This document shows, one piece after another, positions 1-32,000 of a stretch of DNA of 32,000 nucleotides. The notes beneath the pieces were generated by a model, which saw only the letters and a program-made list of their open reading frames with translations, made no database searches and was not told the DNA's origin. The translations under genes were made by a program, and so were the position numbers. This DNA is from Pseudodesulfovibrio piezophilus C1TLV30 (GTDB taxonomy: Bacteria > Desulfobacterota > Desulfovibrionia > Desulfovibrionales > Desulfovibrionaceae). Each line of letters opens with the position of its first letter. The first letter of the stretch is position 1. The stretch covers positions 3,452,411 through 3,484,410 of the forward strand of contig NC_020409.1 of assembly GCF_000341895.1 (NCBI RefSeq), read 5' to 3'.

Positions 1-1353
1 ACATCGTATGTCACCTGGATCACGGGTGCCAACGAGTGCCTGGCCGCAGAAGATGGCAAGAAAGAAATTCACTATGTCGTTCTCGACAACGGGCGTTCCG
101 AACTCATCAAGGATCCCTTGTTCTCGCAGATCAACCGGTGTGTTCGTTGTGGTGCCTGCGCCAATGTCTGCCCTGTTTACCGTCTTGTCGGCGGGCATAA
201 AATGGGTCACATCTACATCGGTGCCATTGGCTTGATTCTGACATACTTCTTCCATGGTAAAGACAAGGCCAAGAATCTCGTCCAGAACTGCATCAACTGC
301 GAAGCATGCAAGGATGTGTGTGCAGGTGGAATTGATCTGCCACGCCTGATCAAGGAAATCCACGCGCGTATTCTGGAAGAGGACGGACACCCGTTACCTG
401 CCATTTTGATGGGCAAATTGCTCAAAAATCGCAAATTGTTCCATACTCTTTTACGGACCGCCAAGTGGGGACAAAAGCCCATTGCCGAAAAGGACGGATT
501 CATTCGTCATTTGCCTATGGTCTTTGCAAAGGAACATCAGTTCAAGGCTCTGCCCACTATTGCCGAGACGCCTTTCCGTGATTGGTGGCAGAAGAATCGT
601 CCTGATGTGGATAAGCCGAAATTGCGTGTCGCTCTGTTCTCTGGTTGTGTGCAGGACTTTGTATACCCCGAGCAGATGCAGGCGGCCGTCAAGGTCTTTG
701 CGGACAATGGTGTTGCAATGGACTACCCCATGGAGCAATCCTGCTGCGGTCTGCCAGTTCAGATGATGGGTGAAATGGGTGCATCCCGTGATGTTGCAAA
801 GCAGAATCTGCGGGCCTTCGAGACCGGAGCATACGATTATATCATCACCTTGTGTGCTTCATGTGCGTCGCACCTCAAGCACAATTATCCGAAGTTGGTC
901 ATGGATAAACCTTCCTTGAAGCTCAAGGCCGATGAATTCGCAGCAAAGGTCATTGATTACTCTTCTTTTGTGAACGATGTGCTCAAAGTGAAGAAAGAAG
1001 ACTTCCGCGAAGTCGGGACCAAAGCAACATATCATGCTCCCTGCCATCTCTGCCGTGGGCTTGATGTTCATGACGCGCCTCGTCAGTTGATAGAAAAGGG
1101 CGGCATGGACTATGTCGAGTGCACTGAAGAAGAGGTCTGCTGCGGTTTTGGAGGAACATTCTCCATGAAGTTCCCGGAACTGTCTGCCGAGCTGTTGAAA
1201 AAGAAACTGGACAATGTTGAAGCCACGGGCGCTGATGTGCTTCTGACTGATTGCCCCGGTTGCGTCATGCAGCTGCGTGGTGGGCTGAAGAATCGCGGCT
1301 CCAAGGTTCAAGTACGCCACGTTGCAGAGGTTCTTGCAGATAATAAAAAATAA
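1..1353 (+). CDS. LUD-domain/4Fe-4S/CCG-domain Fe-S oxidoreductase (LutB/LldF fused to a GlcF/HdrD-like module), 5'-partial
   Basis: Frame 1 is open from base 1 (TSYVTWITGANE..HYVVLDNGRSELI looks like the end of a LUD domain). It continues into ferredoxin motifs CVRCGACANVCP and CINCEACKDVC, then two CCG repeats (CCGLPVQ, CCGFGGTF, CPGC). The ORF-track start at 118 is an internal TTG. Confidence 0.8.
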   Translation, partial: TSYVTWITGANECLAAEDGKKEIHYVVLDNGRSELIKDPLFSQINRCVRCGACANVCPVYRLVGGHKMGHIYIGAIGLILTYFFHGKDKAKNLVQNCINCEACKDVCAGGIDLPRLIKEIHARILEEDGHPLPAILMGKLLKNRKLFHTLLRTAKWGQKPIAEKDGFIRHLPMVFAKEHQFKALPTIAETPFRDWWQKNRPDVDKPKLRVALFSGCVQDFVYPEQMQAAVKVFADNGVAMDYPMEQSCCGLPVQMMGEMGASRDVAKQNLRAFETGAYDYIITLCASCASHLKHNYPKLVMDKPSLKLKADEFAAKVIDYSSFVNDVLKVKKEDFREVGTKATYHAPCHLCRGLDVHDAPRQLIEKGGMDYVECTEEEVCCGFGGTFSMKFPELSAELLKKKLDNVEATGADVLLTDCPGCVMQLRGGLKNRGSKVQVRHVAEVLADNKK

Positions 1354-1454
1354 GAACTGCCATATTGAATGCATGAGGCTTTCGAAATAGGTTGGACCGC
1401 AATCCCCTCGAAGCAACTGCCACGCTTCCTCCTATGAGATACCGCCTTCATGTA

Positions 1455-1484
1455 GGTTCCCCGTCCGCTGCGGGACGGGGAACC
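1455..1484 (+). terminator. Intrinsic-terminator-like hairpin after the Fe-S oxidoreductase gene
   Basis: Perfect 12-bp stem GGTTCCCCGTCC / GGACGGGGAACC with loop GCTGCG, followed by ATATATTTATA. Confidence 0.55.
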
Positions 1485-1546
1485 ATATATTTATACTTGA
1501 CGGCCGGTTAAGCTCCATACTACCGGACCTGATTTAGGGGTGATAC

Positions 1547-3127
1547 ATGGCACCAGTGCAGAATCGATACTTACGCCAATTCGTCGCGGTCTATTTTGGT
1601 CTCTTCCTACTCATTTCGGGACTTTCATTCTGGTTTGTCTCAGCCTTCTCCGGTGAACTCTGGGCGGCGTCCGCTCTTGCAACCGGAGTTCTGACAGCTT
1701 TCGGCTTACTCGGTATTGCGCTGACAGTCCTGATAGGGCGGAGTTTCATTCGTCCGCTCAAAGTTGTGACCGAATATACAACCAACATACTTGATGGTAA
1801 CTATGCAGGAGCTGATGAAGCCGCCATGGCTGATGCTGTTCCAGGCCTTGGCGACCTTGTTCATGAGCTTTCTTCCCGTTTCAAGGAACGGTTGGGATTC
1901 TCCAATAGTATTCTTGAGGGGCTTCCTGTTCCCATCTGCATTGTGGATACCAGGGAGAGGATAACCTTCCTCAATCAGGAATGCCTGAAAATGCTCGGGT
2001 CTAATGAGGACCCCAAGTCCTATTATGGCAAGATGATTTCCCAGATATTTTACAAGGATGACAGGAAGTCACTCATTGGGACCTGCATGGATGAGAACAC
2101 CCGGACAATCAACCGGGAGGGTCTGTTCAAACATGTTGATGGAAGCGATATTCACGCACGCATCAATGCTTTTCCCCTGACAGATGTCGAAGGGGTGATC
2201 ATAGGCGGGTGCTGTCTCTATCTTGATACGACTGAGTTGAAACGTCGTGAGGCGGAAATAGTCAGTCAGCATGATCGATTGGCGACTGCTGCTTCTCAGG
2301 CTACCGAGGTTTCCGAGGAATTGGCAACAGCCGCTTCACAATTGGAATCCGTCGTGATTCAGGCTCGAAGCGGAACGCGGACACAGTCCGAGAGAACAGG
2401 AGAAACCGCGACTGCCATGGAAGAGATGACTGCCACAGTGCTGGAAGTGGCTCGCCTGGCTCAGGATGCCGCTCTCAATGCTGATGATGCTCGCCAGCAG
2501 GCGGAAGAGGGGGCTGGTATTGTCACGCAGGTCGTCAGTTCCATCGATGAGGTCGCTGGACATGCTCATGATCTCAAAATCTCCATGGAAGAGCTTGATG
2601 AGCGAGCTGACAAGATCGGTAAGGTGCTTGGCGTCATCGAAGACATCGCGGACCAGACCAATTTGCTTGCACTCAATGCTGCCATTGAGGCGGCGCGGGC
2701 TGGTGATGCTGGGCGGGGCTTTGCTGTCGTGGCTGACGAGGTTCGGAAATTGGCTGAAAAAACCATGGAAGCGACACGAGAGGTGCATCTTGCAATAACC
2801 GGTATTCAGGACGGTGCCCGCAAGAATGTCAAAGCAACAGAAGTCGCGGTTGTTTCTGTTGGAAAAACCACAGAGATGGCAGGGCGTTCAGGTGAGGCTC
2901 TGCACAGTATTGTCTCTGTGGCAGAGGCCACTGCAGACAGGGTGCGCAATATCGCGACTGCTGCCGAGCAGCAGTCTGCTGCCAGTGAAGAAATCAATGA
3001 AGCGACTGTTGATGTCAGCCGGGTCTGTCAAGATACGGACGGTTTGATGACAGATGCCTCCGATGCGATTACGCGTTTGTCTGAACTTGCGAAAACACTT
3101 GGCAAGATCATTCGCGAAATGCAGTGA
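1547..3127 (+). CDS. Methyl-accepting chemotaxis protein with two N-terminal TM helices, a cytoplasmic PAS-like region and an MA signalling domain
   Basis: Highly conserved MCP hairpin tip motif [41 protein letters not shown]. Hydrophobic N-terminus. SD AGGGGTGA lies upstream of the ATG. Confidence 0.9.
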
Positions 3128-3266
3128 GGAGCAAAATAATTTTGTATAAATGATGACAAAAAGCTTCTTTGTGATTAATATTGGTAATGTAACCTAATAT
3201 CGTTTGAGATGGAAAGTGTTATTGGGTTGAAATTGTTGAACATAAAGCACAAGAGAGAGTTGAGAC

Positions 3267-3569
3267 GTGGTCAGACACATTGTTATGTGGACTTTGAAAG
3301 AGGAAGTGGATGGCGTTCCGGCTAAGGAAAATGCCGCCAAGATGAAAGAAATTCTTGAAGCCTTACAGGGACGGATTGAAGGATTGAGGTATATCGAAGT
3401 CAGTCATGATATCGTTGATGCTGATCCAGAGTGCCATGTTGTTTTGTGCTCTGAGCACGATGATGCTGCGGCGCTTGACCATTATCAGGGGCACCCTGAG
3501 CATCAAGCGTGTGTCGCCTTTGTAAAGACCGTTGCCGCCAGTAGAAAGGCGGTTGATTACACAGTATAA
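3267..3569 (+). CDS. Dabb (stress-responsive alpha/beta-barrel) family protein
   Basis: 100 aa with a typical Dabb start (V)RHIVMWTLKEE and C-terminal HxxHPxH-like segment YQGHPEHQACVAFV. GTG start assumed. Confidence 0.65.
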   Translation: MVRHIVMWTLKEEVDGVPAKENAAKMKEILEALQGRIEGLRYIEVSHDIVDADPECHVVLCSEHDDAAALDHYQGHPEHQACVAFVKTVAASRKAVDYTV

Positions 3570-3671
3570 AAGTCAGAAGCTGGGCTAATCCGGGGAGCCT
3601 GGTTCCTGAGACGGAAGACGTGAGATTACAGGAGTCGTGACAGGGGTGAAGACGTTACGAAGGAGAATGCC

Positions 3672-4040
3672 ATGTCTATGCGTTATGATCAGGAACGGAA
3701 ACGGATTATTTGCCGTTGGGAGGAGCCTACCAAAGTTGTCATGAACAAAAAGGAAGGCGTCATCAAACGTTCACGGATGATTACGGTCAAGGTGAACGAT
3801 AATGGCAAATTGAACAGCAAGGACATTCGGAGGCACGGGAAGCACCCTATGTTTCCGTATATCAACCGTTTCAACAAGATGCTCAATAGCATCGAATGCT
3901 TTCCTCAATGCCAGAATGAATACAAATGCGCAGTGTGCGGAATGGAGCATGACGTTAGTCCCCATTTCGATACCAAGCGCCAGTCGATCATCTGGCTGTG
4001 CCGGGATCACCTGAATGATTCTCCCAAGGTCGTTGATTGA
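3672..4040 (+). CDS. Hypothetical small basic protein with a putative Zn-ribbon (CFPQC..CAVC)
   Basis: Strong SD GAAGGAG 6 nt upstream of the ATG. Two CxxC pairs 10 residues apart plus a downstream C/H. I recognise no family. Confidence 0.55.
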   Translation: MSMRYDQERKRIICRWEEPTKVVMNKKEGVIKRSRMITVKVNDNGKLNSKDIRRHGKHPMFPYINRFNKMLNSIECFPQCQNEYKCAVCGMEHDVSPHFDTKRQSIIWLCRDHLNDSPKVVD

Positions 4041-4113
4041 TTGTACTGATTAGGAGATCCGATCAACGGCTTTGATGAATTTCATCGGGCCTCTTGGCAT
4101 GGCAAGCAAAAAA

Positions 4114-4143
4114 AGCCCCCATCTCGTTGACGAGGTGGGGGCT
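4114..4143 (-). terminator. Rho-independent terminator of the OMP gene (possibly bidirectional)
   Basis: Hairpin GCCCCCATCTCG / CGAGGTGGGGGC (one G.U pair). On the minus strand it is followed by a T7 run (A-run 4107-4113 on plus). It lies between convergent genes. Confidence 0.7.
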
Positions 4144-4162
4144 TCTCGATGAAATTCACTCC

Positions 4163-4828
4163 CTAAAATTGATAGCGCAATCCAAGGAGAACTTTGTGAG
4201 TGCCGATATCCTTGACTTGACTCTCAACATTGACGTCTGTGGATGTCCCGGTAACTTTCTCTCCGTCTCCGTAATAATCATACCTGTAAGCAAGATCGAG
4301 AATAATTGATTCGGTTATGCTCCAACCGACGCCTGCGCCGAGGTTAAAAGCAAGGTTGGTTGAGGTCTTGCTGCCTGGATCGGAAATGGTGGAGGTGCTG
4401 AAGCTCTCTTCAACCCAGGCGACACCGACACCTCCGTTGATGAATGGTGTAAAGTCAGTTGAATTGTAAAAATCCCAGTAGACATTCAGCATGACAGTCT
4501 GCAGCGAGATGGTATCCGTTAACGACGAGTTGCTATCGCTGTATTTGTACTTGAAATCTCCGGTGTACATGTATTCGATTTCTGTGCGAATGGGGTATTC
4601 ATATCCCATCCAATCATATCCTGCGGCAAAGCCGATTGCTCCTGCTTCTTTATCGAATTTACTGCTTGAACTTGTTCCTGTTGCGTTGCCTGAGGTACTT
4701 TTATCTGCATCAAGGTACGAACCTCCCACCTTGATAGAACCGTAAAAGCCACCTTGGTCAGCAAATGCGAATCCCGTGAATGTGAAAAGTAAAGCCACGA
4801 TGATTGTAAGGCATTGAAGACTTTTCAT
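4163..4828 (-). CDS. Outer-membrane beta-barrel protein (OmpW/OMP_b-brl-like porin family)
   Basis: Signal peptide MKSLQCLTIIVALLFTFTGFAFA, alternating aromatic/Gly beta-strand pattern, and C-terminal ..GLRYQF ending in Phe. SD GGGAGA before the ATG at 4828; the longer ORF-track start at 4879 was rejected. Confidence 0.8.
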   Translation of the reverse strand: MKSLQCLTIIVALLFTFTGFAFADQGGFYGSIKVGGSYLDADKSTSGNATGTSSSSKFDKEAGAIGFAAGYDWMGYEYPIRTEIEYMYTGDFKYKYSDSNSSLTDTISLQTVMLNVYWDFYNSTDFTPFINGGVGVAWVEESFSTSTISDPGSKTSTNLAFNLGAGVGWSITESIILDLAYRYDYYGDGEKVTGTSTDVNVESQVKDIGTHKVLLGLRYQF

Positions 4829-5002
4829 ACGCTCATTCTCCCGCAATAAAATATGAAGACACCTTTTCACCCAGTACATAAAAAAGAGGTTTAAGTCAAT
4901 GGGGGCGCGAATAATTGGGTGTTTGCAATTTTATACTTCATCCCACTGATTATTTGGGTATAGTGATTTTGATCTCTTCAATATACGAGGTGATCTCTCT
5001 CC

Positions 5003-6199
5003 TTGAAGCAGAAAATTCTTTTACCGAATAGGTTGCTTATGAGCGATGAATTGGTTTTTGCAAATGAATCCGAGTCGTCTGGTAGCGGGGAGTTGCGAGG
5101 GACGAGTGGGGATTGGAAAGTGCTGATCGTCGACGATCAGAGTGATGTCCATAAAGTTACTCGTTTGGTGCTGGATGACTTCGCCTTCGAGGGGCGAAAG
5201 GTGACTTGCATGAGCGCCTATTCCGGGGAAGAAGCCAAAAAGATTATGCAGGAGCACCCGGACGTGGCTGTCATGTTACTTGATGTTGTCATGGAAACAA
5301 ACCGCGCTGGGTTGGAAGTCGCTCGATATGTCCGGGCTGTTGCAAAAAATCAATTCGTCAGAATTATCTTGCGCACAGGAGAACCAGGGGAAGCGCCGGA
5401 ACGTGAAGTTGTGACGGGTTTGGATATTAATGATTATAGGCAAAAGACGGAATTGACCTCAGATAGATTAGTCACTGCTGTGACGACCGCAATCAGGTCA
5501 TATCGGGATCTCAAAATGATCAATGATGCCCGGAGAGGTTTGCACCTTTTGGCCATGTCTGTTGCTCATCAAATCAGGAACAGGACAATTGCTATTGCCG
5601 GATTTGCCAATATCATCAAGCGTAAAGGGGGGAATTCACCAGAAACAAGCGATTACCTGGGAACTATTCTGGAAGAATCTTCGCGTTTGGAACATATGGT
5701 GAATGATGTCACGAAATATGCTTCCATCAGCTTGGGGGAAATGCAGCCATCGGATATCCGTGAACTTATTGAGACTGCAACGAATGCCATTGATACCAAA
5801 CAGGCAGATTTGGGCGGCGTCGTTTGGGAGGTCTTGTGTCCCAATCAGATGGTTATGGTTGATCCTGAGTTATTTATCAAAGCGTTCGAAGCAATTCTGC
5901 AAAACAGTGTTGATTTTAGTGAGGGGGTTCCACAAATCAAGATACGCGTTGCGCCAAGTCGGATGATTTGTGCTATAGAAGTGCAGGATAGCGGGACAGG
6001 AATCAATGAGGACGATATGCCGCATATTTATGATCCTTTTTTTTCACTCAAGCCCAAGGGGTCGGGCATGGGGCTTTGTATTGTGCGTAAAGTCGCCATG
6101 GAGCACCAATGGGATGTTCACATTGATTCCACGCCTGGGGAAGGCACTCTGGTAGAGATTATTATTCCTCGAAGAGACTTGACTGGAATGGGCAGTTGA
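5003..6199 (+). CDS. Hybrid response-regulator receiver / histidine kinase
   Basis: N-terminal REC (KVLIVDDQSDV..LLDVVM..K). H-box SVAHQIRNRT. HATPase G-boxes DSGTGI and GSGMGLCIVRKV. The start is either TTG 5003 (SD GAGGTGA 9 nt upstream) or ATG 5039. Confidence 0.8.
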   Translation: MKQKILLPNRLLMSDELVFANESESSGSGELRGTSGDWKVLIVDDQSDVHKVTRLVLDDFAFEGRKVTCMSAYSGEEAKKIMQEHPDVAVMLLDVVMETNRAGLEVARYVRAVAKNQFVRIILRTGEPGEAPEREVVTGLDINDYRQKTELTSDRLVTAVTTAIRSYRDLKMINDARRGLHLLAMSVAHQIRNRTIAIAGFANIIKRKGGNSPETSDYLGTILEESSRLEHMVNDVTKYASISLGEMQPSDIRELIETATNAIDTKQADLGGVVWEVLCPNQMVMVDPELFIKAFEAILQNSVDFSEGVPQIKIRVAPSRMICAIEVQDSGTGINEDDMPHIYDPFFSLKPKGSGMGLCIVRKVAMEHQWDVHIDSTPGEGTLVEIIIPRRDLTGMGS

Positions 6200-6298
6200 A
6201 AGCGTGTGAAGTGGATAAAAAACGTGAGACTCTAGCTGTAATTAGCTAAAAAATATTTTTGGTGAGGATATATCTGTATGGGGTAGGCACAACAAGAA

Positions 6299-6324
6299 GG
6301 CCGTCCACACAAGGTGGGACGGCC
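6299..6324. terminator. Hairpin between the convergent kinase gene and nhaB
   Basis: GGCCGTCCAC / GTGGGACGGCC (one bulged G), followed by TTTGTC on the plus strand. Confidence 0.5.
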
Positions 6325-6349
6325 TTTGTCGGTGAATCTCTTTTGCCAG

Positions 6350-7969
6350 TTACATAAAGTAGTACGTGGCGACCAGTCCCATAAGGGACATGGTAATAGT
6401 ATAAGGCAAAGCCAGGATAACCATCCGGCCGTAGGAAAGCCTGATAACCGGAGCTAGTGCTGAGGTCAGCAGGAACAGGAAGGCAGCCTGGCCGTTGGGA
6501 GTGGCGACGGAGGGGATATTGGTCCCTGTGTTGATGGCGACTGCGAGTTTGTCGAAGTGGGCCATGGTTTCCAGTATTTTTGTTTGAAGTGCCTGCGGCA
6601 TGGAAGCCACAACATCGATACGAGCCAGGTGGGGATCTGTAAGTCGGTCCATGAGTGCGACGCCATCAGTTACACCGGGCATTCCAGCCAGGACAGACTC
6701 AAAGTGCATCTTGGTTTCTGATATGTAGACTGTCGCTACGAAGACGTTATCGGAGATCATGGAGAGGACTCCATTGGCAACGTAATACGCGGCAAGCTGG
6801 GCATGTCCATGCATGCCAAGGACTATATCCATGACAGGGGCAAAGAGGTGCTGGTCATGAATAACACCGACAATGGCGAAGAAAACAACGAGCAGGGCAG
6901 TGAAGGGCAGTGCCTCTTCGAATGCCGGGCCAAGTTGGTGCTCATCCGTGAACCCGTTCATTGAAGTCAGCAAGACAATAACTGAGAGACCAATGATCCC
7001 AACTGCGGCAAGGTGGAAGGCCAAAGCAAGAATCAGCCAGATACCGATTAACGCCTGGACGACAAGCTTGGCTTTTCCTTGAAGGCCGCGCTTTTCTTCC
7101 ATCTCAATGGCTGTTTCCAGGAGGTGGGAACGGATATTCCCAGGCATTTCTGCGCCGTAACCGAAGATTTTGAATTTTTCCACGAGGATGCAGGTCAGCA
7201 GCCCTGTTGCGAGTACCGGCATGGAAACCGGAGCCACTTGCAGGAAGAAGGGAATGAAGTGCCAACCCATTTCCGAGCCGATGAGAAGGTTCTGGGGTTC
7301 ACCGACAATGGTACACACTCCACCAAGGGCGGTGCCGACAGCACCGTGCATCATCAGGTTGCGCAAAAAAGCCCGAAACTCTGAAAGTTCGGCCCGTTGA
7401 GTATCTTTGACCGACTGATCCGAGCACAGATCATGTGTGCAACTCATGGTTTTACCAGAGGCAAAGCGGTGATAGACGTTATAAAATCCATAAGCTACCG
7501 CGATAATGACCGCTGTGACTGTCAGGGCATCGAGAAAAGCGGAAAGGAATGCGCCTGCAAAGCTGAACAGCAGTGAAATGACGATTTTCGAACGGACTTT
7601 GGTCAGGATGCGGGTGAAGGTGAATTGCAGGAAATCCTTCATGAAATAGATACCTGCAACCATGAAGATCAATAAGAGTATGACTTCAAAGTTCGCGTGC
7701 GCTTCATGGTAGACTGTCTCGGGGTGCGTCAGTCCGAGCAAAACAGCTTCCATGGCGAGTAATCCACCAGCAGGAAGCGGATAGCATTTCAATGCCATGG
7801 CCAGTGTGAATATGAACTCACCAATCAGTATCCATCCTGCGATGAAAGGGCCGACTGTAAAGATCAGAATCGGGTTAAGAACAAGAAAGGCCAGTATCGC
7901 CAGTTTGTACCAGTTCGGCGCATTGCCGAGGAAGTTACGGCTGAAGGCCTGTGTCATGGTTTGAGCCAT
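6350..7969 (-). CDS. nhaB: Na+/H+ antiporter NhaB
   Basis: The N-terminus ..[50 protein letters not shown] and the later [11 protein letters not shown] segment match my recollection of E. coli NhaB. Size is about 540 aa with many TM segments. SD GAGGAG upstream. Confidence 0.9.
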
Positions 7970-8023
7970 TGTGGAATCTCCTCACTCATTGTGTATTCGG
8001 GGGTCTCTGGTTGTGTGAACAAC

Positions 8024-9454
8024 CTATTCGCCGATTGTCATTGTCGGATACATGCCCGCATCTGCCCCGCCTTGAAATGGCTGGAGTATATTGAAGCAAG
8101 CATCCTGGGTTTTTTGGGCATGTCCTCGGGTTTCTTCGGTTCCGTCGAAATTGGCTCCGTTTTCTTCCCGAATATGGGCAATACGATGTTTGAACGCTTC
8201 GACAAACGCTTTCCCATCACCCTTGAAGGTCATGTTACCGATGACTATATCAGTGGTTTTGGCGAGTGTCTCAAGGCTCATGCATTGATCTTTCAGGTCT
8301 GATTGTTTGGTTACATATCCCCATACCGCTGAATTCTCGGGTATCGTGATCGGTTCTTCTGCGTCAATGATAGTATGGGGCATCACGATCGAATCACGGC
8401 CGACCGTGATTGGGCAGGTCGCTGTGCCATGAACAAAGGAGTTGAATCCGACAAACACATTTGGAGCAAGCCGTGTGTGGATGACTTTGCCTCCATGAGC
8501 TGTGACATTAAAGCCTTCGTAAACCGCATTTTTGATATAGCAATTCTCTTGCGCGTTCGATCCCTTGCCGATGTCTGAATTTTCGACATGGGCGCGTTGG
8601 GCTATGAGTGAATTGTCCCCAATCTTGCAATCTCCTTTGATGACAGAGTATGGATTGACATAGGTCCCTTCTCCAACCTCAACTCCCATGAGTTCCGGTT
8701 GGACAGAGGAGTAAACCGGGACAAAATCTTCTTTGAATTCTTCAACATAGTCGATGAACTTTCCGGTGATTTTTCCGTTTTCGTCCATGCTGACATACTG
8801 CTCCACGACCCCTTCGGGGTAGACGTAGTTGAATTCGAAGAGTCCGTTTGATTTGATCCAGACCCTGCCGGATTCAATAGTCAGACGCGACAGGTCTCCA
8901 GCTTGAACATAGGAAAAATTGCCCACAACACAGTTGTGCATAATAGAGAGATCAATCGTGGAAAAGGGGCCTAGGTAAACTCCTTCACAGGTTGTACCAT
9001 GAATATTGGAAAAGTGCATGGCAAGAGTGTTTAGTATCTTGAAAACTTCTGGAGTTTCAGGGTTCTTGGAGTGGTTGTGGACGAGAGTCTTGATCAGGCA
9101 ACTATTGATGACCCGGATAACCTCATCGTAAAAGAGCGTGGTTTTGACTCCATTGAATTCGACCACGTCTCCCTTGCGTTTAAGCTCATCGCCGCGCAGA
9201 TCAGACTTATAGACAACGGAGCGGTCAACCTGCGTTTTACCGAGAAAATATGTACCGGCCATATTTGAATTCTGGAAACGAAAGCTGATCGGATGATCTT
9301 CCGTCAGCGCATAAAACGCATAGTATTGCAGATGCCGTTCACGTGGTATGGCATTGGTGAGAATCTGTTTTACATCTATCCCCATCGGTTTCAGATTTAC
9401 GTTGACCCGGGATGCGATATGATCAAACAAAGCTTCGAGTTTTTTCATTGTCAT
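8024..9454 (-). CDS. Uncharacterised 476-aa protein with hexapeptide / left-handed beta-helix repeats
   Basis: Runs of [LIV]-G-x-x-[STAV]-x periodicity (IGDNSLIAQRAHVENSDIGKGSNAQENCYI.., VGNFSYVQAGDLS). The large N- and C-terminal extensions match nothing I recognise. Confidence 0.55.
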   Translation of the reverse strand: MTMKKLEALFDHIASRVNVNLKPMGIDVKQILTNAIPRERHLQYYAFYALTEDHPISFRFQNSNMAGTYFLGKTQVDRSVVYKSDLRGDELKRKGDVVEFNGVKTTLFYDEVIRVINSCLIKTLVHNHSKNPETPEVFKILNTLAMHFSNIHGTTCEGVYLGPFSTIDLSIMHNCVVGNFSYVQAGDLSRLTIESGRVWIKSNGLFEFNYVYPEGVVEQYVSMDENGKITGKFIDYVEEFKEDFVPVYSSVQPELMGVEVGEGTYVNPYSVIKGDCKIGDNSLIAQRAHVENSDIGKGSNAQENCYIKNAVYEGFNVTAHGGKVIHTRLAPNVFVGFNSFVHGTATCPITVGRDSIVMPHTIIDAEEPITIPENSAVWGYVTKQSDLKDQCMSLETLAKTTDIVIGNMTFKGDGKAFVEAFKHRIAHIREENGANFDGTEETRGHAQKTQDACFNILQPFQGGADAGMYPTMTIGE

Positions 9455-9509
9455 CTACTCTATGTTGGAAGGTTCAAATGGAAGACAGCTGTTGCTTGTG
9501 AGCAAAACT

Positions 9510-9527
9510 GTTGCAATTTGTTACTCT
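9510..9527. repeat. Copy 1 of an 18-bp perfect direct repeat GTTGCAATTTGTTACTCT
   Basis: Identical 18-mer at 9814-9831. This copy lies 56 nt upstream of the LbH gene start. Confidence 0.9.
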
Positions 9528-9813
9528 GGCAACCTTGAGTTTGTGTCTTGTGGTAGAATCAGACAATATGCTTGATTCAGAAATCATCCTAAGCCACTAA
9601 AAAATAACCTTTATCTTTGTATGAAGAATCGTTTGAGAGTCTTCTTTGCGTGCTGATACTCTTCTGTATGAAAGAACAAACCAATTTCACTTGTACAGTT
9701 TTGAATGCTCTTATGAGGCCGTTGAGAGTGTTATTGCGAGGCTCCAGAGTGTTGTTTTCTGAGAGCAGTAAGATCGAGGACCAGTAAAAAATGAGTCATT
9801 TCAGGGAATGAAC

Positions 9814-9831
9814 GTTGCAATTTGTTACTCT
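9814..9831. repeat. Copy 2 of the 18-bp perfect direct repeat GTTGCAATTTGTTACTCT
   Basis: Identical to 9510-9527. This copy lies 17 nt downstream of the DASS transporter stop. Confidence 0.9.
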
Positions 9832-9847
9832 AGTCCTTTCGGCTCGT

Positions 9848-11323
9848 CTACCCCCCTATGGGGACCGTTATGGGCATACCCATCATTGGCCAGATAACCA
9901 GGACTGCGATGCCGACGATAATCATCAGAAGCAAAGATGCAGGAATGCCCCATCCGAAGAATTCTCCGGTCGTGAATTGGCCGGAATCATAGGCAATTGC
10001 ATTGGGAGCGGCTCCAACAAGGAGCATGAATGGCATACCGGCTACGACGAGTGATGCGTAAAGGATGACTTCGGGAGACACGCCAAGGTACGGAGCAATA
10101 ACCAGGGCCACGGGAAGAGAGATAGCTATTGCCGCAACATTCATGATGAAATTCGTCATCATCATGACGAAAAACGCGATGGACATGACGAAGATGAACC
10201 AATGTGCATCTTGAAACATGACAAGCCAGTTGACCGCCATCCACTTGGCAGCTCCGGTTTCCCAGAGGCAGAAGCCGATAGACATGGCTCCGGCAAAAAG
10301 CAGAATTATATTCCAGGGAATATCTTCCAGATCTTTGAGGTCCAGTATCTTGAAGATGAAGAAGAGGACCGATGAACAGAGGATTATCGCCGTTTTATCA
10401 ACCGCTTTGAGTGCAGGAACAAACGCTCGAAGTGACATGATAATAATCACGGTTCCAACGATGACGGCAGCCATTATTTCCTCTCGGGTCAAGCTTCCCA
10501 TTCTGGCATTGAGCTCACGAGCTTTTTCGCGCAGTCCCGGTATGCGATCCTTTTCCGGTTTGCAGACAAGCATGAAAAATCCCCAGAGCAGAAAAGTCAT
10601 TCCCCATCCTATAGGGGCCATGTAATAGGAGAGTTCAAAGAACCCGATGTCAACATTGATGATCTCCTTGTAAAATCCAATGGCGACAGCGCCGCGAGCT
10701 GCGCCGAGCAACGTGACAATTGATCCTGCCCCGGCCACATAGGCCATGCCGATGAAAAGGCCTTTGCCGAACTTGGTCGGCTTGTTGCCTTCGCCGTAAA
10801 GGGCGTAGATGGCCAGCAGTAAAGGATAAATCGTGGCTGCAACAGCGGTATGGGCCATGATGTGTGTCAGTGCTGCGGTTACCACGAAGACACCGAGGTA
10901 GATCATTGATGTGCGTTCGCCCACGATATCAAGCATCTTGTAAGCGAGACGTTTTGTCAGTCCTGTCTTGGTGAAGACGAGGCCGATCATGATCGAAGCA
11001 AATATGAACAGAACTGACGGGTCCATGAAGTCTTTGAAGGCGACCTTGGCAGGACGGATCATGAACATGACCTGTAATATCCCGATCATAAGTGAGGTGA
11101 TACCAATAGGGACGACCTCAAAAACCCACCATGTTCCCGCAAGTAAAAAGACTCCAATGGCCCCTTTTGCTTCTCTGGAGAGGATAAAGTGTTCACCCAT
11201 GGGGTCGACGGCATCGGGCCACGGTGGTGCATAATAGACAACTGCGAACAGAATGATGCCTGTGAGCATGAAAATCAGTCGTTTCCAGTCGAAAGCGGAT
11301 TTGGCGGCTTGAGCTGTTTCCAT
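9848..11323 (-). CDS. DASS/SLC13-family anion:Na+ symporter (CitT/SdcS-like permease)
   Basis: About 490 aa polytopic membrane protein with a typical DASS N-terminus (..REAKGAIGVFLLAGTWWVFEVVPIGITSL..). ATG at 11323 is preceded by SD GAGGAG; the longer ORF-track start at 11434 was rejected. Confidence 0.8.
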   Translation of the reverse strand: METAQAAKSAFDWKRLIFMLTGIILFAVVYYAPPWPDAVDPMGEHFILSREAKGAIGVFLLAGTWWVFEVVPIGITSLMIGILQVMFMIRPAKVAFKDFMDPSVLFIFASIMIGLVFTKTGLTKRLAYKMLDIVGERTSMIYLGVFVVTAALTHIMAHTAVAATIYPLLLAIYALYGEGNKPTKFGKGLFIGMAYVAGAGSIVTLLGAARGAVAIGFYKEIINVDIGFFELSYYMAPIGWGMTFLLWGFFMLVCKPEKDRIPGLREKARELNARMGSLTREEIMAAVIVGTVIIIMSLRAFVPALKAVDKTAIILCSSVLFFIFKILDLKDLEDIPWNIILLFAGAMSIGFCLWETGAAKWMAVNWLVMFQDAHWFIFVMSIAFFVMMMTNFIMNVAAIAISLPVALVIAPYLGVSPEVILYASLVVAGMPFMLLVGAAPNAIAYDSGQFTTGEFFGWGIPASLLLMIIVGIAVLVIWPMMGMPITVPIGG

Positions 11324-11351
11324 TGTCGTTCTCCTCAAAAAAAACGAAATA

Positions 11352-11870
11352 TTATTGACACGCGCAAGCCAGCATCCGCGACTTGACTTCATTGTAAATG
11401 TCACTGAGGCGCAGGACGCCGGAGATGTTGCCATTTTTTCTGACTATAAGCGGTTGGTGTTTGCCAACGATATAGCAGTGAATGCCGTATGCGAGGGTGT
11501 CGTCTTCATTGAGAAAATCGATTTCAGAGGGGATATGCATCACTTGGGATACTCCCTGTCTACAGCCCTCTTTGCAGAGTGTTTCAAGTGGATTTGCCCA
11601 GAGGCCAAACTCTTTGAAAGCGTCTGCAACATATTGTTTGGAAAGGGTGTCGGTTCCAAGTCCTTTTCCGGCCAGTCTTTTGTAGCTTGGTTCAAGAGCC
11701 GCCAGGATATCAGTCATGGTCAACACACCTGCGAAGTCGCCCTTGGTGTTAACTACAATCAAATCTCGATGTTGGCTCTCATCAAGAACAAGAATCGCCT
11801 GTCCAAGCGTGGCATCCTTGCCGATGGTGAGATATTCTTCGACAGGGATCATCAGGTCTTTCACTTTCAT
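11352..11870 (-). CDS. CBS-domain pair protein
   Basis: MKVKDLMIPVEEYLTI..VVNTKGDFAGVLTMTDIL and ..VRKNGNISGVLRLSDIY form two CBS motifs. SD GGGAGGA. It lies 28 nt upstream of the DASS gene, so co-transcription is likely. Confidence 0.8.
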   Translation of the reverse strand: MKVKDLMIPVEEYLTIGKDATLGQAILVLDESQHRDLIVVNTKGDFAGVLTMTDILAALEPSYKRLAGKGLGTDTLSKQYVADAFKEFGLWANPLETLCKEGCRQGVSQVMHIPSEIDFLNEDDTLAYGIHCYIVGKHQPLIVRKNGNISGVLRLSDIYNEVKSRMLACACQ

Positions 11871-12220
11871 GACAATATTCCTCCCATGGTAAAGCTGTAA
11901 GAGACAGTTTATCTACGAGTGAACGCTATGATTTCCTACAATGTATCCTGTTGTCCAAGAGGGATTCCTTGATGGTGCAGCACGCTGGTGCTTCTCCCGG
12001 ACTCGTGTCGTTTTTCAGGGAAATGGTGAGCTGCCGGTAGTTCATCCCCCCCCATTTGTCACCAGCTTTTGACCGGCTGGCTGCGATACATCAGAATTCT
12101 ATTGATAGAATATAGTTGAATGCGTCAAGAATATATCGTGAAAAAAAGAGCAAGTACGTTTTGAAACGTTATGAAACTATTTTATGGAACAAGACCGTTT
12201 CTTTGTGCAACACATTACGG

Positions 12221-12571
12221 TCATTTTGTTTCTTGGTAGTAATTTTGACCATGAGCTATTCTGCCACCCAGGTAAGCCTCAAGAACGATGTCGGCAGGAC
12301 CGCAGATGTCATCCACCACCCGAATGCCTTTCCATTCGAGAAAATCGAAAAATTCTTTTTCGATACCAGCACAAATGACTGTTTGGATACCTTCGCTGAC
12401 CGCTGCCCGGCACATCGATTCGGCTGAAGGATTTTCAATAGCGACATTTTTTTCCTCAACCCTGCCCATGGCACTGGTTTCCCGAATAATGGAGACAACA
12501 AGCACTTCTGCCGCGAGATCAAATCGTGGGGCAAGCTCTTTCCCCAGGAGAGGGATCAGTATCTTTTCCAT
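12221..12571 (-). CDS. NifX/NifB-C-terminal-like (dinitrogenase FeMo-cofactor-binding fold) small protein
   Basis: 116 aa. The pattern ..GKELAPRFDLAAEVLVV.. and ..GIQTVICAGI..FFDFLEWKGIRV is typical of the PF02579-type family as I recall it. It starts 8 nt after the regulator stop, with SD AGGTGA. Confidence 0.65.
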   Translation of the reverse strand: MEKILIPLLGKELAPRFDLAAEVLVVSIIRETSAMGRVEEKNVAIENPSAESMCRAAVSEGIQTVICAGIEKEFFDFLEWKGIRVVDDICGPADIVLEAYLGGRIAHGQNYYQETK

Positions 12572-12579
12572 ACATTCAC

Positions 12580-13980
12580 CTATTCAATTCCAAAGTGTTT
12601 CATCTTGCGCCATAGTGTTGAACGGCCCCAGCCGAGTAACTCTGCTGCCCGTCTTTTCTTGCCACCGGTTTTGACCAATGCATCCAGTATCATCTTTCTT
12701 TGAACGTCTTCCCAGCGTTCGGGGGGGATACTTCTGCTTCCTGCTTCTCCATTTGCATGATGTGAAGTCGATGGGGTTGTCGTCAAATCCTTCGGAAGGC
12801 CAGTGCCATGGAGCATGTACCCTGGGAGGTGGCGCATCCTTATGAGTTTACCATCGCAGAAGTTGACTGCATATTCGATGAGATTCTTCAATTCTCTGAC
12901 ATTGCCGGGATAGGCATAGGATTCGAGGAGTTTCTGTGCATTTTTCGAGAATCCTTCAACACTTTTGCCAAAACGGTTTTGAAACATTTTTAGAAAATGG
13001 TCCTGAAGAAGAAAGATATCATCTCCTCTTTCTCGCAAAGGAGGGAGGTGGAGTCTGATGACATTCAACCTGTAAAGAAGATCCTGGCGAAATTCCTTTT
13101 GCCTCACCAATTTATCAAGGTCGTACTGTGTCGCAGCCATGATACGAACATCCGTGCGCATCCCTTTTGCTGATCCAACAGGGTACACGACATGGTCATC
13201 CATGTACGAGAGAAGTTTGGTTTGTACTGATATGGGAAGGTCTCCAATCTCGGCGACGAAAAGGGTTCCCCCATGCGCCATTCGTAGGCGTCCGGGCTTG
13301 TCGTGATCAGCACCTGGAAGAGAGTGTTTGATATGACCGAAAAATTCGGATTCCAACAAAGTCGGGGGGAGTGCGCCGCAGTTTACCTTGATGAAAGGTC
13401 CGTCAGATCTTTCGGATTCATTATGAATCTCCTCGGCGAGCATATCCTTTCCAGTTCCTGTTTCCCCTGAGATGAGCACGGGCGAATCTGTCTGGGCAAT
13501 GGCGGGGGTCATGGAAAAAATCTTTCGGACCTGAGGGCTTCGTCCGACAAGTTCTCCCAATCCGAAGACACACCCTGAGGTTTCATCCAAGGGGTGAGGT
13601 GAGCCAGGAGTGATTGTTTCGACAATGCCGGTCATTTCTCCTTTCTCATCAATAATAGGACTGACCGTCAGGCTGACGAATATCCTCTCTCGGGCTCGGT
13701 TGATGAGATTGGCTTCAATTTTTTTCTCTGTATACCCGGACCAACCGCTCATGACAGGGCAGCCATTGACACAGTAATCACATCGAAGTGCGTGAAGACA
13801 TTGAAGCCCTTGGCTCTGTTTTTTATTGATTCCGGTGATTGTCTCGTACGCCTTGTTCACCAGACGCAAGGTTCCACGTGTATCCATCACGGCGACACCG
13901 ATGGGCAACTGGTCCATAATGGCAACGAGGCCTTTTTCATCGGTAATGGGTGGCATGAGAGTCGGGTCAGATAACAGCAT
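12580..13980 (-). CDS. PAS-domain AAA+ enhancer-binding-protein-family regulator with a Fis-type HTH; atypical (GAFTGA replaced by HSLPGA, Walker B DE replaced by AE)
   Basis: Walker A GETGTGKD. ESEFFGH. LYRLNVIRLHLPPLRERGDD. YAYPGNVRELKN. C-terminal HTH AAELLGWGRSTLWRKMK. N-terminal PAS with C-x5-C-x2-C-x3-CP. Confidence 0.85.
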   Translation of the reverse strand: MLLSDPTLMPPITDEKGLVAIMDQLPIGVAVMDTRGTLRLVNKAYETITGINKKQSQGLQCLHALRCDYCVNGCPVMSGWSGYTEKKIEANLINRARERIFVSLTVSPIIDEKGEMTGIVETITPGSPHPLDETSGCVFGLGELVGRSPQVRKIFSMTPAIAQTDSPVLISGETGTGKDMLAEEIHNESERSDGPFIKVNCGALPPTLLESEFFGHIKHSLPGADHDKPGRLRMAHGGTLFVAEIGDLPISVQTKLLSYMDDHVVYPVGSAKGMRTDVRIMAATQYDLDKLVRQKEFRQDLLYRLNVIRLHLPPLRERGDDIFLLQDHFLKMFQNRFGKSVEGFSKNAQKLLESYAYPGNVRELKNLIEYAVNFCDGKLIRMRHLPGYMLHGTGLPKDLTTTPSTSHHANGEAGSRSIPPERWEDVQRKMILDALVKTGGKKRRAAELLGWGRSTLWRKMKHFGIE

Positions 13981-14267
13981 GGTGGTTTATTTCCCTCAAA
14001 TCAATGTGTGTAAGGGGTTCCTTTCATGCTGTAATTTTGAACCGAATTGGAACGTTTTGGCAAGGCTAAGCTGGAAAATATAAGCAGGAAATATAAAACG
14101 GCATGGGAGAGATGATTTAAATTTTATTCATAGAGTGAATAAAAGGATTTTGGCAGAGGTAAAGATTTGTGTGTCCCGCTGAATTTGCATGGTGGCCATT
14201 CCGGAAAAAACATTCGCTCTCCATTATGTGGAGGATTGGTTTTGTCGAGCCAGGCGTGAGTGAGGAG

Positions 14268-15665
14268 TTAAAATTGAAAATAGATGAACGGTTTGTACCC
14301 ATCGGGGAAAAACATGGCCGAGACCCAGAGCAGGGTGAAGAGCAGTGTTGGGGAGTACCACTGTCTTTTTTGAGGGTATATCCATCGACGCCATAGTCCT
14401 TTGGACTCAAGTAGGTGCACAGCAAGGGTGCCCAAGAGAATGAAGAGGACAAAGGGATTTATCCATGAAATCCCTGCTTCAGGGATGAACATTTGTCGGA
14501 GCATGAGTTGGGCTGTGCCAAAACCGTCGCTTCGGAAAAGAACCCATCCAATGATGACAAAAAGCATTGTGAATATCCAACCTGCCAACTGAATATATCG
14601 AGAATCCACTTGAGGGCCATGGTGCATCCAGAGTCTGTTTTTGGCCAGAGCCAATCCATGCATGGCTCCCCAGGCGACAAAGGTCCAGGCTGCTCCATGC
14701 CAGAGTCCACAAAGAATCATTGAAAGAAGTAGATTGGCGTAGGTTCGGAGTGGGCTTTTCCAACTGCCGCCGAGAGGAATATACAGATAGTCCCGTACCC
14801 AGGATGACAGGGATATATGCCACCTTTTCCAGAATTCACGGGGGCTTCGGGCGAGGTAGGGAAAATTGAAATTTTCGCCGAGATCATATCCCAGAATTCG
14901 GGCTATTCCAATAGCCATGTCCGAGTAACCGGAAAAGTCGAAGTAGATTTGCATTGTATAAGCGAGAGCAGCCAGCCATGTCGTGATCGAGTCATAGGCT
15001 CCCGCATGGATGAAGACATTGTCTGAAAACATGGCCAGTCGATCTGCAATGAAGACTTTTTTGAATAAGCCATAAGTAAAAAGCTGAAATCCACAATAAA
15101 AATTCTCTTTTGTCAGTGCCTTGTATGATTTGAGTTGAGGGAGGAAATCGGAGGCGCGGACGATGGGACCTGCCACGAGTTGTGGGAAAAAACCGACGAA
15201 AAGCGCGAAATCAAGAAGGTTGTCGTGTTGTTTTATTTTCCCGCGATAAATATCAAGGGTATAACTGAGTGTTTGAAAAGTGTAGAATGAAATGCCTACG
15301 GGTAAGATTATATCCAATGAACTGGAGTGGAGGCCGATGGACTCTATCATCGGTTTGAACGAGTCTATAAAGAAGTTGTAGTATTTGAAGTAGCCAAGCA
15401 AGCCGAGGTTGACCGCCAGGCTGAGCCAGAGCCACCTTGTGCGATGTTGTTGTTTCGAGGTTGAAGCGATCTTTTTCCCCACGAAGAAATCGACGAGGGT
15501 GGAGAGCCATATCAATGAAAGGAAACGCCAGTCCCAATAAGCGTAAAAGTAATAGCTGGCGATCAGAAGCAGGGTTTTTCGTCCGGTGTGATGATTGCGT
15601 AAAGCTGTCAGTCCCAACAGGACAAAGACGAAGAACAGAATGAATTCAGGAGAGGAAAAGATCAC
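14268..15665 (-). CDS. MBOAT-family membrane O-acyltransferase (AlgI/DltB/PatA-like)
   Basis: The N-terminus (M)IFSSPEFILFFVFVLL, the conserved FWKRWHISLSSWVRDYLYIPLGG block and the ..WHGA.. histidine are typical of MBOAT. GTG start overlaps the upstream gene's stop (GTGA). Confidence 0.9.
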   Translation of the reverse strand: MIFSSPEFILFFVFVLLGLTALRNHHTGRKTLLLIASYYFYAYWDWRFLSLIWLSTLVDFFVGKKIASTSKQQHRTRWLWLSLAVNLGLLGYFKYYNFFIDSFKPMIESIGLHSSSLDIILPVGISFYTFQTLSYTLDIYRGKIKQHDNLLDFALFVGFFPQLVAGPIVRASDFLPQLKSYKALTKENFYCGFQLFTYGLFKKVFIADRLAMFSDNVFIHAGAYDSITTWLAALAYTMQIYFDFSGYSDMAIGIARILGYDLGENFNFPYLARSPREFWKRWHISLSSWVRDYLYIPLGGSWKSPLRTYANLLLSMILCGLWHGAAWTFVAWGAMHGLALAKNRLWMHHGPQVDSRYIQLAGWIFTMLFVIIGWVLFRSDGFGTAQLMLRQMFIPEAGISWINPFVLFILLGTLAVHLLESKGLWRRWIYPQKRQWYSPTLLFTLLWVSAMFFPDGYKPFIYFQF

Positions 15666-16717
15666 TTGCGGACTCCCTGAAAGGAGTCCCGAAGGGATTC
15701 TGCGATTATTTTCAAGCCATATTCATTCATATGTCCTGTCCCAGGGGGGCTGTTGAAGAAGCCTCGTGGTAACGTCTTTTTTTGCAGGTACAGTTGAGTA
15801 AATCGTTTTGTCGTATCAATGAATCCCACGCCACTCTCTGTGCAGATGGTGTGAAATCGTTCAACAAGGTCTGCTTTGGTATCTTTGAGTTGAATTCTAC
15901 CATGCTTGAGGGAAGGGACACTTTTGGGGCAATAAATGAAAACAAGAAACCCACTGCTTTGTTGCTTCAGTCTCTGTAAGAGAAAACGCCATCCCTCTTC
16001 GAGGTTGTAGGATTTCGAGTCGGCAGGTGGTCTCTGAGTCGATTGTGGGGCTTGGGTTCTGGTGAGCCTGAGATCCGGCAGTCTCTGCGATGTCAGCAAA
16101 TAATAAAACGGACCGAGGCGAAGCGTTCTGGCAATAGATTTTAAAAACTGTTTCCTCTTTCCAGGGGCTATCTTTTTGTCAGTTAATGCCCATGGAGATG
16201 ATAAAAACTGTCCATGTCCGTTTATTGGGATATTGGGGAGCACGTCGTCCATACCGCTGAGCAGGATGACATGGCCGACTATGCCCTTCAGGGCTTTTTC
16301 ATATCGAGGTATTGCGTAGTAGTAGTCGGCTACCGTTGCACCGCTTCGTCCATATGTGATGCACGCGTATGGAGTTTCGGACGAGATGGCATTGAATTGA
16401 GCTGAGATTTTTTTGTTATCCGGAACTTGTAAGGATTCCGCATGGGAGTCTCCCCACAGGATGAATTTGGGTCTTGCTGACAAGACAAGGGCTTCTTCAT
16501 TCAAGGCAAAACCATGCTGACCATAGTGCGAGTCTGCCCAGCCTTCGCTTCTCCATGTCACAATTGATCCTGGAGTTGGGACATATTCTCCAATGGTTTG
16601 ATCAAACGTTTGGAGTTGAAGACTGTTTTTGAAGAAAAAGACCATGGCCCAGATGATCAGAGTTGACGAGAGTATCCCTATTCCCCAGTGGAAAATGGAA
16701 TTGCTGTTTTTTTTCAT
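15662..16717 (-). CDS. SGNH/GDSL-like periplasmic partner of the MBOAT (AlgJ/AlgX/PatB-like), single N-terminal TM
   Basis: TM anchor IFHWGIGILSSTLIIWAMVFFF. GDS(H) block ILWGDSHAESL. 4-nt overlap with the MBOAT gene. The start is uncertain: ATG 16717 or ATG 16855. Confidence 0.6.
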   Translation of the reverse strand: MKKNSNSIFHWGIGILSSTLIIWAMVFFFKNSLQLQTFDQTIGEYVPTPGSIVTWRSEGWADSHYGQHGFALNEEALVLSARPKFILWGDSHAESLQVPDNKKISAQFNAISSETPYACITYGRSGATVADYYYAIPRYEKALKGIVGHVILLSGMDDVLPNIPINGHGQFLSSPWALTDKKIAPGKRKQFLKSIARTLRLGPFYYLLTSQRLPDLRLTRTQAPQSTQRPPADSKSYNLEEGWRFLLQRLKQQSSGFLVFIYCPKSVPSLKHGRIQLKDTKADLVERFHTICTESGVGFIDTTKRFTQLYLQKKTLPRGFFNSPPGTGHMNEYGLKIIAESLRDSFQGVRK

Positions 16718-16888
16718 GGGTGGATCATCTGTTAATGGATTGAGAGACTCAGCATTTAGTTTGTATTTTCGTAACGTCCTAATAAACTTTTTGAAGTCAC
16801 TCAAGTCAATAAAAAAAGGCGGAATACAGGCTTGAGTGTGGGAGGGGATGTGCATGTTTTCTCACGATTGTCATGAAGGGTTTCTGGC

Positions 16889-17650
16889 ATGCATGTTGCT
16901 TTAACAAAAGAGACTTTTATGGAGCAGCAGTCAGGAACGATTGAGAAAATTGAGGGTGCGATGTTCGATCAAGAGGGTGTGTTGCTGGAGTTTTCACAAT
17001 GCGAGTATGCGGATATGGCTCGTTTGCAAGAAGTTCTTCGAAATAAAAGATATCAGGAAGATATTCCGGATGTCGTTATTTTTCTTGAACATACGGCATG
17101 TATCACAGTTGGCCGCAGCGGAGGATATGAGAATATACTCGCGGACAACGTTGCTTTGAAAAATAACGGGATAGCTGTTCATGAAACTCCCCGAGGGGGA
17201 AATATCACATATCATGGGCCGGGGCAGTTGGTTTGTTATCCGATTCTTTCATTGGAAGGAGAAAAACGGGATCTGCATCTCTATGCTCGCAATATGGAAG
17301 AGGTCATGATTCGCACAGTGGAGAGCTTTGGTATCCAAGCTGGGCGCAAACCCCAATACCCCGGAGTTTGGGTCGGGGAAAATAAGATCGGCGCAATGGG
17401 GATTGCTGTTCGAAAATGGACCACTATGCACGGTATCGCATTGAATGTATGTCCTGACCTGGACCATTTCTCCTTGATCGTGCCTTGTGGAATTGGTTCC
17501 CATGGTGTCACTTCCATGGCGGAAGTCCTGGGGTCTTCTATTGATATCAAGAGTGTTCGTAGTGAAATGCAAAGGCACTTTTCAGAAATTTTTGAAATCT
17601 CTCTCCATCCCGTTGAGTTGAAAGATCTTATTGAGGAGGAATCGTTGTGA
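16889..17650 (+). CDS. lipB: Lipoyl(octanoyl) transferase LipB
   Basis: VIFLEHTACITVGR.., RGGNITYHGPGQLVCYPIL, KIGAMGIAVRKWTTMHGIALNV. ATG 16919 is an alternative start. Confidence 0.9.
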   Translation: MHVALTKETFMEQQSGTIEKIEGAMFDQEGVLLEFSQCEYADMARLQEVLRNKRYQEDIPDVVIFLEHTACITVGRSGGYENILADNVALKNNGIAVHETPRGGNITYHGPGQLVCYPILSLEGEKRDLHLYARNMEEVMIRTVESFGIQAGRKPQYPGVWVGENKIGAMGIAVRKWTTMHGIALNVCPDLDHFSLIVPCGIGSHGVTSMAEVLGSSIDIKSVRSEMQRHFSEIFEISLHPVELKDLIEEESL

Positions 17651-18507
17651 TAAAACCGCGCTGGCTGGTGCTTCCAGCTCCCGATGCTCATGATATGAAT
17701 CGTATTCAGGATATTTTAGACAAGGGGCAGTTACACTCTGTGTGCGAAAGCGCCCAATGTCCGAATATTGGTGAGTGCTTTGCTCATAAGACCTGCACGT
17801 TCATGATTTTGGGAGATATCTGCACACGTAATTGTGCATTTTGTGCTGTCGCCCATGGTCATCCTCTCAGTCCTGATCCTCAGGAGCCGGGGATGGTAGG
17901 GGAGACAGCCAGGCAGTTGGGGTTGAAGCATGTGGTCGTCACTTCGGTAACTCGGGATGATCTTCCTGATGGTGGTGCGGAACATTTTGTGGCGACAATA
18001 CAAGCCATCAAGCATGAAAATCCGGATGCAACCGTGGAAGTCCTTATTCCTGATTTCGGAGGGCGGCGAGAGCCGCTTGAGAGTGTCCTTTCGGCGATGC
18101 CGGATGTCCTTAACCATAATATTGAAACAGTCCCCCGTCTCTATGATTCAGTTCGACCGGGAGCACGTTATGAGCGTTCCTTGCAGTTGATTAGGAATGT
18201 TTCCAACTCACGTTCCGATGAGCGGATTCTCACGAAATCAGGTCTGATGCTCGGACTCGGCGAAACACAAGAGGAAGTCGTTGCAACAATGGAGGATCTG
18301 CTTCAGGTCGGGTGTCGTATTGTGACTCTTGGACAATATCTTTGTCCCTCGTCTCGTCATCATCCTGTGGTCGAGTATGTTCATCCTGACACATTCAACC
18401 GATTGGCTGATATTGGCAAACAGCTTGGGTTCAAACAAGTGGTGGCAGGGCCGCTGGTGCGGAGTTCCTATCATGCTGCCGAAAGTTTCAAAGAGTTGCG
18501 GATGTGA
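17647..18507 (+). CDS. lipA: Lipoyl synthase LipA (radical SAM)
   Basis: KPRWL N-terminus. CESAQCPNIGEC (Cx4Cx5C) and CTRNCAFC (Cx3Cx2C) motifs. C-terminal RSSYHA. GTG start overlaps the lipB stop. Confidence 0.95.
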   Translation: MIKPRWLVLPAPDAHDMNRIQDILDKGQLHSVCESAQCPNIGECFAHKTCTFMILGDICTRNCAFCAVAHGHPLSPDPQEPGMVGETARQLGLKHVVVTSVTRDDLPDGGAEHFVATIQAIKHENPDATVEVLIPDFGGRREPLESVLSAMPDVLNHNIETVPRLYDSVRPGARYERSLQLIRNVSNSRSDERILTKSGLMLGLGETQEEVVATMEDLLQVGCRIVTLGQYLCPSSRHHPVVEYVHPDTFNRLADIGKQLGFKQVVAGPLVRSSYHAAESFKELRM

Positions 18508-18570
18508 TGAGCGTGTGCCATCGAATCGTCGTTAACGTAATGGAGAGTCCTTCAGAATATGTGAGAAAGC

Positions 18571-19353
18571 ATGCGTGATTTTATCAAGATAACGCTTGTT
18601 GCCAATGCGGGTGTTTTTGTTGAATACGCAGGTCTTGGATTTCTTGTGGACGGTATTCACTCTGAAGGCGGTTCTCCCTTCAGTCCGGTTTCTTCGGTGG
18701 AGCTGGGACATATGCGGGAAGGCTCAGGTTTTTTCAAGAATTTGGATTACCTGCTTTTTACCCATGACCATCCTGACCATTTTTCTCCTCGGCTTGTTGC
18801 GGACCATATAGGGGAACGGCCTGCCAAGGGACTTTTCCTACCGGGTGAAACACGAAGTTCCGCTGACCATGGACGACTCTTTGACCGACTTCAGGAACGT
18901 GGTATCCCTTACTGGGCTGTGGGGCTTGAGCCTGGGAAGACACAGTGTTTTATCCTTGCCGATGATGTTACCCTCACTCTTCTCGGTGCATCACACATGG
19001 GGCCACAGTATGCACGCATTAGGAATACTTGTTTCCTGCTGACAGTGGGTGGGAAAAACCTGTTGTTTACGGGTGATGCTGATCCCGTTGAGCAAGACTT
19101 TGGTTTTGCATTGAAAGAAGAGGTGGTGGATGTGGCATTCGTGAATCCTCTTTTTTATCACCACCCCAAAGGGCAACACGTCATCAATGAGGTCTTTCGG
19201 CCCAGCACCCTTGTTATTTATCACATGCCTTTCATTCATACCGACACCACACCGCTTCTTTCCATGGTTAACCGGGACATTCAACGTCACGGACGGCCTG
19301 ATATGCCGGTCCATGTCTTTAATCAGGAGCAACAGTCTCTTCGGCTGTCGTGA
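18571..19353 (+). CDS. MBL-fold metallo-hydrolase
   Basis: HxHxDH motif (THDHPDH), a downstream GDAD and a His-containing C-terminal half. Substrate unknown. Confidence 0.7.
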   Translation: MRDFIKITLVANAGVFVEYAGLGFLVDGIHSEGGSPFSPVSSVELGHMREGSGFFKNLDYLLFTHDHPDHFSPRLVADHIGERPAKGLFLPGETRSSADHGRLFDRLQERGIPYWAVGLEPGKTQCFILADDVTLTLLGASHMGPQYARIRNTCFLLTVGGKNLLFTGDADPVEQDFGFALKEEVVDVAFVNPLFYHHPKGQHVINEVFRPSTLVIYHMPFIHTDTTPLLSMVNRDIQRHGRPDMPVHVFNQEQQSLRLS

Positions 19354-19388
19354 TCAGCCATGGAATAAATTCCTCCCTTTGAATGTGT

Positions 19389-19434
19389 TGTTCAGAAATG
19401 GAACATTTTTGATGAGCAGTTCCAAAATAGAACA
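19389..19434. promoter_or_regulatory. Putative enhancer (UAS): two TGTTC-N7-GAACA-type palindromes upstream of bdh
   Basis: TGTTCagaaatgGAACA at 19389-19405 and aGTTCcaaaataGAACA at 19418-19434. The same motif occurs at 23090-23201 and 29488-29522. Confidence 0.55.
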
Positions 19435-19592
19435 GGTTTGTCGTGCCATGTGTGTGTCTTGGAACAAGAAACACATCACGAAAACATCATGTGCGTGACA
19501 TTTGTCTCCAAGACTGAATAAGCAGTGTTTTGAGGAAGGTACAGGCGCAAGAAGTCCTGAGCCTTGCTCTGATGTATTTCCTTTCTTTTTTT

Positions 19593-19608
19593 TGGCACAC
19601 CGGGTGCA
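19593..19608 (+). promoter_or_regulatory. Sigma-54 (-24/-12) promoter of the butanediol dehydrogenase gene
   Basis: TGGCACaccggGTGCA has correct GG-N10-GC spacing and lies 77 nt upstream of the ATG at 19685. Confidence 0.7.
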
Positions 19609-19684
19609 CTGTATGTTTTATGCCTTTGCACCCTCAATAGTTGCGGTCAAAATGTTTTATAACAGAGAAAAAAGAGAGGATTCA

Positions 19685-20761
19685 ATGAGCGAAACAATGC
19701 GAGCTGCCGTGTGGCATGGAAAGCAGGATGTCCGTGTTGAGACCGTTCCGGTTCCCCCTTCTCCATCAGCCGGTTGGGTCAAGATCAAAGTTGATTGGTG
19801 TGGTATCTGCGGTTCGGATTTGCATGAGTTCGTCGCCGGTCCGGTTTTCATTCCGACTGATGCTCCGCATCCCCTGACAGGAAAGCAGGGCAGTGTCATC
19901 CTCGGTCATGAGTTTACGGGAACAGTCGTGGAAGTTGGCGAGGGCGTCACCAATGTGAGTGTCGGTGATTTTGTGGCACCTGATGCCTGTCAGCATTGTG
20001 GCGAATGTATCACATGTCGTGCCGGGCGGTACAACGTCTGCGAGAAGCTGGCCTTCACAGGGCTGCATAATGATGGTGCTTTTGCAAAATATGTGAATAT
20101 ACCCAGCGAACTCTGCTATATATTACCAAATGGTATTTCCTCTGAGGCGGGGGCGTTGATCGAACCGCTGGCAACAGGGTACAAAGCCGTGCGTGAAGCT
20201 GGCTCCATTCTTGGAGAGACGGTTGTCATAATCGGGGCAGGGACCATTGGTTTAGGGACTCTGATGGCAGCCAGAGCGGCAGGCGCGGGTATGATAATCG
20301 TGCTGGAAATGTCAACCGTCCGGGCTGCAAAGGCCAAGGAATGTGGGGCTGATGTTGTTCTTAATCCGAATGAATGCGACCCTGTTGCTGAAATAAAAGC
20401 TTTGACCCAAGGGTCAGGTGCGGATGTTTCTTTCGAATGTGTCGGCAACAAATTCACCGGACCACTTGCCGTGGATGTGCTTCGTAATGCAGGGCGGGCG
20501 ATCATTGTCGGTATTTTTGAAGAATCCAGTTCATTCAATTTTTTCAGTTTAAGTGGGACAGACAAACGCGTTATAGGCACCTTGGCTTATACTTTGAGCG
20601 ATTTTCAGGGTGTTTCGACCCTGCTGGCGAACGGGCAGCTCAAGGCTGAACCCATGATTACCGGTCGGATACATCTTGAAGACATTGTGGAAAAAGGCTT
20701 TTGGGAATTGATCAATAACAAGGATGAGAACATCAAGATTATCGTCAGTCCAGGAGACTAG
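19685..20761 (+). CDS. Zn-dependent MDR alcohol dehydrogenase, 2,3-butanediol dehydrogenase / acetoin reductase type
   Basis: MRAAVWHGKQDVRVETVP..CGICGSDLHE..GHEFTG..CQHCGECITCRAG and Rossmann motif GAGTIGLG. SD AGAGAGGA before ATG 19685. The ORF-track extension to 19502 covers the promoter and was rejected. Confidence 0.8.
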   Translation: MSETMRAAVWHGKQDVRVETVPVPPSPSAGWVKIKVDWCGICGSDLHEFVAGPVFIPTDAPHPLTGKQGSVILGHEFTGTVVEVGEGVTNVSVGDFVAPDACQHCGECITCRAGRYNVCEKLAFTGLHNDGAFAKYVNIPSELCYILPNGISSEAGALIEPLATGYKAVREAGSILGETVVIIGAGTIGLGTLMAARAAGAGMIIVLEMSTVRAAKAKECGADVVLNPNECDPVAEIKALTQGSGADVSFECVGNKFTGPLAVDVLRNAGRAIIVGIFEESSSFNFFSLSGTDKRVIGTLAYTLSDFQGVSTLLANGQLKAEPMITGRIHLEDIVEKGFWELINNKDENIKIIVSPGD

Positions 20762-20896
20762 AAGGGGATAGGCATAGAGGCTCAACGCCTTCATCTCAAG
20801 GTGTGTTCGGGAGAGGGAGGTTCCCTTTTCTCGTCGGGGGAGTCTTGATGGTGATTATGATCACGGCACCGTTTATCACCTAAATATACAGAAAAT

Positions 20897-20936
20897 GAGG
20901 GCTCTCGGCGGTGCGGTCGAGTGCCCTCTTCTTATT
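20897..20936 (+). terminator. Candidate terminator hairpin after bdh
   Basis: GAGGGC-T-CTCG / CGAG-T-GCCCTC interrupted stem with a 10-nt loop, followed by TTCTTATTATC. Weak. Confidence 0.35.
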
Positions 20937-20940
20937 ATCG

Positions 20941-23013
20941 CTAGATTTGGATACGGTGTCGTTCCATTTTTGCATACAGGGTATTGCGCCCGATTCCCAG
21001 AGCTTTAGCCGTTTTACTAATGTTGCACGCATGAAAATTCAATGCCTCACGGATTGCGTCTTCCTCTCTCTTTTTGAGTTGGAATTCTTTGCTTGAGTTC
21101 GTATGCTTTGTGTTGATTCGGTGTCGGGCTTTGTCCAGAATGTGATGCGGGAGATTCTCCTCCCGGAGCCATGCATCGGAGAGGTTATTGATTGCATATT
21201 CTATGCAATTGACGAGTTCTCGAACATTTCCTGGCCATGAGTACGCCATGAAGGTCTTCGCCACTTCAGGGAGCATTCCTTCACAATGAATGCCAAATTC
21301 CGTGCAAAGACGGTTCAGATGATATTCGGCCAGGAGGACAATGTCATTTCCTCGTTCATGAAGGGAAGGGAGGGTGATTCCAACCACATTCAGGCGATAA
21401 AACAGGTCCTCTCGAAATTGGTTTTGTCTCACAAGTTCACGCAGATTCTTGTTGGTTGCCGCAATGATTTTCACATCCACGGACTGTGGAGTTGTGCCGC
21501 CCACAGGGACAACGGTCCTTTCTTCCAGCGCCCTCAGGAGACTGACTTGTTGCGAAAGTGGCATTTCAGAAATCTCATCCAGAAACAGGACTCCTTTGTC
21601 TGCCTGTTGGAATTTCCCTATACGGCCTTTTCTGGATGCTCCTGTAAACGATCCCCCGCAATACCCGAAGAGTTCACTTTGCACCAACTCTTCAGGGAAC
21701 GCGCCGCAATTAATTGCAATGAAGGGGTGCTGGGATCGTGGTCCGGCTTGGTGTATGCCACGGGCGAAGAGCTCCTTTCCGGTCCCTGATTCTCCATACA
21801 GGAGAACGGTTGATGGCGTCTTTGCCGCTTTGGCAGCCTGAAGAATTGATTGAGACATGGATCGGCTTGAATACAATATATGCTCAAATCCTTCCGGGGT
21901 GGTTTCAGAGGGGGGGATTGTTTCGAAGCATTCCTTTTTGGCAGGGACTGCGAATTGATGCGTGGTTTGTTTTTCGCAAATACTGACGATGGTATCCAGA
22001 TGGGTGCCGGTGAGACTGAAAACATTCAAGGCTCGCACGAATAAATCCGGGTTTATCCGACAGGGGATGACCGTCGGTTCATGTACTGAGGCATTTTTCG
22101 TCTGAGCTATGAAATCATCGTAATGAAAAAATTCCTCGGCCTGGCGACCACGGAGTGTCCCCCATGGAGTTCCGATCAATGCCTCGGCTGCACTGTTGGC
22201 ACTGAGGATTTTGCCTGATTTATCCAAGGAAAGAATGCCCGTCATTACGGAGTTGAACATTGAAGAAAAGAGCGTTCCCAGCTGACCTTCCAGTTCCGAG
22301 CAATAGAGGCGGCAGAGATGCTGCTCCAAGGCCCGTGCCGCTTGAAGAACAAGGTTCAGATTCTTAGAGTGATCCATGTTTGAAGGACCGGAAATATCAA
22401 AACATCCCCATATGCTGCCGTGTGGGTCCAGAATTGGGGCTGCTGTACAGCTCCAACTGTGATGGCTACGGCAGAAATGTTCTTCACCGAAAACCTGCAT
22501 GGGACGTCCTGTTGCCAAGGCCGTCCCTATGGCATTGGTTCCCACGCTTTCTTCTGCCCAATTGGCTCCTGGGCCAAAGTTCAACTTGTCAGCCTGCCGC
22601 AGGGTCTTCAGATCACCGCATGTCCGGGCCACACGGCCTTTGGCATTCGTGAATGTCATGAGCATTCCTTTGCCGCGGATCGCTTCATATGCCGTATTTT
22701 CGACATCGCCACAGATCTTTCCCAGTGTTGAGGTAAACGGCTCCAACTCTGTCATAGGTTTGAAATCCCAGCAATTTCTCGGGCCAGGATCAATGCCCAT
22801 TTTTTTACACCTGCCCCAGGAATCGATGATGTTCTCGTTCAGGCAACTGAGGTTGACCTGTCTCCCTTCCACAAAACGTTTCCACTGAGAATAGTTGACC
22901 TGCGAACCTCGCTGGCCGCGCAGGGGAGACCATGGTGAATGGGATGAAGGGGTTGCCTCAATATGGGACGCGCTGATTTCGAAGCCGTCATCGTTTCTAA
23001 GGAGTAAATGCAT
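20941..23013 (-). CDS. acoR: AcoR-like sigma-54-dependent transcriptional activator (N-terminal GAF-like sensor, PAS, AAA+, Fis HTH)
   Basis: GESGTGKELFARGIH, GSFTGA (intact F-T), LFLDEISEM, FREDLFYRLNV, WPGNVRELVN, HTH NISKTAKALGIGRNTLYAKM. ATG 23013 has SD GGAG 8 nt upstream. It is divergent from the aco operon. Confidence 0.85.
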   Translation of the reverse strand: MHLLLRNDDGFEISASHIEATPSSHSPWSPLRGQRGSQVNYSQWKRFVEGRQVNLSCLNENIIDSWGRCKKMGIDPGPRNCWDFKPMTELEPFTSTLGKICGDVENTAYEAIRGKGMLMTFTNAKGRVARTCGDLKTLRQADKLNFGPGANWAEESVGTNAIGTALATGRPMQVFGEEHFCRSHHSWSCTAAPILDPHGSIWGCFDISGPSNMDHSKNLNLVLQAARALEQHLCRLYCSELEGQLGTLFSSMFNSVMTGILSLDKSGKILSANSAAEALIGTPWGTLRGRQAEEFFHYDDFIAQTKNASVHEPTVIPCRINPDLFVRALNVFSLTGTHLDTIVSICEKQTTHQFAVPAKKECFETIPPSETTPEGFEHILYSSRSMSQSILQAAKAAKTPSTVLLYGESGTGKELFARGIHQAGPRSQHPFIAINCGAFPEELVQSELFGYCGGSFTGASRKGRIGKFQQADKGVLFLDEISEMPLSQQVSLLRALEERTVVPVGGTTPQSVDVKIIAATNKNLRELVRQNQFREDLFYRLNVVGITLPSLHERGNDIVLLAEYHLNRLCTEFGIHCEGMLPEVAKTFMAYSWPGNVRELVNCIEYAINNLSDAWLREENLPHHILDKARHRINTKHTNSSKEFQLKKREEDAIREALNFHACNISKTAKALGIGRNTLYAKMERHRIQI

Positions 23014-23089
23014 TCTCGATCTCCAGTACAAAACGAAAAAGGTTATAGACAATATTAAGTCTCTGACTCATCACCGGAATCTCTGTCAA

Positions 23090-23108
23090 GTGTTCACATT
23101 TCGAACAC
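23090..23108. promoter_or_regulatory. Putative AcoR enhancer site 1 (GTGTTC-N7-GAACAC)
   Basis: Perfect 6-bp arms GTGTTCacatttcGAACAC in the acoR/acoC divergent intergenic region. Confidence 0.6.
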
Positions 23109-23182
23109 AGTCCTACTCTTTTGCATCTTTTTTACTTTTAATATCAGCTAAATAAGTCCTTCTTGGTGCACCTTTGTCCTGA

Positions 23183-23201
23183 GTGTTCTACTCCAGAACA
23201 C
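23183..23201. promoter_or_regulatory. Putative AcoR enhancer site 2 (GTGTTC-N7-GAACAC)
   Basis: Perfect 6-bp arms GTGTTCtactccaGAACAC, 93 bp centre-to-centre from site 1 and about 70 bp upstream of the -24 element. Confidence 0.6.
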
Positions 23202-23263
23202 ACTTGCGGTTTTTTAGGGAGAGTTGTTTCTATAACTTACCGTAATTCAACATATAATCTTAC

Positions 23264-23279
23264 TGGCATAGCCATTGCT
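23264..23279 (+). promoter_or_regulatory. Sigma-54 (-24/-12) promoter of the aco operon
   Basis: TGGCATagccaTTGCT is a near-perfect match to TGGCAC-N5-TTGCW, 42 nt upstream of the ATG at 23321. Confidence 0.8.
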
Positions 23280-23320
23280 ATATTCTCAGCCAACTTCGTA
23301 AAAAAATAGGAGGATTGGCC

Positions 23321-24673
23321 ATGGCTCAACAAGTGATCATGCCCAAATGGGGCTTGACCATGAAAGAAGGAAAAGTTGTTCGCTGGCTTAAAGGTGAGGG
23401 TGAATCGGTTGATGCCGGTGAGCCTTTATTTGAAGTGGAAACGGACAAAATCACGAACTCGGTGGAAGCCCCTGCCAGTGGTGTCTTATCCCAAATCATA
23501 GTCCCTGAAGGTGAAACTGCCGAGGTCCAGGCTGTTTTGGCAGTTATTGCCGCGCCAGGAGAAAACCCTGACATAATACCAAGTGGATCGACGGCAACCG
23601 ACAACGTTGAATCTTCCGGCGATGCAGTGGCTGGCGAACCTGCCGTTGCTTCATCTCAGGCATCGGTTGAAGGCGGTGATTTTGTTCCGGCCATGCCTGC
23701 TGCTCGCAAATTGGCGAAGGAATTGAACGTTGCCCTGTCCACGGTTGTCGGAACCGGACCTCATGGAACAATTGTGATGAAAGATGTTCAGGCATCGGCT
23801 GACAGTGCTTTTGCCGGGATTAACGCCAGTGCCAAGGCAATTGAATTCGCCCGTAAAAATGGCATTGATCTCGGTCAGGTCTCGGGGACCGGTGATGACG
23901 GTCGAATTACCAAAGCCGACATCCTGCGTGCAATGAATCCGGTTTCCGATCAACAGGTATCATCCAATCAGCCTGTCATTGCTCAGGATACCATCGTGCC
24001 TATGGACGGTGTCCGCAAGCTTATTGGTGACAATATGCAGGCCAGCTTGACCAATGCGGCGCAGCTTTCCGTGTTCGTCGAAATTGACGCCACCGAAATG
24101 GTTTCCTTGCGCGCGGCGATTCTTGAACGGAACAAGCGCAACGCAGAATACAAGCTCTCATACAATGACATCGTTTCGTATGCTGTGTGTCGAGCTCTCA
24201 AGCGACATCCGATTATGAATTCGACCTTGCAGGACGATGGCATTCATCTGCACCAAAGTGTCAATCTTGGTATTGCTGTGGCCCTGCCAAACGGGCTTAT
24301 TGTGCCGAATATCAAGAATGCCGGAAGCTTGACGTTGGAGGAACTCAAGACAGAGATCCGGGATGTCGCAGGTCGGTCTCGGACCGGCGGTCTGAATATG
24401 GATGAAATATCCGGCGGCACCTTTACCATCAGTAATGTCAGCATGCTTGGTGTGGATGGTTTTACCCCCATTCTCAATCCTCCAGAGACAGGCATACTCG
24501 GTGTCGGGCGTATTGTTGAGAAACCGGCAGTCAAGGATGGCGAAATTCAGATTCGGCAAATGATGACCCTTTCTCTGACATTCAATCACATGACTACGGA
24601 TGGTGCGCCTGCCATGTCTTTCCTGCGCGAGTTGGGGGACATGCTGGAAACTCCGGGTCTGATGACATTGTAG
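23321..24673 (+). CDS. acoC: Dihydrolipoamide acetyltransferase (E2) of an acetoin-dehydrogenase-type complex; one lipoyl domain, two PSBD domains, catalytic domain
   Basis: Lipoyl-lysine motif VETDKIT (K codon 23447-23449). Two E3-binding-like segments. Catalytic ..LSLTFNHMTTDGAPAMSFL (H..DG). SD AGGAGG 7 nt before ATG 23321. Confidence 0.85.
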   Translation: MAQQVIMPKWGLTMKEGKVVRWLKGEGESVDAGEPLFEVETDKITNSVEAPASGVLSQIIVPEGETAEVQAVLAVIAAPGENPDIIPSGSTATDNVESSGDAVAGEPAVASSQASVEGGDFVPAMPAARKLAKELNVALSTVVGTGPHGTIVMKDVQASADSAFAGINASAKAIEFARKNGIDLGQVSGTGDDGRITKADILRAMNPVSDQQVSSNQPVIAQDTIVPMDGVRKLIGDNMQASLTNAAQLSVFVEIDATEMVSLRAAILERNKRNAEYKLSYNDIVSYAVCRALKRHPIMNSTLQDDGIHLHQSVNLGIAVALPNGLIVPNIKNAGSLTLEELKTEIRDVAGRSRTGGLNMDEISGGTFTISNVSMLGVDGFTPILNPPETGILGVGRIVEKPAVKDGEIQIRQMMTLSLTFNHMTTDGAPAMSFLRELGDMLETPGLMTL

Positions 24674-24680
24674 GTTCGTT

Positions 24681-25121
24681 ATGGCGCGGAAAAGATTTGC
24701 TGTTGAACTCGGTTATGCAGCCGATTTGCATGGTGAAGACATGACCAAGGCCGTGGTGCGAGCTGTTCGTGATGCTGTGTCCCGGATTTGTCTCTGTGGT
24801 CTTGTGGAAATATGTGGTCGTGATCGGTTTCAAGGCGTCTTTGTCCATGCTGATATCGCTGTTCCCCAGCCGGAACAGGTTGACCATTCGGCCGTGCTTG
24901 CCGCCATCCCCATTGGTGAAACTTCATTGAACGTGACTGTCGGCGGCATGAGTGTCCCCGGGATGGAAGTTCCCTGCTTTGCCCCTGGTGTCAGCAACAT
25001 AGTTGTTGCGTGCGCCGCGCTGACTGTTTCCATTGAGACGGACATGGCAAGTGAGGCTGATGAGGACTCGGAAAACAGGTGGATCGGATGTGCCGTGAAG
25101 CCGAATAACCCAGAGGAGTAA
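24681..25121 (+). CDS. Small conserved hypothetical protein (possibly Lin0512-family-like), embedded between E2 and E1-alpha
   Basis: 146 aa. N-terminus FAVELGYAADLHGEDMTKAVVRAVRDAV resembles my memory of the Lin0512_fam N-terminus (uncertain). Tightly packed: 7 nt after the acoC stop and 5 nt before the acoA ATG. Acidic tail. Confidence 0.55.
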   Translation: MARKRFAVELGYAADLHGEDMTKAVVRAVRDAVSRICLCGLVEICGRDRFQGVFVHADIAVPQPEQVDHSAVLAAIPIGETSLNVTVGGMSVPGMEVPCFAPGVSNIVVACAALTVSIETDMASEADEDSENRWIGCAVKPNNPEE

Positions 25122-25126
25122 ACACA

Positions 25127-26086
25127 ATGGCTCTGAGCAAGAAGACATTGATCAATATGTATGAAACCATGAACAGGATTCGTCTGTTCGAACTGAGACT
25201 GCAGGAACTTTTCGCAGCAAGCGAAATTCCCGGTTTCGTCCATCTTTATCTCGGCGAGGAAGCGGTTGCCACAGGAGCCTGTGCCGCGCTTACCGATGCC
25301 GACATGATTACCAGTACACATCGCGGGCATGGGCATCTTTTGGCAAAAGGTGGAGATTTGAAGCTCATGATGGCTGAAATATTCGGGCGGAAAACCGGCT
25401 ACTGCAAAGGCAAAGGCGGTTCCATGCACATTGCCGATTTGGATCTCGGTATTCTCGGGGCCAACGGTATTGTGGGAGGTGGTGGCCCTCTTGCCGCAGG
25501 AGCGGCTCTGGCAGCCAAATACAGAAAAAGCAAAGATGTCGCCATGTGCTTTTTCGGTGATGGTGCCTCCAATCAGGGAACAACCCAGGAGTCCCTGAAC
25601 ATGGCGAGCGCCTGGAAGCTGCCTCTGGTCTTCATCAATGAAAATAATGGGTACGGTATTTCCTGCCCCCAATGCAAATCCATGGCTGTCGTGGATATTG
25701 CGGATCGCGCAGCTGCATATGATATGCCCGGCGTAGTGGTTGACGGAAACGACGTGCTCGCTGTGCATGAAGCCGTTTCCGAGGCCGTCAAACGTGCGCG
25801 TCGCGGAGAAGGCCCGTCATTGGTTGAGTGCAAAACATATCGCTGGCGTGGTCACTTTGAAGGGGATGCCTGCACATACCGTTGCGATGAAGAGCTGAAA
25901 GAGTGGAAAGCCAAAGACCCCATTCCTCGTTTCGAGGCCAAATTGATAGAAAAGAAGACACTGACTCAGAGTGAAGCGGATACAATAAAAGAACGCATTG
26001 CTCAGGATGTTGATGAAGCTGTGACGTACGCCAAGGAAAGTCCGATGCCGCCTGTCAGTGCATTGATGGATGACGTGTACGCCTAA
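25127..26086 (+). CDS. acoA: Acetoin:acceptor oxidoreductase / 2-oxoacid dehydrogenase E1 alpha subunit (TPP-binding)
   Basis: LYLGEEAVATG, TSTHRGHGH, TPP motif GDGASNQG..(27 aa)..NENNGYG, YRWRGHFEGD. SD GAGGAG. Confidence 0.9.
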   Translation: MALSKKTLINMYETMNRIRLFELRLQELFAASEIPGFVHLYLGEEAVATGACAALTDADMITSTHRGHGHLLAKGGDLKLMMAEIFGRKTGYCKGKGGSMHIADLDLGILGANGIVGGGGPLAAGAALAAKYRKSKDVAMCFFGDGASNQGTTQESLNMASAWKLPLVFINENNGYGISCPQCKSMAVVDIADRAAAYDMPGVVVDGNDVLAVHEAVSEAVKRARRGEGPSLVECKTYRWRGHFEGDACTYRCDEELKEWKAKDPIPRFEAKLIEKKTLTQSEADTIKERIAQDVDEAVTYAKESPMPPVSALMDDVYA

Positions 26087-26130
26087 GTCGGCTGCGGTTT
26101 TTACGAATCATAAATCCAACGGAGTGAATA

Positions 26131-27102
26131 ATGTCCGAAAAAACATATCTTCAGGCTCTCAACGAAGCATTGAGCCAGGAAATGGAGCGCGATGAGAATG
26201 TCTTCATCATAGGTGAAGACGTGGGGCAATTTGGTGGTTGTTTTGGGGTCACCCAGGGGCTTTTTGACACGTTCGGGAGTGACCGTGTCATGGATACGCC
26301 AATTACAGAAAGCGCAATTGTCGGCGCAGCCACAGGTGCGGCCGCATGCGGTCTTCGCCCTGTAGCGGAGTTGATGTTTGTGGATTTCATCGGTGTTTCT
26401 ATGGATCAGCTCTTTAATCAGGCTGCGAAAATGCGTTACATGTTCGGTGGTAAAACCACGGTTCCCATGACGTTGCGTGCACCTCAAGGCGCAGGTATCG
26501 GTGCTGCTGCCCAGCATTCTCAGTGCCTGGAATCCTGGTTCATGAATATTCCGGGACTCAAAGTCGTTATCCCATCGACCCCTTACGATGCCAAGGGGCT
26601 GTTGATAAGTGCAATTCGCGATGACAACCCGGTTGTCTTTCTTGAGCACAAGATGTTGTATGGTGTCAGTGGAGAAGTGCCGGACGAGAGTTATACCATC
26701 GAGATAGGCAAGGCTGACATCAAGCGTGAGGGCAGTGATGTGACTATCGTTGCGACGTCGCAGATGGTCTATGCGGCGCTTGAGGCAGCTGAAAAACTCA
26801 AAGCCGACGGTATTGATGCCGAAGTCGTCGACCCACGGAGCTTGTTACCACTGGACAAGGAGACGATTTTTGACTCAGTCAGAAAGACGCATGCCTTGGT
26901 TGTTGTCCATGAGGCGGTCCAGTTCGCTGGTCCGGGAGCAGAAATAGCTGCCATGGCGGCAGAAGAAATTCTTGAGTATCTGGATGCTCCCATCAAGCGT
27001 GTTGGTGCTCCATTCTGCCCGGTTCCCTTCTCGCCTCCTCTTGAGCAGCATTATATCCCCGGTGCAGAGAATATCATCGAGGCCGTCAAGAGTATTCGTT
27101 AA
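26131..27102 (+). CDS. acoB: Acetoin dehydrogenase E1 beta subunit
   Basis: YLQALNEALSQEMERDENVFIIGEDVG.., DTPITESAIVGAATGAA, transketolase-C-like C-terminal half. SD GGAG. Confidence 0.9.
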   Translation: MSEKTYLQALNEALSQEMERDENVFIIGEDVGQFGGCFGVTQGLFDTFGSDRVMDTPITESAIVGAATGAAACGLRPVAELMFVDFIGVSMDQLFNQAAKMRYMFGGKTTVPMTLRAPQGAGIGAAAQHSQCLESWFMNIPGLKVVIPSTPYDAKGLLISAIRDDNPVVFLEHKMLYGVSGEVPDESYTIEIGKADIKREGSDVTIVATSQMVYAALEAAEKLKADGIDAEVVDPRSLLPLDKETIFDSVRKTHALVVVHEAVQFAGPGAEIAAMAAEEILEYLDAPIKRVGAPFCPVPFSPPLEQHYIPGAENIIEAVKSIR

Positions 27103-27117
27103 ACAAACTTTGGTTGA

Positions 27118-27145
27118 GAGGGGAACGGCTTTTGCCGTTCCCCTC
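27118..27145 (+). other. Intra-operon 12-bp perfect stem-loop between acoB and the acoX-like gene
   Basis: GAGGGGAACGGC-tttt-GCCGTTCCCCTC. No downstream U-tract. Immediately followed by SD GAGGAG (27148-27153). Confidence 0.8.
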
Positions 27146-27169
27146 GTGAGGAGAGATGAGGGCGTATCA

Positions 27170-28165
27170 TTGAGTATTGCAGCAATCTTGGCTAATCCAG
27201 CTTCCGGTAAAGATATTCGTCGGTTAGTGGCTCATGGGAGTGTCTTCGACAATCAGGAGAAAGTTCGTATGGTGCGAAGGCTTATTCTGGGCCTTGAACG
27301 TGCCGGAGTCACAAAAATTTTATATATGCCTGATGCCTATGCGATCATCCCTCGTGCCTTGAATTCTATTTCGCCGTCCATTCCTGTCGAAGCAGTAGAA
27401 ATGCCCATACGGAACACTGATGCCGACACCTCCCTCGCAGCAGAGCTTATGGAAACGCTCGGTGCACAGAGCCTTGTTGTTCTCGGGGGTGACGGGACCA
27501 GCAGAGTGGCCTGCAAAGGGACGCTGAACGTCCCCATCCTGCCACTTTCCACTGGGACAAATAATGTTTTTCCTGTCATGTCTGAGGCTACGGTGGCGGG
27601 GTTGGCCGCAGGACTGGTTGCCTGCGGCCGCCTCCCCCGGCAGGAATGTTGTTATCAGTCTTGTATGCTTGATATTGTTTTTGGTGAGACGGTCATTGAT
27701 ATGGCTTTGGTTGATGCCGCAGTCTATGATGACGTTTTTTTCGCATCAAGAGCGGTTTGGGACATGCACAAGGTTCCGCAACTTTTTCTGACACGATGTA
27801 ATCCTACCTCCATTGGGTTGTCTGCCATAGGCGGGCAGCTGCGTGACATCCGTCCTCAAGAGCCGAGGGGATTGGCATTAAAGCTGGGAAAACCGGCTTC
27901 GCTCACTGTTACCGCGTCCATTGCGCCAGGGATGTTCTCCGATATTCCCATCCGTGAAATCGAAGACATGCCCCCCGGAGTTGTTTTCCCTATCGCATCC
28001 AGCACAGGTTTGATAGCGGTGGATGGAGAACGAGAGATTGAAATTTCTCAAGATTCCAATGCCGGTATTCGATTGAATACCGGCGGCCCTCTGGTTATCG
28101 ATGTGGAAAAAACCATGGCCTTGGCCAGAGAACAGGCCTGCTTCGTGACAAACACATATTCATAG
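27170..28165 (+). CDS. acoX: AcoX-like ATP-NAD kinase / diacylglycerol-kinase-fold protein
   Basis: N-terminus (TTG) SIAAILANPASGKDIRRLV and the GGDGT signature (VVLGGDGTSRV). TTG 27170 chosen; GTG 27146 is possible. The ORF-track start 26972 overlaps acoB and the hairpin and was rejected. Confidence 0.7.
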   Translation: MSIAAILANPASGKDIRRLVAHGSVFDNQEKVRMVRRLILGLERAGVTKILYMPDAYAIIPRALNSISPSIPVEAVEMPIRNTDADTSLAAELMETLGAQSLVVLGGDGTSRVACKGTLNVPILPLSTGTNNVFPVMSEATVAGLAAGLVACGRLPRQECCYQSCMLDIVFGETVIDMALVDAAVYDDVFFASRAVWDMHKVPQLFLTRCNPTSIGLSAIGGQLRDIRPQEPRGLALKLGKPASLTVTASIAPGMFSDIPIREIEDMPPGVVFPIASSTGLIAVDGEREIEISQDSNAGIRLNTGGPLVIDVEKTMALAREQACFVTNTYS

Positions 28166-28174
28166 GGAGAAAAC

Positions 28175-28483
28175 ATGAGTCATCCATTGAAAGCTGCTTT
28201 TATTTTTCTTGCTCCAGGAGGAGATCCGAAAGTTCATAGAAATTGGGTTATTACAGAAGGAGTTGAATTACTCTCCATTGCCGTGAGTGATTATGGACAG
28301 GCTGAGACTCTGGCTCGTGAGTTGGTTGAGCAAGAAGAAATAGCAGCCATAGAACTCTGTGGAGGATTTGGAGCCGCAGGAACGGCGCGGGTTGCGGCGG
28401 CAGTGAATGTTCCTGTCGGAGCTGTCCGTTTCGATATTCATCCCGGTCTGAATAATCTCAGTGGGGATACGCTCTTTGGTTAA
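28175..28483 (+). CDS. Conserved hypothetical 102-aa protein, last gene of the aco operon
   Basis: ATG lies 9 nt after the acoX-like stop, with SD GGGAGA. It contains IELCGGFGAAG. No family assigned with confidence. Confidence 0.55.
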   Translation: MSHPLKAAFIFLAPGGDPKVHRNWVITEGVELLSIAVSDYGQAETLARELVEQEEIAAIELCGGFGAAGTARVAAAVNVPVGAVRFDIHPGLNNLSGDTLFG

Positions 28484-28542
28484 TCCGACCTCGTGAGCGG
28501 AATCAGATAGTAAGCGAAAAGAATTTCTTTCGGCGCTTCTTG

Positions 28543-28932
28543 TCAGCCGTCAGCTAGAATGTGATTCGGAGTGACAAAGCAGGTGAATGTACCGGTGAAG
28601 ACCTGTTCGTCTTCACAGAAAACATCGACGTGTACGGTGTGTTTTCGCTCGTGTGGAGTCGTGTCGTGCGCTTTTGCGACCAAGGTATTTCCAATGCGGG
28701 AAGGCTTCAGAAATCGTGTTTCAGCAGCACCCAGTACAACATTGGGATGGTTGACTGCGAGCATGGCCGCATAGTCGGCCAGGCCGAATATGAAGCCACC
28801 ATGGATCAGCCCGCTTGAGTCTGCACCCATTTCTTCAGTGCATTCCATGCGCACATGACTTGTCCCGTTCTCCACCATGATCGGTTCGCCGCATAAAGTT
28901 CGATCGATTGTATGATGGGTTTGAATATTCAT
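28543..28932 (-). CDS. PaaI/YbgC-type hotdog-fold thioesterase
   Basis: ..GLIHGGFIFGLADYAAMLAV.. is typical of PaaI-family thioesterases. 129 aa from ATG 28932; the longer ORF-track start 29019 was rejected. Confidence 0.75.
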   Translation of the reverse strand: MNIQTHHTIDRTLCGEPIMVENGTSHVRMECTEEMGADSSGLIHGGFIFGLADYAAMLAVNHPNVVLGAAETRFLKPSRIGNTLVAKAHDTTPHERKHTVHVDVFCEDEQVFTGTFTCFVTPNHILADG

Positions 28933-29030
28933 CTTTTCCCTTTTGCTTGAGTGCCAGAAATCCTTGTTTTGAAAAAGCTTCCAAGGGCAGGAAGATGATA
29001 GTCTCCTGCCCTTGGACAAATATTTACCGA

Positions 29031-29357
29031 CTAATCAAACAGGTCTTCCAACTCGTCAAAAACATAATGCATGTACATGACCTTCGGTGAGCCTCCCATG
29101 GATATGGCTAACATTGCGGCCTGCATTATTTCTTCCTTGCTCGCGCCATGACTGGCCGCCCCTTGGATGTGGAGCGAGATGCACATCTCGCACTGGGACA
29201 TCATGGAACAGGCAACGTGAATCAGTTCCTGCGTTTTATGATCAATGGGTCCAAATTCGCTGATTTCTTTGGTGAAGGCAAGGTAATTGGGGAACACGTT
29301 GCCAGCACGCTGTGTCATCTTGGCCAAAGTCCCCGCTGCTTTTTCTGCTGCATCCAT
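29031..29357 (-). CDS. Carboxymuconolactone decarboxylase (AhpD-like) family protein
   Basis: 108 aa with the CMD core motif CxxCxxxH (QCEMCISLH). SD AAAGGAG before the ATG. Confidence 0.8.
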   Translation of the reverse strand: MDAAEKAAGTLAKMTQRAGNVFPNYLAFTKEISEFGPIDHKTQELIHVACSMMSQCEMCISLHIQGAASHGASKEEIMQAAMLAISMGGSPKVMYMHYVFDELEDLFD

Positions 29358-29396
29358 GAACCGACTCCTTTGTTAAATGTTAAGATGTAACAAGTA

Positions 29397-29412
29397 AGCA
29401 AAGAGCATGCCT
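29397..29412 (-). promoter_or_regulatory. Sigma-54 (-24/-12) promoter of the CMD-thioesterase operon
   Basis: The minus strand reads AGGCATgctctTTGCT with correct GG-N10-GC spacing, about 40 nt upstream of the ATG at 29357. Confidence 0.7.
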
Positions 29413-29487
29413 CAACATCCTTTGGCATGGACGGGCTCTTTTTCATGTAAATATGGGCTTATGGCAATACTCGGAGTGTCTATCTTC

Positions 29488-29522
29488 TGTTCCAGATGTG
29501 AACATTGATCGAGAATTGAACA
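29488..29522. promoter_or_regulatory. Putative enhancer: two adjacent TGTTC-N7-GAACA-type palindromes upstream of the CMD operon
   Basis: TGTTCcagatgtGAACA at 29488-29504 and TGaTCgagaattGAACA at 29506-29522, about 85-100 bp upstream of the -24 element. Confidence 0.55.
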
Positions 29523-29572
29523 CTCTTTCGTGTGCTTTTCCGCCAAGAAGGGAAGGGCACGCAAAAGAAAAA

Positions 29573-29595
29573 GGGCTGTGATTGAATCACAGCCC
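29573..29595 (-). terminator. Rho-independent terminator of tRNA-Leu
   Basis: GGGCTGTGATT / AATCACAGCCC hairpin. On the minus strand it is followed by TTTTTCTTTT. Confidence 0.75.
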
Positions 29596-29608
29596 TTATT
29601 TCATTCTA

Positions 29609-29695
29609 TGGTGCCGAAGAGAAGACTCGAACTTCCACGGGATTGCTCCCACTAGACCCTGAACCTAGCGTGTCTACCAATTCCACCACTTCGGC
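29609..29695 (-). tRNA. tRNA-Leu (anticodon CAG), class II with a long variable arm and encoded CCA
   Basis: The minus strand reads GCCGAAG-TG-GTGGAATTGGTAGACAC-G-CTAGG-TTCAGGG-TCTAG-TGGGAGCAATCCCGT-GGAAG-TTCGAGT-CTTCT-CTTCGGC-A-CCA. Acceptor, anticodon and T arms all pair. Confidence 0.9.
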
Positions 29696-30003
29696 ACGTT
29701 TCAGGGAAGGAAGAGATACCTTTAGGACTGATCCGTGTCAACAAAATGTTGTATTTTCAAATAAAGAATCTGGCTGCCGATACAATTGGCTTTCTTGCTG
29801 TATCAGGGAGACTCTTTTTGGAACGAGAAGATACTATTGAGTTTTTTTTATGTTGAAATTTCAGATGTCTTGATAAGATTCTTCGTTCATGGACTTGAGT
29901 GTTCTCCTGCGGTATGTTGTTTCCTTGGATTCCATTGTTTTTATATATAAGAGTCGGTCTCTGCTCTCTTTGTAAAAAGCTCTGGGCTGAATGAGGAGTT
30001 TGT

Positions 30004-30651
30004 ATGAAAACCATAACCTTGCTCGCACAAAAGGGTGGAACCGGGGAAACGATCCTTTCAATCCATTTGGCAACGGCAGCCGCCAATCGTCGGTACTCTG
30101 TTCTGACAGTCGATATTGATCCCCAGGGCAGTTCTTTTTTTTGGAGTCAACGGCGGCAAAGAGGGTTTCCAGGAGTTGTCAAATACTCGATCCGTGAATT
30201 GAGAAAAAACATGGCAACAATCGCACGTGAGGTCGACTTGATGATTCTCGATACACCTTCGCACTCAAGCAGGGGCGCAGGGGATGTCGTGTCTCTTTTG
30301 GATTTTGTGCTTATTCCGAGTAGGCTCACCATCCATGACTCCGTGAAGCTTGTGTGTGAAAAGGGAAAATCCGGTGCTATTGTCTTGAATTGTTGTCCGC
30401 CGCCAGGTCTATTTGACGAAACCGCTTTGGTGCGCGAGGCTTGCTTGGCTTTGGAAGTCTATAAAATGCCTGTTTCTCCGGTCGCCATTTCACAACGTGC
30501 CGCCTTCAGTCTTGCGCTTATCGACGGTAGGGCCGTAACTGAGTTTGAAAAGAAAGGTAAGGCCGCAGGGGAAATCAAGACATTATGGGGTTGGATAAAA
30601 AAGGAGTTGGCCAATGGTGAGCAGAGCTCAATTAACGTTGTTGCCTGTTGA
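30004..30651 (+). CDS. ParA/MinD-family (small type-Ib-like) ATPase homologue with a mutated P-loop lysine
   Basis: MKTITLLAQKGGTGETIL..VLTVDIDPQGS..MILDTPS. The deviant Walker A reads KGGTGET instead of KGGxGKT (GAA codon at 30046-30048). Confidence 0.75.
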   Translation: MKTITLLAQKGGTGETILSIHLATAAANRRYSVLTVDIDPQGSSFFWSQRRQRGFPGVVKYSIRELRKNMATIAREVDLMILDTPSHSSRGAGDVVSLLDFVLIPSRLTIHDSVKLVCEKGKSGAIVLNCCPPPGLFDETALVREACLALEVYKMPVSPVAISQRAAFSLALIDGRAVTEFEKKGKAAGEIKTLWGWIKKELANGEQSSINVVAC

Positions 30652-30844
30652 TCAAGGCAGGGATAGTCTTCCTCGTAGAACGACTCGAGAGAGTTCCCTG
30701 GTTGGGGGTGCTCAGCGCGGGGACAGTCCTGCGAATGTCGAGCCTACTGTGTCCCGGTTAACTCGGAAGCGGATGTTCAAAACGGGATTGGTCTTGGCGT
30801 TAAGCGTTGTTTCATTGATTTTGTTTCGGAGAAAACTCTTTTGA
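30614..30844 (+). CDS. Possible small membrane-anchored protein overlapping the parA-like 3' end
   Basis: SD AGGAG 7 nt upstream of ATG 30614. 76 aa with a basic, disordered N-terminal part and one C-terminal TM (TGLVLALSVVSLILF). No homology recognised. Confidence 0.4.
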   Translation: MVSRAQLTLLPVDQGRDSLPRRTTRESSLVGGAQRGDSPANVEPTVSRLTRKRMFKTGLVLALSVVSLILFRRKLF

Positions 30845-30975
30845 TAAAGAGATTCCGTGTTCTTCGGTCTTGAATCACTGAAGAAGTGCTGAAAGGTGTC
30901 GGTGTTCTCCATATGTAATGGAATGCGTGTCCTTAAACCTCTGAGTATTTTGCATCTCGGAAATGAGTAGCTGCC

Positions 30976-31626
30976 ATGAAATATTTTGCTCTTCTTTTAG
31001 TGCCCATTCTGGCTATTTCCCTCTGCTCTCAATGCCTTGCGGAAGTGCCTGCCGGTGTTTTTTATAAGGTTATCAAGTCGGAAAGGGTGGAGTCCGGCGT
31101 TTGTGCTCTTGATATCGAGATCAATAAAAAAGTCGATAAGATCGGATTGGCTGGTCTTGCTGACCATTTACGTAACAGGGAACCTGTTGTGTATGAAGAT
31201 ATGTGCATTAATTTTTATCTTGAAGGTGAACATCTTGCCAATGGGGCGTGGGCTGTTGCGCGGTTCTCCCCGGAGCTGAAAGTGAAGGTGCTTGGTCTAT
31301 CGCTTGAAGATGAAAAAAAAATCATGAGCCAATCGCTTCCCATAGCAGGAGAGATCCTCGGGCAATGGCTCAACGAATTGCCTCATCTGGGGTCTTTGTA
31401 TACATTGATTCGTCATGAAAAGACTTATTCTCTTGTGCGTATGTTCCCGGATGGCAGGCGGGATATTTCCAGTTTAATGATGGTCAGTGAGGATGGGAGA
31501 CAGTCGTTTGCTGAAGCGGGAGATGCTCAGGAAGGCAAATCGTATCAAATAACGACTCACGGGGATTTGGAAATCAAGATTGGCGAGAGGGAGCTTATGA
31601 CGTTAAGCCCGGTTCACTCTCATTGA
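30976..31626 (+). CDS. Secreted hypothetical protein
   Basis: Signal peptide MKYFALLLVPILAISLCSQCLAEV. 216 aa. No family recognised. Confidence 0.55.
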   Translation: MKYFALLLVPILAISLCSQCLAEVPAGVFYKVIKSERVESGVCALDIEINKKVDKIGLAGLADHLRNREPVVYEDMCINFYLEGEHLANGAWAVARFSPELKVKVLGLSLEDEKKIMSQSLPIAGEILGQWLNELPHLGSLYTLIRHEKTYSLVRMFPDGRRDISSLMMVSEDGRQSFAEAGDAQEGKSYQITTHGDLEIKIGERELMTLSPVHSH

Positions 31627-31769
31627 TATTTTGGCTGTATCGCCGAAAGGGACACACAGCTTTGTTTATGATAGCGGCTTTTTCTGCTTCTCACAAGAAT
31701 GAGGAACATACTGTTTTCAAGAAAGGGCTTCGGCGCTTTTCCTCATCTGTTCTTGTACGAGGAAAGAGA

Positions 31770-32000
31770 TCAGTTGCCATGCACTTTTCTCAATATGGCA
31801 GCCGGGTTGCCGATAACAACCGTGTTTGGCGGGACATCATGAATGACAATTGCCCCCATTCCGACAAGGCTTTCAGTGCCGACTGTGAGATTGCTTCGTA
31901 TGGCTGAGTTTGCACCGATATAGACAGAATCAGCAAGTGAACAGTTGCCGTTGATGCAGGCTCCTCCGGCTATACAGCTATAGTCCCCCACTGAGGTGTC
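31770..32000 (-). CDS. Hexapeptide-repeat sugar acetyltransferase (NeuD/PglD-like), C-terminal part; gene continues beyond the window
   Basis: LbH repeats ..IGANSAIRSNLTVGTESLVGMGAIVIHDVPPNTVVIGNPA... The frame stays open to base 32000; the ORF-track GTG at 31991 is internal. Confidence 0.7.
   Translation of the reverse strand, partial: DTSVGDYSCIAGGACINGNCSLADSVYIGANSAIRSNLTVGTESLVGMGAIVIHDVPPNTVVIGNPAAILRKVHGN

Follow-up and report, generated by a model that had tools for sequence, protein, structure and literature searches.

The regulator gene of a 32,000-nucleotide stretch of Pseudodesulfovibrio piezophilus C1TLV30 (NC_020409.1, positions 3,452,411 to 3,484,410; hereafter the window) encodes an enhancer-binding protein (EBP) with an EBP-type AAA+ domain in which the GAFTGA loop is disrupted, and the best reading places it among the "atypical" sigma-54-independent EBPs as a new member. 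By comparison with related loci, it is probably a DVU2960-family regulator of the one-component type, in whose lineage sigma-54 working was abandoned and which would now exert sigma-70 control over an operon of a CBS-domain gene and a DASS-family transporter gene (probability about 0.7).

Domain architecture and substituted motifs of the regulator

A profile search assigned the order PAS, AAA+ of the sigma-54 activator type, AAA lid, and Fis-type HTH to the regulator (matches to PAS, PF00158 Sigma54_activat, AAA_lid_14, and HTH_8; Table 1). The database copy (P0001) has 458 amino acids, which implies Met9 (nt 13956) as start. The initial annotation had aligned the protein to NtrC/PspF. Its EBP-type AAA+ domain matches PF00158 over nearly the whole model, but the protein is not NtrC/PspF-like in general: its family is that of DVU2960, and its PAS domain is Cys-rich like that of OrpR. 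The motifs that had been called intact are so: Walker A (GETGTGKD), the Arg-finger region (FRQDLLYRLNV), and the HTH, and the Asn switch (VNCGALP) is intact, too. With its Walker A, Arg fingers, and sensor II, the regulator has the PF00158-type AAA+ domain of a canonical EBP.

Table 1. Features of the regulator gene, the box/core block, and the downstream cluster in the window.
Feature	Position	Strand	Remarks
Regulator gene	12580..13980	minus	466 aa as mechanical ORF
PAS domain	aa 19-123; 13612..13926	minus	PF00989 7e-07; also PAS_8, PAS_4, PAS_9
Cys-rich motif CLHALRCDYCVNGCP in PAS	13756..13800	minus	C61, C67, C70, C74
AAA+ sigma-54 interaction-type domain	aa 144-310; 13051..13551	minus	PF00158 1e-58, model positions 1-167 of 168
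Walker A GETGTGKD	13444..13467	minus	Intact; invariant in 120/121 aligned sequences
L1 loop HSLPGA in GAFTGA position	13309..13326	minus	G to H, A to S, F to L, T to P
Walker B region GGTLFVAEIGD	13240..13272	minus	Ala243 (13252-13254) and Glu244 (13249-13251) versus canonical Asp-Glu
Arg-finger region FRQDLLYRLNV	13060..13092	minus	Conserved
Sensor II region YAYPGNVRELKN	12883..12918	minus	Conserved; PGNVRELKN intact
Fis-type HTH	aa 424-462; 12595..12711	minus	Recognition helix LLGWGRSTLWRKMKHF as in DVU2960, unlike that of OrpR
NifX-like small gene	12221..12571	minus	116 aa, PF02579 Nitro_FeMo-Co; 8 nt downstream of regulator gene, co-directional
Box A GTTGCACAAAGAAAC, presumed regulator-binding region	12197..12211	minus	GTTTCA-N4-GAAAC in most orthologous loci
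Two GTTTCA boxes, box B counterpart	12162..12177 (12177..12172, 12167..12162)	minus	Box B invariant in Pro-loop alignment
TTTTCAC ending T-tract	12138..12144	minus	Conserved just upstream of -35-like hexamer in Pro-loop loci
Sigma-70-like core, putative promoter	12102..12128	minus	TTGACG (12128..12123), 15-nt spacer, TATCAA (12107..12102), then TAG
CBS-domain gene	11352..11870	minus	First gene of presumed target operon
DASS-family anion:Na+ symporter gene	9848..11434	minus	81-90% identity across loci
Hexapeptide-repeat protein gene	8024..9454	minus	476 aa; conserved cluster member
NhaB Na+/H+ antiporter gene	6350..7969	minus	After cluster in Pseudodesulfovibrio-type loci

Both substitutions that had been reported for the AAA+ domain were confirmed. 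The minus-strand codons cac tct ctt cca ggt gct (13326..13309) read HSLPGA, and gcc gag (13254..13249) read Ala-Glu. Aligned by phmmer without gaps to the solved NtrC1 (4l4u, 1ny6) and ZraR (1ojl) structures, the regulator has HSLPGA exactly opposite GAFTGA and FVAEIG opposite FLDEIG; neither a canonical GAFTGA nor any second GAFTGA-like string occurs elsewhere in the whole regulator protein. A canonical EBP carries an L1 GAFTGA with at least Phe/Tyr and Thr/Ser, and Asp-Glu in Walker B; the regulator has neither.

The L1 change and the loss of the Walker B Asp have separate histories. Asp-Glu was found in 133 of 155 motif matches from 150 diverse EBP representatives. Throughout the regulator's family Walker B lacks the Asp and reads Thr/Ser/Ala-Glu, mostly Thr-Glu among the approximately 235 homologues, GAFTGA members included, and Thr-Glu is the ancestral state. 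As GAFTGA members beside sigma-54 promoters also lack the Asp, its absence alone is no argument for sigma-54 independence. The initial annotation had listed the loop and Walker B changes together, but they are not one event: the loop change is clade-specific, whereas the Asp is missing family-wide.

Conservation and selection in the Pro-loop clade

The loop substitution is no chance event of one sequence. A survey of orthologues yielded 40 homologues (63-76% identity) with a loop of the form x-A-[L/F]-P-G-A, in which the Pro is invariant, as is the Pro-Gly pair across the clade; HSLPGA and Ala-Glu, as they occur in the window, are the clade's most derived versions. In a neighbour-joining tree, these Pro-loop sequences form one clade of Pseudodesulfovibrio-type sequences nested among GAFTGA sequences. 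The open reading frames are intact in all 40 diverged sequences, and dN/dS of the closest Pro-loop pair was 0.066 overall and 0.033 in the AAA+ domain, indicating continuing purifying selection; the ratio is usable for closest pairs only and saturated for more distant ones. Such strong constraint on the AAA+ domain is also compatible with continuing remodelling at distant sigma-54 promoters.

The Pro-loop clade retains Walker A, the Asn switch, the Arg fingers, sensor II, and the HTH in conserved form. Clade-specific divergence is concentrated at L1 (amino acids 207, 221, 222), the Walker B flank (242, 250), the L2 helix (259, 260, 263), and sensor I (280, 285, 286, 291). In PspF and NtrC1, L1, the Walker B flank, L2, and sensor I are the parts that serve sigma-54 engagement and its coupling to hydrolysis.

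Gene neighbourhood and orthology of the two loop types

The order regulator, NifX-like gene, CBS gene, DASS transporter gene, and hexapeptide protein gene was the same in all 25 loci compared (13 GAFTGA and 12 Pro-loop), and the pair of NifX-like gene and regulator also occurs in a more distant locus (L025). Fifteen of the loci came from a genome scan with a single peptide pattern, each from a different genome; named genomes such as P. profundus were added via contigs encoding homologues, outside that scan. The shared gene order, together with the separate genome of each of the 15 scanned loci, identifies the two loop types as orthologues. Paralogy of the two types was ruled out by the identical synteny with one locus per genome in these 15 loci. 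The true start of the DASS symporter is probably Met38 (nt 11323). An Rfam scan of the window gave no match in the leader, the sole match being a tRNA at 29612-29695.

Loss of the -24/-12 promoter and receiver gene

The GAFTGA loci carry a strong -24/-12 promoter at a conserved position between the NifX-like and CBS genes: TGGCAC/T-N5-TTGCC was present in 12 of 13, at 8-10 of 11 consensus positions and 125-166 nt past the NifX-like stop codon, and the thirteenth locus shows a GT variant where the alignment places this site. A receiver gene (PF00072) follows approximately 65 nt downstream of the site. Both promoter and receiver gene are absent between the NifX-like and CBS genes in 12/12 Pro-loop loci. 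No conserved -24/-12 site was found anywhere in the cluster of these 12 loci, where three scattered, non-conserved matches (9/11 positions) lie inside genes. In the window, no match with up to one mismatch occurs from 9400 to 14300 on either strand, in agreement with the earlier statement that a convincing -24/-12 promoter is missing nearby. Neither the window cluster nor any of the other 11 Pro-loop loci contains the cognate -24/-12 promoter that a canonical EBP has downstream of its binding sites. The suggestion that the regulator may act without sigma-54 gains support from this distribution, with the promoter lost in 12/12 Pro-loop loci versus carried by 12/13 GAFTGA loci. In L025, neither GTTTCA boxes nor a -24/-12 site was found in the region read.

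Elsewhere in the window, the aco E2 gene has a perfect sigma-54-type promoter (TGGCAT-N5-TTGCT) 36 nt ahead of it, beside the gene of an AcoR-like protein (20941..23052, minus strand) that keeps GSFTGA (aa 467) and LFLDEI (aa 489). The retention of both motifs by this protein had been noted before, as had the view that the altered loop is no genome-wide quirk; the promoter still present beside the AcoR-like gene fits that view.

GTTTCA boxes and a sigma-70-like core

In most loci of both loop types, GTTTC/GAAAC boxes lie near +20/+30 and +63 from the NifX-like stop codon; box A of the window reads GTTGCA rather than GTTTCA. In the Pro-loop loci the boxes are followed by TTTTCAC-N8-10-TTGAC[G/C]-N15-TAT.TA, with TTGAC in 12/12 loci and a conserved spacing of 37-42 nt from box B to the -35-like hexamer. 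At the corresponding place TTGAC is missing in 13/13 GAFTGA loci, two of which have it elsewhere in the first 200 nt. The box/core block of the Pro-loop loci contains 30 invariant columns of 113, versus 2 of 169 in the downstream leader. From this pattern we infer that the TTGACG-N15-TAT.TA block is a sigma-70 promoter. With a 15-nt spacer its -10 candidates are TATCAA, TATCTA, or TATGTA, and other candidates lie at 17-19 nt; they are non-consensus and miss the A2/T6 rule, and a strict scan of the window for consensus promoters passed over the conserved TTGACG block.

Comparison with known enhancer-binding proteins

The closest named relative of the regulator is DVU2960 of Desulfovibrio (Nitratidesulfovibrio) vulgaris Hildenborough, an EBP with a GAFPGA loop and unknown regulon (Kazakov et al. 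2015, PMC4641369), rather than OrpR. The DVU2960 family was defined in this analysis from the published DVU2960 DNA-binding domain; its recognition helix LGWGRSTLWRKMK and its combination of a Cys-rich PAS domain with an Asp-less Walker B (Thr/Ser/Ala-Glu) are both found in the regulator. DVU2960 itself resembles the regulator in the recognition helix GWGRSTLWRKMK and the PAS motif Cys-x8-Cys-x3-Cys-Pro, but differs in having lost the Asn switch (VKASLSSLP) and in its location within the sigma-54 operon DVU2957-2967, which also encodes a TSUP transporter, a histidine kinase, and receivers. This operon context is not present at the window locus and was found in L025. Given its CBS-DASS-hexapeptide-NhaB context, which is not that of DVU2960, the window protein represents a separate orthologous group within the family.

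Protein P0290, whose DNA-binding domain is identical to that published for DVU2960, has 43% full-length identity to the window protein, a GAFPGA loop, and a Ser-Glu Walker B; thus, Thr-to-Pro and loss of the Walker B Asp occurred in both proteins. As they belong to different lineages, with many GAFTGA members carrying Thr-Glu between them, the Thr-to-Pro change is independent in each. A wider and more tentative reading, which we place slightly below even odds, is that DVU2960-type proteins are a non-canonical EBP lineage with a Walker B Thr since its origin, which would have shed sigma-54 coupling at least twice via the L1 Thr-to-Pro change, the conversion in Pseudodesulfovibrio being complete, with sigma-70 activation from beside the -35.

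OrpR (DVU2106) is a sigma-54 activator whose PAS redox sensor holds a [4Fe-4S] cluster with the ligands C52/C61/C65 (PMC8359166). The regulator shares the PAS, AAA+, HTH architecture and the nearby gene for a Nitro_FeMo-Co-type small protein, and the OrpR ligand spacing Cys-x8-Cys-x3-Cys equals that of its C61/C70/C74, with C67 as an extra Cys. The Cys-rich motif is invariant in the family alignment, the exception among the 40 Pro-loop sequences being a Ser at the second Cys in two; the regulator probably carries an Fe-S cluster there, the cluster itself being predicted. OrpR differs in its HTH and in its demonstrated sigma-54 dependence. Its site GGGCGYRTTTTGCGCCC has no match in the window at up to three mismatches, and no orp operons flank the regulator gene. 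Orthology to OrpR, to which the Cys-rich PAS domain and the adjacent Nitro_FeMo-Co gene had pointed, was ruled out by the HTH and the missing site and operons.

Among EBPs without a functional GAFTGA, the NtrC proteins of R. capsulatus and Caulobacter act at sigma-70-type promoters (PMC10274813). The regulator's kept binding motifs and relaxed sensor I fit this precedent, its own sigma-70 use being predicted. In these NtrCs the L1 loop carries deletions, the input domain is a receiver, and the origin is old and order-wide, whereas the regulator shows point substitutions within one genus, a PAS input domain, and a sigma-54 state of the locus that is preserved in sister species. The other atypical EBPs are TyrR, PhhR, HupR, HsfA, NtrX, and VpsR of Vibrio cholerae (class defined in PMC6158489 and PMC10274813). 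Like the regulator, they have no GAFTGA and a non-consensus Walker B (Asn-Asp in VpsR); VpsR and TyrR act at sigma-70 promoters, VpsR binding just upstream of the -35 (PMC6158489). Unlike the regulator, VpsR needs c-di-GMP and no ATP and has other input domains, and none of the six has a Cys-rich PAS domain.

Proposed conversion and alternative explanations

In the ancestral state, a GAFTGA regulator would have bound GTTTCA boxes a short way past the NifX-like gene and activated a -24/-12 promoter driving the receiver gene and then the CBS, DASS-transporter, hexapeptide-protein, and NhaB genes. The presumed ancestral arrangement (GAFTGA, -24/-12 promoter, receiver) still exists in sister Pseudodesulfovibrio and Desulfovibrio genomes. 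On the branch to the Pro-loop clade, the L1 Thr would have become Pro and later the Phe Leu, with HSLPGA in the window genome; approximately 300 nt, comprising spacer, sigma-54 promoter, and receiver gene, would have been lost, and the sigma-70-like TTGACG / TAT.TA core brought directly beside the retained boxes. Loop change and promoter swap coincide in one clade, so this coincidence counts as one evolutionary event (statistically n = 1).

We propose that the regulator still binds ATP and oligomerises, since it has retained Walker A, the Arg fingers, and sensor II, and that it still binds the same DNA boxes, since the recognition helix is identical. Today, sigma-70 RNA polymerase at the CBS-DASS operon promoter would be controlled from sites just upstream of the -35, with a redox input via the PAS domain. 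We infer box binding, sigma-70 use, the direction of regulation, and Fe-S sensing from sequence; the direction is most likely activation of a class I-like kind, although sequence cannot tell an activator from a repressor.

A sigma-54-independent repressor or anti-activator is rather unlikely; bound to the GTTTCA boxes and to the TTTTCAC next to the -35, it would obstruct RNA polymerase in the way NtrX acts on its own promoter. Such a role would accord with TTTTCAC as a third box-like element that ends 8-10 nt upstream of the -35-like hexamer, with repression by the atypical EBP NtrX (PMC6158489), and with repression of some sigma-70 promoters by Caulobacter NtrC. Activation is favored by three arguments, each of them weak: every box lies upstream of the -35 and none over the core promoter, activation is the ancestral role at the same boxes, and the conserved distance between box B and the -35 fits the face-of-helix contacts of an activator.

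Less likely still is a sigma-54-dependent activator that tolerates x-A-x-P-G-A and acts at -24/-12 promoters outside the cluster. The otherwise conserved AAA+ machinery, the purifying selection, and the use of sigma-54 promoters in the window genome would suit it, as would DVUA0100 of D. vulgaris, whose GVATGV loop is predicted still to work with sigma-54 (PMC4641369). Against it, the sole conserved sigma-54 promoter linked to the GAFTGA orthologues was deleted in all 12 Pro-loop loci while the boxes were kept, and L2 and sensor I have diverged, too. Changes at the same loop position abolish function in B. japonicum NifA (Thr to Pro, a result cited in PMC4641369) and in PspF, where T86A loses sigma-54 engagement and keeps ATPase activity; these are engineered loss-of-function alleles, whereas the regulator's Pro is fixed in a natural clade with a changed promoter. 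A decaying remnant, useless after the promoter swap and with eroding motifs, would fit the most derived character of HSLPGA, Ala-Glu, and the GTTGCA of box A in the window, but this pseudogene reading is highly improbable and was discarded on account of the closest-pair dN/dS (0.03-0.07) with intact reading frames, the invariant loop Pro-Gly, the almost unchanged Walker A, HTH helix, and PAS cysteines, and the conserved binding boxes.

Significance

To our knowledge, the conversion of a sigma-54 activator into a sigma-70 EBP is not understood, the known cases being old, with no "before" state preserved. In the present case, one locus occurs in two states within one genus, one with GAFTGA, -24/-12 promoter, and receiver, the other with x-A-x-P-G-A and a sigma-70-like core. 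As boxes and recognition helix are the same in both, it can be tested directly which of the changes in loop, promoter, L2, and sensor I are needed. If the wider reading of the DVU2960-type proteins is true, this would be a natural sigma-54-to-sigma-70 rewiring that can be traced stepwise, both states surviving among sequenced sister genomes, of which at least one belongs to a cultured strain.

The analysis also offers a hypothesis for DVU2960, unexplained since 2015, and flags a whole EBP family without the Walker B Asp, most members of which still stand beside sigma-54 promoters. Speculatively, the operon of a DASS anion:Na+ symporter and NhaB may play a part in how marine sulfate reducers take up anions.

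L1 loop and Walker B motif of the regulator

Minus-strand reading and ungapped alignments with the solved structures of NtrC1 and ZraR placed HSLPGA opposite GAFTGA and FVAEIG opposite FLDEIG, as the initial annotation had claimed for the L1 loop and the Walker B Ala of the regulator. Walker A, the Arg fingers, and the HTH, which it had described as intact, were indeed so, as were sensor II and the Asn switch, and the AcoR-like protein of the window retains GSFTGA and LFLDEI as stated. The database copy of the regulator comprises 458 aa, implying a start at Met9; its PAS domain contains the Cys-bearing motif CLHALRCDYCVNGCP.

Features of the regulator (amino acid or window numbering) and of the region between the NifX-like and CBS genes
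Feature	Position	Strand	Remark
Regulator ORF	12580..13980	(-)	466 aa
PAS domain	aa 19-123		Pfam
Sigma54_activat	aa 144-310		Pfam, full-length, 1e-58
AAA_lid_14 + HTH_8			Pfam
L1 loop HSLPGA	13326..13309	(-)	read from minus-strand sequence
Walker B Ala-Glu	13254..13249	(-)	read from minus-strand sequence
Clade-specific sites, L1	aa 207, 221, 222
Clade-specific sites, Walker B flank	aa 242, 250
Clade-specific sites, helix leading into L2	aa 259, 260, 263
Clade-specific sites, sensor I	aa 280, 285, 286, 291
Box A	12211..12197
GTTTCA boxes	12177..12172 and 12167..12162
TTTTCAC	12144..12138
TTGACG	12128..12123
TATCAA	12107..12102

Separate histories of the two substitutions

The Walker B Asp was absent from all 120 best homologues, which mostly contained Thr-Glu and sometimes Ser-Glu or Ala-Glu. 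It was likewise missing from the homologues of a DVU2960-like protein, 102 of 115 combining GAFTGA with Thr-Glu. For comparison, 150 diverse EBP representatives yielded Asp-Glu in 133 of 155 motif hits, the remaining ones having mostly Thr, Ala, Ser, or Gly before Glu. Because the Asp is missing family-wide, GAFTGA members included, its loss is ancestral to the DVU2960 family and uncoupled from the loop change. Thr-Glu may support ATP hydrolysis, given that it occurs together with GAFTGA and -24/-12 promoters at 12 of 13 loci. Throughout the DVU2960-type family, Thr (sometimes Ser, Ala, or Gly) takes the place of the Asp, including in about 180 GAFTGA members. A Cys-rich PAS domain together with a GWGRSTLWRKMK-type helix was recurrent among the EBP representatives without the Walker B Asp.

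The loop motif x-A-[L/F]-P-G-A (Pro-loop) was found in 40 homologues with 63-76% identity to the query (NALPGA in 17, NAFPGA in 15, DAFPGA in three, and others), the Pro being invariant; the other 78 contained GAFTGA or GSFTGA. Neighbour-joining grouped the Pro-loop sequences into a single clade nested among GAFTGA sequences, with DAFPGA basal and HSLPGA of the window among the most derived. Judged from these sequences, the loop change is clade-specific, and a second, independent Thr-to-Pro change is apparent in the Nitratidesulfovibrio lineage. GAFPGA was accompanied by Thr-Glu in the homologous proteins P0284-P0289, by Ala-Glu in P0127, and by Ser-Glu in P0290 (DVU2960).

Family placement

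The regulator resembles OrpR (DVU2106), a redox-sensing sigma-54 activator of D. vulgaris, in three PAS cysteines spaced Cys-x8-Cys-x3-Cys like the OrpR [4Fe-4S] ligands (PMC8359166). Orthology to OrpR was rejected because flanking orp operons are missing, the OrpR site had no match across the window, and the published DVU2106 DNA-binding domain is unlike that of the regulator. The published DNA-binding domain of DVU2960 shares the recognition helix GWGRSTLWRKMK with the regulator (Additional file 2, PMC4641369). Since this helix is shared, and P0290, whose DNA-binding domain is identical to the published one of DVU2960, is 43% identical to the regulator over the full length, the regulator is assigned to the DVU2960 family, within a separate orthologous group. 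DVU2960 is an EBP with GAFPGA whose function was unclear in a 2015 study, where it failed to bind the DVU2957 promoter; no later paper mentioning it was found in the literature searched. The Desulfovermiculus halophilus locus L025:5511-11003 (JIAK01000010.1) encodes a family member with GAFTGA and Thr-Glu in the order TauE/TSUP transporter, AF_1016, regulator, NifX-like gene, histidine kinase, and receiver. This order of gene types is the one published for DVU2958-DVU2963, and the regulator/NifX-like pairing is kept beyond the orthologous group of the window.

Synteny of the loci

Twenty-four related loci were compared, 15 obtained by a scan of species-representative genomes and nine by exact protein look-up. 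They share with the window one gene order, in which the regulator is followed by a NifX-like gene (5-15 nt on), an intergenic region, CBS, a DASS transporter, and a hexapeptide protein, with NhaB next in Pseudodesulfovibrio-type loci. As the 15 genome-scan loci each derive from a different genome, the two loop types are taken to be orthologues.

The regulator (window 12580-13980) is merely 50-70% identical across loci in which the DASS transporter (9848-11323) is 81-90% identical; the latter is under much stronger constraint. The mechanical DASS ORF (9848-11434, (-), 528 aa) shares 83 nt with the CBS gene; since the orthologues comprise 487-498 aa, translation probably begins at Met38 (METAQ..., nt 11323). 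A perfect 18-nt direct repeat, GTTGCAATTTGTTACTCT (9510-9527 and 9814-9831, 304 nt apart), brackets the DASS-hexapeptide gap, which measures 393 nt in the window versus roughly 25-110 nt elsewhere, suggesting a genome-specific insertion or duplication. In sulfate reducers, DASS transporters count as candidates for sulfate carriage (PMC5840216); for the one in the window, such a role would be speculative.

Loss of the sigma-54 promoter

The interval between the NifX-like and CBS genes spanned 450-640 nt in 12 of the 13 GAFTGA loci, and TGGCAC/T-N5-TTGCC (8-10 of 11 consensus positions) occurred at an aligned place in 12 of 13, 125-166 nt past the stop codon of the NifX-like gene; at the corresponding position, the thirteenth locus shows CGGCAT-N5-TTGTT. 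By our own arithmetic, about 0.03 matches per 600 nt are expected by chance at ≥9 of 11 positions with fixed GG and GC. A stand-alone receiver gene (118-138 aa, PF00072) begins ~65 nt downstream of the element, and is the first gene after the sigma-54 promoter at loci L002, L005, L009 (NZ_CP182342.1; L009:11908-12279), L010, L012, L013, and L015.

In the Pro-loop loci, the same region measures 190-390 nt (688 nt in one with an insertion). None of the 12, the window and two basal DAFPGA loci included, contains the receiver gene there, and the best -24/-12 scores in this region were 0-7 of 11, at non-aligned places. The whole stretch from 600 nt ahead of the regulator to the cluster end contained no conserved -24/-12 element, and window 9400-14300 none with ≤1 mismatch, in line with the initial annotation, which had seen no convincing one near the regulator.

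Elsewhere in the window, a perfect -24/-12 site, TGGCATAGCCATTGCT (23264-23279, (+)), was found 36 nt ahead of aco E2 (23315), next to the AcoR-like gene and divergent from it; sigma-54 is thus in use in this genome. The -24/-12-type match TGGCACACCGGGTGCA (19593-19608, (+)) falls within the 5' end of a mechanical alcohol-dehydrogenase ORF (19502, TTG start), whose true start is probably downstream, with TGGCACACCGGGTGCA as its promoter. Another, TGGCATGCATGTTGCT (16885-16900, (+)), overlaps the ATG of a lipB-like ORF (16889). A tRNA gene (29612-29695, (-)) was the sole Rfam hit in the window.

A conserved block in place of the promoter

In most loci of both loop types, the region opens with GTTTC/GAAAC boxes, at about +20/+30 (GTTTCA-N4-GAAAC) and +63 from the NifX-like stop codon. 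In GAFTGA loci, a spacer of ~75 nt separates them from the -24 element, as is normal for enhancers. Directly after the boxes, Pro-loop loci have TTTTCAC, 8-10 nt, TTGAC[G/C], 15 nt, and TAT.TA. TTGAC[G/C] was present in 12 of 12 Pro-loop loci, whereas all 13 GAFTGA loci lacked TTGAC at the corresponding place (two have one elsewhere within the first 200 nt). The 113-column block contains 30 invariant columns versus 2 of 169 further down in the leader, and from this conservation it is predicted to be a sigma-70-type core; its -10 is non-consensus, and a strict promoter scan did not report it. At L018:7900-8440 (P. cashew, CP046400.1), a ~350-nt insertion with repeated GACTGGAAA units occupies the leader between the block and CBS.

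Selection and clade-specific sites

For the closest Pro-loop pair, dN/dS was 0.066 overall and 0.033 in the AAA+ domain; more distant pairs were saturated. Walker A was kept in 40 of 40 Pro-loop sequences, and the Asn switch, Arg fingers, sensor II, and recognition helix were conserved as in the GAFTGA group. Positions that are relaxed in this clade or fixed for other residues are concentrated at four places, namely L1, the Walker B flank, the helix leading into L2, and sensor I. In PspF and NtrC1, these places serve sigma-54 contact and the coupling of hydrolysis to it. The pattern fits a protein that would have kept nucleotide binding, oligomerisation, and the same DNA binding, and lost remodelling of the sigma-54 holoenzyme. 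PspF T86A keeps ATPase activity and does not engage the closed complex (PMC4132715), and NifA with Thr changed to Pro is inactive (PMC4641369); by analogy, Thr-to-Pro by itself should therefore abolish sigma-54 engagement.

Discussion

An accepted class of EBP homologues lacks a working GAFTGA and acts at sigma-70 promoters; it includes TyrR, PhhR, HupR, HsfA, NtrX, VpsR, and NtrC of R. capsulatus and Caulobacter. The regulator shares with this class an EBP-type AAA+ domain with a disrupted GAFTGA, would work in the same way, and is best classed as a putative new member of these atypical, sigma-54-independent EBPs. The initial annotation had read sigma-54-independent action from the protein; the comparison supports this, as Pro-loop loci lack the -24/-12 element that their GAFTGA orthologues have.

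The observed sequence states, synteny, promoter loss, and conserved boxes and block can be accommodated as follows. From family knowledge, the PAS cysteines would bind an Fe-S cluster and, like those of OrpR, signal the redox state; the HTH would bind the GTTTCA boxes, and assembly would be driven by ATP binding. From the geometry, the regulator would sit just upstream of -35 and act from there on sigma-70 RNA polymerase, activation being more likely than repression.

New with respect to the known class are the Cys-rich PAS as input domain, point substitutions rather than loop deletion as the mode of change, the within-genus timing, and the persistence of the ancestral form of the locus in sister genomes. 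The association of the loop change with the promoter swap reflects a single evolutionary event. The evolutionary record of the regulator is unusually clear.

Follow-up and report, generated by a model that had tools for sequence, protein, structure and literature searches.

We are fairly confident that the 32-kb window analysed here (the whole stretch of DNA, whose own coordinates are used throughout) carries the acetoin/2,3-butanediol catabolic regulon of a Maridesulfovibrio-like sulfate reducer, run by an AcoR-type sigma-54 activator (20941-23013) through paired 17-bp palindromes. This reading draws on the sequences themselves, on how they are conserved and spaced, and on the fact that they co-occur with the activator. 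The original prediction regarded three promoters as defining the regulon, one each before bdh, the aco genes and the CMD gene. All three -24/-12 elements are confirmed, but the set was incomplete, as a fourth promoter had been overlooked. The regulon would thus cover at least four promoters, with lipB-lipA-MBL very probably a member. As a regulon prediction this is sound but ordinary; its unusual extra is a possible enhancer located within a gene.

The six palindromes and three -24/-12 elements described earlier could be read directly from the sequence at the coordinates claimed for them. They are given here together with the fourth promoter and neighbouring features (palindromes and their flank without strand).

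16885-16900, plus strand, predicted lipB-lipA-MBL sigma-54 promoter, TGGCATgcatgTTGCT, not in the first reading
19389-19405, candidate bdh distal enhancer site, TGTTCAGAAATGGAACA, 20.8 bits
19418-19434, candidate bdh proximal enhancer site, AGTTCCAAAATAGAACA, 1 mismatch, 13.4 bits
19593-19608, plus strand, predicted bdh sigma-54 promoter, TGGCACaccggGTGCA, with an unusual GTGCA -12 box
23085-23090, invariant 5' flank GTCAAG of the aco distal site, the element spanning 23085-23107
23090-23108, candidate aco distal enhancer site, GTGTTCACATTTCGAACAC (core 23091-23107, TGTTCACATTTCGAACA), 20.8 bits
23183-23201, candidate aco proximal enhancer site, GTGTTCTACTCCAGAACAC (core 23184-23200, TGTTCTACTCCAGAACA), 16.8 bits
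23264-23279, plus strand, predicted aco operon sigma-54 promoter, TGGCATagccaTTGCT
29397-29412, minus strand, predicted CMD-thioesterase sigma-54 promoter, AGGCATgctctTTGCT
29488-29504, candidate CMD proximal enhancer site, TGTTCCAGATGTGAACA, 19.8 bits
29506-29522, candidate CMD distal enhancer site, TGATCGAGAATTGAACA, 1 mismatch, 16.2 bits, 18 bp from its partner
29571-29597, minus strand, intrinsic terminator (12-bp stem and T run) after tRNA-Leu, bounding the CMD control region
29609-29695, minus strand, tRNA-Leu, upstream of that terminator

All four -24/-12 elements (16885, 19593, 23264 and 29397-29412) have GG-N10-GC spacing and come close to TGGCAC-N5-TTGCW; they are intergenic, lie on the strand of the regulated gene and are conserved in orthologous loci. 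Re-measured centre spacings within the bdh, aco and CMD pairs were the same as first given (29, 93 and 18 bp), and the site centres are found 197/168, 166/73 and 103/85 bp from the -24 GG, respectively. The consensus, TGTTCGAAATTCGAACA, is a 17-bp palindrome of the form TGT-N11-ACA. Scores were obtained with a weight matrix trained on orthologous loci, that is, on other genomes' sites only, and with it the six window sites reach 13.4-20.8 bits; scoring is independent for the window and the control loci only, since site counts inside the training loci are circular.

In order to assess conservation we compared 17 related loci (L numbers below) from Desulfovibrionaceae, Desulfospira and Desulfacinum. 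The proposal that one palindromic motif is shared by the bdh, aco and CMD sigma-54 promoters is borne out, since pairs with promoter-specific spacing recur at the same places upstream of the orthologous operons in these 17 loci. In the 15 loci with two aco sites, 72-74 bp separate the centre of the proximal one from the -24 GG, and the distal site is a further 82 bp (L009), 93 bp (window) or 102-104 bp (13 loci) away, in steps of about one helical turn. For the CMD pair the spacing is invariably 18 bp in the window and 13 Desulfovibrionaceae-type loci; Desulfospira and Desulfacinum have 30-31 bp. At bdh the two sites are separated by 29-30 bp across conserved loci, 135-192 bp from the GG; such pairs precede bdh in L008, L009 (two copies), L040 and L041, and the GGCAY-N5-GTGCA promoter type is also seen before bdh in L009 (two copies), L040 and L041. 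The CMD promoter GGCAYRCTCYTTGCT is kept in most relatives and reads GGCATAATCCTTGCT in L040. In an alignment of the non-coding acoR-aco intergenic region from 8 genomes, the only invariant blocks are the two palindromes, the TGGCA/TTGC boxes and the ribosome-binding site, with GTCAAGTGTTC...GAACA of the aco distal site unchanged in 8/8. For this AcoR it is possible to propose a particular conserved motif whose architectures are defined.

The genes of the four units are as follows.

16961-17650, plus strand, lipB, octanoyl/lipoyl transferase (Pfam LplA-B_cat; NCBIfam LipB models above cut-off)
17647-18507, plus strand, lipA, lipoyl synthase of the radical SAM type (NCBIfam model for this enzyme exceeded its cut-off with 406 bits)
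18571-19353, plus strand, metallo-beta-lactamase-fold protein (MBL; Pfam Lactamase_B_2)
19685-20761, plus strand, bdh, Zn-dependent (R,R)-2,3-butanediol dehydrogenase-like (Pfam ADH_N/ADH_zinc_N)
23321-28483, plus strand, aco operon of six genes, each assigned by Pfam as below
23321-24673, plus strand, E2 acetyltransferase
24681-25121, plus strand, Lin0512-family protein
25127-26086, plus strand, E1 alpha
26131-27102, plus strand, E1 beta
about 27113-28165, plus strand, AcoX, NAD-kinase-like
28175-28483, plus strand, DUF6506
28543-28932, minus strand, PaaI-like hotdog thioesterase (4HBT), second gene of the CMD unit, likely start ATG 28932
29031-29357, minus strand, CMD/AhpD-like protein with a CxxC motif (CEMC), 80-94% identical in L001-L005

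The best solved relative of the bdh product is the (R,R)-butanediol dehydrogenase 6ie0 (E=3e-76, the next at 1e-49); its MSE start is conserved, and the NCBI orthologs are of 358 aa. Orthologs of the thioesterase measure 129-130 aa. The E1, E2 and AcoX proteins show acetoin-dehydrogenase-type architecture in Pfam, and the aco gene order is the same in L001-L005, L007, L009 and L040-L047. The MBL gene is linked by synteny to bdh and lipA in L001, L040, L041 and L044. No gene for E3 (dihydrolipoamide dehydrogenase, AcoL) was found among the window's annotated ORFs or in the clusters of 8 Pfam-annotated relatives, and its gene may lie in another part of the genome; since the cluster has no E3 gene, the exact substrate and the electron route are uncertain.

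The lipB promoter differs from the others in where its candidate sites lie. The lipB ORF is open from 16889, and its likely start is ATG 16961 with a GAGGG ribosome-binding site, as judged from the sequence and an ortholog alignment. The promoter is conserved in 6 genomes: its 19-mer CTGGCATGCATGTTGCTTT is identical in L001, and close variants precede lipB in L040, L041, L044 and L048. No motif of at least 4 bits occurs within 500 bp upstream of this promoter in the window. Two motif-like sites were found inside the gene instead.

17407-17423, first motif-like site within lipB, TGTTCGAAAATGGACCA, 17.3 bits, candidate downstream enhancer half-pair
17450-17466, second motif-like site within lipB, TGTCCTGACCTGGACCA, 10.0 bits in the window

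In four genomes (the window, L040, L041 and L048) the first has its centre at precisely +529 bp relative to the promoter GG. The second, 43 bp further on at +572 bp, is found in the same 4/4 genomes and reaches 17.9-18.4 bits in L040, L041 and L048. In L001 and L044 lipB is divergent from CMD and an upstream pair is common to both promoters. We propose that where lipB diverges from CMD the 18-bp CMD pair would serve both promoters, while in the window the only candidate sites of the lipB promoter would be those at +529 and +572 bp.

The intragenic pair could instead be a by-product of coding the conserved LipB peptides AVRKWTT and CPDLEHF, with no regulatory role; activation of the lipB promoter would then come from solution or from the bdh sites far away, or AcoR would have no part in it. 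We regard this as a serious possibility, although we lean slightly the other way. Both sites overlap strongly conserved LipB motifs, the second scores only 10 bits in the window, and the four pair-carrying genomes are related (66-75% LipB identity); they form one clade, so that as few as two evolutionary events may lie behind the 4-versus-2 pattern. Against the coding explanation, none of 79 generic lipB loci has a site of at least 10 bits inside lipB, and the first site is absent from these as well as from lipB of L001 and L044. In these two the first peptide is little altered (AVRNWV in L001) but is written in different codons, with scores of at most 8.3 bits in L001 and below 9 in L044. Moreover, the intragenic pair is exactly complementary to the upstream pair in 6/6 genomes, and four genomes keep the same offsets of +529 and +572 despite a diverged leader. 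Codons within the sites are identical at 64-82% versus 40-52% elsewhere, an excess which, at about 10 codons only, is not statistically secure and leaves room for the coding explanation.

The activator proposed to bind these sites is encoded among the regulated units.

20941-23013, minus strand, AcoR-like sigma-54 activator with a MimR_N/GAF-PAS sensor, an AAA+ domain with GSFTGA, and HTH_8

Pfam places GAF at 146-232, PAS at about 248-304, AAA+ at 381-546 (PF00158, E=1.4e-66) and HTH at 647-685; this order of sensor, AAA+ and HTH, without a receiver domain, fits the AcoR type (COG3284 / KEGG acoR). The intact GSFTGA loop noted at first is present in the translation and is a natural variant of the GAFTGA-type loop (PMC6615313). 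The N-terminal region carries a MimR_N annotation on its database record and matches the GAF/PAS region of DhaR (4lrx, E=6.5e-12). Relatives of the protein are named acetoin dehydrogenase operon activator in JGI and NCBI sources; an NCBIfam search gave PrdR, DhaR, AtoC and others, all below cut-offs, with no AcoR model among the hits listed. The HTH LGIGRNTLYAKM, with the helix LGIGRNTLY, is invariant in orthologs, whose overall identity ranges from 76% down to 40%. The gene adjoins the acetoin dehydrogenase genes in the window, and this synteny is kept in 15 related aco-operon loci. Autoregulation of acoR had also been suggested. Its ATG at 23013 is indeed 77 bp from 23090, but the suggestion is unsupported, as no acoR promoter was found, only the invariant GTCAAG flank beside the aco distal site.

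Assignment of the motif to this activator, made in the original prediction, gains support from the loci compared, in which AcoR is the sole regulator that always travels with the motif; binding itself we infer from this pattern. It could be argued that the palindromes are regulatory but bound by another factor, either a global redox/carbon regulator or the second sigma-54 activator of the window (12580-13980, HTH_8, 7 kb away), and that AcoR uses other sites. In favour of this, the assignment is one of co-occurrence, a second HTH_8 protein is at hand, and the AcoR of Bacillus recognises another sequence (GAGACA/TGTCTC repeats), so that the label AcoR predicts no particular motif. We nevertheless consider it improbable. 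The second activator, whose recognition helix is unlike that of AcoR, is absent by tblastn from all 9 genome loci compared, in which the motif nevertheless persists; gene lists of 8 further loci hold no equivalent, save for an unrelated CBS-PAS sigma-54 regulator next to acoR in L044. In L008 the AcoR ortholog adjoins bdh alone and the site pair is still present. The sites lie only upstream of sigma-54 promoters near acoR; control DNA (441 kb, taken from the surroundings of unrelated sigma-54 activators) contains just 5 sites of at least 16 bits, and 0/40 promoter-like matches there have a site 40-300 bp upstream. Finally, the acoR-aco intergenic alignment offers no other conserved block to serve as an AcoR site.

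Assuming that AcoR is the factor, palindrome binding, the inducer, DNA looping and sigma-54 dependence can be predicted from sequence as follows. Activator dimers would bind the 17-bp palindromes through the C-terminal Fis-type HTH, at two sites per target promoter in a promoter-specific arrangement. The N-terminal MimR_N/GAF-PAS sensor would detect an inducer that is probably acetoin or a C4 ketol/diol related to it, whereupon the bound dimers would assemble into an AAA+ ring. DNA looping would then let the GSFTGA loops meet the sigma-54 RNA polymerase poised on the -24/-12 promoter, and ATP hydrolysis would open this promoter. The predicted targets are bdh, E2-Lin0512-E1alpha-E1beta-AcoX-DUF6506, CMD-thioesterase and, very probably, lipB-lipA-MBL, whose products would provide E2 with its lipoyl cofactor.

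The 32-kb window holds 4 perfect copies of TGTTC-N7-GAACA (0.03 expected; 0/100 shuffles reach 4). With at most 1 mismatch there are 8 matches versus 1.29 expected, six of them the sites first reported. The promoter pattern GGCAY-N6-TGCW is found 7 times (1.39 expected), of which 4 are intergenic and correctly oriented; the other three lie on the antisense strand within aco coding DNA and are probably noise. The notion that the palindromes and -24/-12 matches are non-regulatory chance similarities or dispersed-repeat copies is barely credible, and the conservation data already refute it. Chance does produce short palindromes and GG-N10-GC matches, the three antisense ones probably among them, but the perfect sites far exceed expectation, position, pairing and spacing are kept in 17 loci from three orders whose flanking DNA is unalignable, and these loci are not near-identical copies (AcoR identity 42-76%).

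In Bacillus subtilis and B. thuringiensis, AcoR acts at a sigma-L dependent acoABCL promoter with a palindromic upstream site about 80-100 bp away (PMC10018347, PMC12648084), and its operator, GAGACA-N4-GAGACA..TGTCTC-N4-TGTCTC, is one roughly 30-bp composite (PMC10018347 supplement; PMC12648084). The system described here is similar in that the activator gene adjoins the acetoin dehydrogenase operon, with a -24/-12 promoter and upstream palindromes. In contrast to Bacillus, it has two separate 17-bp TGTTC-N7-GAACA palindromes (GAGACA-N0-20-TGTCTC has 0 matches in the window), a proposed regulon of four units, bdh, CMD-thioesterase and lipoylation genes among them, and no acoL (E3) gene in the cluster. 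The cluster of Pelobacter (Syntrophotalea) carbinolicus is described in passages of PMC3543383 as containing aco genes, acoX, an MDR butanediol dehydrogenase, acoS/lipB, genes for acyl-CoA-acting proteins and acoR paralogs, and so, like the present one, it appears as an anaerobic deltaproteobacterial-type cluster uniting aco, butanediol dehydrogenase and lipoate synthesis genes. By the same passages it has acoL and thiamine genes, whereas here Lin0512, DUF6506 and CMD-thioesterase are present instead; those passages make no mention of a regulatory motif. Sigma-54 and many of its activators are generally present in Desulfovibrionales (PMC4641369), and acetoin use was never tried in P. mercurii ND132, which has an orthologous operon (bioRxiv 10.1101/2022.10.17.512643).

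With proteobacterial AcoR systems (Cupriavidus necator/Alcaligenes eutrophus, Klebsiella, Pseudomonas putida) the present one shares the regulator type, acoX in the operon, a divergent acoR and, by prediction here, sigma-54, and differs from them in the MimR_N/GAF combination of the sensor. Upstream of acoX, NifA-like TGT-N10-12-ACA sequences were reportedly noted in a study of A. eutrophus. Work on P. putida describes its AcoR binding site as not known (PMC10107126). Palindromes of the form TGT-N10-12-ACA are the common site type of sigma-54 activators, and our sites resemble those of NifA/FhlA-type (TGT-N10-ACA) and clostridial activators in the TGT...ACA dyad, the Fis-type HTH and the position 70-200 bp upstream (PMC6615313). 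Unlike the NifA/FhlA type, they have N11 between TGT and ACA, a half-site extended to TGTTC, and a paired arrangement with spacing by promoter class (18, 29-30, or 82/93/103 bp). Mullin and Newton in 1993, and Reitzer and Magasanik in 1986, are said to have found that sigma-54 enhancers work downstream of the start or from hundreds of bp away, and the FlbD ftr elements of Caulobacter lie at about +100, downstream of sigma-54 flagellar promoters. The action proposed for the lipB pair would be downstream or distant like that of ftr and NtrC enhancers; unlike ftr, the lipB candidate sites lie at about +500, within codons of the regulated gene itself that specify conserved catalytic motifs.

Genes were identified by Pfam and NCBIfam annotation, and palindromes and promoters by reading the sequence. 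The original prediction had placed three sigma-54 promoters, those of bdh, aco and CMD, behind pairs of palindromes of the TGTTC-N7-GAACA type, and all of its palindrome and promoter coordinates were confirmed. The features, in window positions, are as follows.

12580-13980, minus strand: second sigma-54 activator (PAS-AAA+-HTH_8), adjoining CBS/CitMHS transporter genes
16885-16900: fourth sigma-54 promoter, TGGCATgcatgTTGCT, before lipB-lipA-MBL
16961-17650: lipB
17647-18507: lipA
18571-19353: MBL-fold protein
19389-19405 and 19418-19434: bdh palindrome pair, TGTTCAGAAATGGAACA and AGTTCCAAAATAGAACA
19685-20761: Zn-dependent dehydrogenase (bdh)
20941-23013, minus strand: AcoR-like activator with GAF-PAS, AAA+ and HTH_8 domains
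23090-23108 and 23183-23201: aco palindrome pair, GTGTTC-N7-GAACAC
after the activator, in this order: aco genes for E2, a Lin0512-family protein, E1 alpha, E1 beta, NAD-kinase-like AcoX and DUF6506
28543-28932, minus strand: PaaI-like hotdog thioesterase
29031-29357, minus strand: CMD/AhpD-like protein with a CEMC motif
29488-29504 and 29506-29522: CMD palindrome pair, TGTTCCAGATGTGAACA and TGATCGAGAATTGAACA
29571-29597, minus strand: intrinsic terminator with a 12-bp stem, following the tRNA gene and just upstream of the CMD enhancer pair
29609-29695, minus strand: tRNA-Leu, which with its strong terminator bounds the CMD control region

The upstream genes include, besides the second activator, those for an outer-membrane beta-barrel protein and NhaB. 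The -24/-12 elements of the bdh, aco and CMD promoters have the GG-N10-GC spacing and are each oriented toward the named gene, and the arms GTGTTC/GAACAC are perfect at both aco sites. The terminator at 29571-29597 would shield the CMD promoter from tRNA read-through. The activator carries the GSFTGA loop, and its closest named relatives (75-76% identity) are from Desulfovibrio sp. UCD-KL4C and Maridesulfovibrio zosterae. Among proteins of solved structure, bdh is by far closest to (R,R)-butanediol dehydrogenase (6ie0, E=3e-76).

Perfect matches to TGTTC-N7-GAACA occur four times in the window against 0.03 expected, and none of 100 shuffles reached four. With at most one mismatch there are eight matches against 1.29 expected, six of which are the palindromes listed here. 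On the antisense (minus) strand of the aco coding DNA we also found three loose GGCAY-N6-TGCW matches (25714-25728, 26513-26527 and 27391-27405); these are without the TTGC core, have no palindromes nearby and are probably due to chance.

The regulatory layout was compared in three sets of related loci: nine full-length ortholog loci from a genome collection (L001-L009, 51-67% identity), eight reached via homologous proteins (L040-L047, including Desulfospira and Desulfacinum at 42-43% identity), and one metagenome locus (L048). The palindromes and promoter layout recur before the orthologous operons in these loci, and the gene cluster itself is also conserved. The proximal aco palindrome is centred 72-74 bp ahead of the -24 GG in every Desulfovibrionaceae-type locus. 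The distal one lies further upstream by 82 bp (L009, a Desulfovibrionaceae MAG), 93 bp (the window) or 102-104 bp (13 loci); since these steps are of about one helical turn, rotational phase is kept. A spacing of 18 bp separates the CMD palindromes in the window and 13 loci, and one of 30-31 bp in the two distant orders; the bdh pair keeps a spacing of 29-30 bp together with an unusual GTGCA -12 box. When the acoR-aco intergenic regions of eight genomes are aligned, the mean column identity is 58%, and the invariant columns fall almost entirely into four blocks: GTCAAGTGTTC...GAACA, GT.C...GAACA, TGGCA...TTGC and the ribosome-binding site. At the level of sequence, this alignment is a textbook phylogenetic footprint. 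Between the proximal site and the aco promoter an AT-rich block is partly semi-conserved, and no match to the IHF consensus was seen there on inspection of the alignment by eye.

Beside acoR, L009 has three extra motif-plus-promoter units, which implies that the regulon is larger in some genomes. They lie at 2306-2537, 4086-4359 and 17487-17756. One, whose sites are separated by 81 bp, stands before another operon containing an E2 gene; one consists of an 18-bp pair roughly 250 bp ahead of the promoter of an unnamed gene; and one is an additional bdh-type promoter whose pair is spaced by 30 bp. The entire AcoR/aco/CMD cluster with its motifs is also present in a bin labelled as a spirochaete (L002, an Oceanispirochaeta MAG), and an AcoR (66% identical) occurs in a eukaryotic transcriptome set (EukProt, P0015). 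Horizontal transfer, mis-binning or contamination is the likely source of both.

Which regulator binds the palindromes was approached with a weight matrix trained on 32 non-window sites, by which the six window sites score 13.4-20.8 bits. The control was 441 kb of DNA from 29 loci that surround unrelated sigma-54 activators. Five sites of at least 16 bits were found there, and none of 40 promoter-like matches in these loci had a site 40-300 bp upstream. The second activator of the window (12580-13980) was rejected as the binder: it lacks a syntenic counterpart in the related loci and its recognition helix, LGWGRSTLWRKM, differs from the LGIGRNTLYAKM kept by AcoR orthologs. The latter helix is retained from 76% down to 40% overall identity, with A or S at the tenth position and a K-M tail that varies in the most distant orders only. 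In L008, where the AcoR ortholog adjoins bdh alone, the palindrome pair is still present. Assignment of the motif to the AcoR-like activator, as originally proposed, is thus well supported by co-occurrence, the invariant helix and the controls, and it is on these that we infer it.

By analogy with known enhancer-binding proteins, AcoR-like dimers would sit on the paired palindromes, and inducer binding at the N-terminal MimR_N/GAF-PAS module would lead to assembly of the AAA+ ring. Looping would then bring the GSFTGA loops to the sigma-54 holoenzyme at the -24/-12 promoter, which would be opened by ATP hydrolysis.

While the bdh, aco and CMD promoters stood, their count did not: a fourth conserved sigma-54 promoter (16885-16900) precedes lipB-lipA-MBL. 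Its 19-mer is identical in L001, and close variants precede lipB in L040, L041, L044 and L048. In L001 and L044, lipB is divergent from CMD and an 18-bp pair lies between both promoters, 121-147 bp from that of lipB. In the window, L040, L041 and L048, lipB is located elsewhere and is without an upstream site; in the window, no motif of at least 4 bits was found in 16400-16920. These same four genomes have two motif-like sites, 43 bp apart, within lipB itself (window 17407-17466); measured from the promoter GG, their centres fall at precisely +529 and +572 bp in each of the four, despite diverged leaders. The sites overlap codons of conserved LipB peptides, for which L001 and L044 use other codons (scores of at most 8.3 bits in L001 and below 9 bits in L044). 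A metagenome scan with LipB returned one close relative (L048) and otherwise mainly unrelated lipB genes, which served as a control for coding constraint. A site of at least 10 bits inside lipB was seen in 0 of 79 generic lipB loci. A sigma-54 promoter serving lipA from between the intragenic pair and that gene was rejected, with no GG-N10-GC in 17381-17680.

The complementary distribution of upstream and intragenic sites suggests an intragenic downstream enhancer, and we give this candidate role of the lipB pair roughly even chances. More tentatively, an enhancer about 500 bp downstream, set in the codons of two catalytic-motif peptides, may have replaced the shared upstream CMD/lipB enhancer of lipB-lipA-MBL upon rearrangement in one Maridesulfovibrio lineage. 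The four genomes represent one clade, the second site of the window is weak (10 bits), and the excess of identical codons at the sites rests on about 10 codons. If functional, the pair would offer a clear natural example of a gene carrying, within its own coding sequence, the sigma-54 enhancer that controls it.

The acoR start (ATG 23013) does lie 77 bp from the distal aco site, and this proximity is the sole evidence for the autoregulation that had been suggested from it. Promoter scans for acoR gave nothing: a consensus scan of 22950-23330 found no sigma-70 promoter overlapping the distal site, and the acoR strand had no -24/-12 match. Directly 5' of the distal palindrome, and outside the symmetric motif, GTCAAG (23085-23090) is invariant in 8/8 genomes. 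Read on the acoR strand, it becomes CTTGAC, similar to a -35 box; occupancy of the distal site might therefore repress acoR, though this is speculative.

The predicted regulon would join substrate oxidation (bdh), C-C cleavage (E1/E2/AcoX), cofactor supply (lipB-lipA) and the AhpD-like protein with its thioesterase. An E3/AcoL (dihydrolipoamide dehydrogenase) gene was found neither in the window's aco cluster nor in those of the eight annotated relatives (L040-L047). In the same loci the genes for the CxxC AhpD-like CMD protein and the PaaI-like thioesterase invariably sit together, behind an AcoR-type promoter of their own. On the model of mycobacterial AhpD, we speculate that the CMD protein might re-oxidise dihydrolipoyl-E2 of the E3-less complex; both the absence of E3 and the co-regulated CxxC protein merit attention of their own. 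The cluster is invariably accompanied by a linked lipoylation gene, whose type varies, being lipB-lipA in Maridesulfovibrio-type genomes (window, L001, L040, L041, L044) and a 325-aa lplA directly upstream of CMD in Pseudodesulfovibrio, D. inopinatus, Desulfospira and Desulfacinum (L042, L043, L045-L047).

In the literature searched, work on AcoR binding, regulon or motif was confined to Bacillus and Phytobacter. The Bacillus operator is a composite GAGACA/TGTCTC (PMC10018347 supplement; PMC12648084), a pattern absent from the window, and the single Phytobacter site was inferred from likeness to it. The Pseudomonas putida site is not known, according to its authors (PMC10107126). A TGT-N11-ACA dyad is common among sigma-54 activators as the general NifA/FhlA-like class (PMC6615313). 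The system thus belongs among those built on sigma-54 and an enhancer-binding protein, and by function to the AcoR type. A study of the D. vulgaris sigma-54 regulome has no text on AcoR, acetoin or TGTTC/GAACA, acetoin is absent from the entries of a cross-phylum sigma-54 survey of 2025, and a text search for TGTTC/GAACA/sigma54 gave primer-type matches only. For P. mercurii ND132, the orthologous operon and a putative sigma-54 regulator have been noted, the accessible text giving no motif (bioRxiv 10.1101/2022.10.17.512643). We found no description of the recognition sequence and regulon composition of the present system in the literature searched.

Comparative genomics strongly supports the interpretation as an acetoin/butanediol regulon with a shared sigma-54 enhancer motif, which we judge essentially right; on that footing the predicted regulon is solid, and no surprise. 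The strictly conserved, promoter-class-specific enhancer geometries and the possible lipB intragenic enhancer go beyond the routine. For the AcoR-type activators of sulfate reducers and related organisms we propose a concrete recognition motif together with a promoter layout, with the regulon extended to cofactor supply (lipB-lipA) and the conserved AhpD-like protein/thioesterase pair, and with practical use as an acetoin- or butanediol-responsive switch for anaerobes. Finally, the public JGI call for bdh (382 aa, ATG 19613) would place the start within the -12 promoter element. ATG 19685 is favoured by a strong ribosome-binding site, a conserved MSE N-terminus and NCBI orthologs of 358 aa, so the over-long call can be corrected and the genome annotation improved.

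Follow-up and report, generated by a model that had tools for sequence, protein, structure and literature searches.

We found that the E2-Lin0512-E1-alpha-E1-beta-AcoX-DUF6506 operon of Pseudodesulfovibrio piezophilus C1TLV30, a sulfate reducer from the deep sea, probably represents the form that the acetoin/2,3-butanediol catabolic regulon takes in Desulfobacterota; in this form, AcoX, Lin0512 and DUF6506 would be accessory proteins and the E3 component (dihydrolipoamide dehydrogenase, Lpd) would be supplied in trans. The analysis covered a window of 32,000 nucleotides (contig NC_020409.1, positions 3,452,411 to 3,484,410), to which all coordinates below refer; its Lin0512 protein matches the P. 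piezophilus sequence at 100% identity. In the favored mechanism, an AcoR-like sigma-54 activator would turn on two units, lplA-lipA-MBL-ADH, supplying lipoylation enzymes and a butanediol/acetoin dehydrogenase, and E2-Lin0512-E1-alpha-E1-beta-hairpin-AcoX-DUF6506. By homology, E1-alpha/beta with TPP would split acetoin into acetaldehyde and an acetyl moiety attached to E2's lipoyl arm, and E2 would transfer this moiety to CoA. AcoX, Lin0512 and DUF6506 would act as accessory or activation factors of E1/E2, present in lower amounts than the structural subunits, with Lin0512 and DUF6506 as lineage-specific partners, and none of the three takes the place of E3. Reoxidation of the dihydrolipoyl arm would most likely depend, as it does in classical acoXABC organisms, on an Lpd whose gene lies in another part of the genome.

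Operon organization and conservation

As originally predicted, six open reading frames lie on the plus strand in the order E2, Lin0512, E1-alpha, E1-beta, AcoX and DUF6506 (Table 1). The 146-aa frame is indeed separated from its neighbors by 7 and 5 nt, and its acidic tail and the GGDGT and IELCGGFG motifs are all legible in the sequence. The order had been called non-canonical; it is unusual for an aco-type operon, but the term is too strong, given that the same six genes follow one another in 30 of the 45 related loci that are fully visible, spread over Desulfovibrionaceae, Desulfomicrobium, Desulfobulbus and Desulfobacteraceae. This order is thus the standard arrangement across Desulfobacterota. 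Of 59 loci, Lin0512 is encoded immediately 5' of E1-alpha in 55, AcoX downstream of or adjoining E1-beta in 55, and DUF6506 after AcoX in 45. The DUF6506 gene forms the 3' end of the operon, with convergent genes beyond it, among them a PaaI-like thioesterase gene that is kept together with the gene for an AhpD-like CMD-family protein in Desulfovibrionaceae loci.

Table 1. Features of the acetoin/2,3-butanediol-type locus in the window
Feature	Position	Strand	Basis or remark
Second sigma-54 -24/-12 consensus, TGGCATGCATGTTGCT	16885..16900	+	Precedes the lplA-lipA-MBL-ADH block
Lipoate-protein ligase, LplA/B catalytic domain	16889..17650	+	PF21948, E = 2e-48
Radical-SAM protein, lipoyl synthase-like	17647..18507	+	PF04055
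Metallo-beta-lactamase-fold (MBL) protein	18571..19353	+	PF12706; recurs near the cluster in relatives
Zn-dependent alcohol dehydrogenase (ADH), 382 aa	19613..20761	+	ADH_N + ADH_zinc_N; gene call
AcoR-like sigma-54-dependent activator	20941..23013	-	GAF, PAS, AAA+, HTH_8 (Pfam); gene call; divergent from operon
Sigma-54 promoter of the operon, TGGCATAGCCATTGCT	23264..23279	+	42 nt before the ATG of E2
E2 dihydrolipoyllysine acetyltransferase, AcoC type	23321..24673	+	PF00364, PF02817 (2 stretches), PF00198; motif survey
Lin0512-family protein, 146 aa	24681..25121	+	PF09585, TIGR02058, PDB 3c8l
E1-alpha (AcoA), TPP-dependent	25127..26086	+	PF00676, E = 1e-94
E1-beta (AcoB)	26131..27102	+	Transket_pyr + Transketolase_C (PF02779, PF02780)
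GC hairpin, intercistronic, E1-beta/AcoX	27118..27145	+	12-bp stem, TTTT loop
AcoX, NAD-kinase fold, GGDGT	27170..28165	+	PF01513
DUF6506 protein, 102 aa, last gene of the operon	28175..28483	+	PF20116; 9 nt after AcoX
Hotdog-fold thioesterase, PaaI-like	28543..28932	-	4HBT and TIGR02286-like matches; convergent with operon
AhpD-like CMD-family protein, CEMCISLH (CxxCxxxH)	29031..29357	-	PF02627, 57 bits; TIGR00778, 47.4 bits (cutoff 27.8)

Regulation and the upstream unit

Exact matches to the sigma-54 consensus number two in the 32 kb against 0.19 expected, one ahead of each unit. The operon promoter has the pattern TGGCAT-N5-TTGCT, and about 38 related loci have an equivalent site ahead of the gene that opens the cluster; a sigma-54 element also precedes lplA in a Maridesulfovibrio locus (L005). 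The gene for the AcoR-like activator is likewise found upstream of E2 in relatives. At the E1-beta/AcoX junction, 18 of 20 relatives contain a strong hairpin, the position of which is kept while the sequence differs, an arrangement that fits differential expression of the accessory genes relative to the structural subunits.

In the upstream unit, the lipoyl synthase-like protein is 52% identical to the annotated lipA product of Mycetohabitans and is encoded next to the lipoate-protein ligase (Lpl) in most related loci; the true start of the ligase itself may be the ATG at 16919. The Zn-dependent alcohol dehydrogenase, which is cluster-linked in many loci, shares 37% identity with the Paracoccus denitrificans enzyme annotated as 2,3-butanediol dehydrogenase and is probably a 2,3-butanediol/acetoin dehydrogenase.

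Absence of E3 and the AhpD-like neighbor

The absence of E3 noted in the original prediction is real: the 32 kb contain no Lpd gene. The Pyr_redox_2 domain was detected in none of the non-nested open reading frames of at least 100 aa scanned across the window, and a six-frame tblastn search of the same 32 kb with Escherichia coli Lpd gave a best E-value of 0.4. Nor does this transcription unit include an lpd gene just beyond the window, the operon being bounded by the sigma-54 promoter and by convergent genes; a metagenome contig reaching about 1.1 kb beyond the right end of the window contains no lpd either. Of 10 classical acoX clusters, all plasmid-borne and drawn from 9 genera, 9 lack E3, and an E3-less operon is normal both for acoX-type clusters and for this lineage. 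The reoxidation of dihydrolipoyl-E2 in a probable strict anaerobe had been raised as a question. The host is indeed a strict anaerobe, but the acceptor in the E3 reaction is NAD+, not O2, and therefore anaerobiosis as such creates no E3 problem. Pelobacter carbinolicus, also a strict anaerobe, has acoL (PMC3543383).

Several observations speak against E3 in trans. When the closest aco-linked Lpd served as query, the best 120 matches included none from Pseudodesulfovibrio or Maridesulfovibrio; the glycine cleavage cluster of D. desulfuricans has been described without an L-protein, so that a housekeeping Lpd is not to be assumed in the family; and lplA-lipA lie within the regulon with lpd outside it, whereas relatives hold E2, Lpd, Lpl and LipA together.

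The AhpD-like gene, which the original prediction did not include, never shares a related cluster with Lpd; this strict mutual exclusion is a new observation that merits testing. Of the 43 loci in which 3 kb or more can be seen on each side of the Lin0512-type cluster, 11 contain only Lpd, 28 only the CMD gene, none both and 4 neither; a re-check with profile HMMs found CMD in 36 loci and Lpd in 23, again with no locus containing both. The naive Fisher p of 2e-7 for this complementarity overstates the case because the loci are phylogenetically related, and the pattern spans +/-10 kb rather than whole genomes. The two genes have exchanged in at least five independent switches on the E1-alpha/beta tree, and all 36 cluster-linked CMD copies have the CxxCxxxH motif.

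The strict complementarity, the repeated switches and the conserved motif favor a rival reading in which, in Lpd-less clusters, the AhpD-like CxxC protein would take electrons from dihydrolipoyl-E2 by thiol-disulfide exchange, either replacing the flavoprotein E3 or connecting E2 with a further redox partner, for instance a peroxiredoxin, a carrier of the thioredoxin type or a thiol carrier linked to sulfate reduction. We consider this reading possible although unlikely. There is precedent in Mycobacterium tuberculosis, where electrons pass from Lpd to DlaT (E2), AhpD and AhpC, a relay in which the dihydrolipoyl arm of E2 and a CxxCxxxH protein of the AhpD fold exchange electrons (PMC12028322). 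The window resembles that pairing in having an AhpD-like gene beside E2, the link here being one of gene-neighborhood complementarity; M. tuberculosis, however, possesses Lpd, and there the electrons come from NADH and move toward AhpD; no AhpC was seen in the window. A Syntrophomonadaceae locus (L079) has its CMD gene between E2 and Lpl-LipA, the place of Lpd in other loci, and in Desulfomicrobium-type loci, a sigma-54-like site precedes it. In the window, by contrast, the AhpD-like gene is opposite in strand to the operon, with no sigma-54 site upstream. The acoXABC operon of Paracoccus also contains CMD, but Paracoccus presumably has a housekeeping Lpd, and CMD therefore need not replace E3. 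Moreover, most classical E3-less clusters encode neither CMD nor Lpd, and catabolic flux would require a stoichiometric downstream acceptor, for which no candidate was identified. Reoxidation by an Lpd in trans remains the preferred reading. Should dihydrolipoyl-E2 have an alternative acceptor, the AhpD-like protein would be a better candidate than the three accessory proteins.

The E1/E2 core and the acetoin assignment

E1-alpha shares 51-55% identity with its counterparts in classical aco clusters, and E1-beta 52-56% with classical AcoB, the overall range being 51-56% when AcoA/AcoB of annotated classical clusters and of the Pelobacter-type cluster are taken together. E2 consists of a lipoyl domain, two E3_binding/PSBD stretches and a 2-oxoacid_dh catalytic domain, in which the motif NHMTTDG retains the catalytic His and the Asp at +4. 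E2 is thus of the canonical acyltransferase type, and the NCBIfam AcoC model PRK14875 aligns only to residues 1-158. Of the features by which aco gene clusters are recognized, E1-alpha/beta, a lipoyl-bearing E2 and a sigma-54 promoter with AcoR are present; an in-cluster E3, which characterizes acoABCL-type but not acoXABC-type clusters, is absent.

It is improbable that the complex acts on pyruvate or on another 2-oxoacid or alpha-hydroxyketone instead of acetoin, the aco likeness being superficial, even though the top NCBIfam matches are pyruvate dehydrogenase (PDH) E1-alpha/beta, E1-beta scores above the PRK09212 subfamily cutoff and E2 is not the alpha/beta-hydrolase AcoC of Proteobacteria. 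The E1-alpha score falls slightly under the NCBIfam PDH E1-alpha cutoff, a comparison made in a collection that has no acetoin-specific model and one that also counts against the acetoin assignment. Against a different substrate stand AcoX, the AcoR-like sigma-54 activator, the linked butanediol-dehydrogenase-type Zn-ADH/SDR and the identity to AcoA/AcoB, set beside a score of only 213 bits for the best solved structure, human PDH E1-alpha. In addition, Desulfovibrionaceae metabolize pyruvate through PFOR. The literature consulted contains no report of acetoin growth for organisms with this cluster type, which weighs against the acetoin reading; for P. mercurii ND132, acetoin degradation is stated as "not tested" (bioRxiv 10.1101/2022.10.17.512643).

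The accessory proteins

All three proteins had been listed as unassigned, which holds for their function; two of them fall into families already named in Pfam. The 146-aa protein is a Lin0512_fam member (PF09585, E = 7e-31, 107 bits against a cutoff of 23.4; TIGR02058, 64.7 bits, cutoff 56.85) that matches PDB 3c8l (E = 9e-22). Its predicted model superimposes on 3c8l with a TM score of 0.71-0.86, and a fold search assigned this model a chorismate-mutase/RidA-like fold with a disordered acidic tail; Cys37-x-Cys39 is invariant in the aco-linked subfamily. The 102-aa protein belongs to DUF6506 (PF20116, E = 1e-29, 103.2 bits against a cutoff of 27; 611 relatives). The predicted model (pLDDT 92.7) shows a small alpha/beta domain that has a single conserved Cys; the fold search returned no significant structural neighbor for this model.

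The NAD-kinase fold of AcoX is recognized by PF01513 (33.3 bits, cutoff 25.5), and its translation contains VVLGGDGTS. It shares 34-36% identity over 96-99% coverage (E about 1e-46) with "acetoin catabolism protein X" of the acoR-acoXABC clusters of Burkholderia and Paracoccus and, judged by sequence, is a true AcoX homologue (orthologue). Translation most likely starts at the TTG at 27170 (331 aa), a start that relatives retain together with its RBS. The statement that AcoX has no assigned function holds for the literature consulted (PMC10107126, PMC10943186); AcoX of Pseudomonas putida has been shown to be critical to acetoin dehydrogenase activity in an E. coli host, which has its own Lpd (PMC10943186).

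The original hypothesis that Lin0512, AcoX and DUF6506 jointly reoxidize dihydrolipoyl-E2 instead of E3, to which their tight and conserved coupling to E1/E2, the invariant Cys-x-Cys, the nucleotide-binding fold of AcoX and the lack of E3 in the window lend some appeal, is very unlikely: co-occurrence profiling showed that at least 11 related clusters encoding a genuine Lpd (verified by Pfam in L018 and L026) retain all three, which therefore are not an E3 substitute, the models and fold search revealed no flavin or disulfide-reductase fold, DUF6506 has a single conserved Cys, and AcoX is needed in Lpd-bearing E. coli (PMC10943186) and occurs also in aerobes expected to have Lpd. A regulatory or maturation role is plausible, and the gene linkage suggests that the three are helpers of the complex. 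Lin0512 and DUF6506 emerge as unstudied, tightly linked accessory genes of the lineage.

Relation to known systems

The classical acoR-acoXABC clusters, known from Cupriavidus necator/Alcaligenes eutrophus and Pseudomonas putida, have in common with the present operon a sigma-54 promoter with AcoR and an AcoX adjoining E1 (PMC10107126). Comparison with 10 such clusters, including those on the Burkholderia sp. RPE67 and Paracoccus denitrificans plasmids, added E1-alpha/E1-beta 51-54% identical, an operon without E3, and a linked butanediol dehydrogenase together with lipoate ligase or lipoyl synthase. The gene order differs (X-A-B-C versus C-Lin0512-A-B-X-DUF6506), as does E2, which in P. piezophilus belongs to the canonical 2-oxoacid_dh acyltransferases and has two PSBDs, unlike classical AcoC; Lin0512 and DUF6506 were found in none of the 10.

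Oppermann and Steinbuchel reportedly described the acoABCSL acetoin dehydrogenase enzyme system of P. carbinolicus in 1994. This strict anaerobe of the Desulfobacterota likewise has lipoyl synthase and acoX in the cluster and AcoR regulators (PMC3543383), and a Pelobacter-type locus (L041) includes Lin0512 and AcoX, with DUF6506 nearby on the opposite strand. The P. carbinolicus cluster differs in gene order and in having its own acoL and thiamin biosynthesis genes, both absent from the window. The orthologous cluster of P. mercurii ND132 (DND132_3102-3108) has already been described as a putative AoDH system, with the regulator, E2, E1-alpha, E1-beta and AcoX-like genes named (bioRxiv 10.1101/2022.10.17.512643). 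That preprint is silent on Lin0512 (DND132_3104), DUF6506 (DND132_3108, 79% identical to the P. piezophilus protein), the missing E3 and the AhpD-like neighbor.

A bolder proposal, which we regard as rather improbable, is that in the many Desulfobacterota and some Firmicutes with Lpd-less clusters, the AhpD-like CxxC protein is the physiological oxidant of dihydrolipoyl-E2, with AcoX/DUF6506 and Lin0512 as E1/E2 activation factors. If this were true, a 2-oxoacid-dehydrogenase-type complex would run without a flavoprotein E3, passing its electrons to a thiol-disulfide relay.

Operon structure and gene content

The six genes of the operon were found in the window exactly where the original prediction had placed them, all on the plus strand, and the 7- and 5-nt gaps, the GGDGT and IELCGGFG motifs, and the acidic tail are all legible in the sequence. 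The 146- and 102-aa products had been described as unassigned; this holds for their function, but both belong to named families, Lin0512_fam and DUF6506, respectively. A literature search for Lin0512, DUF6506, TIGR02058, PF09585, and PF20116 found no mention of them. E3 (dihydrolipoamide dehydrogenase, Lpd or AcoL) is absent from the 32 kb: all non-nested open reading frames of at least 100 aa have other identities, and a six-frame tblastn search of the window with an approximate E. coli Lpd query sequence yielded a best E-value of 0.4. With the genes in place and no E3 in the window, the initial observation is confirmed; its interpretation is partly supported.

Features of the aco-type operon and its surroundings, in window positions
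Feature	Position	Strand	Evidence or remark
HdrD-like CCG/4Fe-4S protein	118-1353		
Second PAS-type sigma-54 activator	12580-13980		
MBOAT-family membrane acyltransferase, then 397-aa ORF without Pfam match	14268-16855	-	Pair directly upstream of lplA block
Sigma-54 site	16885-16900	+	Precedes lplA-lipA-MBL-ADH block, overlaps annotated lplA start
Sigma-54 site	23264-23279	+	42 nt upstream of E2 start
E2 (AcoC)	23321-24673	+	Lipoyl domain, two E3_binding (PSBD) stretches, 2-oxoacid_dh catalytic domain (Pfam/NCBIfam)
Lin0512_fam protein, 146 aa	24681-25121	+	PF09585, E = 7e-31; TIGR02058 above its cutoff
E1-alpha (AcoA)	25127-26086	+	Pfam/NCBIfam
E1-beta (AcoB)	26131-27102	+	Pfam/NCBIfam
Strong 12-bp GC hairpin	27118-27145	+	Between E1-beta and AcoX
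AcoX, NAD_kinase fold	27170-28165	+	Most likely start TTG; Pfam/NCBIfam, GGDGT
DUF6506 protein, 102 aa	28175-28483	+	PF20116, E = 1e-29
PaaI/FapR-like hotdog thioesterase	28543-28932	-	Paired with CMD, kept beside cluster in Desulfovibrionaceae
CMD/AhpD-like protein, 108 aa	29031-29357	-	AhpD-core motif CEMCISLH; convergent with operon
tRNA-Leu(CAG)	29609-29695	-	
ParA-like gene and genes without family matches	30004-31626		Beyond the end of metagenome contig L002

DUF6506 is the last gene of the operon and is followed by the convergent hotdog thioesterase and AhpD-like carboxymuconolactone-decarboxylase-family (CMD) genes and then by tRNA-Leu, so that no lpd gene lies just outside the window in the same transcription unit. 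The Lin0512 protein of the window shows 100% identity to its counterpart from Pseudodesulfovibrio (Desulfovibrio) piezophilus. The window DNA is also present on three JGI metagenome contigs, and no lpd was found on the one that reaches ~1.1 kb beyond the window. Another contig (L002) stops at approximately window position 29624; the tRNA-Leu region may be the boundary of a strain-variable island.

The E2 protein contains its two PSBDs in tandem. In Desulfovibrionaceae, the E2 encoded by the first gene (24 loci; copies in related loci L004-L029) has the motif NHM(T/V/P)TDG in place of DHRxxDG, with the catalytic His and the Asp at +4 preserved, and DHR is kept by the Lpd-adjacent second E2 of loci in which the first-gene E2 has NHM. 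The NHM motif was considered as a marker of E3-less systems and rejected: it is a clade trait of Desulfovibrionaceae that Lpd-type and CMD-type clusters share.

Putative assignment to the acetoin system and transcriptional control

The AcoX-like gene encodes an AcoX homolog. Its product aligns over 96-99% of its length with proteins annotated as acetoin catabolism protein X (34-36% identity, E ~1e-46) that are encoded within textbook clusters (acoR-acoX-acoA-acoB-acoC) in Burkholderia sp. RPE67 and Paracoccus denitrificans. The E1-alpha and E1-beta subunits are 51-56% identical to those of classical aco and Pelobacter-type clusters; the best solved structure for E1-alpha, human PDH E1-alpha, scored only 213 bits. 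The association of AcoX with aco clusters dates back to 1991 or earlier, according to a reference as cited in PMC10943186; in the single system tested, activity depends critically on AcoX (PMC10943186).

An AcoR-like sigma-54 activator (GAF-PAS-AAA+-HTH) is encoded upstream of the operon on the opposite strand. The 32 kb contain two exact matches to the sigma-54 consensus TGGCAY-N5-TTGCW, versus 0.19 expected. Scans for consensus sigma-70 promoters and terminators gave only background-level results. The promoter upstream of E2 is kept in ~38 related loci, and the second element recurs in Maridesulfovibrio (L005). This second site precedes genes for a lipoate-protein ligase, a lipoyl-synthase-like radical-SAM enzyme, an MBL-fold protein, and a Zn alcohol dehydrogenase, and overlaps the annotated lplA start. 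It implies that the block is part of the AcoR regulon and that the true lplA start is near 16919. Together, the sigma-54/AcoR control, the linked Zn alcohol dehydrogenase, the SDRs present in related loci, and the lipoylation genes support the assignment of the operon to acetoin/2,3-butanediol metabolism as its putative activity.

Conservation of the gene order

A scan with a Lin0512 alignment, taking one genome per species, yielded 80 related loci, onto which the window proteins were mapped. E1-alpha and E1-beta come immediately after Lin0512 in 55 of the 59 loci whose downstream sequence is long enough, and AcoX and DUF6506 are found further downstream in 55 and 45 of these 59, respectively. 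The complete order E2-Lin0512-E1-alpha-E1-beta-AcoX-DUF6506 is shared by 30 of the 45 loci visible for ~10 kb on both sides, spanning Desulfovibrionaceae, Desulfomicrobium, Desulfobulbus, and Desulfobacteraceae. The arrangement, previously regarded as non-canonical, is therefore the norm of the lineage rather than an oddity of the P. piezophilus genome. Firmicutes and Synergistota relatives have the order Lin0512, E1-alpha, E1-beta, AcoX, E2. The orthologous operon of Pseudodesulfovibrio mercurii ND132 (DND132_3102-3107) has already been called a putative acetoin dehydrogenase system, in a description that leaves the two small genes and E3 without comment.

Several related loci (L033, L045, L053, and L066) have an additional E1-alpha/E1-beta pair of greater divergence near the main cluster, and several Geobacteraceae contigs stop directly behind AcoX, which fits assembly breaks at duplicated E1 pairs. 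ThiC, the thiamin pyrimidine synthase, is embedded in two related aco clusters (L018, 14150-15514; L041, 7222-8967), echoing the thiamin genes around acoX of P. carbinolicus, which hints at a cofactor-supply theme.

The missing E3

The original prediction considered the reoxidation of dihydrolipoyl-E2 in a probable strict anaerobe to be an open question. Of 10 plasmid-borne classical acoX clusters, which represent nine genera (Alpha- and Betaproteobacteria and haloarchaea), 9 have no Lpd within 9 kb. The electron acceptor of E3 is NAD+, not O2. The P. putida acoXABC-bdhA cluster functions in E. coli without an aco-specific E3 (PMC10943186), and P. carbinolicus, a strict anaerobe, has acoL (PMC3543383). 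Hence, neither the E3-less operon nor the strictly anaerobic lifestyle of P. piezophilus, a deep-sea sulfate reducer (PMC3559428), poses a puzzle in itself.

A protein search with the closest aco-linked Lpd (L018) returned no sequence from Pseudodesulfovibrio or Maridesulfovibrio among the best 120 matches (at least 61% identity), which excludes a close aco-type Lpd only. Literature searches yielded no usable information on an Lpd, or on glycine cleavage, in either P. piezophilus or ND132. The glycine cleavage cluster of D. desulfuricans G11 is described as consisting of P-alpha, P-beta, H, and T only, with no L-protein, so that the presence of a housekeeping L-protein in the family should not be taken for granted.

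If dihydrolipoyl-E2 is handled by an alternative route at all, the AhpD-like CMD protein is a better candidate than Lin0512, AcoX, and DUF6506, which had been proposed for this role, because in M. tuberculosis electrons pass between AhpD and the dihydrolipoyl arm of DlaT, an E2 protein (PMC12028322). Of the 43 loci in which the cluster has at least 3 kb of visible sequence on both flanks, 11 encode Lpd only, 28 CMD only, 4 neither, and none both, a complementarity that is limited to ±10 kb and to loci that share phylogeny. Profile HMMs built from the loci identified CMD in 36 and Lpd in 23 loci (L004-L085), again with no overlap, and all 36 CMD copies contain CxxCxxxH. A neighbor-joining tree of E1-alpha/beta requires at least five switches between CMD and Lpd, so that the pattern does not reduce to a single clade split. 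In a Syntrophomonadaceae locus (L079), CMD is located between E2 and Lpl-LipA (lipoate-protein ligase and lipoyl synthase), the slot of Lpd in other loci; Desulfomicrobium-type loci have a sigma-54-like site ahead of CMD; and in Paracoccus, CMD lies within the aco operon, although this organism is expected to have Lpd elsewhere. However, most classical E3-less clusters contain neither CMD nor Lpd, such a route would need a downstream acceptor, and the window CMD has no recognizable sigma-54 promoter in its upstream region, which contains tRNA-Leu and its terminator.

Lin0512, AcoX, and DUF6506 as proposed accessory proteins

A role of these three proteins as a substitute for E3 is contradicted by at least 11 related loci that retain all of them beside a genuine Lpd (Pyr_redox_2 plus Pyr_redox_dim), and by their folds. 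Relatives with Lpd show the arrangement AcoX, DUF6506, SDR, E2', Lpd, Lpl-LipA (for example, D. desulfuricans L026, and L018, L021, L023, L024, and L029) or E2, Lpd, Lpl, LipA, Lin0512, E1-alpha, E1-beta, AcoX, DUF6506 (L044, L049, L057, and others). Lin0512 adopts a chorismate-mutase/RidA-like alpha/beta fold, as in PDB 3c8l, and AcoX retains the kinase-type GGDGT motif. The DUF6506 model is a small alpha/beta structure (pLDDT 92.7) with a single invariant Cys, for which a fold search gave no match at E <=0.001 (best, riboflavin synthase, TM 0.46). PDB sequence searches with AcoX and DUF6506 gave chance-level matches only, and a match of DUF6506 to the glycine-cleavage H-protein (E = 0.25) was rejected as chance. 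Given their coexistence with Lpd and their folds, we interpret Lin0512, AcoX, and DUF6506 as factors that assist or activate E1/E2.

The aco-linked Lin0512 proteins share an invariant Ser-Arg-x-Cys-Leu-Cys-Gly motif, where the crystallized cyanobacterial 3c8l has Ala-Leu-Pro at the corresponding residues. The acidic C-terminal tail of Lin0512 is predicted to be disordered and is missing in Maridesulfovibrio.

The hairpin that precedes AcoX has strong counterparts of different sequence at the matching place in 18 of 20 relatives, some of them followed by a T-run. It also marks the conserved TTG as the most likely start of AcoX. The hairpin probably serves as an intra-operon attenuator or stabilizes the mRNA, and its conserved position points to lower production of AcoX and DUF6506 than of the structural subunits.

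Implications

For its lineage, this putative acetoin dehydrogenase operon is typical and ordinary, and its lack of E3 is normal. The novelty lies in recognizing Lin0512 and DUF6506 as constant companions of E1 and AcoX, in the conserved hairpin between cistrons, and in the complementarity of Lpd and the AhpD-like protein. Fermentation yields acetoin and 2,3-butanediol as major products, and their anaerobic oxidation by sulfate reducers has received little study. To this system, the lineage adds two fixed partners, Lin0512 before E1-alpha and DUF6506 after AcoX, and a conserved hairpin that sets AcoX and DUF6506 apart from the structural genes, all of which provide concrete handles on the role of AcoX, with P. 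mercurii ND132 as a tractable organism. The strict Lpd-or-AhpD-like pattern is a clear lead on lipoyl-arm recycling where a dedicated E3 may be lacking.

Follow-up and report, generated by a model that had tools for sequence, protein, structure and literature searches.

The gene for an AhpD-type CxxC protein of the CMD family, which faces the acetoin dehydrogenase (aco) operon of Pseudodesulfovibrio piezophilus C1TLV30, very probably belongs, as a conserved member, to the AcoR/sigma-54 acetoin regulon in Desulfobacterota. Membership is well supported because the AcoR-type motif TGTTC-N7-GAACA is enriched and is conserved together with a sigma-54 promoter, and both are absent from the 11 loci of a paralogue clade. 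Judged by gene order and upstream signals, the CMD gene is a standard part of such aco clusters and no peculiarity of the P. piezophilus genome. The best explanation of the locus as a whole, considered reasonably likely, is that the CMD protein is a regulon member whose CxxC pair services the lipoyl arm of the E2 protein AcoC, and that a neighbouring hotdog gene is an add-on.

The window analysed was a 32,000-nt stretch of the chromosome (NC_020409.1, 3,452,411-3,484,410, forward strand). The CMD and hotdog genes, both on its minus strand, run towards the 3' end of the aco operon, which lies on the plus strand (Table 1). The acoR-like gene is divergent from acoC, an arrangement kept in related loci. 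A Pfam profile search gave two E3-binding (PSBD) domains in AcoC, and no Lpd homologue was found in the window. A terminator was sought between the convergent operons (28484-28542), where no significant structure was detected (z -0.12).

Table 1. Features of the acetoin locus, in coordinates of the 32,000-nt window
Feature	Position	Strand	Remarks
bdh unit	19389-20761	+	2 enhancer sites, sigma-54 promoter, Zn-dependent dehydrogenase gene 19685-20761
bdh enhancer sites	19389-19405; 19418-19434	+	exact; 1 mismatch; motif scan
bdh sigma-54 promoter TGGCACACCGGGTGCA	19593-19608	+	promoter scan
AcoR-like enhancer-binding protein gene	20941-23052	-	domains GAF, PAS, sigma-54 AAA+, HTH_8
acoC control region	23091-23279	+	exact sites at 23091-23107 and 23184-23200; TGGCATAGCCATTGCT, sigma-54 promoter, at 23264-23279
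aco operon acoC-lin0512-acoA-acoB-acoX-DUF6506	23315-28483	+	gene calls, profiles; E3 gene absent
acoC	23315-24673	+	
lin0512-family gene	24681-25121	+	
acoA	25127-26086	+	
acoB	26131-27102	+	
acoX	about 27110-28165	+	NAD-kinase-like
DUF6506 gene	28175-28483	+	
Hotdog gene	28543-28932	-	129 aa, 4HBT superfamily, PH1136/Cj0977 subgroup; profile and 1IXL match
Intercistronic hairpin	28972-29016	-	GC-rich, about 14 bp stem, then UUUUU run; terminator scan
CMD gene	29031-29357	-	108-aa CMD/AhpD-core protein; profile matches and motif
Sigma-54 (-24/-12) promoter of CMD, AGGCATGCTCTTTGCT	29412-29397	-	GG-N10-GC spacing, 1 mismatch to TGGCA-N6-TTGCW
Proximal AcoR-type enhancer site TGTTCCAGATGTGAACA	29488-29504	.	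exact TGTTC-N7-GAACA, palindromic half-sites
Distal AcoR-type enhancer site TGATCGAGAATTGAACA	29506-29522	.	1 mismatch to TGTTC-N7-GAACA

The CMD protein scored 57.2 bits against Pfam CMD PF02627 (cut-off 23) and 47.4 against TIGR00778 ahpD_dom (cut-off 27.8). It contains C56-E-M-C59 within the motif E44-x11-C56-x2-C59-x3-H63, the four residues of which were invariant in 30/30 sequences. When the aco-linked sequences were compared, E44, C50, C56, C59 and H63 were invariant in all 67, and in the paralogue clade Ser occupies the position of Glu44. In M. tuberculosis AhpD, the redox motif consists of Glu118, Cys130, Cys133 and His137. By sequence and fold, the protein is identified as a single-domain AhpD-type dithiol/disulfide oxidoreductase with the full E-x11-CxxC-x3-H motif.

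The AF2 model of the CMD protein was all-alpha, with 7 helices (pLDDT 80, pTM 0.70), and its top Foldseek matches were all of the CMD family (5DIK/1VKE/1P8C, TM about 0.64), with a high global rmsd that stems from the low confidence of the model's N-terminal part. The closest solved structures, lpg0406 (5DIK), TM1620 (1VKE/1P8C) and 7Y4R 'RclX', resemble the CMD protein in size, fold and position of CxxC-x3-H (E 1e-11 to 3e-8; Foldseek TM about 0.51-0.65; identity 26-33%), while the CMD clade differs from them in its own invariant C50 and MGGSPK motif and in genomic context. With 108 aa and one domain the protein is like the hexameric TM1620 and lpg0406, whereas mycobacterial AhpD is a trimer of about 175-177 aa with two domains and was matched weakly (1GU9/1KNC, E about 0.6-1). 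Assignment as a mycobacterial-type AhpD, that is, an AhpC reductase, was rejected given the short single-domain chain and no peroxiredoxin or Lpd found in the window or the related loci.

The start of the -24/-12 promoter is 55 nt ahead of the CMD ATG, and an AAAGGAG ribosome-binding site stands before this codon. From the transcription start, expected near 29385, the two enhancer sites are some 110-130 nt upstream, and a tandem pair with the same 18-bp offset is kept upstream of CMD in relatives. Allowing one mismatch at most, TGTTC-N7-GAACA occurred 8 times in the window as compared with 1.29 +/- 1.04 times in shuffled sequences, and none of 100 shuffles of the window reached 8; the motif has a background rate of 0.15 per kb. 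The CMD, acoC and bdh promoter regions hold all 4 exact matches of the window and 2 of its 4 one-mismatch matches. A search for a sigma-70 promoter in 28400-29750 found none.

A scan of species-representative genomes gave 50 assessable CMD loci with 50-97% protein identity. In 39 of these the gene was convergent to DUF6506<-acoX<-acoB<-acoA<-lin0512<-acoC, and the 39 aco-linked loci came from four orders of Desulfobacterota, the Desulfovibrionales, Desulfobacterales, Desulfobulbales and Syntrophobacterales. The 11 loci without aco genes form a separate paralogue clade that is present in the same genomes. A GGCAyG-N5-TTGCT promoter stood 55-60 nt ahead of the CMD start in 35/39 aco-linked loci and in 0/11 paralogue loci; likewise, the AcoR-type motif was present within 450 bp upstream of CMD in 34/39 and 0/11, respectively. 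Motif and promoter also preceded acoC in 33/36 loci. The upstream regions of the neighbouring lplA genes did not carry the motif (0/30), so the motif is specific to CMD, and AcoR control of lplA was rejected. The high-GC neighbourhood of one paralogue locus (L054) yielded no more than a MerR-methyltransferase and a SpoIIE-type phosphatase, its long ORFs having no Pfam match.

Each element of the preliminary description of this DNA was found where that description had placed it. The AhpD/CMD-family CxxC protein that it named passed both profile cut-offs with the full motif, the separate -24/-12 promoter has the right spacing and is kept across the aco-linked loci, and the motif said to be shared with bdh and acoC stands before all three units. 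Furthermore, the linkage to aco genes in other genomes, which had been proposed as a check, is retained across the four orders. Neither the regulon membership of CMD nor TGTTC-N7-GAACA as an AcoR operator was found mentioned in the literature searched. Acetoin and CMD are both absent from the D. vulgaris sigma-54 regulome paper and from a cross-phylum sigma-54 survey of 2025, and a P. mercurii ND132 transcriptomics preprint covers DND132_3102-3108 only, the neighbouring genes not being found in its supplement.

The functional context that appears most telling, and that the functional idea of the preliminary description left aside, is the lack of an E3 gene, the mutual exclusivity of CMD and Lpd, and the usual position of CMD after a lipoate-protein ligase gene. 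No Lpd was found in the 60 CMD-anchored loci (L001-L060). An independent survey was anchored on DUF6506 by metagenome scan, with the Lpd call confirmed with Pfam; in a separate DUF6506 search, the best 120 matches listed were all Desulfovibrionales-like. This survey, the metagenome loci of which include some near-duplicates of one another, gave 25 loci with CMD, 17 aco loci with Lpd and none with both. In an unbootstrapped neighbour-joining tree of AcoB, the Lpd-type lineages were interleaved with the CMD-type lineages, indicating that the exclusivity is not one phylogenetic split. The exclusivity is correlative and amounts to a swap of whole modules, lplA-CMD(-TE) versus SDR-E2'-Lpd-LplB/LipA. 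The gene for a 325-aa lipoate-protein ligase (lplA) lies directly upstream of CMD on the same strand in 29/39 loci, and lplB-lipA-MBL takes this position in 4 more; the P. piezophilus window has CMD without an adjacent lplA. An Lpd from another part of the genome could serve as E3, for instance one that goes with the glycine cleavage system, as is common in Desulfovibrio; the literature searched gave nothing specific on lpd outside the cluster in genomes of the CMD type. The Lpd-type sister clusters are apparently also from Desulfobacterota, as a multihaem cytochrome c is encoded next door.

The classical aco clusters of Cupriavidus necator (acoXABC), Bacillus subtilis (acoABCL-acoR) and Pelobacter carbinolicus (acoABCSL; PMC3543383) share with the Desulfobacterota type AcoAB (E1 alpha/beta), AcoC (E2) and AcoX, as well as a sigma-54-dependent AcoR, a nearby butanediol dehydrogenase and lipoylation genes in the neighbourhood. 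The Desulfobacterota type differs in the order acoC-lin0512-acoA-acoB-acoX-DUF6506, in having no acoL (E3), and in a CMD gene that faces the operon from a promoter of its own, accompanied by hotdog in some loci. In P. carbinolicus, acoL is part of the cluster and a CMD gene is not (PMC3543383, Table S2).

In the mechanism that is proposed here, AcoR bound at the tandem TGTTC-N7-GAACA sites would activate sigma-54 RNA polymerase at the -24/-12 promoter, such that CMD is co-produced with bdh and acoC-lin0512-acoAB-acoX-DUF6506. After the example of mycobacterial AhpD and DlaT, the CxxC pair would exchange thiols and disulfides with the dihydrolipoyl/lipoyl arm of AcoC. Oxidised CMD is taken to accept two electrons from dihydrolipoyl-AcoC, a direction chosen because CMD-type clusters encode no E3. 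Lipoyl-AcoC would be regenerated for the next E1 turnover, and reduced CMD would hand its electrons to a thiol/disulfide acceptor. That CMD acts on lipoyl groups, by analogy with the mycobacterial protein, is a serious possibility that falls slightly short of an even chance. A true substitution for E3 is more doubtful. For a catalytic bypass of E3, reduced CMD would require an acceptor of high flux, which is not evident in the cluster. The fullest version, an E3-independent acetoin dehydrogenase in which CMD replaces Lpd, the electrons enter a thiol-based pool (thioredoxin-like, DsrC-like or heterodisulfide, for instance) rather than NAD+ and the hotdog protein is a lineage-specific editing thioesterase, is considered unlikely.

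The M. tuberculosis AhpD-DlaT-Lpd-AhpC system (Bryk et al. 2002; PMC10460364) is among the nearest systems set beside CMD, and both proteins are CMD-family members with E-x11-CxxC-x3-H. According to the account in PMC10460364, Corynebacterium CgAhp is an AhpD-like protein that works with SucB/Lpd, and AhpD and AhpD-like proteins are reduced via dihydrolipoamide acyltransferase and Lpd (Bryk et al. 2002, via PMC10460364). The partnership with the E2 lipoyl arm is functional for mycobacterial AhpD and, for CMD, is suggested by linkage of the gene to those for AcoC and lipoate ligase. However, the mycobacterial system requires Lpd, whereas the CMD clusters are without it. Moreover, unlike mycobacterial ahpD, the CMD gene has no AhpC or peroxiredoxin gene found nearby and is under a catabolic AcoR/sigma-54-type promoter in strict anaerobes.

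The possibility was considered that CMD has the classical AhpD role. An Lpd provided in trans would be the E3, and CMD would tap dihydrolipoyl-AcoC on behalf of a peroxiredoxin or another oxidised protein. CMD would then be an oxygen/peroxide-defence accessory in a strict anaerobe, outside the catalytic cycle and co-induced with a lipoyl/TPP-dependent complex. The full AhpD motif, nearest structures that are annotated as antioxidative and the E3-binding domains retained by AcoC are consistent with this role, and the AhpD function documented in PMC10460364 is indeed AhpD/SucB(DlaT)/Lpd/NADH feeding peroxidases. However, no peroxiredoxin, AhpC or Ohr was found among the scanned ORFs of the window or the genes called in three further loci (L001, L002, L061). 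The classical role also leaves unexplained why CMD is missing from clusters that encode Lpd, the very partner of mycobacterial AhpD, and why the promoter is a dedicated AcoR-dependent one rather than a stress promoter. It is given roughly one chance in four of being correct.

A role in lipoyl maintenance or salvage, without catabolic electron flux, is less probable still. CMD and the lipoate-protein ligase would together keep free or bound lipoate in the right redox or chemical state; for example, CMD could resolve persulfide or mixed-disulfide adducts in a sulfide-rich cytoplasm. The frequent position of lplA or other lipoylation genes immediately upstream of CMD, a third invariant cysteine (C50) near CxxC and the sulfidogenic nature of all taxa involved point in this direction. 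Against it, the motif is missing upstream of lplA, so that lplA and CMD are not obviously co-regulated, the window itself has CMD without this neighbour, and the Lpd-type sister clusters, apparently of Desulfobacterota as well, manage without CMD.

It is very improbable that CMD is a true gamma-carboxymuconolactone-type decarboxylase of a carboxylated intermediate such as an acetolactate-like compound. In its favour stand the name of the Pfam family and the decarboxylases 2AF7 and 4G9Q as weak matches by sequence and by fold, but the AhpD motif is kept in every orthologue, the best matches are AhpD-like and not PcaC, and no pca/beta-ketoadipate genes or acetolactate synthase were found in the window. 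An assignment as PcaC was rejected on the same weak matches and the same lack of pca genes. Finally, the view that CMD and hotdog are unconnected to acetoin, their promoter and motif having arisen by chance or for another target, appears close to refuted: the window does have many single matches of the -24/-12 type (83 with 2 mismatches at most, 69 expected), but the motif is enriched, and synteny, promoter and motif are kept together across the four orders, at protein identities as low as 50%, whereas the paralogues lack them.

Textbooks describe lipoyl-dependent dehydrogenase complexes as machines of E1, E2 and E3. A widespread family of acetoin dehydrogenase clusters of sulfate reducers has no E3 gene and carries instead an AhpD-type CxxC protein under AcoR/sigma-54-type control. 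If the CxxC pair does service the lipoyl arm, the mycobacterial AhpD-lipoamide link would reach from antioxidant defence into anaerobic catabolism, the recycling of dihydrolipoamide in strict anaerobes would be explained, and many proteins now annotated merely as 'carboxymuconolactone decarboxylase family protein' would gain a function. Should the E3-independent reading be true, a complex of the 2-oxoacid-dehydrogenase type would close its catalytic cycle in a new manner. Read conservatively, the comparison adds one well-supported predicted member to the regulon and defines TGTTC-N7-GAACA as a conserved predicted AcoR operator for four Desulfobacterota orders.

The preliminary interpretation, that an operon of CMD and a PaaI thioesterase had been recruited into the acetoin regulon, was supported in part: the aco linkage, the promoter and the motif are conserved, but recruitment, the PaaI label and a plain operon did not hold as worded. 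CMD is a standard, ancient component of the Desulfobacterota clusters, and it is the hotdog gene that looks like a later recruit. Coordinates, strand and convergence of the two genes were as described; the term two-gene operon has to be qualified, since a strong hairpin with a U-run separates them. The folding energy of this structure was -33.3 kcal/mol (z -3.3), and a hairpin of different sequence occupies the same place between CMD and hotdog in nearly all Desulfovibrionales loci. It appears terminator-like or attenuator-like and may end most transcripts ahead of the hotdog gene, which would probably join the regulon through read-through. A separate sigma-54 promoter for hotdog (TGGCAC at about 28950) was rejected, as the GC of its -12 element has the wrong spacing (GG-N8-GC) and it has no enhancer site alongside.

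The hotdog ORF runs 28543-29019 from a TTG; the ATG at 28932 was taken as the most likely start, giving 129 aa, because gene callers chose it in three metagenome copies (L147-L149). The protein belongs to the hotdog fold family (Pfam 4HBT PF03061, 30.2, cut-off 20.6) and its close relative is PH1136 (1IXL), matched over its full length (E 2e-35, residues 4-126). It is like PH1136, Cj0977/HP0420 and PaaI in its fold and in the HGG...AD of the PaaI-type active site, and H44, G45, G46, F47, F49, G50, A52 and D53 (HGGF-x-FG-x-AD) were invariant in 18 sequences. The score against the PaaI equivalog TIGR02286, however, was 45.8, below the cut-off of 118.9, and no paa genes were found in the window, in contrast to a PaaI context; the protein stands nearer to PH1136/Cj0977 than to PaaI. 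Tentatively, the product is taken as most likely an acyl-CoA thioesterase, which would clear off-pathway thioesters or free CoA. The gene was present in 21 of the 39 aco-linked CMD loci, all from Desulfovibrionaceae or Desulfomicrobium, and looks like a later, Desulfovibrionales-only addition to the cluster; homologues of about 60% identity occur elsewhere in unrelated housekeeping contexts.

The two minus-strand genes, one encoding a 108-aa CMD/AhpD-core protein (CMD) and the other a hotdog protein of the 4HBT superfamily, face the 3' end of the plus-strand aco operon, as the preliminary description had it. The sigma-54 (-24/-12) promoter and the pair of TGTTC-N7-GAACA sites which it had assigned to CMD, as to bdh and acoC, were also located (see table). 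At one mismatch or fewer the window holds 8 copies of this AcoR-type site, compared with 1.29 ± 1.04 in shuffled sequences, none of which (0/100) reached 8. Six of the eight, among them all four exact ones, fall in the bdh, acoR-acoC and CMD promoter regions; the other two have one mismatch. The distance from the ATG to the start of the CMD promoter is 55 nt, and the two enhancer sites precede the expected transcription start by about 110-130 nt, a spacing that is normal for an enhancer-binding protein.

Genes and control elements of the acetoin region (window positions)
Feature	Position	Strand	Remarks
Lipoyl ligase/transferase-like gene	16889-17650		
Radical-SAM lipA-like gene	17647-18507		
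Metallo-beta-lactamase-fold gene	18571-19353		
Motif copies before bdh	19389, 19418		
-24/-12 element, bdh	19593-19608		GG-N10-GC spacing
bdh	19685-20761		Zn-dependent dehydrogenase
AcoR-like activator	20941-23052	minus	GAF, PAS, AAA+, HTH domains
Motif copies, acoR-acoC intergenic	23091, 23184		
-24/-12 element, acoC	23264-23279		GG-N10-GC spacing
Operon acoC (E2)-lin0512 family-acoA-acoB-acoX (NAD-kinase-like)-DUF6506	23315-28483	plus	
Hotdog gene	28543-28932	minus	129 aa; ATG start, same choice by gene callers
GC-rich hairpin and U-run between CMD and hotdog gene	28972-29016		-33.3 kcal/mol, z -3.3
CMD	29031-29357	minus	108 aa
-24/-12 element, CMD	29412-29397	minus	GG-N10-GC spacing
Motif copies upstream of CMD	29488, 29506		
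Terminator of tRNA-Leu(CAG)	29571-29597		bidirectional hairpin
tRNA-Leu(CAG)	29609-29695		upstream of CMD
ParA-like ATPase gene	30004-30651		

A CMD profile scan of one genome per species gave 58 loci, in which the window proteins were placed by tblastn; the 50 with enough flanking DNA were counted for linkage. In this neighbourhood survey, which had been proposed as a check, aco genes were adjacent in 39/50 loci, CMD converging on DUF6506, acoX, acoB, acoA, lin0512 and acoC in that order, with acoR divergent. The aco-linked CMD proteins are 50-97% identical to that of the window (best matches 'Desulfovibrio caledoniensis', 97%, and Maridesulfovibrio sp., 96%) and occur in Desulfovibrionaceae, Desulfomicrobiaceae, Desulfobacterales, Desulfobulbales and Desulfacinum/Desulfosoma. 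In the 450 bp that precede CMD, the motif was present in 34 of these 39 loci, the -24/-12 promoter in 35, both in 31 and at least one in 38; acoC was preceded by the same signals in 33/36 loci. The remaining 11 loci form a paralogue clade of Desulfovibrionaceae (47-55% identity), and neither signal was found in the 450 bp upstream of CMD in any of them. The motif, which has a background frequency of 0.15 per kb across the loci, was likewise absent from all 30 regions upstream of the neighbouring lplA. Because the signals are conserved in the aco-linked loci, absent from the paralogue and lplA regions and rare by chance, this strong phylogenetic footprinting indicates that CMD is a member of the AcoR/sigma-54 regulon, as far as can be judged from sequence. 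That CMD and the hotdog gene are chance neighbours of the aco genes is very improbable. The suggestion that the pair had been recruited into the acetoin regulon thus held for co-regulation of CMD and for the hotdog gene, but CMD is not a local recruit.

Paralogues share genomes with an aco-linked copy (pairs L003/L054, L008/L052, L007/L047 and L011/L041). The paralogues (L039-L055; for example L054, 9995-10324) keep C50, C56xxC59 and H63 with Ser for Glu44, and no aco genes, AcoR motif or sigma-54 promoter were seen near them. In several Desulfovibrionaceae (L003-L013), the element aGGcCCg-N5-TTTTGCA, with GG-N10-GC spacing, lies ~38-41 nt upstream of lplA. No AcoR motif was present near it, and it may be a sigma-54 promoter with another activator.

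In 29/39 loci the gene immediately 5' of CMD, in the same orientation, encodes a 325-aa lipoate-protein ligase; in 4 others lplB-lipA-MBL takes this place. In the window the tRNA-Leu gene occupies the position that lplA has in most relatives, and lipoylation genes are found upstream of bdh instead. Neither the PROSITE class-I disulfide oxidoreductase motif nor tblastn with a genuine Lpd detected a dihydrolipoamide dehydrogenase (E3) in the window or in any of the 60 CMD-anchored loci (L001-L060). An independent DUF6506-anchored survey of metagenome contigs gave 80 loci; CMD was present in 25 of them and Lpd in 17 aco loci, and the two never occurred together. Two cluster types were distinguished among the window and L001-L146: one with convergent lplA-CMD, with or without the hotdog gene, and one in which an SDR, a second E2, Lpd and lipoyl ligase/transferase-like and radical-SAM lipA-like genes (read as one fused ORF) follow DUF6506. 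The latter set was verified by Pfam in locus L123 (10349-15781). In a neighbour-joining AcoB tree, unbootstrapped and with several near-duplicate contigs, three Lpd-type lineages were interleaved with CMD-type lineages, one nested within the Desulfovibrionales-like group; the exclusivity therefore does not go back to one ancient split. The classical P. carbinolicus cluster differs in having acoL and lacking CMD (PMC3543383, Table S2).

CMD was assigned to the AhpD core family by Pfam and TIGRFAM. The motif E-x11-CxxC-x3-H corresponds to E44, C56, C59 and H63, which together with C50 are invariant in 67/67 aco-linked sequences. The nearest solved structures belong to small hexameric proteins of the CMD family (lpg0406, 5DIK; TM1620, 1VKE/1P8C; 7Y4R), and the AF2 model is all-helical. 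Family placement, motif, structures and model together identify CMD as an AhpD-type dithiol/disulfide oxidoreductase. Membership of the mycobacterial AhpD subfamily was rejected, the two-domain M. tuberculosis AhpD being a distant match. The invariant redox motif and the AhpD-like best matches also make a decarboxylase highly improbable.

AhpD-type proteins are known to be reduced via a lipoylated E2 and Lpd (Bryk et al. 2002, as used in PMC10460364). By sequence and comparison, CMD is co-regulated with the aco genes by AcoR and sigma-54. Its CxxC would exchange with the lipoyl arm of AcoC. The preferred direction is that oxidised CMD would re-oxidise dihydrolipoyl-AcoC in clusters without their own E3, and reduced CMD would pass electrons to some thiol/disulfide acceptor, none being evident. 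A weak point is that AcoC (23315-24673) retains two peripheral-subunit (E3-binding) domains with no E3 gene in the vicinity; of the E2 proteins of Lpd-type clusters, the first carries one and the second two. Another is that the E3 may be supplied by an Lpd gene elsewhere in the genome; such a gene commonly accompanies the glycine cleavage system in Desulfovibrio species. A classical antioxidant AhpD role, with dihydrolipoyl-AcoC as the reductant, is rather unlikely, though the most credible alternative. Lipoyl maintenance alongside LplA, the frequent neighbour, is less likely still.

The hotdog gene follows CMD in 21/39 aco-linked loci, all Desulfovibrionaceae or Desulfomicrobium, and relatives of ~60% identity within this very large family (4098 matches) lie in unrelated housekeeping neighbourhoods, by argS and moaA or prfB and proB. 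For these reasons it appears to be a true recruit. Its description as PaaI did not stand, since the TIGR02286 score was 45.8 against a cut-off of 118.9. Among solved structures PH1136 (1IXL, E 2e-35) is the close relative; HP0420 and Cj0977 come next, and PaaI and FapR match much more weakly. The invariant HGGF-x-FG-x-AD segment would fit an active thioesterase. A hairpin of differing sequence occupies the same position in nearly all Desulfovibrionales loci, the gaps to CMD are merely 47-140 nt in most loci, and no promoter was seen in them, so the gene is probably expressed by partial read-through, below the CMD level. Most simply, though speculatively, its product would be an acyl-CoA thioesterase removing off-pathway thioesters; for genes of the P. 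carbinolicus cluster that act on acyl-CoA, something similar has been put forward (PMC3543383).

A perfect sigma-54 promoter, TGGCATGCATGTTGCT (16885-16900), directly precedes the lipoyl ligase/transferase-like gene (probable start ATG 16919), with the radical-SAM lipA-like and metallo-beta-lactamase-fold genes behind it. Upstream, AcoR-like sites are merely degenerate (16679 and 16711, two mismatches each); a one-mismatch site lies within the gene at 17407. Either AcoR or a second activator (12580-13980, minus) is a candidate driver. On the CMD side (29571-30651), the tRNA-Leu gene is followed by the ParA-like ATPase gene and by ORFs without family matches, and relative L001 has a relaxase/primase mobile element beyond lplA; this edge of the cluster seems liable to rearrange or to take up islands. 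The lin0512-family gene (24681-25121, between acoC and acoA) and DUF6506 (28175-28483, after acoX) are fixed operon members in every related locus, the DUF6506 family having 40 invariant positions, including C62 and RFD-x-HPGL.

None of the following was found in the searchable literature: a CMD/AhpD-like member of an acetoin regulon, the TGTTC-N7-GAACA operator for sulfate reducers, and the alternation of CMD with Lpd. The novelty lies in the conserved, functionally suggestive combination of regulon and protein family, each of them already known. Vicinal dithiols, dihydrolipoamide among them, bind arsenite, and weak NCBIfam matches of CMD include AhpD-domain proteins tied to arsenic metabolism. 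A P. mercurii ND132 preprint (bioRxiv 10.1101/2022.10.17.512643) covers the same operon, DND132_3102-3108, leaving the convergent genes unmentioned, and reports it up, unexplained, in arsenate-treated washed cells. A link between arsenic and the aco operon or CMD is possible.
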